Of a DNA stretch of 64,000 nucleotides, positions 1 to 64,000 are shown one piece after another. The stretch is from NCBI RefSeq assembly GCF_000315625.1, contig NW_005434607.1:377537-441536 (forward strand). Reading direction: 5' to 3'. The stretch's first letter is position 1; each line of letters begins with the position of its first letter. The notes below the pieces were generated by a model. It had not been told where the DNA came from and made no database searches. It saw only the letters and a program-made list of their open reading frames with translations. The stretch comes from Guillardia theta CCMP2712 (Eukaryota; Protista; Cryptophyta). The position numbers were made by a program, and so were the translations under genes.

Positions 1-739
1 CCGTTAGATTCTTGTAATCCTGCAGTATCCCGCACAATGGAGAAGATACCATGTAGTAGAAGATGCTAGAGCTGGCCACATTGAAGTTAGGCTGTGCGTA
101 TTCATAGATGTACACGTTCTTCCTTGCAAGATTCCCTGTCAGTATATCGATCTCATACTTCAGCAGCTTGCTGTCATTGTCTGTCTTGGGTGTGAACTTG
201 GGAATATAGTCCTTCTCCTGGTCCTCCTGATCATTCGTCTCTTCAAGATTGATACCTGTGTTGTCGTTCTGCTCTCCCTCCTCCTCTTTTCTGAGCTTAT
301 TGGGCACGATCCTCCATCGGAATGAGCCTAGGGGTAGGCAATCGGGAAATCGGGCACCACATCCCCGCTTGCAAGCTTCCTAAAGTATACGGGCACGAAG
401 CCACATGTGAACACGCATCTTATTGCGCAGAGAAGGAAGGGGAAGTAATGCATATTCAGAAAGTCTTTGAAATCTTTGTTGCATTCCCTGCCCTTGATTC
501 TGCATTTAATATCCCTGCAGAGGCACATGCTTGGGAGTGTGGAGAAGCAGAACTGTATTGTTGGCTCATACATGCTGAGCTCTAAAAGCGCCCAGTACGA
601 CTCATCCTCATCGTATTTCCTCAACTTGCTCCTTGCAAGGAGAGCCTCGTTCTACAGCTTCTGTCTCTTTAAACGGGCACTCATCCTCAGGCTTTATTCA
701 AAACTCTACTGCAATGTTTCTGATTTAATGATACAACAC
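1..739 (-). pseudogene. Decayed intronless virus-like gene, possibly a mirusvirus-type portal protein; continues beyond the window start
   Basis: ORF 328-624 (EPTIQFC...HYFPFL..AIRCVFTCGFVPVYFRKLASGDVVPD) continues after an 8-nt insertion as CLPLGSFRW...VYIYEYAQP...VSSPLCGILQDYKNL, open to base 1. Stops and frameshifts occur upstream of 624 and there are no introns. The family call is from memory of the motif only. Confidence 0.4.
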
Positions 740-1074
740 TAAAAAGCAGTTGAAATACCATCCTTGTATTGATCTTGATAATTCCCTTTGTCATCCTTCT
801 TCTCGTCCTCACCCATTGGGAGTGCCGTGTTTAGGCTCCGTTTCATCTGCACGATCCCGATCTCCTCTGCGATGTAGAGGACTCGGGAGGAGTGCAAAGA
901 TGATGACCGCTGCTTCGTGCCATACTCTCGCCTTGCCATGTTGCAAGTTGAGCACCATGCCGGTTCCCAATGTGAGTATGAAGTATATTATGCGGCTACT
1001 ATGATGAACGATGAGTCACTAGTAGGAAGAATCTCCTACGCTGCATCGATTCAACGTCAGTTCAACGGTTCCAG

Positions 1075-1170
1075 GTCAAGTCCCGGTCGGAGTCCCGGCC
1101 CCCGGCCGGGTCCGATCACGGACCGGCCCGGCCAGGCCCGGCCCGGCCCCGGGCCCGGAAGTCGTGGCAG
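1075..1170. repeat. GC-rich CCGG/GGCC palindrome-dense island
   Basis: Runs such as cccggccgggtcc and ggcccggccaggcccggcccggccccgggcccgg; similar islands at about 7560-7900 and 12340-12600. Confidence 0.6.
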
Positions 1171-2935
1171 TCGGACTTGAAAAAAAAGAAACAGCAGCAC
1201 CTCCTAGTCAAGAGCCGCCGAGACTACCCGGCGGCGTGACTGCCCCTTTCTTGATGGCACGGTCCGGCCACCATATCTCAGGTGCTAAAAAAACCAGCAG
1301 GTCAACGTCCCTACGCTGCTGTTAGGTCATCTGATGAAGTGGCCCTCTCAATAATACTACACGTGCTTCACTACTTAGATTAAATCCACGGTAGTGTGGC
1401 CATGGTCAATGAGCGATGGCTGGCGGGACGGTACCACCCCCGGTAGCCTCCCGGAGTCCTACAGTACCCCCTCCCGTCGGACCGAGTCCGGGAAGGCTAG
1501 ATCAAGATCTTTATTTGTTTTATTTGTTCCTGCCGGCGGTCAGTGTGGTGGGGGATGAGGGGGTGGTGCACTTGAAGTACCGGTTACTGCTAGTTATCGC
1601 CAGATAGTTGAACTTGATTAGGTAGGGGTAGCCCGGGGGGTATCGGCTGAGTGACCGTGGCAACTTCTGTCACCTTGAGAACTTTGAGGGGCCCCTGGGT
1701 GGGGTAGTCGAAAGGTACAAGAGATCCCGAAAGGTAGGGTGGGTAGTGATACTATGACACGGTACCGCTCGTCAGGTCCCCCCGGGGGGTTGCCAGGAGT
1801 AAGGGGGTGGGTGAAATGGCAGGTGTACTTCTGATCAAGCCCGGGACTCGACCGAGGGGGGCGCCAAGAGGTTTGTCTGGGGTAGGGTGGGTACTAAAAA
1901 CGGGAGTAGGGTAGTGCTTGTTGGTCATAAGCTGAACCCAGTAGAAATTGCTTGAAAACAGGGGTAGCATCCTTAACCCACTGCCGAGGTACGGTACGGA
2001 TTGGCCATGATGGCAGGGTGAGTTGTGAGCAAACTTCGGAGGGTGGGGGTGGGGTGCGGTTGGGTGGACTGGGGTGGTCCAGTGGGGTGGGACCTAACAG
2101 TACCGACACTAGGGTCACGGGACTCGGACACCTGGGACACCCACCGTCCCATTTTTGATGGGTAGGCTCGTGAAGTACCCGGTCCTTTATGATGAATTCA
2201 AGGGTATACCAGGGGTAGGGGAACAAACGATCGGGGGGTAGTGACACGGTAAGCCGGGTCCCACATGCAAGCCCAAGATGAGCGGGATGGGGTGGAGGAG
2301 GAGATGGTACTAGTGCAGGACTTGAAGAGGAAGAGGCGACAGCGAGGAGGAGAGGTATTATGCCATCCTGAAGGAGCCTCGGAGAATGCTCGGAGGAGGC
2401 TCGGAGAAGCAGGGTGGTAGTTTGAGCCCGAGGGCTCGCAGGCAGGTCCTGGGGGAGGATCAGGAAGCAGTCTGGATGAAGAAATGAATGGCTGGTTCCT
2501 TGGAATAGAACGAGAGGAGAAAGATTTGAACTGTTGACGATGCCCTTGGTAACAAGAACAAGTCAAAAATGTATGAGAGGGAAAACTTAAGATAAGACAG
2601 GGACCAGACAGTACAGAATATCTCGCAAACAATGCACATATGACTGACCGATGGGCAACAAGTCTAGAAGGAGCAGAGTGTACTGAGGGAACGGTCATGT
2701 TGAATCGATATTCTGCGATAGTGTCAGATAGGATCAAGGTTCACATAGAACGGATCGAGATGGGCAACCTAGATTTGTCTTGCTTGCTCGGATTCATCTT
2801 GATTGATTTTTATCAACAGTTGCAAAGATATGAGCTGGGAAGATGTGCAAGTTCGTATTCATTCAAATCATCTCAGCGTGAAAAGCTTCTGCTGACCCGG
2901 AGAGCTTGAGCGCGTCTTGGTCATCGTCGTAAACG

Positions 2936-4347
2936 ATGTCTGAACGTTTGGTTAGACCGCATACAGCCAGTGCGATCTCAGCTAGGAAGAGGAAGAAGTT
3001 CATGCATGACCTGCAGATGCTGGGGGTTCAAGTACCTGGTGCGAGGAAGGGTCAAAGTTCGAGCATGGTGCACCACGTCCCTCTATCCTCGGACTTGAAA
3101 CGGAACGATGCCAAGCTGATCAAGATCCTGACACACCAGGACGACGAGAGCTATGGGAACGTCAAGAGCCCGGCCAATGTATCGAACCTCAAGGACTTCG
3201 TCAAGGTCATGGCAGACGATGTGAGCGGCTCGAAGCTCTTGTCGGGCGATGGAGCTGATCTCCATGCAGGCGAAGAAGATGCACCGTCAGATGGAAGAGA
3301 GATCGCTGCAGGCGAGTGACTGGGGGAACCTCACAGACGAGAAGTACAGGTTTCTCCAGGTCGTGATGGACATGTGCACTGTTACTCTCATCTAAACGCT
3401 CAAGTAGGAGCAATCGCGCCTTCTCGGCCGCATTGACAGCGAATCGCAATCGAGCGAGAGTTTGTTTGATCCCGGAGAAAATGACTTGACAGAGGCCTCC
3501 AATTCATCCATGTGAGCTCGGTGATACGTTGCTTGTTCTTCCCTGATGTTTGTTTGTCAGGTCAAGGCAAGACAGGATTGACACGACAGTTCTGGAGTAT
3601 GTAAAGAGAGACCAAAAGCTGACCAAATTCCGAAACATGCACTCCTCCATGCAGGTACAACAAAATATGATTGAATGCTGCAGTGGCAAGGAGTGACCTT
3701 GAGCCAGGATCTCTTTGAGAATCCATACTCTTCAAAGATTCCTGTGGAGTTGGAATCATTGCGAACAAGGTTGACAAGATTGGAATCGCAAATTCCTTGT
3801 GATGAAGGTTGAATCCGCAAATGTCGTGTTGTGCCTGACAGTCTAGTAGATGCGCCGCTCATCAACTTTTCCCTGAATGACTTGCTGAAGCAACAGCAGA
3901 AAGAAAAGGAAAAGAAGCACATGCTGTCTTTGTCGGCGGTGAAAAGCAAGGTGAAATACTCGTTACAACCGCGTCTTGTTGCTCCACTTACTGGTTTTGA
4001 CTCTGTAGGACTCCAATGGCGAGCACAATTCGGCTATACATATCAAGTTTAAATCTACAGTAGAGCAGCTGATCGAGGATTACAACTTGAGCAAGTCGGG
4101 ACCAAAGCCCAGGATCTTGACAGTGCTGGACAAGGCGCGTGATGCATTGCAGAGGATTAACGATGAAAGGAGCGAGATCGGGAGGAAGGAAGGAAATCGA
4201 ATCTCGATCTCAAGCGTCAGCAGCTCAGCCTCTTCCTCTGAACGATCTACTGCAACTTCTTCGTACAGCAGCTCTTCGAGTATCAGTTACGATCTGTTAC
4301 GACGCCCCTTCTCTGACTATGCGCTGAGTCGAGGGAACAGCTCCTAG
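2936..4347 (+). CDS. Multi-exon hypothetical protein
   Basis: ATG at 2936. GT-AG intron 3221-3269 restores the frame (ADD|AKKMHRQMEERSLQASDWGNLTDEKYRF). Further exon-like ORFs at 3831-4052 and 4087-4347. No recognisable domain. Confidence 0.55.
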
Positions 4348-4527
4348 TGCTGCTCTCAACGCTCTATCAGCTCACGCCTCGTTGCAGCAGCCCATTACTC
4401 GTGTAAATTCTTCCTGTATTATTGTGTTCAACGCATGTAAAGAGAATGATGGAATAAAGTAAGTCAAGCCCTACATCTGAATGCATCTAAAGAGATTGAT
4501 ACGAGGTAATTCAAGTTCTACATCACG

Positions 4528-6914
4528 TTATCTTGAGACCTGCTCTGCTCTCACCTCACCCTTGCGACTCGTGGGATTTGCCCAGCAGAAGCTTCTCAGT
4601 GCATGGTTCACATAGAAAACTTTGCCTGTGTCGTGATCAACTTCCTTCTGCCACCCCTCGGGGAGGGTCAGAGATTCGTTGGAGCCCGACGATCCCGCTG
4701 GGCTTGACTTCAACCCAGGGGACGAGTCTCCTGTCAGTCAAGTCGCAGTCATTCCCAACCCTGCCCAACATGCTCGCTCCCCACCTGCATGATCTAAGTG
4801 CGGACTCTCCGTTGTAGCGGATGCCTTGTCATCGTGCGCAGGCGCTGCGTTGGAGCCGCCGTGCAGCTTCGCTCGCACAAGTTGAATCTCAAACGTTTTC
4901 TGGGGGCTGCCGAAAGAGTCTGACCTTGACAACTTCAACGTCACGTTGGTCCCCTCCGGGCCTTTGATCTCTTCTACAATCTGTTTGGGGGTTTGGAACT
5001 GCACGTTCTTGCCGTTGACAGCAATCAGAGTGTCTCCTATCATCATCAGCCCGTCCTCCAGCGCCTTCCCGGCAGGTCCTGCGGGATGAATGTCGGTGAT
5101 GATGTACCTGTTGGAAGCTGGGTCCGTGTGAAACGACATGCCTATTCCAGCCGTGCTAGAGTTTGACGCTCTTGGTTGCAACGTCTTGGAATCGTTTTCG
5201 TTCACAGGCAGCTTGAGCTTTGGGATGTGAACAGGGAACTTCTTTCCGAGGATGGCGTCATTCTCGATGGGCAACGCCTTGATCAATCCTCCATGTTGTT
5301 GACTTTCGTTGTTTGACACGTATATCGGAGAGCTGTTCTGTACCTTCCATTCAACTTTCCCATTCGAATCGTGTTGCTCGCTGCCTTTCGCTTGAGGAGA
5401 AGCAGTGCCGCTGGACCCGACCTCGTGATGAATCCCCTCGTGCTCCAAGATCTGCAAGTCTGCTATCCTGGATTCCGACGACCCTTGGCTCTCATGAGCT
5501 CCCGTCGCTCTCTTCCCGACATGCGCCCTATCATCTGAGTCCACCAACATCTTCAACTCGATGATCTGATGGGTCAGCCTCTCATTTTCCTTCCTCATGC
5601 TCTCTGTCTTCACAAACGCCTCCTTGAGCTCACGGTTTTCTTCTACAAGCGCCTTGAACTCTCCCTCCTGATCAATCCGCTTTCGCCTCTCGTCTTCCAA
5701 CGACAATCGAATCTTCTCAAGGTCAATCCTATGTTTGCTTTCAACCAGCTCATTCTTCTGTATCAATGAATCTCTCTCCATCTTCATATCGTCTCTTTCT
5801 TGTACAGCCAAATTGTATTGTTCCATGAGCTGGTTCCGTTCCTCGTGAAACAAAACTTGCATTTCGTTTATCTTTTGTTCATATGCATTCACCAGCACAC
5901 TGTCGTTGGTGTGTTGTTTCTTTTGAGAATTCAATTCAAACTGCAGTTCGTTAATCTTGTTCCGATAATCTTCAATCTCTGCCCTCAGACTTTTCACAAG
6001 CTCTTCAAGTATGTACTTTCGATCTCGGAAAGCTTTTGCCTCCTTCTCCCTCTTGCGATTACATTCAACAAGTCTGGTATGGACGTCATGCAGAGAATCT
6101 CCATCGTTGAGAATCAGGTTTTGATCTCTTTCGTGCGATGAGTTCGAAGACTGGTACGGTATATCTGACCTATAACTTGGCAACTTTCTCTCAAAGCTGA
6201 AGTTCGCATGTTCTCGGGGAGATCTTTTGGCAGGGCTAGTTTCCAGATACTGAAACTTAGGAGAAAGCATTGCACTCCTCGACGTGCTCTGAGACAGGAG
6301 GCGCTCGTAGCTCGTTCGGCTCTGAGGAGACTTCCAGGCTTCAGGCCTCTGATCCCTCGCAGAAGGCGGACTAGGCGTGAAAGTGCCCTGGCGATCTTGG
6401 TAAGGAGTGTTAGAGAGCCGGTCGGGGTAGTACGCCATGCTGCGCATGAGGGAGATGGAGAACTTCTGTGGTTTCTTGCGGTCATGACTTCTATCAAACG
6501 TGAGGTGCACTGTCGTTCCGTGGGGGCCGGGGAGCTGCGGTTGCTCGTGAGGAGGGGTTGTTTCGCTCAGCGCCAGGTCGAACTCATTGATTGCACAAAG
6601 GCGATCCCCGGGGTAGATCAAACTGCTGGCAAAGGCTGGACCATCAGGGAGAACCTCTTTCACGACCAGGTAGTGAGAGTCCTCCTCCCTCGAGAAGATG
6701 ATTCCAACCCCCCCCAGACGCCCGGCATTGTCTGTACATGAAGAACCAAGTCAGGGGATTGGACATGCTGGAAAAAGGGCTCTAGAGGAATTGAACAGGT
6801 ATTACCTATGTTGTAATTCTTGCTGTAGTTCCAGTTGCTTCCGATCATTCTTGATTCAGCTGATGCATTCTCGATGAAAGGTGGGAAGCAGTTCCTTGTC
6901 AGCCTTCTCAGCAT
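4528..6914 (-). CDS. PDZ - coiled coil - PDZ - WW domain scaffold protein
   Basis: After intron removal, GGVGIIF...VKEVLPDGPA...GDRLCAIN (PDZ1), a long coiled coil, AGIGMSF...IHPAGPA...GDTLIAVNG (PDZ2), and a last exon LPEGWQKEVDHDTGKVFYVNH..SFCWANP (WW). Both introns are GT-AG and in frame. Confidence 0.85.
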
Positions 6915-7554
6915 CTTTGATCAGAGCCTTGCACGCATGGATGCAAGTCGCTACAGAACATGTTTGCAGAGAATTTTGTAGAGAACATGGCTGCTGGCTG
7001 TTGAATGGAGGACAAGGAGAGAGGGGATGTGCGGTGTGACATGCTTGTGAAGTATCCCAACATAATCCAACATCGCTCAACATCGAGAGAAGCCATGCTT
7101 CAGGAAGAGAAATGGCCTCGGCAAGAGAAGTCTCAACAGAGCATGCACCGATGAAAATGGCACATCACAAAGACATTCAGTTCGAGGAGGAAGGAACGAA
7201 ACATTAGTGATGGGAGGGAATGAGTGTGGATAGCGTGGCTGAGCCCAAGTAAAGATAAGAATGTGAAGGATGGACCACCTTGCTTGCTGCATGCATGCCC
7301 TCTTCTCTGTAACTTTCCATCGCTAACCCTCCCTTTCCTTCATCTTCCTACATTCGTTCCCTACTGAATGCGGCATGTGCCTGTAGCTGTCATGCAAATT
7401 AGCAGCGCCATGCCTGATTCAAAAAAAGGCCTGGACCCCCACCCCAGCCTTATATCAACCACGGAGCCACCCCTACTAGCCTAGGGTTACAGATCACCAC
7501 CCACCCCTCCTTGTATTGTGTAAGGGTGGGGTAGACTATTCACTGAAGTCAGTC

Positions 7555-7900
7555 AAGTACCGTACCCGGTGACCGGTACGATCACCATGATGACCCCTAC
7601 CGGGCCATATTTCGGACCTTCCATCAACTGGCAGGAGTCGGACGGCCCTCCCCCCGGCCGCGCCCGGTGTCTCTCCCCCGGGCCCGGCCACTGAGCTACT
7701 ATTAAGAGATCCGAGGCCCGGAGCCGGCCGCGGCCCGGTGACGGTGACTCTGTGATCCGTACTGTCGCTCCCGGGTCGCACCCTCCGCGGCGCACCCAGT
7801 CGCTCGGATGCCAGCGCGGCACGCGGCGCCGCCGGGCCCGGCTGAGGAACATGCCCAGTGCCGCAGTCACGCCCCGCGGCTGCGGGCTCGACTGACTGGG
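7555..7900. repeat. GC-rich CCGG/GGCC palindrome-dense island
   Basis: Dense ccggcc, ggcccgg and gccgcggc motifs, next to an AT-rich block at about 7910-8070. Confidence 0.55.
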
Positions 7901-8421
7901 CCTACGGTAAAATGCTTTTTATGCTGTACCTTGTTTTGCTTGCAATCAAGAATATTGGTAATGTTTTGGGGAAATATGAGTACTTAAATTGAATTGAGTA
8001 TTTATTTTGTACCATATTTGTAACTCAAATGCTTACTTCTATTGATATTAAAACTCTTTTAGAATCAATCATTCTACGCCCCGGCGGGCGAAAGGGGGAA
8101 AGCTGGGGTATATTTTGAGGGTGGGGTATACTACCCCACCATACATTTTTCATTGTAATTCCCATAGAAAATGGGGGTGTAATGGCGGAACCCTTAGGGG
8201 GTCAACGAGACGTGTACCCTTCCTTTGGCATTCTGATGAGCTAGGGAAGACATGGGTACTGGACAGTACACAGAGGGGGTGGGGATACCATTGTTTATTT
8301 CCTCCTTTCCCCGGATCCATGTCCCCGTAGCGAACAACAAGGAGCAAGTGAGATGGATTGAGGAGCGAGGGGAGCGAGGCAAAGGACGATGAACGAGCTA
8401 GATGATGAGGAGTCAAGAGAC

Positions 8422-10707
8422 ATGGAAGGACGCCGTTGGCATGGCGAGGATGCGGATGACGTGTTTCAATGTTCGCCGATGACTCACCTGTCCTGCCAGA
8501 CCTGGAATCCGCCTCTATGCCATTCTCTGCGTGAGACCTGCAACAGCTCTCAGGGTAGGGATCGTTAGACCCTCTCACATGCTTGATTCTGACCCGTGGT
8601 CCTCTCCAGTGTCATGCGCACTTCAGGAAGTGAAGAACCCATCACTTCGGTAAAGCGTTAACTCCAGTAGAGTGTTTTGATCTTGTTTAGGTTGAGGTGG
8701 TGGGGCAGCATGCGTTGAAGATGGGTTGGATGGAGAAGGAGACAGAAGAGAAGATGTTCAAGTCTTGGCAATCAAGGTTCGCCATCCTCACAGGATGGGA
8801 TGGGCGCGAAGCACACATTTTCTATTACGACAAGGAGACGGATAAGGCAAGGGTCGAAGGTGGAGAGGGCTGAGGAGCTGACGCAGATCCGAAGGAGGCC
8901 AGTGGGATTTTGTTCATACACGACATGGAGCTACAGCAAGACAAGGACGAGCATATCCTGACGCTGCAGGTAGAAAGTTTGACGGTGCAGTCAAGGGAGA
9001 TAAGAAATTTTTGTTCAGGGGAGCCAAAGGAGGTTTCGATTTCGCTGCTCGACTAGCGAACTAGCAAGGTGAGGCGGATCGAGATGAGGAAGAAGAGAAG
9101 AGAAGGAGGGAAGGGAACGAGGGGAGCTTCTGTAAGAGTTCTCGCGAGCAGAACTTGGAGGGTGGCAATCTTGGAAGCGCAACATAACGGCGGTCACAAG
9201 TGCGTAACGCCCTCGAGAAGCAGAGAGTGTGTCGCTGAGCTGTTGGGCTCAGGTGCAAGGCAGGGGAATCGAGCATGGCGTGGATGGCGGAGAAGCATGC
9301 GAAGACGTGCGAGAAATGCCGACAGGTGTTTGAGGCTGACGTGAGAGTGATGATGTGCCGCTGAGATGAGAGTGTCATCCAGGTGTTCTCTGCAACCAAC
9401 AGGAAGCATCATTGCAGATGCTGCGGCAGGTTCGCTCTTCTGGCCCAGTGCATGCTCTTGCCGACTTCCTTTCGCTATACAGGATCTTTTGTTCAGTTTG
9501 CAGCTCCAACGACAAAATCTCCCTTGCGCCTTACAAGGACCCTGTAAGGTGCTGCAACCTGTGCTCGGATACGCAGCAGCATCTTATCTCTGAGGTCGCT
9601 CACCCTCTTGCGTCCCGTGTTGCTTACTTGCTGGTTACCAAAAGATGCGGGAGCGACAACTCCGAGTGGAGAAGTTCGTGGCGAAGTACCTCGAGCTGCT
9701 CGAGACTGGAGGACACTTTGTGGATGGCGAGAGGTAGGAGGAGGTGGCGGTACTTCTTGTGGTTGAGGAGGAGGAGGAGGAGGAGGAAAAGGCGATAGTG
9801 GCGGTTGTGGAGGAGATGGAAGAGAAGGTGTAGAAGGAAGAGGACGGGTTTGGTGAAAACATCCCTGCATGGATATATGACGGGCGAGGAGACAGCAGCA
9901 TTGGAAGATTGAGTTGGTCGGGTTGAGGGCAGAGGGCGAGAGTTGGGGGCAGGATGGGGGACGCTTGTCTGACACGTGTCGAACAGATCGGACGTACAGC
10001 GAGACATCAAGATCGACGGGGCGATGGGAACTTCCTTGCAGTTCCGCAACCTGATCATCACCGAGACTGTGGACGTTTCAGCCCTGGCGGACAAGAGCTT
10101 CGCCACAGGCGTCGGGATTGCGCATGGGATCAAGGCGGCGACGCTGCGGGGCATCAAGACAATTCGGGGAGTCCACAAGGTCGACAGCACGCATATCGTC
10201 AACGCCTTCCGGCCCGAGCAGGCGCGGCAGAACATCGTGGGAGCAGCAGCGACGGTGGGAGGAGGAGTGGTTGGGTTTGCTAAGGACACTATCGCCATGG
10301 CCAACACCATCATGGATGGGGTTGAGGGGCCGCGGGTGCGGAACGTGATGATCAAGGACATCATAGGGGCGTCGGACTGCGCGGGGAACCCTGTGATGAT
10401 CAAGACGCTGAACAAGAAGGCTATCAACGGCTTCGTCATCATGTTCAAGGACGAGGAGGGGGAGGAGAAGGACCTTGTGTGCATCGCCGAGTCGTCGGAG
10501 GAGAAGAGCGCATGGCTGAGCGCTCTGACCGAGCTCAAGGTCGTGGCCGACGACGCTGGGGCGGATCTCCTGGTCTTCAAGAAAGAGATGGACCAGCGCA
10601 ATGAAGACATCAAGGCCAAGATCTCGCAGAGGAAGCAGATGCGCAAGCACAAGGTCATGAGGGAAGCCGGTGCGCTCCCCTCTAGCCCGGAGAACGAGAA
10701 CGAATGA
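8422..10707 (+). CDS. PH - FYVE - PH-like domain protein (multi-exon, start uncertain)
   Basis: PH exon MGWMEKETEEKMFKSWQSRFAIL..IFYY. FYVE signature WMAEKHAKTCEKC / RKHHCRCCGR / IFCSVCS...VRCCNLC spread over short exons. C-terminal PH-like helix IAESSEEKSAWLSAL. Confidence 0.8.
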
Positions 10708-10968
10708 CGTCCTACTGCCTCGCTCGTCACCTCGTCCTTGTAGACTAACCCCACAGACACACCTAACGCTTTCATGCCGAGCAGCAGCCGCAGCATTTAC
10801 ACCATAGAAAAGTGACCTCTTCTAGGCCTCTCTTCCAGGTTTCACTCCCCACCTCTCGGTGGAGGATTTTTCGTGTGAACCCCAAGTAAAACTCCGAGAC
10901 ACTAGAGAGTTGAGATACGAGATTCATTTCATTCTATCGAAGACATCTGCAGCGGTCGCTTGCAGCCT

Positions 10969-12003
10969 CTACTCGAGGAAGGGTCCTCCAGTAAGCTTGT
11001 CGATGCACTTCAGGCGGTTGGACAAGTACTGCACAAGCACAGTCAGACTGCTTGCTTGAGCGAGGAGAAAGGTGAGGAGGAGGCTGAGGAGGAGCAGGAA
11101 AGGGGAAGGGAAAGAGCTAAGAGGAATTCTACTCACGTCAAACTGCTGAACGCAGTAATCGATGCGGCCCTTGTTCTTGTAGATGTTAGTCCAGGTGTTC
11201 CTTGAGGAGCCAAGGGGGGGAACGTAGCCAGCAGGTGGTTCAGGGATTCCTTCGAGCTTGAAAAACATGCTGCGACATCAGAGTCAGTACCACGGAAAAT
11301 GAGGGAGGTGCGGGAAGTCGAAGGGAGGGGAAGTAAGTGAGGAAAGATTTTGTCGGTGTACGGAAGGACTGGAAGCCTTTCAGCAGGCCGACACCTAGGA
11401 CTCAGGATCTCTAGTCCAACATCTTCATGATCGAAACGCAAGCAACAAATCCCACTCCTCACTTGCATGTGTTATATAACACCTCTCTTCTCTCACGATG
11501 GTCCTGATGACTTCAGGAGAGCCATGCACTATAACAACTCAGTCCCTAACGACTCTTGACCTTCCAACATTAAGTTAAACTATCTTGGTTCTCAAAACTG
11601 CATGAAGATTCGAAGTCTGCAGCATGAGCCTCGCTTCCACTGCACAGGATCCTGATCCTGGATCGAGGAATCGATCCAGCTCCTCGTTGCTTTATCCCTT
11701 TGCTAGCACTCCTGATGAGATTCCCATTCCTCGGAATCCCTTGAAATTCAACTCAACACACAAACCTACTTGAAGTACCCTCTCGTCCCGAGCGTACTTC
11801 ATTTTTCTCCTTTCATGATGCCCCGAATCTGAATTCTATACTGGATTATGCCTTCCAAACCACCATCCTACCTTCTCACATTCACTCTTGATCATCTCTG
11901 AACCCATATTCCACCTGTACCTACTCCTCTCTTCCTTCTTTCTCCTCCTCTGCCCCCTCCTCCTCCTCTGCCCCCTCCTCCTGTTTCCCTCCCCGCCCGC
12001 CAT
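10969..12003 (-). CDS. Multi-exon hypothetical protein
   Basis: Exon-like segments bounded by GT/AG (e.g. MFFKLEGIPEPPAGYVPPLG...RIDYCVQQFD; last exon ...YLSNRLKCIDKLTGGPFLE*). Exact structure unresolved. Confidence 0.4.
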
Positions 12004-12339
12004 GAACCGCGAGGTCTGCGAAGAGTCGCGGCTCCTCCACGTCACTTTTAAAGCTAAAATCAATAAATAAATGACAGATATTTCAATTGGTACTTATGGA
12101 CACAAGATGTCCCGGTACTTCTCATTTTTACAATTATATATATGACACACATACCAGAAATTTGTAATGTTATGATACAGATTTTCACGAAAGGTTGTAC
12201 CAAAATTTTGTACAATATATAATAAATTCTCGTACAGATTCTATTAATGAACGTTTCGGACTTCAGTTCACACTGACCCCAGTACCAGTAAAACTGACTT
12301 GCCTTTACTCAAAGTTAAAACTAGTACTAGCTCGTAACT

Positions 12340-12600
12340 ACGGGTCACTGAGTATGCACTGTCCGACCGGCGGGCCCGGGCCGGGCGGCCGGCCCGGCTC
12401 GGAGCCTGTGACGGTTAACTTCTTACTCAAAGTTAAGTTAAAAACCGTAAACTCCACTGCAGTGTCAGTGCAAGCCGCCCGCCGCCCCAGCCCGGCGGCC
12501 CCGGGCGCGTCACTCATTTTTGAATTTCGTCCAACATGATGCCCGGCCATCATCGGCCCGAATCATGATCTGACCGTGACAGCGGGCCCCTTTCAAGTTT
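12340..12600. repeat. GC-rich CCGG/GGCC palindrome-dense island
   Basis: ccggcgggcccgggccgggcggccggcccgg and cccggcggccccgggcg; same style as 1075-1170 and 7555-7900. Confidence 0.55.
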
Positions 12601-13255
12601 ATCGTAGTACGGTCTTCAAGTTTAGGTTAAAAATCATTACGAGGACAATAAGGAGAGTAGAGGAGGCTTGACACTGACACTGTCGCACAGGCCATACCGT
12701 ATCAGTCTTCTTTACTCACTTGAAGCTAAGTTATATGAACATTATTGAAATCAGTACGAGGCCGAGGACACTGGTGCTTGACCCGGCTGACCGTGAGACA
12801 CTGTCACACAGGCCATACAGCGAGAAGAGAAAAGAAAGTGAGAACTAGTTATCCGTCCGATCACGCTCACAGTCCGTCTTTGACTGTCAAGAAAGCTTCG
12901 ACAGTGCGGTGGTTTCCCTCAGCTCAGTCACGAACACAGACGGCCCTCGGCGGCAGCTGGACTGCCCTGAGTGAACTTCGGCGAGAATCGACTGGTCGCC
13001 AAGGGAAAGCAAGAGAGAATTGAGAGGAGGGAGAAGCTGAAAAGTACCAAGAGACATGAGCGAAGCACGCAAAACATCGTTGAGCATCGACAGGGGGGAG
13101 AACAGACTTTCAGTAGTTGGGGAACACGGAGGATGTGGGGTGGGGGGAGGGGAATCCATCAAAATGGTTGAATTTGGCGTGGGAGGAGGAAGAAGTTGTG
13201 GAGGGAGAGACAGAGGAGGAGGAGGAGGGATTGGGCATACCAAAGACGAATCTGT

Positions 13256-13972
13256 TCAACTGTTCAGGATGGCGTCGTTCGATATCACGATGTTAATCTT
13301 GTTCGCCTTCCTTCGGGGCACGCGATTGTCTCCCTGCGTTGCCGATCGCTGTTCACAAGCCACCTCATGCAGATCATGCCTTGGAGCTCCTTCCATCACT
13401 GCGGCAGCCAGCTTCCTCGAGCGCATGGTCTGCCAGACGAAAGGATTCCCGTCCTCCGTCCTGGCTCGGTCACCATGCACAGCAGCTCTTACGGCGGATG
13501 GATCCTGGTACGGATTCGAATCACCTTGCCACTCGGTGGGCTGGCAGGAAAGATAGGAGATGTCCTCGCTCCTCTCCCACAAGAATGCTGACTTGAGGAC
13601 CATCTGATAATCTCGGTGAGAGTCAACAGGGGGCTCGCTGGTGTGTTTGTTCTCCGCGTCTCTCAGGAAGTACACGTGCATGGAGGTGATGATGTAAGGA
13701 TCGCCAGGAGAAACTTTTCGCTTGAAGGAGCTGTGTAGACGAACAGCGCCAGGAACCTTGTCGTTCCCCTGCTGGAAATCGCACGGCCTGCATTCATCGC
13801 CAATGGTTATGAAAACGTTCTTCAACAACTGAGAGCTCGGCGGCTTCTTGAAGGTTGAGGTGAGGGAGATTCTGTCTGCTCCCTCTACCTCTGCTACCCT
13901 TCCCAGGTCTCTGTACCTCGATGACCGCAGCCATGCTCTGCACAGCCGCGTTCCACCGTTTCTACTCCGCAT
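13256..13972 (-). CDS. Hypothetical protein
   Basis: Open frame of about 238 codons from ATG 13972 with protein-like composition; no recognised motif. Confidence 0.35.
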   Translation of the reverse strand: MRSRNGGTRLCRAWLRSSRYRDLGRVAEVEGADRISLTSTFKKPPSSQLLKNVFITIGDECRPCDFQQGNDKVPGAVRLHSSFKRKVSPGDPYIITSMHVYFLRDAENKHTSEPPVDSHRDYQMVLKSAFLWERSEDISYLSCQPTEWQGDSNPYQDPSAVRAAVHGDRARTEDGNPFVWQTMRSRKLAAAVMEGAPRHDLHEVACEQRSATQGDNRVPRRKANKINIVISNDAILNS

Positions 13973-15696
13973 CGCCTCTGCCTGTGCCTTTCCTTGCTTA
14001 GCCTTACCTACCCCCAACGTATACCACCCACCCCCCCTTTCTCAAGACCCCCACCCCCTTCCCCCTCAACAGTCTATGGTTCAACCTTCGGTACCCCCAC
14101 CCTGAAACTGTTGTCCACCCCACCAGGAAAGGCAGTACTACCCCACCATACATAACCTCAAAATTTTCAGTAGACACAAATGCGTCATACAAATCCCTCT
14201 TCTATAATAAGTTTTAACTTCAAATTTGTACCAGAAAAATAGTTGAGATTTTCTTTGTACTGGTTGTTGCCGGCACCATTTCTTGGCTACCCTGTGTGGC
14301 TCCCAGCTACCCTGCGTACCCCTACACTTGTTATTGTAAACCACCCCTGCAAATCGTTTCAGTTCAATCACCCCACCCATGCTTTCTCAAATATCACCCC
14401 ACCCTTGGTTATAGAAATTCCACCCACCCTTGACTGAGAGGTTTTCATAAGTCCCTACCCTATTCACATCAGGTACCCCTACCTACTATTTGTTCAATAG
14501 TACCCCACCTATCCTTAGAATCCGGTTTCTTGGTGATGAAAATGCGCATCAGGCTGTCAAAGCGGTGGCGCGAGAAGGACTGATGAAAGATATGAGAGGA
14601 GGGGGAGAGAAGGAGGGATAGAGGGTGTGTCAGTGAGTTGAGAGCAGTGAGGGAAGGAGGGAGAGCTTGATGAGAGGAGAGGCGAGGAGAGGCGAGGATG
14701 AGTGCCCTTTGCACAGGTGAAAAGAGAACCATGGGGGAGGTGAGGGTGATAGAATGGAAGATCGATTGATAGGGGCGAAGACCTGCTATGATGATTGCGA
14801 TAAAAACAATGATGATGTGAAGGAGGAGCAGGAGCAGGAGCAGGAGCAGAAGGAGGATGGGGATGGTGGTGGGGTGGTGGTGATGGTGGTGATGACGATG
14901 ACGAGGAGGAGCAGGAGGAGGACAATGGTTGTGATGGTATTGATGATAAGGAGCAGGATCAGGATCAGGATCAGGAACAGAAGGATTGTGTTGTTGTTGT
15001 TATCATTGATGATGACGATGATGAGAAGGAGGAGGAGGAGATCCCTTCTGGTGATTCATCTGATCTGGAGAGCTGAGATGAGGGCGGCAAATTTCTCGTG
15101 ACCTGTTTCGCCTGAATGATTGGAATGAGCGCTTTGAAAGAAGTCAGATGTTAATTTCCTGGAAAAACTAGAAGAGTCTAGCAGGAACCGAGGTCTTCTC
15201 GTTTGAAGATGTAGTCATACGTATGATTATCTTGGTGTTGGCGTACAAAGATGAAAATGCTATTTCCTTGGGCTTTGACTCATCTAGGAAACTCTGCTAG
15301 ACTGTGGAAAGGAGGAAGCATCAGTTTATTAGGAGGCAGGAACTTCTGATGCTCGAATGAAGCATTGCTGGTTAAGGTTACTGACGTGTTGTACAAACAG
15401 GCAGAGATATCTTCAGATGCAGCGCGCTTTCGCCGGCCTCGGTCGTGGACGTTGCTAAGAATTCGGATGGGGTTCTGATACAGTCCTTGTGAATCGTCTC
15501 CACAAGTATTCGCCCTCACAAGCCTTGAGACCTGGACGTGAAGAGCAGAAGTCCAAGTATTCCTCTCCACATCGCTCGCCCCTATTCCTTCCAGTTACAC
15601 AGAGCTCGGCTCTTTCGTACAGGCTGGGCGGCAATTTTTCTTGGGATTCATACTGTGTTGTGCAAAGCGCACAAGCAGGGAGTGAGGATTTCTCCG

Positions 15697-18243
15697 ATGA
15701 AGAGATCTTCGCGAACAGCAAGCATCAAGTCATATGCCACGAGCTCGACGAAGGTGAAGGAGCCGCCGAATTGCGGCATCGATGTGTTGGAAGTCGAGGA
15801 GATTGATGCGATAGCATGCGGAGTCGAGCCGACAAGAGAGCAGCTGAAGAGGATCTATGGGCTGAACCACAGGATCGTCCATCCTTGCCTGAGTGAAGAG
15901 GAGATGAAATCCAATCAGAAATGGAATCCCAACTGCTTTGCTGGACTTGGGTGGAAGGTGAAGAAGAAACCGAAGCCACAAGAGACCAAGGAGTTTGTTT
16001 CTTCCATCGTGAGAAGTCCGAAGGTGCCGTATGGAGGCCTAAAGAACCTAGGGGCCACCTGCTATATGAACAGCATGCTGCAGTGCCTTTACTTCAACAA
16101 AGAGTTCCGGCGCAACATCATGGGGCTTTCTCAGGATGAGTTTCCAGAGAGCGTCCGGAGCTGCCTGCCATTGCAAGAACTGCAGAAGCTCTTCGCGAAC
16201 CTCGAGATCTCTTGCGCGAGGTCGTTTGACACCACTCCCTTCGCCAAGTCCCTGCGGTTGGATTGTTCCGTGCAGCAGGATGCGCAGGAGTTCCTGAAGC
16301 TGCTGCTGAGCTTCCTCGAGCAAACACTGGCGCAGAGCAGCGTGCCAGAAGAGGCAAAGGCGTTCATTCAGGATGATTTCAGGGGGACGTACTCATACTG
16401 CACCAAATGCTCGGTCTGTGGATACACGTCAAGGCCCGAGGTCTCGTTCTACGACCTGGACCTGAAGGTGCAAGGGATCTCGACGCTAGAGGAGAGCCTT
16501 GACGATTTCATCAAGAAGGAGGACCTGGATGGGGAGAACATGTACCAGTGTCAGCATTGCAACATCAAGGTGAAGGCGCAAAGAGGGATCGAGCTGATCT
16601 CTTTACCTCGCGTGCTCAACCTGCAGCTGCTGCGGTTCGTGTACGATATCAAGTCAGGGAACCGGCGCAAGGTAAGCTCTCAGATCTCCTTCCCGAAGGT
16701 TCTAGATCTCTCGAATTGGTGCGGACAAGCCAAGTCCGAATCTAGCGCCCAACAACAGCAGAATGGGGCAGAGAAGAGGAAGAGGAGGAAGACGGAGAAA
16801 GCGGCAGCCAATGGCGCGGCAGTGGAGAGGAATGGCAAGGAGATGGGAGCACACTGCTCAGAGAATCCCTACTTGTACGAGCTTCAGTGCGTGATTGTCC
16901 ACACTGGCTCCAGCGCTGTGCAGGGTCACTACATCGCGCACGTGAAAGAGAATGTGGACGGGAAATGGTGGAGGTTCGATGATGACGTGGTAACGACTCT
17001 GGACGATGACGACTACCTTGGGACGGATGAGGCGATAGCGAAGGCGAGGAAGAGGCTAAAGGCGGAGGAGGCGGCGGAGCTGGAGGGTAGAGTGAAATCG
17101 AAGGACGCGTACATGCTGATCTACAAGAGGAAGGAGCCAGAGCAGCACTTGAGGGAGGACCTTGCTAATTTCATTCCGTCGCATCTAAGAACAGCCATCG
17201 AAGAACAGAACCGGTCGGCTTGCTCGCTACTGACGATCATGTTTGTGCTGAATGTTGATGTTGGACAGGAAACACGAGCAAGAGGCTCAGAACGAGATGG
17301 AGGTGCAGAGATCAGAGGCGGATGTCATGTGAGCTCCGCTGCATCCCTCTGTTTGGCAGCTGACCGCAGGAATCAGCGTGCAGGCGGAGATCAGGAAGGA
17401 GAATCTTTTCAGATCGCTGCCATGCATGGTCCGTGCTTCGGTCGTTCTCCTCGAAGGTGACTGACGAAGGTCCTTCCACTTTAGGAAGGAGACGGTTTCT
17501 TCATCTCGACAGATTGGCTGAAGCATTGGATCTCTTTGGACCCCATCTCAGACACGTATGCCTTGCTACATCCACTCATTTCCAAGTTACCTCCTCTGAT
17601 TTCTTGCCCTTTCCGCGCACCAGCTGTGACAAGGTCAACAACAAGCTCATCTCCTCACAGTATGGATTGCCAGATCCGCGCAAGGTCTGCTCGCTGACAG
17701 CTTCTTGCTCCTCCGGCTTCCTCCTCGATCTCTCCTCCACCTCCTCCCTCCTCCCTCCTCCTTCCTCCCTCCTCCCTCCTCCCTCCTCCTCCCTCCTCCC
17801 TCCTCCTTCCTCCCTCCTCCCTCCTCCCTCCTCCCTCCTCCCTCCTCCCTCAGCAGCCTTTGACCTCACCATCTTCAGGTCCACGAGATGAAGTGCATCA
17901 GCGAGGAGGCATGGAATGCGATCTTGGTGCAATACGGGCAGAAGGAGGACTCTACCGCCCTCCCCACCACAGCTCTCTGCGTACAAGTGAGTACTTGGTG
18001 AGCCTCCGGCCCTGCCCGGCCAACTGACGCTGGCGGCCCGGCAGACCGTCACATCCGAGTGCAAAGATCGAGTGCAGAGAAGAGAAGCACGCGATCTCAT
18101 AGAAAGGCTCAAGGAGCTGCTGGCGCAGACGCCTGACCCTGACGACCGCAAGGCTTTCTGGGTACGTCTCCTCTACATCCTGAATTGTGTCGTCGTCATC
18201 GTCGTCGTCGTCGTCGTCATCATCATTATCATCATCATCATCG

Positions 18244-18274
<31 letters not shown>

Positions 18275-18712
18275 ACCCGTCCTTGGCCACACCTCCTCTT
18301 CTTCCACCTCCCCACTCCCAACTTTGCCTTGACTTCTCCTCTCTCTGTGATCCTTGCATTCTTCTGATCGACGAGCAGATCTCGAAGCAAGTGTGCAAGG
18401 AAGTCACCATGGGCAAGGACCTCTCCACGATCTCAGACGTGAGGGGAGAAAGCATCGTCTGCAGGTGGTGCCATGTTGAAGAGCACGTTCAGTTCTGACG
18501 TAGAGGGTTGCAGTCCATCTCCTACTCTTGACGAGAAGACGAAGCAGAAGTGTCTAGAGAACAAGGGGTTGTGCACTAACAAAAGCCTGCGGAGGCTGAT
18601 CTCAGCCGAGGCCAAGAAGTTCATTGAAGATCGAAACCTTGGGGTGGGACTGGAAAGATGATGATAATAGAGATGATGATTATAGACATGATGATGATGT
18701 TGTTGTTGATGT

Positions 18713-18764
<52 letters not shown>

Positions 18765-21700
18765 AGCAGCATACAGGCGATGATGGTGATGGTGCCAAGT
18801 ACGATGATTGTGGTGTTGGCGATGATCGAGATGGAGATGACGATTATGGAGACGATGTCGAGCAAGAGAGGCTGATGGGAGTGCAGTTTGTGATGTATCC
18901 TTCCACGGCGGAGTGCTGTCCCTTCTGCAGCAGGCATGCGGAGTTCGAGGCCGAGAATGCCAAACAGGTCAAGCTTGCTGCTTGCGGGAGCCTCTGCTGA
19001 TGCGACCTCTTGGGTGCAGATTCGAGCGAGCAGGGCTGATTTCCGCAAGAAAGTCAAGGCCGTATTCGAGGGAAATTCGATCAAGTTGAAGAACGAGCAG
19101 AAATATTTCCTGATCTCAACGGAGTGGGTTGATCATTTCAAGGATTGGGTTCAGGTGCCCCCATGCTCTCATGCAATATGCCCCTTCCTCCCATTGCTGC
19201 TGCTCTCATCGCTCCTCCTTTCTCCTTCCTCCTCTTCTTCCCCATCCTCCTCCTCCTCGGCTCATATCGCATCGCAGATCCCGGAGATACAAGAGCTCCG
19301 TCCCATCGACAACAGCCCACTGCTGGTGCCCAAAGACGCGGAGGAGAGCGAGCGGGGAAAGCTGCAGTACGATCCGTCCGACCTCTCCCAGATCGACCTG
19401 CCCTACATCTGGGCAAGCGAGGAGGATTGGAAAACTCTGCAGCATCGGGCGGGAGGAGGTCCCGCAATCATGGTTTCCCCGATCCTCGATCAGCAGTCGT
19501 GGTACTCCCTGCCTCTCTCTTCCCCCATCGCCCAGAGGCCACGACCTCAAGTCACTCCCCCCCCCCCCCCCCCACGCCCCCGCCCTGCGCTCAATCCGCT
19601 GCCTTCCTTCACCTTCGTTTGATCACGTTGCAACTTCTCAAGAGTCCTCTGCTTTCGTCTTCCCCTCCTCCATCCCCTCAACCTCTGCTCGCCTTCTTCG
19701 TTCGTTTGCACCTCTTCCTCTTCCTCGCTCTCCGTCCTGTTCCTTCTCCTTCTCCGCATACTCCCCTGCTCCCAACTGCCACAGCGCTGACTTTGTCACA
19801 AGGTGCGGAGACATTTTAGTCAACAGGGCACCCAAGATGAACGGATACACGGGAGCCATCGTATGCATCACGGAGCCTCAGACGAGCGAGCGATATGTCA
19901 AGATGAGGAAGGAGAACGAGCGGACGCAGAGGCTGACCTTCCACAACGGCACTCTGAACATCGTCAAGCGGCATGGAGGGGCAGGAGGGGCGGGAGGTGC
20001 GGGAGGAGCAGCGGTGGCGGCGAGCAGGTCGGGAGAGAGCGGCTCACGGAGACTGCGGAATCGGAAGGGAGAGATGCAGGTGCAGTCTCGCTGGTGCAGG
20101 GACAATCCGCTCCTGCCCGCACCCTCTCCTCTCCTCTCCTCCTCTCCTCTCCCCTCCTCTCCTCTCCTCTCCTCTCCTCTCCTCTCCTCTCCTCTCCTCC
20201 TCTCCTCTCCTCTCCTCTCCTCTCCTCTCCTCTCCTCTCCTCTCCTCTTCATCGCTTTGATGGCGTATGTGATCGCTGCGGGGACTGAAGAGAGTCTCAA
20301 ATATTTCACTCCTCTGAGATTTCAGGTCTTGTGCANNNNNNNNNNNNNNNNNNNNNNNNNNNNNNNNNNNNNNNNNNNNNNNNNNNNNNNNNNNNNNNNN
20401 NNNNNNNNNNNNNNNNNNNNNNNNNNNNNNNNNNNNNNNNNNNNNNNNNNNNNNNNNNNNNNNNNNNNNNNNNNNNNNNNNNNNNNNNNNNNNNNNNNNN
20501 NNNNNNNNNNNNNNNNNNNNNNNNNNNNNNNNNNNNNNNNNNNNNNNNNNNNNNNNNNNNNNNNNNNNNNNNNNNNNNNNNNNNNNNNNNNNNNNNNNNN
20601 NNNNNNNNNNNNNNNNNNNNNNNNNNNNNNNNNNNNNNNNNNNNNNNNNNNNNNNNNNNNNNNNNNNNNNNNNNNNNNNNNNNNNNNNNNNNNNNNNNNN
20701 NNNNNNNNNNNNNNNNNNNNNNNNNNNNNNNNNNNNNNNNNNNNNNNNNNNNNNNNNNNNNNNNNNNNNNNNNNNNNNNNNNNNNNNNNNNNNNNNNNNN
20801 NNNNNNNNNNNNNNNNNNNNNNNNNNNNNNNNNNNNNNNNNNNNNNNNNNNNNNNNNNNNNNNNNNNNNNNNNNNNNNNNNNNNNNNNNNNNNNNNNNNN
20901 NNNNNNNNNNNNNNNNNNNNNNNNNNNNNNNNNNNNNNNNNNNNNNNNNNNNNNNNNNNNNNNNNNNNNNNNNNNNNNNNNNNNNNNNNNNNNNNNNNNN
21001 NNNNNTCCTCCTCTCCTCCTCCTCCCCTCCTCCTCTCCTCTCCTCTCCTCTCCTCCCTCCTCCTCCTCCTCCTCCTCTCCTCCTCCCTCCCTCCCTCCTC
21101 TCTCCTCTCCTCTCCTCTCCTCTCCTCTCCTCTCCTCTCCTCTCCTCTCCTTCTTGTCCTGTTGTCTTGCTCCCATCCATCCCTCCCTTCTCCTCTCTCC
21201 CCATCCCTCCTCCTCTCTCTCCCTCCTCTCCCTCCTTCCCTTCTTCCCTCCTTTTCCCTCATCTTTTCTCTGTGTTCCGCCGATTCTCATGATCTCCGGG
21301 CGAGTGCAGGTGAAAGCCTCTCACGACGACACCGTCCAGTCCGTGAAGCTTCAGATCTACAACTTCTACGGGATCCCTCCCAACGATCAGGCAGCCGTTG
21401 AGGGCCAACCAACGGTCGTTGTGCTGACCTTCCCCCAGATCTTGTCCTACGACGGCAAGGAGCTATCTCCCGCAGAGAGGAAGCTTGCTGACTTCGGTGA
21501 CTTCTCCTGCTTGCCTGCCTCCAGTCTGACGATGCTGGCAGAGGTGCTGAAGGACTCGACAATCATCCTGGTCGTCAAGGGGGCGGAGGACGCAGAACCC
21601 TCCAAGAGACAAGACGACGACGAGCAAGGGGCTGGTTTTACTGGAACCGTCCTGTCAGGGTTGTACCTGCCGAGTGCTGAGCGGCCGAAGGACAACGAGG

Positions 21701-21822
21701 TGGGGACGAAGACTAAGGCAGAAGATGGTGATGAAGAGATGCGCGGTGATGAAGAGATGCGCGAGCGGGAGGAACAGTCGGGGGGTGACGACTCGGACGA
21801 CGATGTCATCACGATCAATTGA
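15697..21822 (+). CDS. USP48: Ubiquitin carboxyl-terminal hydrolase, USP48/UBP26-like (peptidase C19, DUSP-like repeats, C-terminal ubiquitin-like domain)
   Basis: N-terminal ...NPNCFAGLG, Cys box GLKNLGATCYMNSMLQCLY, QQDAQEF, His box HTGSSAVQGHYIAHVK...WWRFDD...AYMLIY, DUSP-like YFLISTEWVDHFKDW, UBL DTVQSVKLQIYNFYGIPPNDQ and the end motif GFTGTVL. Many introns; one contains an N-gap. Confidence 0.85.
18190..18272. repeat. (CAT/CGT)n intronic microsatellite
   Basis: Direct reading; lies in a USP48 intron. Confidence 0.9.
18657..18762. repeat. (GAT)n intronic microsatellite
   Basis: Direct reading. Confidence 0.9.
20122..21150. repeat. (CCTCT)n intronic microsatellites flanking an assembly gap (N 20336-21005)
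   Basis: Direct reading. Confidence 0.85.
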
Positions 21823-21946
21823 GAGCTTTCCAGGGCTTAGGATTGTATTATGTGCATACCGCTTTGCTTATTGAGGGAGATTACTGTACAGAATGAAGAT
21901 GGTTTGTAAAGTAGGTCGAGGACGTGGGCTGAGGCGATGGCTTCGC

Positions 21947-22738
21947 TCATAGGGAGTCTGCCTTGTTCAGGTACTTGCGGTAGATCTCAAAGTTTTCTCT
22001 CTGTTGTTCGATCAAGTTGTGGATCAAGGAGTCACTGAAGTCCTCCGCTGCATGGTTGACCTCCTCTTCATCCTCCTCCTTGATGTCCATGGCAGCACGG
22101 TCAGCGCCAAAGGACGGAATATGGTGGTCCAGTGGCGCCAGCGTGCCCTGAGGGAGGTTCTTGGCCTTGTAGCGAGAGGTAGCAGGCATCATCTGAATCG
22201 CTGCGAAGACGCGGGAGCGGACGCGCATCAGCGGGGAGCTGCTGCCTTTCCCCTTCTTGTGCCCTTGCTGGTCTGCATCGAGGGACGTGGGATGCTTCTT
22301 GGACCCTGCCACAGGGGAGTTGAGGCCGTCTCGTCCTAGCAAGTCGTCCATCCCCTGACTTGCGTCGATGGTGTCGATGGTGTGCCACTTCCGCATGATT
22401 GACAGATCTCGCGCTTGACGACTTTGAGCTTGACCCTTCACCGACGACACGGCCCATCCCCCCGTGCTATCTTGCTTGCCGTTCGTCGCCGTGTCTGGTT
22501 CCGGAGACCAAGAAAAGGAAGGCTCGTCCGGCATGCTGATCCTCCGATCCCGAGTGGTGGGAGGAATCATTACTACGTTCTTCTTGTGGCGGATGGAGAA
22601 ACGGTCTGGGTCATTGCGGGGCTGCGGCAGGTCAAGAGATCGCCTGGTCATCGCTACGTCGCTCCTGATCTTGGCAACGGGAGAGAGCCGACCCCTCTCG
22701 AAGTTGGGGATCGCAGAGATGTTTTCTAACGCTGTCAT
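21947..22738 (-). CDS. Hypothetical low-complexity protein (large last exon; upstream exons probably near 23230-23380)
   Basis: 263-codon ORF with host-like codon usage, convergent with USP48. Confidence 0.55.
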   Translation of the reverse strand: MTALENISAIPNFERGRLSPVAKIRSDVAMTRRSLDLPQPRNDPDRFSIRHKKNVVMIPPTTRDRRISMPDEPSFSWSPEPDTATNGKQDSTGGWAVSSVKGQAQSRQARDLSIMRKWHTIDTIDASQGMDDLLGRDGLNSPVAGSKKHPTSLDADQQGHKKGKGSSSPLMRVRSRVFAAIQMMPATSRYKAKNLPQGTLAPLDHHIPSFGADRAAMDIKEEDEEEVNHAAEDFSDSLIHNLIEQQRENFEIYRKYLNKADSL

Positions 22739-22899
22739 GGCTGACTGGGATTGAGATGAATTGTAGGTATCGCAGGGAAGTTAAACAGGTGTTCACGCCT
22801 TCAAATCTGCACAGCAAGAGTTCAGCTGAAGGTGTGTTGTGACATATGATCTCCGCTATTAGCCCATCTCTACCCATCTCCTTTCATTCCCTCACATTC

Positions 22900-23580
22900 C
22901 CCATGTCATGTCATGTCATGTCATCCCATCCCATCCCATCTTTTCCTATCTCTTCTCATCTCTTCTCATCTCATATGATCTCTTCTCATTTAATCATCTC
23001 AGCTCAGCTCAGCTCATCGCATTGCATCCCATCCCATCTCATCCCATCTCATCCCATCTCATCTCATCCCATCTCATCCCATCCCATCCCATCTCATCTC
23101 ATCCCATCTCATCCCATCCCATCCCATCCCATCCCATCCCATCCCATCTCCTCTCCTCTCCTCTCCTCTCCTCTCCTCTCCTCTCCTCTCCTCTCCTCTC
23201 CTCTCGTCGTCAGTGTCAGCGTCACTCTCTGACTTCTCTCAGAATCCTCTTACGACCTTCATGTATCGCTTGTCCGAAGCCCCAACGCTGCAGGTTCATC
23301 GCCTCCTCCCCTCCCTCCCTCCTCTGACCGGCATCAAGTTTTTCAAGAATGTGCTCTTCGTCGCGTCGCCCCAGGACGGATANNNNNNNNNNNNNNNNNN
23401 NNNNNNNNNNNNNNNNNNNNNNNNNNNNNNNNNNNNNNNNNNNNNNNNNNNNNNNNNNNNNNNNNNNNNNNNNNNNNNNNNNTCATCTCATCTCATCTCA
23501 TCTCAGCTCATCTCATCTCAGCTCAGCTCATCTCATCTCATCTCATCTCATCTCATCTCAGCTCATCTCATCTATCTCTT
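22900..23580. repeat. (CATCC/CATCT/CCTCT)n pentanucleotide microsatellites around an N-gap
   Basis: Direct reading. Confidence 0.85.
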
Positions 23581-24543
23581 CTCTCCTCTTCTCTCCTCTT
23601 CCTCTCCTCTTCTCTTCTCGTCTCTTCCGACCTCTCTTGTCATCCTTGAATCTTTTTCCGCCATCGCGGCCCCTTTGACTTCTTTCCACCATCAACTACC
23701 CTACCTCCCTGGAACTTGCCCGCCTCCTTGACTACCCTCTAAGCTTTAACACCAACATTCAAGTACCCCTACTTAAGTATTATTTCTCTGGAGGAGATGA
23801 GGGGTACTGACACCTAAAGACTGTCATTGTACCCCTACTGGTGCAACTATTCTTTTGCCCTACCCCTCATGAAGTAAGCATTTTTAGCACTGATATGGCC
23901 ACCTAGGACCTGCATAAGAATTCCTAGGCACCCCTTTGACTCGCTAGAAACTTTTCTTTTTACAAGATGGGGCCTAAAAGACTTTAATAATTTTAAAAAA
24001 CTTGTAATGCACATGTTCGACGATGCCACAACAAATACGATATAATCATATAATTATGTAAAATTATAATATTGTTAAGAGGTACAATCTTGACAATTCA
24101 CTCCACGGATGACGACTAAAATCTTTCTAAATTTATTAAAACATTATAGAATCAATAAAATTACTTTTACTGGTTGTAAGAAGGCAGAATGCGAATGGGG
24201 TTCGTAAAGCCCGCAAAAAGGCTATACAGGATTCGCCAGATTGTACCTGCAGGATTCCCGGTACTGATTTTGTACCAAAGGGTCACAGTTTTACAAATGA
24301 ATTAGTGGAGAAAGTGTACTGTGCCTTCTTTGTATCTGTTTCACAGGTACAGATTATCTGGGTATAAAAGTAACTAGTAGCATCCTGCCTTACAAGCAGT
24401 GTCACAAAACTTGATATGGTACTAATTTATATTTTCTTATTTGGAGTTATTGTATGAGCTGCAGGATGCATCCAAACCTCTGGTACAAAATACAATTCCA
24501 CTACTGTACACTTTTATTTGTCTCAGGCTTCAGCTTGTACGGG

Positions 24544-27500
24544 TCATTTCTCCTTCAACCCAGCTGCAGCAAGTTGTCCTCGGAGGTACTGAACCAGCTC
24601 CTCCCTCTCCTCCCTCTCTGCGACAGCCAGGCATGTCTTGCCCTCCTTGTCGACGGCACGGATGACATCTACCCCTCCTGCTTGGACCACCAGTTTCATC
24701 CCCTCTAAACTCCCCTTCTCCGCTGCGAAATGTGCGCAAGTCTTCCCCTCCTTGTCCGCTGCCCTCGCCGCTTCCTCTCCTCCTGCCTCCAGTACCTCCC
24801 CTAGTGCCTCCGCCTCCCCCCGCCACGCCGCCCAGTGAGCGCAAGTACACCCCCAGTTGTCCGCCGCTACCGCCAGCTCTCTCCCTCCCGCAGCAAGCGC
24901 CAGCCGCAGCATCCCCGTCGCCCCCCTCTCTGCTGCAAGATGGGCGCAGGTCTTTCCTTCCTCGTCTGCCGTCATCACCGCCTCCCTCCCCCCTGTCTCG
25001 ATCAGCAGCTTCATCGACTCCTCGTCCCGCCGCTCCGCAGCAAAGTGCGCGCAAGTCTTGCCCTCCTTGTCTGTCGCCGTCACGACCTCCTTCCCTCCTA
25101 CCTCGATCAGCCTCCTCAGCGTCTCTACGCTCCCCTTCTGCGTCGCCCAGTGCGCGCAGGTCTTCCCCTTGTGGTCGGCCGCTGTCGCCAGCGCCTTCCC
25201 GCCTGCAGCCAGCAGCAGGTCGAAGGTGCCGAACTCTCCCCGGTCGCTGGCCCAGTGGGCGCAGGTCTTGCCGTCGCAGTCAGGGGCGAGGAGGACCTGA
25301 GGGCCGGCGAGGTCGACGATCTTCGAGAGGATCTGGGTGTTGCCATGCCAGGCAGCCCAGTGGGCGCAGGTTTTGACCCTCTTTGTCAGCCCTTCTCNNN
25401 NNNNNNNNNNNNNNNNNNNNNNNNNNNNNNNNNNNNNNNNNNNNNNNNNNNNNNNNNNNNNNNNNNNNNNNNNNNNNNNNNNNNNNNNNNNNNNNNNNNN
25501 NNNNNNNNNNNNNNNNNNNNNNNNNNNNNNNNNNNNNNNNNNNNNNNNNNNNNNNNNNNNNNNNNNNNNNNNNNNNNNNNNNNNNNNNNNNNNNNNNNNN
25601 NNNNNNNNNNNNNNNNNNNNNNNNNNNNNNNNNNNNNNNNNNNNNNNNNNNNNNNNNNNNNNNNNNNNNNNNNNNNNNNNNNNNNNNNNNNNNNNNNNNN
25701 NNNNNNNNNNNNNNNNNNNNNNNNNNNNNNNNNNNNNNNNNNNNNNNNNNNNNNNNNNNNNNNNNNNNNNNNNNNNNNNNNNNNNNNNNNNNNNNNNNNN
25801 NNNNNNNNNNNNNNNNNNNNNNNNNNNNNNNNNNNNNNNNNNNNNNNNNNNNNNNNNNNNNNNNNNNNNNNNNNNNNNNNNNNNNNNNNNNNNNNNNNNN
25901 NNNNNNNNNNNNNNNNNNNNNNNNNNNNNNNNNNNNNNNNNNNNNNNNNNNNNNNNNNNNNNNNNNNNNNNNNNNNNNNNNNNNNNNNNNNNNNNNNNNN
26001 NNNNNNNNNNNNNNNNNNNNNNNNNNNNNNNNNNNNNNNNNNNNNNNNNNNNNNNNNNNNNNNNNNNNNGAGAGGATCTGGGTGTTGCCATGCCAGGCAG
26101 CCCAGTGGGCGCAGGTTTGACCCTCCTTGTCAGCCCTTCTCAGGTCTTCCACAATCGAGCTCCCCGAGCTCGAGAGCAACAGATCGAAAACTTCCTTATG
26201 GTTCTTACGACACGCGAAGTAGCAGCAAGTCTTCCCCTCCTTGTCCGCTGCCCTCGCCGCTTCCTCTCCTCCTGCCTCCAGTACCTCCCCTAGTGCCTCC
26301 GCCTCCCCCCGCCACGCCGCCCAGTGAGCGCAAGTACACCCCCAGTTGTCCGCCGCTACCGCCAGCTCTCTCCCTCCCGCAGCAAGCGCCAGCCGCAGCA
26401 TCCCCGTCGCCCCCCTCTCTGCTGCAAGATGGGCGCAGGTCTTTCCTTCCTCGTCTGCCGTCATCACCGCCTCCCGCCCCCCTGTCTCGATCAGCAGCTT
26501 CATCGACTCCTCGTCCTCCATCCACACGCTCCAGTAGGCGCAAGTCTTGCCCTCCTTGTCTGTCGCCGTCGCTACCTCCTTCCCTCCTACCTCGATCAGC
26601 CTCCTCAGCGTCTCTACGCTCCCCTTCTGCGTCGCCCAGTGCGCGCAGGTCTTCCCCTTGTGGTCGGCCGCTGTCGCCAGCGCCTTCCCGCCTGCAGCCA
26701 GCAGCAGGTCGAAGGTGCCGAACTCTCCCCGGTCGCTGGCCCAGTGAGCGCAGGTCTTGCCGTCGCAGTCAGGGGCGAGGAGGACCTGAGGGCCGGCGAG
26801 GTCGACGATCTTCGAGAGGATCGGGACGTCACCGCGATAGGCAGCCCAGTGGGCGCAGGTCCGGCCGTCAGCGTCCGCCGCCTCCACAACCTCCCTGCCT
26901 CCCACCTCGATGAGCATGTCCAGCGCCTTCACTTCTCCCCATTCAGCTGCGATCAGAGCGCATGTCAAGCCCTTCCTGTCCGCTGCTATCGCCAGCTCCC
27001 TCCCGCCACTCTCCAGCAGCAGCTCGAGGGTGTCAAATTTCTCGCACACTACAGCATGGTGAGCTGGGGTTCTGCTGAACTGATCCACATCATGAACGAT
27101 CGCATCCCCTCCAACGTCCAGCAGCATTCGAAGAGCCTCCAGGTCTCCTCTGCCCGCGGCGATATGCGCGCATGTCAAACCCTCACAGTCCGCTGCTCGA
27201 GCGGCTCCCATGCCCCCGTGGCTCAGGAGGGTTTTCAGCACGTCGAGTCTTCCAGTCCTCGCGGCCCAGTGAGCGCACGTCCTCCCCTCCCGGTCAGCCG
27301 ATGAGGCAAGACAGGCTCCTCCTACCCTCAGCACGAGCTGTAACAGTTCCTCGTCCTGCAGATCGGCGGCTGCATAGAAGACGTCAGCGAGGATGCTGCT
27401 CTGAGAGGCCTCAGCGGCGAGATCCAACGCTGTCTTCCCGTCCTCTCGCTGCGCCACCACCGCGTCCCGCAAGCTCCTCCCCTCGACGAGGAGGTGAAAG

Positions 27501-29906
27501 ACTTCGACGTGGCCCCTGCTGCATGCGAGGTGGACGGCAGTCGCTCCTGCTGCATCCTTGAGGTCAACGTTGGCCTTGTGCAGCAGCAGGAGCTTCACGC
27601 ACTTGTCGTATCCCATCAAGGAAGCAGACTGCAAGGCTGTCTTCCCGTCCTTGTCAACCGCATCCACCTCCTTCCCAGCTGCCAGCAGCCTCTCCATCCC
27701 CTGGATGTCTCCACTTGCCGCCGCCGACGCCAACGGCGATTCTCTCGTCTCCATGACGTCACCAATGGCCTCGAGCATGCGCGAGCGCTCGAAGATCTGG
27801 TCGGACAACCTCGCCTTCTCCTCTCCTGCCGTCTCGCTGCTGCCTGCCCGCGAGTTAAGGAGAGCGATAATGTGTCTCCCTACGACGACGAGGGAGTCCT
27901 GGTTGTACCAGTCCCTCTCCCTCACGCAGTGATCGAACTTGTCAGCGCACATGGCAGCGAGGTAGACAGCAAGCTGCATGGCGCTTGCGTAGTTCTTCTC
28001 GTTGTTGAACCAAACATCATCTCTGCTCAGGTAGATCTCCACGACTCTCTCGCAGTCTGCCTGAGTCTGCAGCCGAAGGGAGTCCACCTGCCCGACTTGG
28101 AGCGAGGAGTCTTGGCTGAGAACCTCCTGCATCTTCACCTGCAACATCCTCCTCACGTCCTCCTCAACATTCCTCATCACAGCGACGTAGAGGTTCTTCC
28201 GTCGGGAGATCATGTCTTCGATGGTTGAGCACGACGAGTTCGTGCTGATCTTGGTCGGCACTACCCGAACGAGGAGCTGGACTACCTTCCCTTCCTCCAA
28301 CGCATACTTGACCAGCTCCACCCGCGGCTTCCCCACGACCTCAAGGTACGAGAGGGGAGGATACAAGATCTCGTCCTCTCCTGGGTACTGTGAGAGAAAC
28401 CGCAGGGAAGCCCCACGATCGACTGCTCCGCAGGAGATTTCGAAGAGCGTCGGAGCTTGTCCCTTCANNNNNNNNNNNNNNNNNNNNNNNNNNNNNNNNN
28501 NNNNNNNNNNNNNNNNNNNNNNNNNNNNNNNNNNNNNNNNNNNNNNNNNNNNNNNNNNNNNNNNNNNCCGCTGACGATACAGAAGAGGGTCGTGGGGTAC
28601 TTGTTGCCTCTCAGCTCCTTCACTGTCTCAGCAGGGAACCCACGTAGGACCGCGTTGTACTTGAGGTACATGGGTCCTGCAAGAAAAACTCTATCACGAT
28701 CTGGGAGATTGCGGCGTAGGGAGGAGGGAAGTGGGAGGAGGGATGGGGGGGGAGGAGAAGTGAGCAAGGGGATGGGTGAGGGGGTGGGGCATGAAGGGAG
28801 AGCCAAGTAGGAGAAGTGGAGGAGGACGATGGGGAAGAGGACGAGGACGAGTACGCGTAGGAGTAAGCATCTTACCAGTATAGAGGATGAGAGCAATTAT
28901 CTCTTCCTTTCTCAGTTTTGCCCTCACCACCGCCTCCTGGCCCATCAGCTGCTCTACACTCCTCACGATCCTCTTCCCCTGGCACGCCTTGACTCGCTCC
29001 TCCTCCTCTGTGACCACCCTCCACTCCTGAGCAGGAGAGGTCTCGAGCAGGTAGTTGGGCGTCCTGAATGTGTCCCTCGAGTCTGCCCTCTCGCAGTGCT
29101 CCTGCTGCATCCCATCGTAGAAGTTGAGCATGGGATACCCTATCCTCTCCAGCAGCCCCTTGTGGAACTCCTCCAGTTTCCCGAACTCTGCGACACAGAA
29201 CTTGTCGTTGATCGGCTCGCTGGCGCCCTCAAGGAGGCGGGAGGCTTCCTCCTCGGCCTGCAGGAGGTTCTTCAAGCTCAAGAAGCTCTCCGCCAGCCTC
29301 GACGCCACGACACCCTGGCACCACATCGCCACGTCCTCCAAGGATGAGCTCTGCAGGAACTGTAAGGGGTTGTCAGGGGATCCTTCGGGGATGCACTCGG
29401 CCAAGGTCCTGATGACGTCAGCTTGCGAGGACTTCGCCAGGAAGCTCTGCTTGCTCAGCACCTCCCACTCCCTACAGATTGATCCACAGAACTCCTCGAA
29501 CGTAGACGACGAACGTCGCCTGTCCACAAACACATCCGAGCTCAGCCCGAGCTGCATCGGGATCTCTCCGCATTCTTCGTGGAAAACTCCGAGGTCGTTG
29601 GCGATCGCGGAAGGGGAAGGAGAGGAGGAGGTCGTATCAAAGAAAGCACGCAAGCGCACAGCTTGCTCAGGGCTCAGCTTCCAAGCACTGCCCCCCTTCA
29701 TCTCGTGCCTCTTGGAGGGGGCTTCTGAACTCGTCACTGAAAACTTCCCATGGCGCCCCTTGTCGAATTCGTCCACCTGGCGGTTTCATGTCAAATCACC
29801 CAAACACTCGAAATTGCTCCACCTTGCTCGCCGTGCTGTTGGGAGCTTTGGTAACATTCGCATCTTGATCTGGAATAATCGATTGGACCGATGATCCACA
29901 GCCCAT
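24544..29906 (-). CDS. N-myristoylated arginine-type ADP-ribosyltransferase with a long ankyrin-repeat array (copy A)
   Basis: Starts MGCGSS (myristoylation/palmitoylation motif); two in-frame GT-AG introns. ART region IIALILYTG-PMYLKYNAVLR...SQYPGEDEILYPP, with part of the catalytic core in the 100-N gap but readable in copy B. More than 25 ankyrin repeats (GKTCAHWAA..G) end at stop 24544. Confidence 0.85.
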
Positions 29907-30912
29907 CGTCTCTCCCCGCCTCCCAGCGCAGTGCCTGTCAAAGAGCAACTCTTGAATGCAGTTTCGTTGCAAACACCCAACAATGACCACAGAAACGAGC
30001 GCGAGAAGCAAAACAAACAAAGGTAGAAGGCGGTTCAAACTCTAAAAGGCGGATCAAAATCATGCCTTCTCATACCCTTCAACTTCCCTAAAGCCTGATC
30101 CAACTCAACTCCTTCTGGTATGCAAATCATGACAACTCCCTGGCAACAACCCAGAAAGTTGCTCGCTCCGTTACAGTCATTGACCTACAACTTAAACTTT
30201 TCTTGTCCTGACCAACCTCCAACATGATATCTCATCCTCTCCGTCCCTCTGCTCTCCTCGCACTTTCCCTCCCTCCTTCCCCCCTCCACTCCCTGCCTGC
30301 TTCCTCCCCTGCTTCCGCCCATTCCCCGACAAACTGCCAATCCAAAAAGATGACTGTGTGTCTGCATGCGTCATGCGTTGCAACGTATGTACGGGTATAT
30401 TGCTTGAAAATAGGGGGTACTTTGAGTGAAACAAGGCAAATATGCCATGGCAACACCGAGCCATCTGGGAAATAACTACTCTGCTATCCCACCCCCATCA
30501 AATCACCTCTACCCCTAGTAAAGCAATCATTTCAAGGGGTGAAAGACATGTACAACACATAGAGGATAGGGGGTGGGGTACAGGCGGGCAAGGGGTGGTG
30601 CATAGCCCCATAGCGCCATAACGGGAGCCTGACGATGCACGGGGGAGGAACTCCCAATAAAAGGGTCTAGTACCGGTATTTTTGTATGATATTTTGGGGG
30701 TACCTTTTCAGGAGGGGTGGGTGAGTTTGCAGGAAATCGCAATGGCAGCAAGGCGGCGACCAGGTTTAAGGATGATTAATTCAGCCTGTGCAATGATGAC
30801 AATCGTGAAACCACCATAGCCTATCAGGAAATTGTAAAATCTATATCATGGTATCAATCATTTGAATTGCATCGTAGCAGTGTTTAATATTTTCCACAAT
30901 ACGTACTTTTTT

Positions 30913-32541
30913 CTACTTGCAGCCAGCAATGCTACGCAATCCCCGGAACCGTTGCATATTACCTGTTAATCCTTCATCCCATTGCCCTGATTTTGCATAT
31001 ACTCGCTTTCGATTGTTCTTCTGCGTACTATTGTGTGGCTCCACGTCATTATCAGATCCATCCCGTGCATTGAAAGCTTCACGGTCGTGCGGTTTGCTCA
31101 GGACAATTCGCTTCTTCGAATGCTCGTATACAAAAGGCAGGTTTGGATCCACCTTTTTAGATAATTCTATGCATGCCTGATTGAATTTTCTCAGAAAATC
31201 CTTCTTGTTCAGATGGCCGATCAAGGACCACAGATTCTCTACACTATCCGTCCAGAGAGTTCGTGAATTGAAGTCATAGTCTCTATCACCCAGCGCATGA
31301 TTCTTATCCCTCACATACTGTTGTACTTGCAGATGAGTATCAATTGCAACTATGAAGCCTTCAAATGTTACAGATGATAGTCCCTTGACATGTTTTTGGC
31401 TGACACTGGTCCAGTCGATGCCTTCCAATAGCCATCTTCGACCCTCTTGAACGAGACGTATCCTCTCTGAAACTTTCAGCCCTCTTTCATCGAATGCTTT
31501 GTGCAGGCCAGACATAGCCTCTGCCATTCTTGCTGTCGCTTCATGTCCTTCTGCCTTTAGTAGACTGATGGCCTTGTCACTGAACATCTTCAGCATGATA
31601 TCCACCGATTGTGGATCGGCGGTCCCGTCGACTTCCATCTGAGTCATCCAAGCAGGATTCTTCTTGGCGATATCACTGTAAGCTTTATGCCATATCTGGG
31701 CTTCCGTAGAAGACGATTGAGACTTCCCTGATCCAATGGAATGCCTGACATTCTTCAACAAGTGATTGATGCACGGCGAGAAAAACAACAACTTGTTCGT
31801 AATTGGAGAGAGGACGGGATTGGATAACCATTCGTCGAATTTAAAGCGGATCTTGTGTTCATCAAAGTCATTTAGTCCATCAGCTATTCTTCGCTCCATC
31901 TCCCAAGGAGTGAATGTTTCCCCCCCCTCTTCATTGTGCTTGGCCAATGAAAGAACTTCTTCATATCCGTACCGTCTGCAAAATATTTGAAACCTGCAAA
32001 ACATCTCTTTCAGGGTCGCTCTGGGCCTCTTCCTCGTGTGGCATCGTAGCGTCTTCTCCTTCTGAACTTGCCATATGGCCTGGTTCTGTCGTAACTGCAA
32101 AACAAACTGTTTAATTTCTCTCATCTCAGCAACATCCATGTGTACAATTCCTTGCTGAGGTGTGATGGGCAATGACGACAAATCATCACCATCGTACTCA
32201 TCTGGATGGTCCAATGTGCACTCACTCTCAATGTCGTGCTCTGAAATTGGAGGTTCGAACTTGAATATCCCCGAAATGTATGCTGAAATAGATGTACATA
32301 AATGTCTATATTCCATACTGGTTGCAGTCTTGTTAATGGCTTTCACTTCCTGAATGAATGTACTTGGCTTGTCTTGGTAGAAATAACGATATATACAGGC
32401 GAACTCCCCATCGAAAGACCACACATTGAAGTTCACGCCTCTCTTCCAAGCTTCATTGGTGACAGCTAAAAAAATATCCTTTCCATCTTTGGAACACAAA
32501 CTTTTATGGGCAAAGCCGATGTAAACAGGCGCAGGAGGCAT
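30913..32541 (-). mobile_element. P-element/THAP9-like DDE transposase, N-terminally truncated
   Basis: Motifs WSFDGE, CINHLLKNVR, DPQSVDIMLKMFS and NSRTLWTDSVENLWS match the P-superfamily D...HxxKxxR...QxV...DxxE pattern. Intronless; no TIR recognised. Confidence 0.7.
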
Positions 32542-32748
32542 ATGCTTTTGTCCACGATGCTGATAGAAATGTCCATCCGAGAAGCAGACTACTGATCGGA
32601 GCTATACTCTCACCTCAGACAATGCCAAGCAGTTGATGTGTGCTGGAAGGTATTCATGGAGAGGACAGTAACCGCTTGTAGCCGCTAGAGCTACTACACG
32701 TGTGCGGCCGCTACTACAAGCTCTCCACTCTATCAGCCTACATCAACG

Positions 32749-34930
32749 TCACAGATTCCAGTCCCTCATCCTCTGTGGTGTCGCCTCATCGCCTCCCTCC
32801 AGTTGCTCTTCACTCTGAGACCGTGCCTTGTCTACGAGCTGGATGCTGATCTCCGCTCCCTTTAGCCATGCCACGTCTTTCTTGGACAAGAACATCGCGT
32901 GCTGAGTAACGTTTTCCATCTGCTGCTTCTCCATCTCACTTGCTGTCTTGTCGTTGGTGAAAACCTGAGCTCCTCTCCAACGTGCTTTCCCCTCAAGCTC
33001 TGAGGGTAGAACAAACACAAGGCACACCCTCTCAAACTTGTTCTTGGCTCGTAGAGCTGTCAACATCCTACACAGTGGTCCAAGCTTGATCGGGTGTTTT
33101 CCTGCTATCGTCATCTGGAACATGTAGAGGACCTCCTGATCTGACAATAAAAGCGCATCTACGCAAGGGAAGTTCGATGCCTTGGGGTGGCTTGCAATAT
33201 GTGTTCTCCATGATCTTCCACTCGTTGAGTCCTGTTGTAGAGAACTCAAAGTATGCCTGCGACTTCTTCATACGCAAATCTATCTCTTCCCTTGCCCCTT
33301 CATCATCCTCACCCGACCCTAGACTGCGCAATCTGTATCTCCCTCCTTTCTTCAGCACCTCATGTGCCAAGCATTCAAAAACTAGAGCTGCCGCCCCATA
33401 TCACCCAGAATCAGAGCCTGAGAAGGCAAGGTCTACAAGCCTATCCCTGTCTGTTTTGACAAGTCGGGCAAAGATCTTCTCCGCGGCTTTCTGCGAGCAT
33501 GCTCGAGCGCTGATAGTCTTGTAGTCTGAGCTTGGGACCAGGTGAATCAGTCTCGATGGCATTCCCAGGTCTTCGTTCACTGCTGCTTGCATCTTTTCCT
33601 GTAGCGACGACAGTGAGGTTATCGTCTGTATCGCCTGCTCAAGTGTCCCTACAGGCCTCAATATGACATTCCTCGGTACGTTCCCCCAATCCTCGACGAT
33701 ATTCCTTGCTTCTTCTTCGTTCACGCGACCCCCTTGCATCTTGATGAAGATTGACATCTCCTCATCAGTCCATGTTGGCAGAAAGTATCGCCCCGCCCCA
33801 TTGTTCAGAATGTCCTTGAACCCTCCAAGCTTGGGTGAAGACAGTATGATTGTCTTCGCCAAACTTGCTATCACGTAGCTCCCCAGGCCTTTGTACAGGT
33901 CACAGATGTACCACCCCCGGAAATTGATGAGAAAGTTTACAACGACGGTCACATCTCCAAACTTACTCCATTCTGCCCCATCAAAGTACCAGTAATTGGT
34001 TCCTACCTGATAGACTACTTCCTCATCAGAGCCGAGAAGCTGAAGAAGAAAGAAGTAGGCAAAGCATGACTTCCCTATCCCTGGACTCCCTGTGAGGATG
34101 ACCTGCCCATTCTTCGGCGTCTCCGTGTCCAAGCGGAAGTACTCTGCAATCACCTGCTTCATCTCCAAGTAGCAATCTCGAAGGAACAGCTGATTTCCGA
34201 AAACCTCATTCCCTCCCAAGAAGGTCGAGAAGCTCACAATCTCTTGAGCTGAGTAAGTCTTGCCCGCCCTCGCAACCTGGCAAAGCTCGTTCAAGAAGGA
34301 CAGGAACATGTCGCCTATCAGCCCCGTCAGCGCCTTCAGTCGTCAAACTTGTGCACTGCTAGCATTACCTTGAGGTTTTGACAGGAAGTCTTCAGGCTTC
34401 TTTGAACCTTGAGTCTTCTTCTTCTCGATCAGGAGTAGATCGCGAAGCTGCTCCTCTTTCTTTAGAAGTCGATCCTTTTCCTTGCGGAGCTGCTCCTCTT
34501 TCGTTCGGAGCTGCTCCTCTTTCTTGCGCCAGTATTGCCGCTCGTCCTTGTCAGTGTCTGGATCGAGTGCACGTTTCTCTGCCTCTCTGATCTGTCGGCT
34601 GACCTGATCTATCTCCTCCTCCACCCTAGCAATCTGCGCGCCTAAAGAGATCATCTCCTCACGATAGTCTCCTTCTTGCTGCATCATGGACATCTTCATC
34701 CTCCCGGGCACTCCCTTTCTCCTACGCTCTGCACACTCCAGCGCGTTGAGACTAGAAGCGCGACGTATGCATGTACCGGCTTCATTGCCTTTGCGCATGC
34801 GCATGTAGCTCGTGACAGCAGTCCTCCTCGGCCGGATGCATACATCGAGTGCGCAGGGGCAGAAGGCATGGATGGCAGGAAGGAGCATAAGGGCGGTGAG
34901 AGGCAGAGAGGGGCCACCGGTTCCTACCAT
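32749..34930 (-). pseudogene. Crinkler/RHS-type protein, copy 1: presequence + coiled-coil header + P-loop NTPase + PD-(D/E)xK nuclease; disrupted
   Basis: LFLRDCY, Walker A LTGSPGIGKS, YICD, ILSSP, LPTWTDEEM, GNVPR; then VFECLAH and NFPCVDAL...FQMTIAGKHPIK. 54-nt intron (gtaatg...ctgacggggctgatag). In-frame TGA at 33401-33403 and a 4-nt insertion near 33187 relative to copy 2. Confidence 0.8.
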
Positions 34931-35089
34931 GGCGGGAGGTGCGCGATTGGGTAAGAGGAGTGTAGTACCCACCCTTACCTCTACGAAAGTCTGATTGTGT
35001 ACCCCTATTACCCCGTAGTTTCGGTAGCCCCACCACCCCCTCGAGTCCTCCGAAGCTCCAGAAGGCTGAGTAGTTGAGTAATCCCTAGC

Positions 35090-35860
35090 TACCGGGAAAG
35101 GGCGACATAGACGTGTGGGTTTCCAGGTGAAGTCGACTGCCTGCGACAGTCAGCGATCGGACTGCCCGTGAGACTTGTTGATGGTGAACGCCAAGGACAG
35201 AAGAAAGGGGACTGAATTGGATCTGTGGCAACATGTCATGATAGTTGCCTCCGCCATGTTGCGATAGCTGAAGCCGGGTTCCATTACACAATTTGGGAGG
35301 TGACTAGCAGGATGGGAGCAGCGACCTTGAGCGAGAGCTCATGAGGAGGGAAACCACCCGGGCTGAGAGAGTCGGAGAAATTCCACAATGGGGAACTGGA
35401 CTACTTCTTCCTGATCCATGACCGTGTATCAATTGAATGATACGTTCTAGGCGGAGTGGGAAGTCGTTGAAGGATTGCCGGGCTTACCTTAGGTGCGGCA
35501 TTGTTGATCGGGCACTGAAAGGATTTCTTGCAGTGACAACGATGCCAAGCTCTGCACATTGTGTAGGAGATCAGGGAAGACTTTTTCGACCAGTTCCTGT
35601 TGAGAATTGACCGAAGAACAAACATTTGGAGCAAGATCAATCATGCTGTCAACCCGGGGTCGGGAGTAGATCCTCACCGACCATCAGTAGCCTGATCGCA
35701 AGCTCTTGTGCGTATACTTCCCCACTGAACGCAGCACGCATGTTTCTTCTGAGACTGAGGGGTTGAGCTCTGGTCCACAAAGACGAAGACTTGATTGACG
35801 CCTCAATCTCCGGTTTGACGAAAGTCACCTGCCCAAACAGCTAACACTCGGCCCATGGAG
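35090..35860 (-). mobile_element. Degenerate Helitron PIF1-helicase fragment
   Basis: Scattered motifs across frames: GDFRQT, SIKSSSLW...NMR, LVEKVFPDL, CPINN...RTYHSID, CNGTRL, FTINKSHGQS. Confidence 0.7.
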
Positions 35861-35999
35861 ACATCAAGTTGTTTGTTGAGACTACTGATCGGAGCTATAT
35901 TCTTTCCTCAGCCTATGGCAAGCAGCTGATGTGGCTCGTTGCACAGGTGCTGGAAGGTTCATGGAGAGGACAGCAGCCGCTGTGATAGGGGTTACCCGG

Positions 36000-36205
36000 A
36001 AGAAGAGCGACGGTGTGATGCAGGCCCACGAGGGCAAGACAAGTCTATCCATGCCAGAGTATAAAGCACTCCTCAACATCTTGAAGGAGGTGAGACCTCG
36101 CAGAGGAAGTTGAGAGTCCGGCAGCTCCTTTGATTTTCTCTTGGGCATGCTGTTCTGTCATGTGGAACCAGGTATGCAGAAGCGAGAGTCTAGCCTCGGA
36201 CATTT
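36000..36205 (+). mobile_element. Crypton-like tyrosine recombinase fragment
   Basis: EGKTSLSMPEYKALL followed by WNQVCRSESLASDI resembles the EGK..L...Y..L / WNL.CRS.S motifs of Crypton-type recombinases. Confidence 0.45.
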
Positions 36206-36206
36206 C

Positions 36207-36252
36207 AGATGATGATAATGATGATAATGATGATGACGATGATGATGGTGAA

Positions 36253-36286
<34 letters not shown>

Positions 36287-36366
36287 TTGTTGTTGAAGAT
36301 GATGATGGTGATGATGATGTTGTTGTTGTTGAAGATGATGATGGTGATGATGAGGAGGAGGACGAT

Positions 36367-36398
<32 letters not shown>

Positions 36399-36590
36399 TG
36401 ATGACGATGCAGATGATAATGAAGAAGAAGAAGAAGAAGAAGAAGAAGAAGAAGAAGAAGAAGAAGAAGATGGAAATGACGATGTTGGTAGTAATTAGCC
36501 CGATGATGATGATGATGATGATGACGGAGGTAATCGAGGTAATGAAGGAGAACACGAAGAAGAAGAAGAAGAAGAAGAAGATGGAGATGA
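36207..36590. repeat. Compound (GAT)/(GTT)/(GAC)/(GAA)n microsatellite
   Basis: Direct reading. Confidence 0.9.
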
Positions 36591-36982
36591 TGGCGATGCA
36601 AGTGATGATTGATGTATCTTGGTCATGTTTTCGCGGCGGAGCGCCAAGTTTCGCTCTGCGTCGCTGTTCAATATGGATGGACGGCCTTGTGAGAGTGTGC
36701 ATGTACTGGGCATCATCCATTCTCTCAGTCCACGTTTGTCTCGAGGAGTTGTATCGAATGATCTAGATCATTATGTTGTCCGTCGAACGATGCAATCTCT
36801 GTCCCAACACGAAGCTTCATACAGATACATATATTGGTTACCCGAGCTACAGTGCTCGTCACCGTGACTGCCGCCATGGATCTCACCCATGACCACATGA
36901 GCCGTCCATCCTCTGTAGCCGCTAGAGCTACTACAAGCTCTCCACTCTATCAGCCTACATCAACGTCACAGATTCCAGTCCC

Positions 36983-39130
36983 TTATGGTGTCGCCTCATC
37001 GCCTCCCTCCAGTTGCTCTTCACTCTGAGACCGTGCCTTGTCTACGAGCTGGATGCTGATCTCCGCTCCTTTTAGCCATGCCACGTCTTTCTTGGACAAG
37101 AACATCGCGTGCTGAGTAACGTTTTCCATCTGCTGCTTCTCCATCTCACTTGCTGTCTTGTCGTTGGTGAAAACCTGAGCTCCTCTCCAACGTGCTTTCC
37201 CCTCAAGCTCTGAGGGTAGAACAAACACAAGGCACACCCTCTCAAACTTGTTCTTGGCTCGTAGAGCTGTCAACATCCTACACAGTGGTCCAAGCTTGAT
37301 CGGGTGTTTTCCTGCTATCGTCATCTGGAACATGTAGAGGACCTCCTGATCTGACAATAAAAGCGCATCCACACAAGGGAAGTTCGATGCCTTGGGCTTG
37401 CAATATGTGTTCTCCATGATCTTCCACTCGTTGAGTCCTGTTGTAGAGAACTCAAACTATGCCTGCGACTTCTTCATACGCAAATCTATCTCTTCCCTTG
37501 CCCCTTCATCATCCTCACCCGACCCTAGACTGCGCAATCTGTATCTCCCTCCTTTCTTCAGCACCTCATGTGCCAAGCATTCAAAAACTAGAGCTGCCGC
37601 CCCATATCACCCAGAATCAGAGCCTGAGAAGGCAAGGTCTACAAGCCTATCCCGGTCTGTTTTGACAAGTCGGGCAAAGATCTTCTCCGCGGCTTTCTGC
37701 GAGCATGCTCGAGCGCTGATAGTCTTGTAGTCTGAGCTTGGGACCAGGTGAATCAGTCTCGATGGCATTCCCAGGTCTTCGTTCACTGCTGCTTGCATCT
37801 TTTCCTGTAGCGACGACAGTGAGGTTATCGTCTGTATCGCCTGCTCAAGTGTCCCTATAGGCCTCAATATGACATTCCTCGGTACGTTCCCCCAATCCTC
37901 GACGATATTCCTTGCTTCTTCTTCGTTCACGCGACCCCCTTGCATCTTGATGAAGATTGACATCTCCTCATCAGTCCATGTTGGCAGAAAGTATCGCCCC
38001 GCCCCATTGTTCAGAATGTCCTTGAACCCTCCAAGCTTGGGTGAAGACAGTATGATTGTCTTCGCCAAAATTGCTATCACGTAGCTCCCCAGGCCTTTGT
38101 ACAGGTCACAGATGTACCACCCCCGGAAATTGATGAGAAAGTTTACAACGACGGTCACATCTCCAAACTTACTCCATTCTGCCCCATCAAAGTACCAGTA
38201 ATTGGTTCCTACCTGATAGACTACTTCCTCATCAGAGCCGAGAAGCTGAAGAAGAAAGAAGTAGGCAAAGCATGACTTCCCTATCCCTGGACTCCCTGTG
38301 AGGATGACCTGCCCATTCTTCGGCGTCTCCGTGTCCAAGCGGAAGTACTCTGCAATCACCTGCTTCATCTCCAAGTAGCAATCTCGAAGGAACAGCTGAT
38401 TTCCGAAAACCTCATTCCCTCCCAAGAAGGTCGAGAAGCTCACAATCTCTTGAGCTGAGTAAGTCTTGCCCGCCCTCGCAACCTGGCAAAGCTCGTTCAA
38501 GAAGGACAGGAACATGTCGCCTATCAGCCCCGTCAGCGCCTTCAGTCGTCAAACTTGTGCACTGCTAGCATTACCTTGAGGTTTTGACAGGAAGTCTTCA
38601 GGCTTCTTTGAACCTTGAGTCTTCTTCTTCTCGATCAGGAGTAGATCGCGAAGCTGCTCCTCTTTCTTTAGAAGTCGATCCTCTTTCTTTAGAAGTCGAT
38701 CCTTTTCCTTGCGGAGCTGCTCCTCTTTCTTGCGCCAGTATTGCCGCTCGTCCTTGTCAGTGTCTGGATCGAGTGCACGTTTCTCTGCCTCTCTGATCTG
38801 TCGGCTGNNNNNNNNNNNNNNNNNNNNNNNNNNNNNNNNNNNNNNNNNNNNNNNNNNNNNNNNNNNNNNNNNNNNNNNNNNNNNNNNNNNNNNNNNNNNN
38901 NNNNNNNNNNNNNNNNNNNNNNNNNNNNNNNNNNNNNNNNNNNNNNNNNNNNNNNNNNNNNNNNNNNNNNNNNNNNNNNNNNNNNNNNNNNNNNNNNNNN
39001 NCATGTAGCTCGTGACAGCAGTCCTCCTCGGCCGGATGCATACATCGAGTGCGCAGGGGCAGAAGGCATGGATGGCAGGAAGGAGCATAAGGGCGGTGAG
39101 AGGCAGAGAGGGGCCACCGGTTCCTACCAT
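36983..39130 (-). pseudogene. Crinkler/RHS-type protein, copy 2
   Basis: Near-identical to copy 1. Same in-frame TGA (37607-37609) but the nuclease frame is intact (ENTYCKPKASNFPCVDA). Shorter C-terminus; N-gap in the header. Confidence 0.8.
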
Positions 39131-39297
39131 GGCGGGAGGTGCGCGATTGGGTAAGAGGAGTGTAGTACCCACCCTTACCTCTACGAAAGGCTCCATCCCT
39201 CTGATTGTGTACCCCTATTACCCCGTAGTTTCGGTAGCCCCACCACCCCCTCGAGTCCTCCGAAGCTCCAGAAGGCTGAGTAGTTGAGTAATCCCTA

Positions 39298-40090
39298 GCT
39301 ACCGGGAAAGGGCGACATAGAAATGTCCATGCGAGAAGCACCGTGTGGGTTTCAAGGTGAAGTCGACTGCCTGCGACAGTCAGCGATCGGACTGCCCGTG
39401 AGACTTGTTGATGGTGAACGCCAAGGACAGAAGAAAGGGGACTGAATTGGATCTGTGGCAACATGTCATGATAGTTGCCTCCGCCATGTTGCGATAGCTG
39501 AAGCCGGGTTCCATTACACAATTTGGGAGGTGACTAGCAGGATGGGAGCAGCGACCTTGAGCGAGAGCTCATGAGGAGGGAAACCACCCGGGCTGAGAGA
39601 GTCGGAGAAATTCCACAATGGGGAACTGGACTACTTCTTCCTGATCCATGACCGTGTATCAATTGAATGATACGTTCTAGGCGGAGTGGGAAGTCGTTGA
39701 AGGATTGCCGGGCTTACCTTAGGTGCGGCATTGTTGATCGGGCACTGAAAGGATTTCTTGCAGTGACAACGATGCCAAGCTCTGCACATTGTGTAGGAGA
39801 TCAGGGAAGACTTTTTCGACCAGTTCCTGTTGAGAATTGACCGAAGAACAAACATTTGGAGCAAGATCAATCATGCTGTCAACCCGGGGTCGGGAGTAGA
39901 TCCTCACCGACCATCAGTAGCCTGATCGCAAGCTCTTGTGCGTATACTTCCCCACTGAACGCAGCACGCATGTTTCTTCTGAGACTGAGGGGTTGAGCTC
40001 TGGTCCACAAAGACGAAGACTTGATTGACGCCTCAATCTCCGGTTTGACGAAAGTCACCTGCCCAAACAGCTAACACTCGGCCCATGGAG
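39298..40090 (-). mobile_element. Degenerate Helitron PIF1-helicase fragment (second copy)
   Basis: As 35090-35860, and additionally retains CFSHGHFYVALSR at about 39300-39342. Confidence 0.75.
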
Positions 40091-40229
40091 ACATCAAGTT
40101 GTTTGTTGAGACTACTGATCGGAGCTATATTCTTTCCTCAGCCTATGGCAAGCAGCTGATGTGGCTCGTTGCACAGGTGCTGGAAGGTTCATGGAGAGGA
40201 CAGCAGCCGCTGTGATAGGGGTTACCCGG

Positions 40230-40436
40230 AAGAAGAGCGACGGTGTGATGCAGGCCCACGAGGGCAAGACAAGTCTATCCATGCCAGAGTATAAAGCACT
40301 CCTCAACATCTTGAAGGAGGTGAGACCTCGCAGAGGAAGTTGAGAGTCCGGCAGCTCCTTTGATTTTCTCTTGGGCATGCTGTTCTGTCATGTGGAACCA
40401 GGTATGCAGAAGCGAGAGTCTAGCCTCGGACATTTC
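40230..40436 (+). mobile_element. Crypton-like tyrosine recombinase fragment (second copy)
   Basis: Matches 36000-36205. Confidence 0.45.
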
Positions 40437-40437
40437 A

Positions 40438-40578
40438 GATGATGATAATGATGATGATGATGATGATGAAGATGATGATGATGATGATGTTGTTGTTGTT
40501 GTTGAAGATGATGATGGTGATGATGAGGAGGAGGACGATGACGATGACGACGACGATGATGATGACGATGCAGATGAA

Positions 40579-40610
<32 letters not shown>

Positions 40611-40695
40611 CGATGATGATGACGATGATGATGATGTTGTTGTTGTTGTTGTTGTTGTTGAAGATGATGATGGTGATGATGAGGAGGAGGACGAT

Positions 40696-40727
<32 letters not shown>

Positions 40728-40925
40728 TGATGACGATGCAGATAATGATGATGATGATGATGATGATGATGAAGAAGAAGAAGAAGAAGAAGAAGAAGAA
40801 GAAGATGGAAATGACGATGTTGGTAGTAATTAGCCCGATGATGATGATGATGATGATGACGGAGGTAATCGAGGTAATGAAGGAGAACACGAAGAAGAAG
40901 AAGAAGAAGAAGATGGAGATGATGG
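40438..40925. repeat. Compound (GAT)/(GTT)/(GAC)/(GAA)n microsatellite, expanded relative to unit 1
   Basis: Direct reading. Confidence 0.9.
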
Positions 40926-41274
40926 CGATACAAGTGATGATTGATGTATCTTGGTCGTGTTTTCGCGGCGGAGCGCCAAGTTTCGCTCTGCGTCGCTGTT
41001 CAATATGGATGGACGGTCTTGTGAGAGTGTGCATGTGCTGGGCATCATCCATTCTCTCAGTCCACGTTTGTCTCGAGGAGTTGTATCGAATGATCTAGAT
41101 CATTATGTTGTCCGTCGAACGATGCAATCTCTGTCCCAACACGAAGCTTCATACAGATACATATATTGGTTACCCGAGCTACAGTGCTCGTCACCGTGAC
41201 TGCCGCCATGGATCTCACCCATGACCACATGAGCCGTCCATCCTCTGTAGCCGCTAGAGCTACTACAAGCTCTC

Positions 41275-41452
41275 ATTGTTCAGAATGTCCTTGAACCCTC
41301 CAAGCTTGGGTGAAGACAGTATGATTGTCTTCGCCAAACTTGCTATCACGTAGCTCCCCAGGCCTTTGTACAGGTCACAGATGTACCACCCCCGGAAATT
41401 GATGAGAAAGTTTACAACGACGGTCACATCTCCAAACTTACTCCATTCTGCC
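41275..41452 (-). pseudogene. Third, internally deleted Crinkler fragment
   Basis: Matches about 33800-33978 (copy-1 allele aaacttgc) and is fused directly to the unit start. Confidence 0.85.
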
Positions 41453-41570
41453 TGTTAGGATATGCTCCTAAACTGTGATTCAAATAACAGTGCGAGTGAT
41501 GCGCAGCAGTTCCTTCAAGAAACAAACACGATCCGTAAACCATGCACGTCAAGTTTATTCTTTCTCAATT
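41453..41570 (-). mobile_element. Probable LTR 3' end (U5) of a Copia-type element
   Basis: Crinkler homology stops abruptly at tgttagga. On the minus strand AATAAA lies about 100 nt before a terminal ...taaca. Confidence 0.35.
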
Positions 41571-43199
41571 TTCCTTAAAATAACTAAATAGGAATCAGAT
41601 ACCTCAAACTGTCTGACAGATGCCGGACCAACCTTGTTCCATCTAGGGGACATATGGTACCAAAATAACCCCCCCCCCGGGGTCTAGAATTTTCAAGGTC
41701 CCCTCTACTAGGGGTGGTTCGGCATTAGAGAGTGGGAGCAAGGGGTTCTATGGTGTAACGGCTAGTGTAGAAGGAGGGGTGGGTTTAGTTAAGGCCAAAG
41801 GACGGTCCATCAAGGCTAAGGGGTAGTTTTGTGGGTCCGCCTCAGATTTATTCTTCTGGTGAAAGTTTGAGCAAAGTATCGCGTTGAAGTATGAGGGAGT
41901 TTAGGTGTTGATTTTAAGGTTTAGGGTGAAGTAGTCGAATGAGATTTCGTCCAAGGTTGAATGGAATGTGTTTCTGAAGTTTGACAAAGTTTGTTGAGTT
42001 TGTGTTTGGATGATTTGTGTGCAATGTTGAGGTTGCCATGAGGGCTTTGAGTTTGTAGTAATGTATTTGGATATCTGCATCTTCAATGAATGCCAAATAA
42101 TACCTTTGGAAAGCAGGGCATGATTTCACCAGGGTACTTGAACTTTTTAGTAGGGGTAGCACAAAAATTATGCTACTTATAAAAATGTTATATAATACAT
42201 GCAGGACAAACCATTAGTCCATTAGTTTTACTCAACGGAACCTCTAATTGCTTCTACCTGTTGAGGCAACTGATCGGCTGAGAGCCTGGCAAGCCTCACC
42301 TCAGGTCATGTCAAGCAGTCGATGTGGCTCTGTGCACAAGCGCACTGAAAGGACAGCAACTTGGCAGCTACAATAGGGACGACGTACGAGGATCATGGAA
42401 CCTCCAGGCTATGGGACTAGGACTCGGACCGGTCGAAGGATCATACCGCGGATACGAAGCGTAGAGTACCGGTAGTGGTAGTTCCTAGGACCAGGCATCC
42501 TCTCAGTCTATTTGAGGGATCGAGAGAGAGGAAGAGGGGCCGCTCGCATTTGCAGGAAAGGGAAAGGAGAATGAGGTGAAGGGTCTAAACAAGCTTGTAC
42601 ATCTGTACCACCTCTATTACTTCTCTGAATCCTGATATTATTCCTGCGCGGCCATCGGTGATCGCAAGTATCATCACTATAGATACTTCATCACTGTCTA
42701 CTTCGTGTGTATAATGATATCCCAGGTGATACACTAGCAAGTAAATACATTGGAAAACGTGAGGAGACAAACTTTTATAAATCAATTTAAAATTTCAATG
42801 ATTTTTACGAACACCCAAAAAATCTATTCATTCCTCTTTATTTTCCTTACCAAATCCCTATTATATTTTATTCAATTGAAATAATAGCTGCGCATTGGTG
42901 CGGATCATCACACAAAATAACCAAAAACAAACGAGCGCACACACGGAGTGTGCCAGAGCAAACATAATATCAATCAAAATTATGAATCCTTCAAGGATCA
43001 TATAAGTAATAAAAAAATCTATGTGGGGTGAAACCGCAAAATATTAAACACGTTGTTTTTGCGAACCCCCTCTAAGTAATTAATAAATTATATTATATTT
43101 TATTATATGTAAATCATAGCTGCACATTGCTGCGCATTATTACATGATATAACCAAATATAAACGAGCGTACCCACGGAGTGGGCCTGAACAAACATGC

Positions 43200-43460
43200 A
43201 AACCCTTGCAAAACCCTGCTAATCCTTGAAGCGTGGAGGGTTATTCAATTAATCATAAACCCTCCACTAAACCCTTCACTTCACAAATCATTACCAGAAT
43301 CATATATATTTAATTATTTATCTGTATATATAGACGACTGAGTGGAGGGTGTGGAGGGTGTGGTGGGTTTTTTTCTGAACTTCTCTCAGTTGATCGATCT
43401 TGGCCTATTAGTAATTGACCTCACAAACCCTCCAACCTTCCACACTCTCCATCCGCTCAA
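43200..43460. promoter_or_regulatory. Iteron-like inverted repeat cluster (GTGGAGGGT / ACCCTCCAC), candidate replication origin A
   Basis: gtggagggtgtggagggtgtggtggg faces aaaccctccaaccttccacactctcca; additional copies lie across an AT-rich core. Confidence 0.55.
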
Positions 43461-43579
43461 AAACCTACCCCCCGCCTACCCTCCGCCTACCTCCTTTTTA
43501 TTAAACCCCCTTTATCATTACCATTATTATACTAAATTATATTTTTTATTTTATTATTATCTATCTTTCTTTGTTATAA

Positions 43580-44032
43580 ATGAGCACTAGAAAAGGCAAC
43601 ACATGGATTCAAGCGCTGAAAGAGTTCAAGAAAGGTCATTCTGGCACTTGGTGCATTGTCAAGAAAGGATCAAAAGAATATGATCATGTTAAGGGGATCA
43701 TGCAAGATCTAAAAACTTATGACGGCAAATTACCAAATAAACAACATGCAAAACCTGTTAAACCTATGAAACAAGATATTGTCAATGCAAATCAGCAATA
43801 CAAGGATAAAGCGAGTGTTGGACCTAAACAAAAGAAAATGACAAAAAAAGAAAGATATGATAAAGCAATTAAATTAAAAGTTGGAGATATCAAAAGCAAT
43901 AATAAATGCCCCGTGTGTGATCATCAATTTGATAAAACACCATCAAAGAATGAATTTATTGCGCATGTGAATAGCGACAAACATAAGAAAGTATTGTCGA
44001 ATTCAAAATTTATGCTTGAATTTGATAAATAA
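43580..44032 (+). CDS. Small basic viral protein, NxWIxALK...WCxxKKG family, with a C-terminal C2H2-type zinc finger
   Basis: ORF conserved in relic B (49932-50378); CPVC...HVNSDKH; preceded by tatctatctttctttgttataa. Confidence 0.75.
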   Translation: MSTRKGNTWIQALKEFKKGHSGTWCIVKKGSKEYDHVKGIMQDLKTYDGKLPNKQHAKPVKPMKQDIVNANQQYKDKASVGPKQKKMTKKERYDKAIKLKVGDIKSNNKCPVCDHQFDKTPSKNEFIAHVNSDKHKKVLSNSKFMLEFDK

Positions 44033-44069
44033 ATATTTTATTATTTTTATCTATCTTTCTTTATTATAA

Positions 44070-44374
44070 ATGAGTAAAAAGAAGCTAATTCTTGGATTGA
44101 TGCCTTAAAGACTTATAATAAGGCACATTCTGGAGGAGATCAAGAAAAAGGCCTTTCTCTTGGTGGTGCTTGGTGTGTCCCAAGGAAAGGAACACCAGAA
44201 TATGAAGCTGTTAAAAATATTCACGACTACAAAATTAAAAAAACACCTTTGAAAGATGAAGATGCAAAACTTAAGAAAGAACACAAAGAAAGAGTGAAAT
44301 TTATATTAGGGTCTGATGTGGTCGGTGGCGGGAAGCTTAATGATGCACATAAAAAAATGCTGAATCATTTTTGA
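44070..44374 (+). pseudogene. Second paralogue of the NxWIxALK...WCxPxKG family, with a 1-nt deletion near the start
   Basis: atgagtaaaaagaagct here versus atgagtaaaaagaaagct in relic B. Confidence 0.75.
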
Positions 44375-44402
44375 TTCCCTAAAAAATAAAACTATTATTT
44401 AA

Positions 44403-44609
44403 ATGAGCAAAAAGAAAAATAATTCTTGGAAAGGATCGAATACTTGGTGCATACCAAAAAAAGGAAGTCGTCACATGGAAGCAGCTAAAAATATTAAATC
44501 ATATCTTGATCTTAGCGATGCAGATAAAAAGAAATATTTCAAAGTTTCCCCTGTTTCAAAAGAAGGCATAAAAATAATGACTGATAAGGTCAATGAACCA
44601 CACAATTAA
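44403..44609 (+). CDS. Third, shortened paralogue (NSW...TWCIPKKGS)
   Basis: Shares the motif with the two upstream ORFs. Confidence 0.6.
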   Translation: MSKKKNNSWKGSNTWCIPKKGSRHMEAAKNIKSYLDLSDADKKKYFKVSPVSKEGIKIMTDKVNEPHN

Positions 44610-44929
44610 AAAAGAAAGAAACTTATTATGATAAGGACGGGAAAAAAAGAACAAAAACATTCATTCAAGAATATAGACCTTATCAAGGCATATATTTGAA
44701 AGATGACATAGAAAATTATACAAAACTATTAATGAAAGGCAGCAAAAAATACTTTGGGGTCGGTCTTTCAAAAACAAAGAGAAAAAAAGAGTTTGGAATT
44801 CAAGATTTAGAACCTAATCAACAATATAAAAATAAGGTTGGACCTAACCCACAGAAAAATAAACCTAAAGATGATGGCTTAAAATTAGTTTCGATCAGTA
44901 AGGAAGATTTTGCAAAAATGAAATTTTAA
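44578..44929 (+). pseudogene. Lysine-rich viral ORF remnant
   Basis: ORF 44696-44929 has an extendable AT-rich upstream region and is followed by a hairpin. Confidence 0.35.
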
Positions 44930-46155
44930 ATGATCTTATTTTTGGTTTTTTATGTAAGGAAACATAAAACTACATAAGAAAAATAATTATCTATATATAT
45001 TATAAAGGATGAATCGCCAAAAAAGAAACCCTCAACCAGTCCAGAATCGGTTCAAACCTGAGAATTCAAAACCAAGCCAAAGGCACAAAAACCCAAGAAG
45101 CAACCAAAGCAACCAAAGCAAAATCGGCCAAAGCAAACACAGCCCAAGCCTGCACAAGCAAAGAGCTAATCGAATCACGATCCACCTCACTGGCCAGAAT
45201 CTATTTAACCCAAGATCCACCAAAGACTAACTCTCAGTACACCTGAGATCCTTACACCAACCTCATTCACCTCCTGAACGATACACAGCTGTGCAGTCTC
45301 TAACACCTTCACTGATGGTTGTAGAACTCTCAGAAGAACCACACAACACCACCAACACTTCCTTTATTCACAGCAACCACCTTCCCTTCAATCCCTTGCA
45401 ACCCAATCACAATGCACAGCGCTCTGGACACGTGTCCTCCTACCCCCCTCTTCACTGCCTGACCCTCAGGCTCGTCGATTCCTTAATTCCAGACCTATGT
45501 CAAAACCCACTTCCATCTCGCTGAGCTTCGTCCACCGATGAGACGCAATACCCTGAACTTCTCGCCGTCTCTAAGAACTTATCCGAGTTCTTACACCCTC
45601 CCTGACGAAGCTAAGCGAGATTCTCAGCTTCCTTTTCCATTTCATCCGTCATCCTCTGGAAACCCCTTTTTTCAAACATCTCCCTGCTCCGGAGGCTCCT
45701 CCAAGCTGCAACACCGCGCTCTCCTCCTCCAAGCTCAGCGGCTGTTTGACTTTTGTGTTTCATAGGACGAACGTCACGATATGAACCCCGAGAACGCATA
45801 TATCCTGATGGTTCTGAAACCGTTATCGAGTCATGTCTTTCAAATCGACATGCCAAAGCGAATTGACATCGTCGGCTCGATCCTGTCGAAAAGACGACTG
45901 CTTATGCACAGGACGTGACACGAATTTAGCAACTCGACAGATATGACAAGGAGACGCGACAATGCGTCGATTGTAAGTCACATATCTTATCCTCCTTCGC
46001 TTCAACTGCGCACCCTGGTGCACCTGCTCTCCTCCTCTGCGTCCGCACTGGCCCATTTCACCTGAGCACCTCCTCCGCTTGACTCAACCCTGTGGCACCT
46101 GCGCTCCTCCTCCGCTTGAGCTGCGGCCGCAGTGCGGTCGCACCCCGCCAACAGT

Positions 46156-46353
46156 GCACCTGCGCTGCTCCTCCACCTGAGCTGCGGCTGCTCCCCGCCA
46201 TTGCAGGGCCTGCGTTGCTCCTCCAGCGCTTACGCTTCAGCAGCACTCCTGCAGCACCTGCGCTGCTCCTCCACCTGCGCTCCGGCTGCTCCCCGCCATT
46301 GCAGGGCCTGCGCTGCTCCTCCAGCGCTTGCGCTTCAGCAGCACTCCTGCACC
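46156..46353. repeat. Two tandem GC-rich units of about 98 bp
   Basis: tgcgctgctcctccacctg...cagcactcctgca repeated at 46161 and 46259. Confidence 0.8.
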
Positions 46354-47110
46354 ACCTTGCACTCGGGCTCCTCAGCTTGTACCATCCGCATGCCACTAGA
46401 GACGCTCCTCATCCGCCTGCGCTGTCCGCATGCTCCTGTGCTCCTCCTCATCTTCCATCATAAACTCTTCCCTTCCAATCAAGCTCCAGAGATCAGGTTC
46501 AGAATTCTTGCAATGCATTGATTGATCTCTGATTGTTTTGAACACAATTTTCTCGTTTCTAATCTATGGGCCCTTTCTATCCTATCCACCCCGGGGATCA
46601 TTGTTTTGCCAAGGCACAAAATCATTTTGACGTTCAATTTCATCGTTCACTACCGTCATGGGTTCCATAGATCAGGATGAGCGAGTTTCTAAGATACTAA
46701 CCTAGAACAGATGTCTTGGTTGCAGCTAACCACAAGCTTGAGGAAGACGTGTCTGTCTTTATCCTCCTTCCGATTCATCCGATTCTTTCACGTTCTCCAT
46801 GAGAGTCTCCTCGGTGACATCACCCGAGACACCCTCCCTGAATCGGATAGAAGACGGAAGACTGATAGTTCTTGAGCAACACGGACTCGGTGGCAACGGT
46901 CCGAGACACCCTCCCTGACTCGGGTAACAGACGGAAGATAAAACCTGGAAGCCACCGCAGCAGGATCCGATCGGTTGAATCTCCCTGTCGGAGGCTGGAG
47001 CGGCGGATCACCGTCAACCACACACGGGGCATACAACTTTGACGGACGGCATGGGAACAGAGTAGCACTGTCACCGACAGAAGCGCAGAGAGCATGACAG
47101 GCGAGCATCC

Positions 47111-49690
47111 TCAGAGCAGCATATCAGGTAAGGGGCCTCCGAAAAGAAATTCACCAATGAGCCTCCACCGATTCAAAGGCAGAACTTTCGTCAGCAAATC
47201 ACCAGGCTGATAAGAAGTATGAATCTTTTCTGGATAGAGCTCGTCCTTTTCTACCAAATCAACAGCATACTTCGTTCGAATATCAATGTGCTTGAGTCGA
47301 CTGTAACTTCGCTTGTCCCACAAAAGCCTCAGACATGGTTCATTGTCGATTAGCAAGAGAGTAGGACGAGTCTGCATAAATCCCATCTGACCCAAGAGAT
47401 TTCTATAAAGCTTGACTAGTTTTGCGCATGTGGTGGCAGCATAAATTTCAGCTTCTGAAGAACTCAGGGCAACAACCTTCTGCATTTTGGATCCAAAGAC
47501 GACTACCCCACCATTCAGAACGATTCCATATCCGCTTTGACTCCGTCTCGTGATAATCTCGGTACCCCAACCAGCATCACTGAATGCAATCATCTCATTG
47601 ACAAAACACTCCTGGTGGTAAGAGACACCGTGACAATGGTATACAATCTGAACCTCCCGAGTAGTGTAAAGGTACTGTAGAAGATGAATTAAGGCATCCA
47701 AATCGCACTGCCGAGGAGCACGAGCAAAGCGACTAAGGACGCTCGTTGCGAATGCGATATCAACCCGCGTACAATGTGCCACGTAGAGAATGGACCCCAG
47801 GAGACTCTGATAAGTGCGGACTTCCTTCTTGTTCAACAACTTACCCTCCAAGTGATAAGTCTTGAGATAGTGACCAGGTAATACCGTTTTGACGCCCCTG
47901 GCAACTATTTCAAAGCGTTCAACAATCTTTTCAATGAAATGCTGTTATGACAAAGTTATCCGACCCTGATCGTCATTCTGTTCGATGCGAATGCCCAAGA
48001 AGGTACCTGTTGCCTCACTCCCCGAAAAGTCGAAGACTGTGTTGAGCTTCTCAAGAAACTCAATCTTAACTGCTTCAGTTTGAGAGACAATGAGTAAGTC
48101 ATCCACGAAGACAGTCAGAAGCAAGACAGTTGGAGTATCGGTAGATGATCTCATCATGTCCTATCCCACTTGCTCCCACCGTCTTCAACACCTGCGTGAA
48201 CTTAAGATACCATCTCCTAGGTGCAATGCGAAGTCCATAGAGCGACTTCAAGACTTTGAGGAGGCACTCAGGAGGAAGACTCATGATATCTGGAGGAATC
48301 AAATACACAGGAACCTCCAAGTCACCATACAAGAAAGCAGCAGAGATATCCCTGAATGTGATTCTCCAACGAAGTTGCCTGCCGCGATGCTCAGCAAGAG
48401 CCGGATATTGTCCAACGATGTAGTCGGTGCAAACAATTCTTCAGATGAAGGGAGTAAGTTGCCCATGATAACTAGCCGCCCCTTTCGTTTCAAGATCTTG
48501 CCCTTCAAGTCTCGTTTTGAAGCATACACCCACAAGCCGCGAGCAAGGACAGAATGATTTGACTCCCTGTTTTTCTGATCACGCGTAACAACTTCCCAGA
48601 CGCCTCGACTTTCGATCTTCGCAATTTCCTCCTTTTCAGCCTGCTCCCAAAGATGCCATAACATCTCTGACCTTGTCTTGGGATCTGGTAACTTGTCAAA
48701 ACTACTTTCGTTCTCCACATTTCCTGCATCGCAAGCCGCTGTCATTGCGTAATCTGCCTGACTCAGGCCTCTCTCAGGCATTGCAGCTGGATTGTCACGG
48801 TCGGAAGACATCAGAGATAACAAGTCAGACGCCAGCTCCACCGCGTCCCGGATGATACGGGAGAGACCAACGCTAGATTCGCCACAAGAAGACGCGTATC
48901 CCTGAAAGTAGAGTCCACATCAGCACTGACCTGTGGGGCAGATGACACAGGATCGACATGCTGTAAACGAGTTTTGTACATCTCATCCCTCCATACTGGA
49001 ACAAAACGCGGGCATACTGGCTGACTGCCTGTCATGTTATCATCCGCCCTGTCCCAAACATACAAGATTTCTTCAGACTCAGTCGACCCGTGCACTATAT
49101 TTGTTACTGGCATGCAGGTACTGCGGAAATTGCTTGTGCTGTGAGAGTACAACAACTTCAGGTGATCCACCCACTGTAGCTTCGACAACATCCATGATCT
49201 CATCCGCTGCCCGGTCAAGGTAGGTTTTGAACACTTTTGTATGGTCGGACATATCACCAAAGACGTTCGGTGGAAAGCTGCACGAATAACCACTGTTTTC
49301 GCCTGACCCCGAGGATCTCTTCTTGCCCACTGCAACTTCTCCGACAGCCTGCTGTTCATTCCGTACCAACGGTTCACTTGCCACAGTGATATTCACCACT
49401 GACACGTCTCCCTTCGCATCCATCGCAGGCGTCACGGTCGTAGTCGTCTTGCTTCTAGTTTTTAAGATGCGCCCCCAGTGGAATATTTCGTCGAGAGAAA
49501 TCTTTTCTGGTCTCATATTACTCTTCTTCCAATTTCGCAATTCTCTATTCAATGCCAATGACTGCAACGATTCACAAGTCGATTCTTTACACCTGGCATG
49601 CAAGAGTTCTGCTATCTGGATCTCTAACGGTCCCATTCTTTGGTGTGCTCCCACAACACCTTGAATACTATCCTTGAGATTCTTAATATG
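47111..49690 (-). mobile_element. Decayed Ty1/Copia pol (RT + RNase H; integrase core missing)
   Basis: RT: KRKGRLVIMGN...FAPT, LKSLYGLRIAPRRWY, TVFVDDLLI. RNase H: FSDAGW...RRSQSGY...VALSSSEAE...IDN...KHIDIR...GDLLTK. Several frameshifts. Confidence 0.9.
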
Positions 49691-49894
49691 AAGTTTTGCG
49701 TCTTCATCTTTCAAAGGTGTTTTTTTAATTTTGTATTCGTGAATATTACGAACAGCTTTATATTCTGGTGTTCCTTTCCTTGGGACACACCAAGCAGCAC
49801 CAAGAGAAAGGCCTTTTTCTTGATCTCCTCCAGAATGCGCCTTATTATAAGTCTTTAAGGCATCAATCCAAGAATTAGCTTTCTTTTTACTCAT
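49690..49894 (-). pseudogene. Truncated paralogue 2 (MSKKKANSWIDALK...WCVPRKG) fused in frame to Copia-derived sequence
   Basis: Homology to 44070-44270 stops after DEDAKL; the ORF reads on to 49079 in GC-richer DNA. Confidence 0.7.
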
Positions 49895-49931
49895 TTATAA
49901 TAAAGAAAGATAGATAAAAAAAATAAAATAT

Positions 49932-50378
49932 TTATTTATCAAATTCAAGCATGAATTTCAAATTTGACAATACTTTCTTATGTTTGTCGCTATTCACATG
50001 TGCCTTAAATTCATCCTTTGATGGTGTTTTATCAAATTGATGATCACACACGGGGCATTTATTATTAGTTTTGATATCTCCAACTTTTAATTTAATTGCT
50101 TTATCATATCTTTCTTTGTTTGTCATTTTCTTTTGTTTAGGTCCAACACTCGCTTTATCCTTGTATTGCTGATTTGCATTGATAAGTTTCTTAGGTTTGA
50201 CAGGTTTTGCATATTGCTTATGTGGAATATTACCATCATATGTTTTTAGATCTTGCATGATTCCCTTGACATGGTCATATTCTTTTGATCCTTTCTTGAC
50301 AACACACCAAGTGCCAGAATGACCTTTATTGAACTCTTTCAGCGCTTGAATCCATGTGTTGCCTTTTCTAGTACTCAT
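49932..50378 (-). CDS. Small basic viral protein with a zinc finger (homologue of 43580-44032)
   Basis: Intact 148-aa ORF, mostly conservative differences from copy A. Confidence 0.75.
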   Translation of the reverse strand: MSTRKGNTWIQALKEFNKGHSGTWCVVKKGSKEYDHVKGIMQDLKTYDGNIPHKQYAKPVKPKKLINANQQYKDKASVGPKQKKMTNKERYDKAIKLKVGDIKTNNKCPVCDHQFDKTPSKDEFKAHVNSDKHKKVLSNLKFMLEFDK

Positions 50379-50464
50379 TTATAATAAAGAAAGATAGATA
50401 ATAAAAAAAAAAGAATATAATTTAGTATAATAATGGTAATGGTTGCCCCCTGCGACGGACAGAG

Positions 50465-50705
50465 GGTGTTTTTTGGGGTGTAAGGTATGTAGGGTTGGAG
50501 GGTTTCCTGAAACTTTTGTTATATATATAAATTTGGTGGATTCCAAAACTTAGTTTCAAACCCTACATACCCTACATACCCTACATATGGACGTGTATAT
50601 ATACAGATAAATAATAAATATATGCTCTACATTAATAATAATATAATATATGTAGGGTTTTATGTAGGGTTTGTTATTAATGTAGGGTTTATGTAAGGTT
50701 TGCAA
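50465..50705. promoter_or_regulatory. Iteron-like inverted repeat cluster (ATGTAGGGT / ACCCTACAT), candidate replication origin B
   Basis: accctacataccctacataccctacat faces tgtaaggtatgtagggttggagggttt; four more tgtagggttt-like copies lie beyond the AT-rich core. Confidence 0.6.
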
Positions 50706-51057
50706 AACAACGTGTTTAATATTTTACCCCCTCACCCCACATAGATTTTTTTATTACTTATATGATCCTTGAAGGATTCATAATTTTCATTAATATTATG
50801 TTTGCTCTGGCACACTCCGTGTGTGCGCTCGTTTGTTTTTGGTTATTTTGTGTGATAATCCGCACCAATGCGCAGCTATTATTTCAATTGAATAAAATAT
50901 AATAGGGATTCGGTAGGGAAAATAAAGAGGAATAAATGAATTTTTTGGGTGGTCGTAAAAATCATCGAAATTTTAAATTGATTTATAAAAGTTTGTCTAA
51001 TCACGTTTACAATGTATTTAGTTGCTAGCATATAAGAAATCTTTATCCAAAAATGAA

Positions 51058-51455
51058 ATGATCCAGATCAAACAAGAAAAAGGATTCACTGACCCACAAC
51101 CTGCGGCCGCTGAAACAATCAGGATTAAACAAGAACCAACCGATGAGATCCAACCACAACCTACGCTGCGCTTGGCTTCGCCAACGATAAGGCAACCAAA
51201 TAAACCACCTATAAAAGATCCTAGAATTAGCGAGAGAGCAAGGCAAAAGAAATATTATGATAAGAAGAAAGCCGATATATTAGAAAGAAAAAACAGCAAT
51301 ACGAAGATAATAAGGACAAAATAACAGCTCGAAAGATAGTTAAACGATTGAATGATATCATTTCAACCGGTGGCACTGCCAAGCCTACAGCCGCAAGCAT
51401 GGCAACATACCAACTATACAAAGAAGGCAACACATGGAAGAGCCGGACAATCTAA
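51058..51455 (+). pseudogene. Basic viral ORF, frameshifted in an A-run near 51290
   Basis: RQKKYYDKKKADILERK continues in another frame as QQYEDNKDKITARKIVKRLN...WKSRTI*. Confidence 0.5.
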
Positions 51456-51542
51456 TTTATATAAAAATGATTTGATTATTTTTAATATATATAAGTAAAA
51501 TAAACTTTCTCACTTATATATAAAGTTGAAACATACCCAACT

Positions 51543-51743
51543 ATGACCAAGGCACAGGCTCGCTATTACAAGAAGAGATTTAACAACGATGAAGAATTCC
51601 ACGACAAAGAATGCAAGAGAGTATGCGAATTTAGAAAAACCCGATATGCAAATGATGAGGAATATAGAAACATGATCAAACAAAAGGCCCTTGAATATTA
51701 TTATAGGAAGAAGGCAGAAAGAGAGAATCAATCATCTAATTAA
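51543..51743 (+). CDS. Small basic helical viral protein
   Basis: 66 aa with repeated RY.NDEE(F/Y) motifs; followed by a hairpin. Confidence 0.6.
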   Translation: MTKAQARYYKKRFNNDEEFHDKECKRVCEFRKTRYANDEEYRNMIKQKALEYYYRKKAERENQSSN

Positions 51744-51847
51744 TGCAGTGATACAGTCTTTTTTTATTTTTTTACTGTTATAATGGTAACAAAAATAAAT
51801 TGCAAGGATTTTTCCGATTTTTGATAAAAAATGATATAAAGTAAAAA

Positions 51848-53308
51848 ATGAATATAAGTAATAAAAAAATCTCAACTATAATTAAAAGGATGACTTTTCG
51901 CTTGCCTTCTGCAACTTATGAAATTCAAGGTGCTATTCAAGACTATGAATATATTAGGCATGATTTAGAGTTCAAATGTGTCCCCCTCTATCCTCAAGAT
52001 CCAAATGATAGGGACAACAAGGAGTTTGAATCTGACATGATCATTAAAAAAACATATGCCCTTGCTGCTGGCTGGAACGATACAAAAAAACACAACAAAG
52101 AGACATTCAAGATCTGGCACAAATTAATTGATAACAAAATAAACAACAATAAAGGCGTTCTTTATGCTGTTCTTACTGGAAAGATCAATAATATCACGGT
52201 CATTGATCTTGATATTTTAAAGGCTGAGAACAGGAATGAAGAATTTGAAAACTTGGTGCAATCTGCTGAAACCTTTCAAGTCTCAACACCAAAAGGCGAA
52301 CATCACTATTTCCTATATTGTCCATATTTGAAAAATAAAATTGGCTTTCTTGGTTATATTGATATCCTCAATGATACAAAATGCGTCATTGGTGCGGGGA
52401 CACTCCGTGATGATGGATTTTATAGCATTCTTGAAGAAAATGAGTTAAAACCCATCTCAAAAGCATTGTTTGATTTTATCCCAGATAATTTAAAAAATGA
52501 TTTTGAAAAAGATTATTACAAGCTTATGAATAATGCGGTATTTGGTAAGACTATGGAGAATGTAAGAAACCGTGTTCAGGTCAAACTACCAACTACATTA
52601 AAGAAGGCTCAAAAATATACAAACTCACCTAATTGTACTAAGTGGGAAATTATAGACGAAAACATGCCTTTAGTTTCCTTGAAAGAAAAAAATGTAAAAC
52701 TAGATAAACCTATTTATGCCGGTTTCTCTATATTAGACTTGTCAAAATATTTAATGTATGACTTCTATTATAATATAATGAAACCTAAGTATGGTCAAAA
52801 TCTTAAGCTTCTAGCAACTGATACCGATAGCTTCTTCTTTGCTGTGTATACAGAAGACCTTTATAAAGATATTTGGGATATGCGCGAACATTTTGATATG
52901 AGCGAATACAGCAAAGAGAACCCATTATATGATGAAACAAATAAAAAGGTTATTGGAAAATTTAAGGATGAATTAGGGGATAATATTATGAGCGAATTCA
53001 TAGGAGTACGACCTAAATGTTATTCTTATAAGAAACATAGCATTAAAGACGGATATAAAAATATAAAGAAATTAAAGGGTGTTCCTTCTTCAATTGTAAA
53101 AACAGATATAAAACACGAAGACTATGATAAATGCGTTAGTGAAAATAAGCCCCTTTCTTGTAAGGTACATGGTATTCGAAGCTCAAAGCTTCAAAATTAC
53201 GCAATACAACAGGTTAAAACAGCTTTGAGTAATACAGATGATAAAAGATACTGGGATTTATCTTTAGGTTATCAAAGTCTAGCATTAGGACACAGGGATA
53301 TAAAATAA
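51848..53308 (+). CDS. In-frame fusion of a bifunctional primase-polymerase (Prim-Pol) domain and the C-terminal half of a protein-primed family B DNA polymerase
   Basis: Prim-Pol: AVLTGKINNITVIDLD...VSTPKGEHHYF...IDILND..CVIG. pPolB: KLMNNAVFGKTMENVR, KPIYAGFSILDLSK, ATDTDS, GKFKDE, RPKCYS, KGV, DDKRY. No exonuclease motifs and no motif A. True start may be 51889. Confidence 0.85.
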   Translation: MNISNKKISTIIKRMTFRLPSATYEIQGAIQDYEYIRHDLEFKCVPLYPQDPNDRDNKEFESDMIIKKTYALAAGWNDTKKHNKETFKIWHKLIDNKINNNKGVLYAVLTGKINNITVIDLDILKAENRNEEFENLVQSAETFQVSTPKGEHHYFLYCPYLKNKIGFLGYIDILNDTKCVIGAGTLRDDGFYSILEENELKPISKALFDFIPDNLKNDFEKDYYKLMNNAVFGKTMENVRNRVQVKLPTTLKKAQKYTNSPNCTKWEIIDENMPLVSLKEKNVKLDKPIYAGFSILDLSKYLMYDFYYNIMKPKYGQNLKLLATDTDSFFFAVYTEDLYKDIWDMREHFDMSEYSKENPLYDETNKKVIGKFKDELGDNIMSEFIGVRPKCYSYKKHSIKDGYKNIKKLKGVPSSIVKTDIKHEDYDKCVSENKPLSCKVHGIRSSKLQNYAIQQVKTALSNTDDKRYWDLSLGYQSLALGHRDIK

Positions 53309-53535
53309 ATTCTAATGCGTATTTTTGGGAGGGTACGCATAAGATACACACAGAGACAATGCGGGAAATTTTTTCAAAGCAAACACATCATAACTTTTAA
53401 TTTTTTTCTCATTTTTTCACACCATAACATTAAGCTTTTGAAAATATTTACGTTACACATCAAATATTCTAAAAAGCTCACCATTATGATGCTAAAAACT
53501 TCACTTGGAGTGAAACCGCAAAATACTTAACACAC

Positions 53536-56500
53536 CCCCTTGTGGTCGGCCGCTGTCGCCAGCGCCTTCCCGCCTGCAGCCAGCAGCAGGTCGAAGGTGC
53601 CAAACTCTCCCCGGTCGCTGGCCCAGTGAGCGCAGGTCTTGCCGTCGCAGTCAGGGGCGAGGAGGACCTGAGGGCCGGCGAGGTCGACGATCTTCGAGAG
53701 GATCGGGACGTCACCGCGATAGGCAGCCCAGTGGGCGCAGGTCCGGCCGTCAGCGTCCGCCGCCTCCACAACCTCCCTGCCTCCCACCTCGATGAGCATG
53801 TCCAGCGCCTTCACTTCTCCCCATTCAGCTGCGATCAGAGCGCATGTCAAGCCCTTCCTGTCCGCTGCTATCGCCAGCTCCCTCCCGCCACTCTCCAGCA
53901 GCAGCTCGAGGGTGTCAAATTTCTCGCGCACTACAGCATGGTGAGCTGGGGTTCTGCTGAACTGATCCACATCATGAACGATCGCATCCCCTCCAACGTC
54001 CAGCAGCATTCGAAGAGCCTCCAGGTCTCCTCTGTCCGCGGCGATATGCGCGCATGTCAAACCCTCACAGTCCGCTGCTCGAGCGGCTCCCATGCCCCCG
54101 TGGCTCAGGAGGGTTTTCAGCACGTCGAGTCTTCCAGTCCTCGCGGCCCAGTGAGCGCACGTCCTCCCCTCCCGGTCAGCCGATGAGGCAAGACAGGCTC
54201 CTCCTACCCTCAGCACGAGCTGTAACAGTTCCTCGTCCTGCAGATCGGCGGCTGCATAGAAGATGTCAGCGAGGATGCTGCTCTGAGAAGTCTCAGCGGC
54301 GAGATCCAACGCTGTCTTCCCGTCCTCTCGCTGCGCCACCACCGCGTCCCGCAAGCTCCTCCCCTCGACGAGGAGGTGAAAGACTTCGACGTGGCCCCTG
54401 CTGCATGCGAGGTGGACGGCAGTCGCTCCTGCTGCATCCTTGAGGTCAACGTTGGCCTTGTGCAGCAGCAGGAGCTTCACGCACTTGTCGTATCCCATCA
54501 AGGAAGCAGACTGCAAGGCTGTCTTCCCGTCCTTGTCAACCGCATCCACCTCCTTCCCAGCTGCCAGCAGCCTCTCCATCCCCTGGATGTCTCCACTTGC
54601 CGCCGCCGACGCCAACGGCGATTCTCTCGTCTCCATGACGTCACCAATGGCCTCGAGCATGCGCGAGCGCTCGAAGATCTGGTCGGACAACCTCGCCTTC
54701 TCCTCTCCTGCCGTCTCGCTGCTGCCTGCCCGCGAGTTAAGGAGAGCGATAATGTGTCTCCCTACGACGACGAGGGAGTCCTGGTTGTACCAGTCCCTCT
54801 CCCTCACGCAGTGATCGAACTTGTCAGCGCACATGGCAGCGAGGTAGACAGCAAGCTGCATGGCGCTTGCGTAGTTCTTCTCGTTGTTGAACCAAACATC
54901 ATCTCTGCTCAGGTAGATCTCCACGACTCTCTCGCAGTCTGCCTGAGTCTGCAGCCGAAGGGAGTCCACCTGCCCGACTTGGAGCGAGGAGTCTTGGCTG
55001 AGAACCTCCTGCATCTTCACCTGCAACATCCTCCTCACGTCCTCCTCAACATTCCTCATCACAGCGACGTAGAGGTTCTTCCGTCGGGAGATCATGTCTT
55101 CGATGGTTGAGCACGACGAGTTCGTGCTGATCTTGGTCGGCACTACCCGAACGAGGAGCTGGACCACCTTCCCTTCCTCCAACGCATACTTGACCAGCTC
55201 CACCCGCGGCTTCCCCACGACCTCAAGGTACGAGAGGGGAGGATACAAGATCTCGTCCTCTCCTGGGTACTGTGAGAGAAACCGCAGGGAAGCCCCACGA
55301 TCGACTGCTCCGCAGGAGATTTCGAAGAGCGTCGGAGCTTGTCCCTTCAGGTACTGGATCGCCACCTCCTTGTTCAAGGTCACGCTCATCATGCCATACT
55401 CCACCCCCCCCGTAATGAGAAACTCGTCTTCCTGCAGAAATGCCCGAGGGAGCGCAACCCCTCCCAGCCCGCGGAAGAGGAGGCGGCTCCTTGGGAGGGG
55501 CATAAAACTTGATAGCTTGATGATGCCGCTGACGATACAGAAGAGGGTCGTGGGGTACTTGTTGCCTCTCAGCTCCTTCACTGTCTCAGCAGGGAACCCA
55601 CGTAGGACCGCGTTGTACTTGAGGTACATGGGTCCTGCAAGAAAAACTCTATCACGATCTGGGAGATTGCGGCGTAGGGAGGAGGGAAGTGGGAGGAGGG
55701 ATTGGGGGGGAGGAGAAGTGAGCAAGGGGATGGGTGAGGGGGTGGGGCATGAAGGGAGAGCCAAGTAGGAGAAGTGGAGGAGGACGATGGGGAAGAGGAC
55801 GAGGAGGAGTACGCGTAGGAGTAAGCATCTTACCAGTATAGAGGATGAGAGCAATTATCTCTTCCTTTCTCAGTTTTGCCCTCACCACCGCCTCCTCGCC
55901 CATCAGCTGCTCTACACTCCTCACGATCCTCTTCCCCTGGCACGCCTTGACTCGCTCCTCCTCCTCTGTGACCGCCCTCCACTCCTGAGCAGGAGAGGTC
56001 TCGAGCAGGTAGTTGGGCGTCCTGAATGTGTCCCTCGAGTCTGCCCTCTCGCAGTGCTCCTGCTGCATCCCATCGTAGAAGTTGAGCATGGGATACCCTA
56101 TCCTCTCCAGCAGCCCCTTGTGGAACTCCTCCAGTTTTCCGAATTCTGCGACGCAGAACTTGTCGTTGATCGGCTCGCTGGCGCCCTCAAGGAGGCGGGA
56201 GGCTTCCTCCTCGGCCTGCAGGAGGTTCTTCAAGCTCAAGAAGCTCTCCGCCAGCCTCGACGCCACCACACCCTGGCACCACATCGCCACGTCCTCCAAG
56301 GATGAGCTCTGCAGGAACTGTAAGGGGTTGTCAGGGGATCCCTCGGGGATGCACTCGGCCAAGGTCCTGATGACGTCAGCTTGCGAGGACTTCGCCAGGA
56401 AGCTCTGCTTGCTCAGCACCTCCCACTCCCTACAGATTGATCCACAGAACTCCTCGAACGTAGACGACGAACGTCGCCTGTCCACAAACACATCCGAGCT

Positions 56501-56864
56501 CAGCCCGAGCTGCATCGGGATCTCTCCGCATTCTTCGTGGAAAACTCCGAGGTCGTTGGCGATCGCGGAAGGGGAAGGAGAGGAGGAGGTCTTATCAAAG
56601 AAAGCACGCAAGCGCACAGCTTGCTCAGGGCTCAGCTTCCAAGCACTGCCCCCCTTCATCTCGTGCCTCTTGGAGGGGGCTTCTGAACTCGTCACTGAAA
56701 ACTTCCCATGGCGCCCCTTGTCGAATTCGTCCACCTGGCAGTTTCATGTCAAATCACCCAAACACTCGAAATTGCTCCACCTTGCTCGCCCTGCTGTTGG
56801 GAGCTTTGGTAACATTCGCATCTTGATCTGGAATAATCGATTGGACCGATGATCCACAGCCCAT
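53536..56864 (-). pseudogene. ADP-ribosyltransferase-ankyrin gene, copy B, 3'-truncated at the viral relic
   Basis: Near-identical to copy A. Full R-S-E catalytic core visible (LFRG, MMSVT, QYPGEDEILY). Frame ends DHKGVC* at 53527, just inside the viral DNA. Confidence 0.85.
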
Positions 56865-57660
56865 CGTCTCTCCCCGCCTCCCAGCGCAGTGCCTGTCAAA
56901 GAGCAACTCTTGAATGCAGTTTCGTTGCAAACACCCAACAATGACCACAGAAACGAGCGCGAGAAGCAAAACAAACAAAGGTAGAAGGCGGTTCAAACTC
57001 TAAAAGGCGGATCAAAATCATGCCTTCTCATACCCTTCAACTTCCCTAAAGCCTGATCCAACTCAACTCCTTCTGGTATGCAAATCATGACAACTCCCTG
57101 GCAACAACCCAGAAAGTTGCTCGCTCCGTTACAGTCATTGACCTACAACTTAAACTTTTCTTGTCCCGACCAACCACCAACATGATATCTCATCCTCTCC
57201 GTTCCTCTGCTCTCCTCGCACTTTCCCTCCCTCCTTCCCCCCTCCACTCCCTGCCTGCTCCCTCCCCTGCTTCCGCCCATTCCCCGACAAACTGCCAATC
57301 CAAAACGATGACTGTGTGTCTGCATGCGTCATGCGTTGCAACGTATGTCGGGGTAAATGGCTATTAAATAGAGGGGTACTTTGAATGAAATTAGGAAAAT
57401 ATGCAATGGCAGCACCGAGCCATCTGGGAAATAACTATACACCCCTATCAAATCACCTCTACCCCTAGTAAAGCAGTAATTGGAAGGGGTGAATGACATG
57501 TACAACACATAGAGGATAGGGGGTGGGGTACAGGCGGGCGAGGGGTGGTGCATAGCCCCATAGCGCCATAACGGGAGCCTGACGATGCTGAGCAATTTTC
57601 TACCCAACGGCGCCACTGAGCAGGTGAGAGGAAGAGGAGCAGGAGCAGAGGAAGATGGGA

Positions 57661-57731
<71 letters not shown>

Positions 57732-57770
57732 TAGGAGCAGGAGCAGGAGCAGGAGCAGGAGTAGGAGCAG
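57661..57770. repeat. (GCAGGA)n hexanucleotide repeat
   Basis: Direct reading. Confidence 0.9.
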
Positions 57771-58439
57771 AAAGGCGATATGTGTTGAAGGGATTGGAGA
57801 AACTATCAGAGAGTATCGAAGGCAGGTGGGACGGCGGGGCCTTGGCTGGCGGGGCAGGCCGTAGATGTAGCAACATGAGGACAGGCAAAGCTCTTGCACC
57901 ATCCACATTGGGGTTTGACTGAGCAGTCATCGGCAAGAAGATATTTTTTAGGCGATGACTTCTTGGATGATTGCAGGCTGCTTACAAGAACCAAGTTCTC
58001 ACGAAACTATGGGAGATGCAAGGGCTGGGCAAGGCCACAACCCCTGCTGCGGTCTCGGACACTTCCTTCTATGCCACAGGAGCGCCAGGAAGCACTCCCG
58101 GAGCTGCAAGTCTGCTTCAGAACAAGTAGCTCCCTTGCATTAGCTTGCGAACACTGATGTCTCGGTTTCTCAGGAAAGTTGCTGGTGGAGACCTTGGAAA
58201 GGCCATGAGCATTTTCAACCAATCGTTCCAAACAGACCCAGTCTCCTCGCGAAGGCAGGGACGCATTTTGTAGAGTAGACATGGTGTTGCGGGAAAATCT
58301 TTAAACTTCAGCTTTCTTTTGACTTCATTGCTCTTGTCACAACCTTATATCACAGCTGGTTCGGGAAAGTGCGAACAAACGGAATGTTCATTGTGTCCGA
58401 CATGGGGATACGACACACTGATTGTTGAACGATCTGTTG

Positions 58440-59707
58440 TCACTCGTCCTCGTCAGGTGCATCGGCAAACTGCTCCGAGCACAGATTGTCAACATCTCCG
58501 GGCTGGGGCCTTGCAACCGAGAGTCAATCCCCGCGATGGGAAACAAGAAATGATCCTCACATGTTTAGAAGGGCATCGTAGCGAGCAAGCGCTTGCTGCT
58601 GTGCAACGGCCTGCCGAATCAAATCAGCGCGAGAAGACGGGGAATGCAGGGAGGGAGTCAGGGGGAGAGGAGTTAGAGACTGAAGAACGAAACGAGGCAG
58701 GACGAGCAACAAAGTGAAGGTGCCGTTGGGTAGCGAGCAAGAGAGCAAGGGAGGGGAGAGGGTGGCTGGAAGGCAGCGTACCATGTCTGTAACATTCATC
58801 ATACAAATATTTGAGCTGGCACCCGCGGCAGAGTCATCGAACATGAAATCCCCCTCGTCATCTACAGCTCAAGAAGTCAAGGCTTGAAGCACAAGCAGGA
58901 GATCTGATACCGTCATCATGCTCATCAGGGTGGAGAGCTTGACATTGCGAGAAGACGCTGAAGACAACCCCAAGAATCTGATGAATCCCAATGAGTTATC
59001 AGGCATCCGCCGTAAAGTAGAGTGGTCACGTTCGGGTCGTCCATGACGAATCGCATTTCATGGGAGGGTTCATCCCCCTCCATCCCCTCCTCCTCCTCCT
59101 CCTCCTCCTCCTCCTCTGCTCCATTCATCTTCGCGTCCGGCGCGCTTTGACTACAATTCGCTATCATCTCTCGCACGGCATCGTCTGCGAGGACCTGAAC
59201 AGCTTCAGGAAGCGAGGGCGAAGCAATGCACGTGCTACCTGACAGTAGATGCAAGGGTGAGGGAAAGCCGATGTGTCTCTCGAAATAGCATGCACGATGA
59301 CAGATCTCCAGTGCAGTTTGACTGTCTCATCCAATCGCTCATCATTTCTCCAGATGATTTGATGCGTGGTCAGGAACAAGGTTCCTTGTCCAAATGCAGG
59401 TCTGGATGCAAATTCAATTCAGGAAGGAAAAGAATCAAGCAGAGATCTGAACTCATCCTCAATAAAAACAAAGCCACGAACATCAACAACAACCTCAAAC
59501 ATCAACAACCGCTCCTGGAAACAATTCCGAAGAACAAAACAGCCAAGATGGTTGTGAAGCAATCATCAAATCGTCATATAATCTGAGAGCCCATGCTCAC
59601 CTGTCATCGGCATACAGGCTTACTCTCTGCTTGATGAATTTCACCTCCTCCTCTTCTCCCATGCTCGGCATCGTCTGCCCGCTCGAAAGCCCATCGCCCT
59701 CCGCCAT
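58440..59707 (-). CDS. CLNS1A: Methylosome subunit pICln (chloride conductance regulatory protein ICln)
   Basis: Exons GTLFLTTHQIIW...VIVHAISRDTSAFPHPCIYCQ, EMRFV, VFSQCQALHPD, and C-terminal EQFADAPDEDE*. Confidence 0.85.
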
Positions 59708-60177
59708 TGCTGCACGGGCTGCTAGCTCTTCGCCCTCATACCCCTACTTCCTCGTAAAGCTTTCTTTTTAGTCTTTTTATTGTTTTTAGTAATGTTATGC
59801 AATCGTTCGGCATATGATCTGCAGCACTTACGATTTCTCATAGGACCATAAAGACATATTGATAGGACCTTCCTAGTACCTTCGTTCGGCCAGTCGTAGT
59901 CCCCAATGCTGCTCGGGGTTGAAGGCGTACAATGCTATATCCAGTGGAGAGGGGAGGGGAAGAAGAGAGCATAGGAGGAGGAGGAGGAGGAGGAGGAGAA
60001 CAGAGTCGAAGAGAGAATAGGAGTGGCAGAGTAGCTGATCCAGAGATTTCTCCCTGGGTTGCTTGCCATGATCGCGGAGGTTGCTGAATGTTGGTGGTGC
60101 AGGATTGGAGGAATGTGAGAGGAGCGCTTGTGGTGAGGGCGGGCAGTCAGACAGCAGGTCGGCACTGACAACAGAGC

Positions 60178-63100
60178 ATGGCGGAATCCTTGGATTCGGG
60201 AAGCCTGCGAGAGAAAATGTCGAGCAGTGCAGGGAGAGCGATGAACAAAGTCAAGAGCGTCATGGCGCCGACCTCCATTGCCAACGCCGGAGTGGCTGCA
60301 TCGGAGCTCATCGGCGTCGTTGCAGCCGGTGCCATGGCTACCTCCGAGCAGCTGGTGTCGGGATTGAGCACGGTGGGGGGGGGGATCAGTGCTGTGGGAG
60401 GGAAGGTGGTGGGTGGGATGGATGTGTTCTGGAAGGAATCTCCAGAGGAGGATGCTCTTGCTCAGGTTGATGAGAAGAAGTGGAACAGTTGGTCAAAGCA
60501 GCAGGCAAGGCAGGGTGAGGTTGAGAAGACCAAGGACAGGCTCTCTCTCCAGGCCAAGATGATGAGCGCGAGCGACAGATCCAGCATGGGGGAGGGGGAA
60601 GCGCAGGACGAGGAGGGGGTTTGGCTGGACTTCGTGAAGCTAGAGCGGCTCAAGGCACACGCCTGTGAATGGGATCGGATTGGACGTAGCGAGGAGAACG
60701 CGTTGATAGACCTGCTGGACGGTCTGCCGAAGGATCCGATGGAGATGGAGGAGGTGGAGTTCGACGAGGTGGTAGAGGAGTACGTCAGGCTGAGCGATGC
60801 GGCGCAAAGGGACCTGGCGGACACTTGCCGGGCAAGATGGGGGGACTTCAAGAAGGGGCTGCATGAGGTGGAGATGCTGGAGCGAGAGCTCTCGGCCGCG
60901 AAGTTCGTCTGCTCGAAGGGAAGGTCTTCCCTGAACCTGGCTCGGATCCAACTTGAGGAAGGCAACGTGGCGGCCCACTTCAGGAAGAAGCAGGTGCTGC
61001 AGGAGGTCTGTGCGCTGCTGTCGCAGCTTGTGCAAGCTCTTGATCGAGAGGATAGAGCCATGGAGGCTCTCAACGGCAGATCGCCCGACTATGCCCTGGC
61101 AAGAACCCTCAGCAACGAGTGCTATTCGTTCATCGGGATTGCTCCTCCCCACAGCCCCTCCGACCCGCTGACCCATGTGTCTGAAGTAGGGGAGGAGGTT
61201 GGCCGGCATGTATCGAAGCTGCTCTGCGCCCAGGACGTGGCGACCCGCCTGTCGAGGCTGGAGGAGAGGTTCGACGTCAAGGTGAAGGACGGGTTGAAGG
61301 AGCTGTGCAAGAACTTTGACAAGCAGACGTTCGAGCGCATCTTCCTTGCATACGCGAGGAACGGACGGCAGTGGGAGCTGGGGGAGAGCCTGCATGGTCA
61401 CTTCCTTGAGGGGCTCGACAAGGGGCTGCAGCAGATTATCTTCTCCACCGTGGCAGCGGACGCAGAGGAGGACGCGGTGACGCTGCTAACAATGTCCTTC
61501 GAGCAGCTGATCAGCAGGATCCCAGCTGAGCAGATGGTGATGGCCCTTCTCAGCTGCTACCAGCATATGTGCGAGCTCCTGTCTTCCCTGCAGTCCGTCC
61601 TCCTCTACATCAGGAAGAGCATGCGGCGGGCGGAGAGAGACGCCGTCCGCGTCCTGGTGTCGCAGGGGATGAGCGCAGGAGGGGCGCAGAAGCTGCTGGA
61701 GGATGAGAAACTTGCCATCGAAGAGTGCATGAAGGGAGCGGAGAGCGTCGTTGAGCCTCCCGACCTCTCCAGTGCCGGGAAAGGAAGCGAAGCGGGCGTA
61801 CTGCAGAGGAGCGCGTCGGCAGAAGGTGCAGAGGAGGAGGCGCAACCTGCAGAAGAGGAGACTCCCGAGAAGGAGCACGAGGCAGACCTGCCTCCCCGGC
61901 AGAGTCTGGACGTGGAGGCTCCTGCGAGGATGAGCATCGATGAGAGCAGCACGGCAGGAAGCGCGATAACCAACACTCCCTCAGCGGCATCGCAGGGAGG
62001 AGAGAGAGTCGACGGTGAGAAGGCCGGGCAGAGTAGCAGCGTGTGGTCTCGCCTGAAGGCTGCGCGCACTATGCTCAAGACCGGAACGCCGTCGAAGGGG
62101 GAAGAGGCAGCGGCACACGCTGCCGGGTCCTTCTCGGACAAGGCGGGAGAGCACAAGGGGGCACAGGGGGAGAAGGGAAAGGCGTGGCGGTCGAGCGGGA
62201 TATCCGCTATGTCAGGTACGACATCGTGCTGAAGTGGTGATAACGGCAGGAAGGGGAGAGCGCGGGGGAGGGAGGGAGGGAGGGGGGGGAATAGGGGACA
62301 GGGACAGAGAAAGGGAAAGTAGAAGGATGGGGGAAAGGATGGGGAAGGGGAGGAGTCCTCGGAGATGGGAGCTAATTCTAGGAGGAGGGGAATAAGGAAA
62401 GGAGCTGATTGAGCCCCTGACATCCTGGCACAGCCATGGCGGCAGCAGCGACGGGAGCAGGCAAGGCAGCAGCAGGAGCAGCTCAGAGCTTAGCTACTCA
62501 TGCTCACATCGCCTCGCACTCGAGCGACGAACGGCACAGCTCTCATGCTGCCATGGCAGCCCACGAGGCCAACCACCTACAGGCGCCGAGCAAGATCAAG
62601 GAGAAGCTGGTGCGGGGAGGGTTCATGTCGGAGACCGGAGTAGCCAGCGCTAGAAGCTCCTCGTCAGTGTCCCTGCCCTCCTCCATCTGGATCCTTGAGC
62701 TGCTCCTCAACGGTACCCACATCTCCCTCTGGGATGAGGCGCAGAATCGCGTGCGCTCGCTGGTCACCCTCCCGAAGGTACAGGAGGAGGACGAGGACGA
62801 GGGAGGAAGGAAAAGAAAGACAAGGTTGAGGACAAGGAGGGAGGAAGAAGGAGAAGGACGTGGTAGGAAGGGAGGAAGAGGAAAGAAAGTGGAAGAGGAA
62901 GAGTCAGGTCTCTCTCGCTGAAGTGCATGGCAGATCAACAGTCTGAGGAGGGAGGAGTACTGCAAGCTCATGGCGGCCACCAATCGCTTCGCCAAGTTCG
63001 GGGAGGAGCTGACGCGCCTGCCAGCGACGCTGCGGGGAACGATATGGTCGGTGTGCCGAGATTACTACCAGATGTTCCACCGTTCCTCCATCCTCATGGT

Positions 63101-64000
63101 CCAGGTGAGCAGGAGGGAGGCAGGAGGACCAGGACGAGGACGGAGACGAGGAGGAAGAGGAAGGAGAATGCAGCAGGGAGGGTGCGAGCGAAGAAGAGTC
63201 GGGAGAGAGGAGACGGAGAAAGAAGCAGGAAGGGGAGAAATCAGAGGGGAGAGAGTTGAAGGGCAGACAAGGTTGAAGAGTATGAGACTTGTGCGTAGGA
63301 TTTGTGGCAGTAGAGAGCGAAATGTTGTGTGAGGGCACAGGGGTTGGGGGAGCAGAGGGAGGAGGGAAGGGAGGAGGAAGGGAAGGAGAGAAAGAACGAA
63401 TGAGAGGGGGAGGAGGAAGGGGAGGGAGAGAAAGAAGGAGGAAAGCAGGTGACTAGAATATCTTGTTGACATTGGAGCAGACGTCGATCGAGAGCGACTT
63501 TTGGCAGCCCTACCCGACAGGGGGGGGAGGACGGCTGAACCTGGCTACTGTCCAGGAGCTCCGCCCCTTCATCTTCTGGGAGCAGGAGGGGAAGGGCGGC
63601 GCAGATGCGAGGACAGGGATGCAGGACAGTGTCTGGTCAGAGTTCTTCGGGGAGGTGGAGCAGGGAGAGAGGGGAGGAGGAGACGTGAAGGCTGAGGAGA
63701 AGAAGGGAAGAGGAGAGGACAGTATCCCGCAGAATCCGTTTTCTCAGCTCAGCCTGGAATCCTTCGCGCTGCCTCCCATGCCCAAGGCGACGGCGAGTGA
63801 GGAGGAGGACGCGGAGGGTGGTGGGATGGAGGATGGGGCCCTTGTTCCTCGTCAGGTGCGTTGAGGAGAGAGAAGATTCTTCCAAGGATACTGATGGGCT
63901 CCTCCTCCTCCTCCTCCTCCTCCTCCTCCTCCTCCTCCTCCTCCTCCTCCTCCTCCTCCAGGTCTTCACAGGGGCCACCCTCAAGGTCGCTCGGCTCATC
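60178..64000 (+). CDS. VPS50: Syndetin / VPS50 (EARP complex), continues beyond the window
   Basis: Vps54_N-like FKKGLHEVEMLERELSAAKFVCSKGRSSL, LKELCKNFD...YARNG, LWDEAQNRV and YYQMFHR...SIESDFWQP. Multi-exon. Confidence 0.7.
63898..63959. repeat. (CCT)n intronic microsatellite
   Basis: Direct reading. Confidence 0.9.

What the first reader, a model, noticed from the sequence alone, without database searches (positions are those of the whole stretch)
42733..53535. Two related endogenous virophage/Polinton-like viruses with giant-virus-style expression signals
Seen: AT-rich intronless blocks. Several ORFs are preceded by an AT-flanked TATCTA about 15-16 nt before the ATG (before 43580, 44070 and 45009, and in relic B before 50378 and 49894). 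Established: an AT-flanked TCTA shortly upstream of the start is the late promoter shared by CroV and its virophage mavirus, which also encodes pPolB. Inference: these elements are transcribed by a co-infecting giant virus, implying a host-integrated antiviral parasite system. No capsid, packaging ATPase or integrase gene is visible in this window.
Basis: partly seen in the sequence, partly recalled or inferred. Interest (0 to 1): 0.8.

Follow-up and report, generated by a model that had tools for sequence, protein, structure and literature searches.

The report
Virophage-like relics with a probable origin
Two broken copies of a small DNA virus sit in this alga's genome; the proposed giant-virus promoter is mostly one duplicated sequence, but both copies keep a repeat array that related virus-parasitising viruses carry next to their helicase gene and that is likely their DNA-copying start site.

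Summary
The two AT-rich, intronless blocks are real (42734 to about 45230; 49691-53535). They are about 93% identical in inverted orientation and are separated by copia retrotransposon remains. Both are decayed: the single 'polymerase' ORF is a deletion fusing a primase start to the end of a Polinton group-2-like pPolB, a class the papers separate from mavirus polymerases. TATCTA lies before all five named ATGs, but four are copies of one promoter. Collapsed, it is 2 of 7 starts (P 0.02-0.29) and the closest orthologue lacks it, so a CroV-style code is not shown here. Two other features tie the relics to virophages. First, the small basic genes carry an unnamed 40-residue domain found in Sputnik-capsid virophages and in giant viruses. 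Second, both relics keep an inverted TG(T/G)AGGGT array: 23 of 61 viral contigs holding it encode a virophage capsid, and in 22 of 31 with an SF3 helicase it follows that gene, the layout of SaPI origins. No capsid gene is in the window, and the genes are nearly silent in one RNA set. Verdict: ordinary relics of a known kind, plus a testable candidate virophage origin.

The parts
42734..45230 (+). Relic A (left end cut against a high-copy repeat; right end approximate)
   Evidence: GC profile and self-BLAST; depth steps in X1
42734..43067 (.). Non-coding block, 93% identical to 50697-51028 inverted; holds a copy of the 28-nt motif found at relic B's right end (43025-43051)
43234..43434 (.). 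Array of 5 TGGAGGGT/ACCCTCCA octamers in both orientations around an AT-rich core; candidate replication origin
43558..43563 (+). TATCTA before gene A1
43580..44032 (+). Gene A1, 150 aa basic protein: WxxALKxxN-WCxPKKG domain plus weak C2H2-like zinc finger
44048..44053 (+). TATCTA before gene A2 (duplicate of the A1 upstream region)
44070..44374 (+). Gene A2, paralogue with the same domain, frameshifted near its start
44403..44609 (+). Gene A3, third paralogue; lacks part of the domain and is truncated relative to P0130; no TCTA
44597..44929 (+). Basic ORF without known family; 5 RNA molecules end at 44934
44988..44993 (+). TATCTA before 45009, the only site independent of the duplicated promoter
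45009..45230 (+). K/P/Q-rich ORF, probably a real but damaged gene
45231..49690 (-). Copia-type retrotransposon remains (RT at about 47945-48800, RNase H-like ORF 47111-47944, high-copy LTR-like part near 45100-45900); limits approximate
   Evidence: RVT_2 hits; depth about 900-4000 in X1; RNase H label from recalled motifs
49691..49894 (-). Gene B2, orthologue of A2, cut at 49691 and read on into the retrotransposon
49911..49916 (-). TATCTA before B2
49932..50378 (-). Gene B1, orthologue of A1 (dS 0.22, dN/dS 0.20)
50395..50400 (-). TATCTA before B1
50488..50688 (.). Array of 8 TG(T/G)AGGGT/ACCCTACA octamers in both orientations; candidate replication origin
50697..51028 (.). Non-coding block homologous to 42734-43067
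51058..51743 (+). Two to three small basic ORFs (51058-51324, 51264-51455, 51543-51743), no family; no TCTA
51848..53308 (+). Deletion chimera: Prim-Pol primase N-terminus (start probably 51890; 63% to P0123) joined at about 52495 to the last 271 aa of a pPolB (85% to P0002/P0274)
   Evidence: junction bridged by an X2 contig
53506..53535 (+). Right end of relic B; 28-nt motif repeated at 43025 and, degenerate and inverted, at 50712-50739
53536..55629 (-). Host ART-domain/ankyrin gene cut by relic B at 53535; uninterrupted paralogue at 26654

Best explanation
The two blocks are decayed, inverted copies of one multi-copy family of integrated small DNA virus, likely of virophage ancestry, whose conserved control element is an inverted TG(T/G)AGGGT array that likely served as the helicase-loading origin, while the TCTA is one duplicated promoter that is not shown to be a giant-virus late signal. 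Shown: homology, purifying selection between the copies, the deletion that fused primase to polymerase, the cut host gene, the retrotransposon between the copies, and the co-occurrence of the array with virophage capsids and SF3 helicase 3' ends in public viral contigs. Inferred: an SF3 primase-helicase bound the octamers and melted the AT-rich spacer, as SaPI Rep does; in this lineage the helicase gene that precedes the array in relative L001 was replaced by another replication module (Prim-Pol/D5 helicase plus group-2-like pPolB); the small basic proteins were virion or core proteins; and the intact ancestor needed a giant virus for transcription, as virophages do. These two copies can neither replicate nor make particles on their own.
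For: 93% inverted homology with dN/dS 0.20. ORF 51848: residues 15-216 are 63% identical to a 938-aa Prim-Pol/PriCT_2/helicase, residues 216-486 are 85% identical to a pPolB that continues at least 327 aa upstream and holds the motif A region missing here. Domain family: 1192 clusters at 50% identity; 4 of 17 scanned carrier loci encode Sputnik-type MCP and none hit the Polinton DJR model; structural matches to Yellowstone Lake virophage 5 and Klosneuvirus proteins (40-51% identity, rmsd under 1, but E above 0.001). Array: 13 octamers in the two blocks vs mean 0.16 (max 3) in 2000 shuffles, conserved in L001 (10 octamers). 23 of 61 viral contigs with the triple repeat encode virophage MCP, 28 of 61 MCP or virophage ATPase (15 distinct clusters); the array is within 700 nt after the helicase 3' end in 22 of 31, and has an inverted partner in 50 of 61. 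L001 begins with a peptide matching the C-terminus of those helicases (E 7e-7 in a two-sequence search). SaPI origins have this layout (10.64898/2026.10.17.759575, passages).
Against: No capsid gene in the window and no whole genome to search, so virophage versus PLV is indirect. The polymerase class occurs with both Polinton DJR capsids (4 of 17 loci scanned) and Sputnik-type capsids (2 of 17), and the window's own clade has no fetched genomic context. Published cryptophyte elements are PLVs and no virophage MCP was found in them (PMC12220804). None of the 67 array loci carries the small-protein domain, and 47 of the 48 earlier loci, virophages among them, lack the array. In the window no helicase gene lies upstream of the array in the expected position, and P0123's helicase does not match the array-associated helicase profile. 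No control pattern could be scanned. The array also occurs beside D5-type helicases (L094, L113) and on a few PLV-like or phage contigs, so it is not virophage-specific.
Confidence: 0.62

Rival explanations
1. The relics come from an ordinary cryptophyte Polinton-like virus (PLV capsid), which picked up the small-protein genes and the array by module exchange with virophages.
For: PLVs are the only capsid type reported in cryptophytes, including three complete and two partial ones in Guillardia theta, with AEP-S3H replicases and group-2-like polymerases (PMC12220804 sections 4 and 11; PMC4642659). The polymerase class mostly travels with rve integrase (11 of 17 loci) and DJR capsids. Two array contigs look PLV-like (L085, L087).
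Against: Every identified capsid beside the small-protein domain or the array is Sputnik-type, apart from one NCLDV capsid on a GC-rich contig; no array locus hit the three DJR queries.
Confidence: 0.3
2. One reading: TCTA is a CroV/mavirus-type late promoter, and the family is an inducible antiviral parasite read by a CroV-like giant virus.
For: TCTA is at -19/-20 before small basic, probably late-type genes and absent before the replication genes, which instead have AAAAATGA at -46 to -80. Relatives show some excess: 16 of 134 starts vs 7.1 (base shuffle) or 9.9 (dinucleotide shuffle, P 0.04) in small-virus carriers of the domain, and 30 of 177 vs 16.9 in array-bearing virophages. The genes are nearly silent in X21.
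Against: 2 of 7 independent starts, P 0.02-0.29. L001 has CATATG-TTTCTTT in place of TATCTA-TCTTTCTTT. An X6 contig of depth 40 keeps TATCTTTCTTTTATTATAAATG without TCTA, and a CCTA variant is in X1 and X6. 3 of 36 family-gene starts in relatives have it. TCTA is reported only for CroV and ChlorV (PMC13196603) and only type 4 of eight EMALE types (PMC8547959). AAAAATGA is not individually significant (P 0.04-0.22).
Confidence: 0.25
3. A and B are the two long terminal inverted repeats of a single element (42734-51028) with a retrotransposon nested inside, and 51029-53535 is a neighbour.
For: The homologous arms are inverted and end at matching points.
Against: The arms differ by 7% with dN/dS 0.20 and are rearranged in the middle, which means divergence under selection rather than decay of identical repeats; no target-site duplication is visible at those ends.
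Confidence: 0.08
4. The arrangement is partly an assembly artefact of repeats.
For: All parts are multi-copy; no listed contig spans the junctions at 49690 or 53535 (table cut).
Against: The primase/polymerase junction is bridged by an X2 contig (51844-52567; X2 may be the source data), and the relic sequences are present in several runs.
Confidence: 0.1

Closest known systems
Endogenous PLVs of cryptophytes, including Guillardia theta elements 1-3 (PMC4642659; PMC12220804)
   Same: AT-rich integrated element, AEP/Prim-Pol primase-helicase, group-2-like pPolB. The window's chimeric protein is itself a row (Guith551649387) in the polymerase alignment of PMC4642659's supplement.
   Different: No capsid module left; that row is a primase/polymerase deletion chimera rather than a whole polymerase; the accessory genes and array point to Sputnik-capsid virophages, which were not found in cryptophytes.
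Mavirus and type-4 EMALEs of Cafeteria burkhardae (PMC8547959)
   Same: Host-integrated, AT-rich, primase-helicase next to pPolB, TCTA before some genes, retrotransposon inside or between copies.
   Different: TCTA not enriched or conserved; polymerase of another class; no rve integrase, MV genes or capsid seen; the retroelement is copia, not Ngaro.
Freshwater Sputnik-capsid virophages with SF3 helicase and OLV11-like tyrosine recombinase (L056, L068, L090, L103, L115; YSLV5)
   Same: The TG(T/G)AGGGT inverted array, or the WxxALKxxN-WCxPKKG domain.
   Different: They are free contigs with capsid genes; the array follows their helicase gene, whereas here a different replication module lies beside it.
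SaPI iteron origin bound by the SF3 PriRep helicase (10.64898/2026.10.17.759575)
   Same: Short iterons in inverted sets around an AT-rich spacer, downstream of an SF3 primase-helicase gene (in the relatives).
   Different: Different iteron word, eukaryotic viruses, and no binding data here.

Membership tests
Mavirus/EMALE type 4 | Positioned TCTA late promoter enriched before ORFs | tested here: inconclusive
   Present at -19/-20 but only 2 of 7 independent starts, P 0.02-0.29; lost in the closest orthologue
Mavirus/EMALE type 4 | Mavirus-type pPolB | tested here: not met
   Relatives are about 1250-1300 aa with an endonuclease VII-like insert; PMC4642659 and PMC12220804 place this class apart from mavirus polymerases. 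No mavirus sequence was in my own tree.
Mavirus/EMALE type 4 | rve integrase, long TIRs and target-site duplication | tested here: inconclusive
   None seen, but both copies are truncated and the other half of the cut host gene is not beside the relics
Mavirus/EMALE type 4 | Reactivation by CroV | not testable with these tools
   No infected-cell RNA available
Virophages (Maveriviricetes) | Virophage MCP, penton, ATPase, cysteine protease | tested here: inconclusive
   Absent from the window; genome not held; present beside the shared domain (4 of 17 loci) and the shared array (23 of 61 contigs)
Polinton-like viruses | PgVV- or GKS-type MCP with A32 ATPase | tested here: inconclusive
   Absent from the window; no close complete relative found in IMG/VR
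Polintons | Intact pPolB with exonuclease and polymerase motifs | tested here: not met
   Only the last 271 aa remain; motif A region and exonuclease lost
Polintons | rve integrase and 6-bp TSD | tested here: inconclusive
   Not in window; 11 of 17 scanned loci with this polymerase class have rve
SaPI-type iteron origin | Inverted iteron sets flanking an AT-rich spacer | tested here: met
   A, B and L001; 50 of 61 viral contigs (loose partner pattern)
SaPI-type iteron origin | Located just downstream of an SF3 primase-helicase gene | tested here: inconclusive
   Not so in the window; met in L001 (tail only) and 22 of 31 contigs
SaPI-type iteron origin | Bound and melted by the helicase; required for replication | not testable with these tools
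   Needs binding and replication assays

The most novel reading that the evidence does not exclude
These are the first traces of a true Sputnik-capsid virophage lineage integrated in a cryptophyte, and they expose a shared TG(T/G)AGGGT iteron origin used by at least 15 distinct freshwater virophages, plus an unnamed N-terminal tag that virophages share with tandem giant-virus gene arrays and may use to enter the giant virus's particle or factory.
Probability: 0.3. Interest if true: 0.72.

Novelty: new member of a known kind. Interest (0 to 1): 0.42.

Why it matters
Integrated PLV/virophage relics are common in protists, and this pair cannot defend its host, so the finding as posed is ordinary. 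Two by-products matter more. In four searches of the held library I found no paper that defines a virophage replication origin by sequence; the array gives a precise target for a helicase-binding test and a non-coding marker that pulls virophages out of a phage-dominated collection. A virophage in a cryptophyte would also give a host for freshwater virophages known only from metagenomes. The chimeric ORF has entered a published polymerase alignment as if whole, which is worth correcting.

Tried and rejected
No whole genome was held, so complete copies could not be searched. IMG/VR scans with the polymerase half, gene B1, the L002 homologue and P0123 found no relatives, and a long array-plus-core pattern found 0. 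The pattern was mis-specified and means nothing. PDB sequence searches gave 0 hits; Foldseek on PDB gave none at E 0.001 or better; Pfam and NCBIfam have no model for the small domain (43 proteins; 30 members); the ESM Atlas gave only 0.76. No RNA holder was listed. The 413-417 aa ORF of L027/L028/L030 stayed unidentified. Rejected: a natural primase-polymerase fusion (both parents continue far beyond the junction); a single element with 1.5-kb TIRs (dN/dS 0.20); five independent promoters. Contig depth is summed over overlapping contigs and was not used as a copy number, only as a sign of multi-copy. No complex prediction was run.
Full report
Observation. The window has two AT-rich blocks, A (42734 to about 45230) and B (49691-53535), in a host of about 50% GC. 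They share 758 nt at 93% and 334 nt at 93% in inverted orientation. Between them lies a copia retrotransposon on the minus strand (RVT_2, E 5.5e-10), much deeper than the relics in DNA run X1. B's right end cuts a host ART/ankyrin gene at 53535; an uninterrupted paralogue lies at 26654. The first gene pair has dS 0.22 and dN/dS 0.20, so A and B diverged as working viruses and are not the two repeats of one element. The host is a cryptophyte: the window's chimeric protein is row Guith551649387 in the polymerase alignment of PMC4642659's supplement, where related labels denote Guillardia theta.

Decay. The 486-aa ORF at 51848 is not a polymerase gene. Residues 15-216 are 63% identical to the start of P0123, a 938-aa Prim-Pol/PriCT_2/helicase, and residues 216-486 are 85% identical to the end of a pPolB that runs at least 327 aa further upstream. 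An X2 contig bridges the junction (X2 may be the source data). A2 is frameshifted, A3 has lost part of its domain, and B2 is cut by the retrotransposon. The polymerase belongs to the long class with an endonuclease VII-like insert. In 17 of the 23 fetched loci that I scanned, this class sits with Polinton DJR capsids (4), Sputnik-type capsids (2) and rve integrase (11). The window's sequence falls in a 19-row clade (100/99) with no fetched context (49 rows, no mavirus row). PMC4642659 (section 7) and PMC12220804 (section 11) separate Polinton group 2 and G. theta polymerases from mavirus-type ones.

The promoter. Counting 7 independent starts and T at -11..-22 (a window based on the recalled CroV range and widened to include the observed sites), 2 of 7 have it: P 0.022, 0.082 and 0.29 under three nulls. 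The closest orthologue, L001 (78% identical), lacks it. In lake run X6 a contig of depth 40 keeps TATCTTTCTTTTATTATAAATG without TCTA, and a CCTA variant appears in X1 and X6, though the deepest X1 contig there keeps TCTA. Of 36 family-gene starts in relatives 3 have it (starts are first-Met calls). So some related virophages use a TCTA-like signal, but this family is not shown to. TCTA as the CroV late motif, shared with mavirus and type-4 EMALEs, is confirmed in PMC5294985, PMC8547959 and PMC13196603; the primary CroV and mavirus papers were not read.

Expression. In RNA set X21 (about 6% read, reads up to 60 nt, strain not known) depth over the viral ORFs is 0-0.23, against 287-361 over the LTR-like part. 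There are traces: 5 molecules end at 44934, just after ORF 44597-44929, and depth is 3 at 53101-53500. This argues against strong constitutive transcription, but no single-copy host gene served as control and no infected sample exists.

The small genes. All five carry a 40-residue WxxALKxxN-WCxPKKGxxEY domain, N-terminal in 133 of 149 top hits and found in 1192 clusters, with no Pfam, NCBIfam or PDB match. A relative's model is two helices (pLDDT 79-90 over residues 1-40); its best viral matches are uncharacterised proteins of Klosneuvirus, Yellowstone Lake virophage 5 and Feldmannia species virus (E 0.014-0.9). Of 22 IMG/VR carrier loci, 10 are named as giant-virus bins. In 17 scanned (107 ORFs), 4 encode Sputnik-type MCP, 4 others an A32 ATPase, and 4 giant-virus markers such as TFIIB, MutS or Rpb2; in giant viruses the domain heads tandem kinase-like or HMG genes. 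A virion or core role is my inference from basicity and context.

The array. About 150-350 nt upstream of A1 and B1 lie octamers TG(T/G)AGGGT in both orientations, with one triple at 9-nt spacing and a conserved AT-rich core: 5 in A, 8 in B, 10 in L001, 0 in the other 4.6 kb of the blocks, against 0.16 expected. All five of A's copies are the GG variant. A scan of IMG/VR for the triple returned 67 loci on 61 contigs. Of these 23 encode virophage MCP by tblastn (6 confirmed by Pfam among the 52 ORFs scanned), and 28 encode MCP or virophage ATPase, collapsing to 15 clusters. An SF3 helicase is in the fetched DNA of 31, and in 22 the array lies within 700 nt after its 3' end; 50 of 61 have an inverted partner by a loose pattern. 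The helicase profile was built from 19 array-adjacent genes and two D5-type genes were added by hand. L001 starts with a peptide matching those helicases' C-terminus. Virophages are a very small share of IMG/VR (my knowledge), so the enrichment is large, but no control pattern could be scanned, and about a dozen mostly GC-rich contigs show no virophage gene. SaPI origins have inverted iterons around an AT-rich spacer downstream of an SF3 PriRep that binds them (10.64898/2026.10.17.759575). In the window the helicase gene is not in that position; a different module lies beside the array, bounded by a 28-nt imperfect inverted repeat, which fits the replicon-replacement model of PMC11296320. That swap is inferred.

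Comparison and verdict. Endogenous PLVs are well known in cryptophytes, with no virophage MCP found (PMC12220804); PMC10120064 lists virophage MCPs in other protists. The relics are a new member of a known kind. The promoter claim is unproven. The array and the shared domain are the parts worth following; searches found no paper on this array, in a library that lacks most subscription journals.

Papers seen: PMC12220804 (abstract, passages, section 4 part 1 of 5, section 11); PMC4642659 (passages, sections 5 and 7, term searches in supplements; tree placement of the window's row not seen); PMC11296320 (passages, end of section 9); passages only for PMC8547959, PMC5294985, PMC13196603, PMC12747079, PMC10120064, 10.1101/2022.07.28.501842, 10.1101/2023.08.22.554363 and 10.64898/2026.10.17.759575. 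Supplements of PMC12220804 and PMC10120064, not read, may list complete copies of this family.

Noticed in passing
window 53506-53535, 43025-43051, 50712-50739: A 28-nt motif at relic B's true right end recurs almost exactly inside A and, degenerate and inverted, at 50712-50739, so the primase/polymerase module is bounded by short imperfect inverted repeats ending in GTGT(GT); could be protein-primed termini or an attachment site. No match in the 115 loci.
   Followed up: partly
L037 6635-17168, L036 8361-14138, L039, L041, L042: In giant-virus bins the 40-residue domain heads tandem arrays of up to seven 100-570 aa genes, several with kinase-like or HMG domains; it behaves like a portable N-terminal tag.
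   Followed up: partly
window 45101-45900: The LTR-like part is heavily covered by RNA reads whose first mates lie on the minus strand only (depth 287-361); sequence differences show they come from other copies.
   Followed up: no
window 26654-30638 and 53536-57588: The ART/ankyrin host locus is duplicated at 98-99.6% identity; only the second copy is cut.
   Followed up: partly
window 32710-41452: Tandem duplication of a unit with an NTPase gene (weak nSTAND3 hit; Crinkler/RHS-like by recall) and an acidic GAT-repeat tract, with a third 179-nt fragment.
   Followed up: no
window 53315-53340: A stable hairpin (-13 kcal/mol) directly follows the polymerase stop codon; an X6 contig has a similar ACGCATAA just upstream of a family gene, a weak hint that the two genes are adjacent in another variant.
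   Followed up: partly
window 51463, 51827, 51844: AAAAATGA, close to the mimivirid early motif AAAATTGA, lies 46-80 nt before the replication-side ATGs; not significant singly.
   Followed up: yes
window 42859-42965 and 43091-43197: A 107-nt direct duplication (81%) in relic A that B lacks.
   Followed up: no
L002 1-15405: A 23.8-kb metagenome contig with the family gene, a virophage-like ATPase, a tyrosine-recombinase-like ORF (label recalled) and three DNA methylases.
   Followed up: partly
window 42301-42733: High-copy repeat (X1 depth about 990) abutting relic A's left end; not identified.
   Followed up: no
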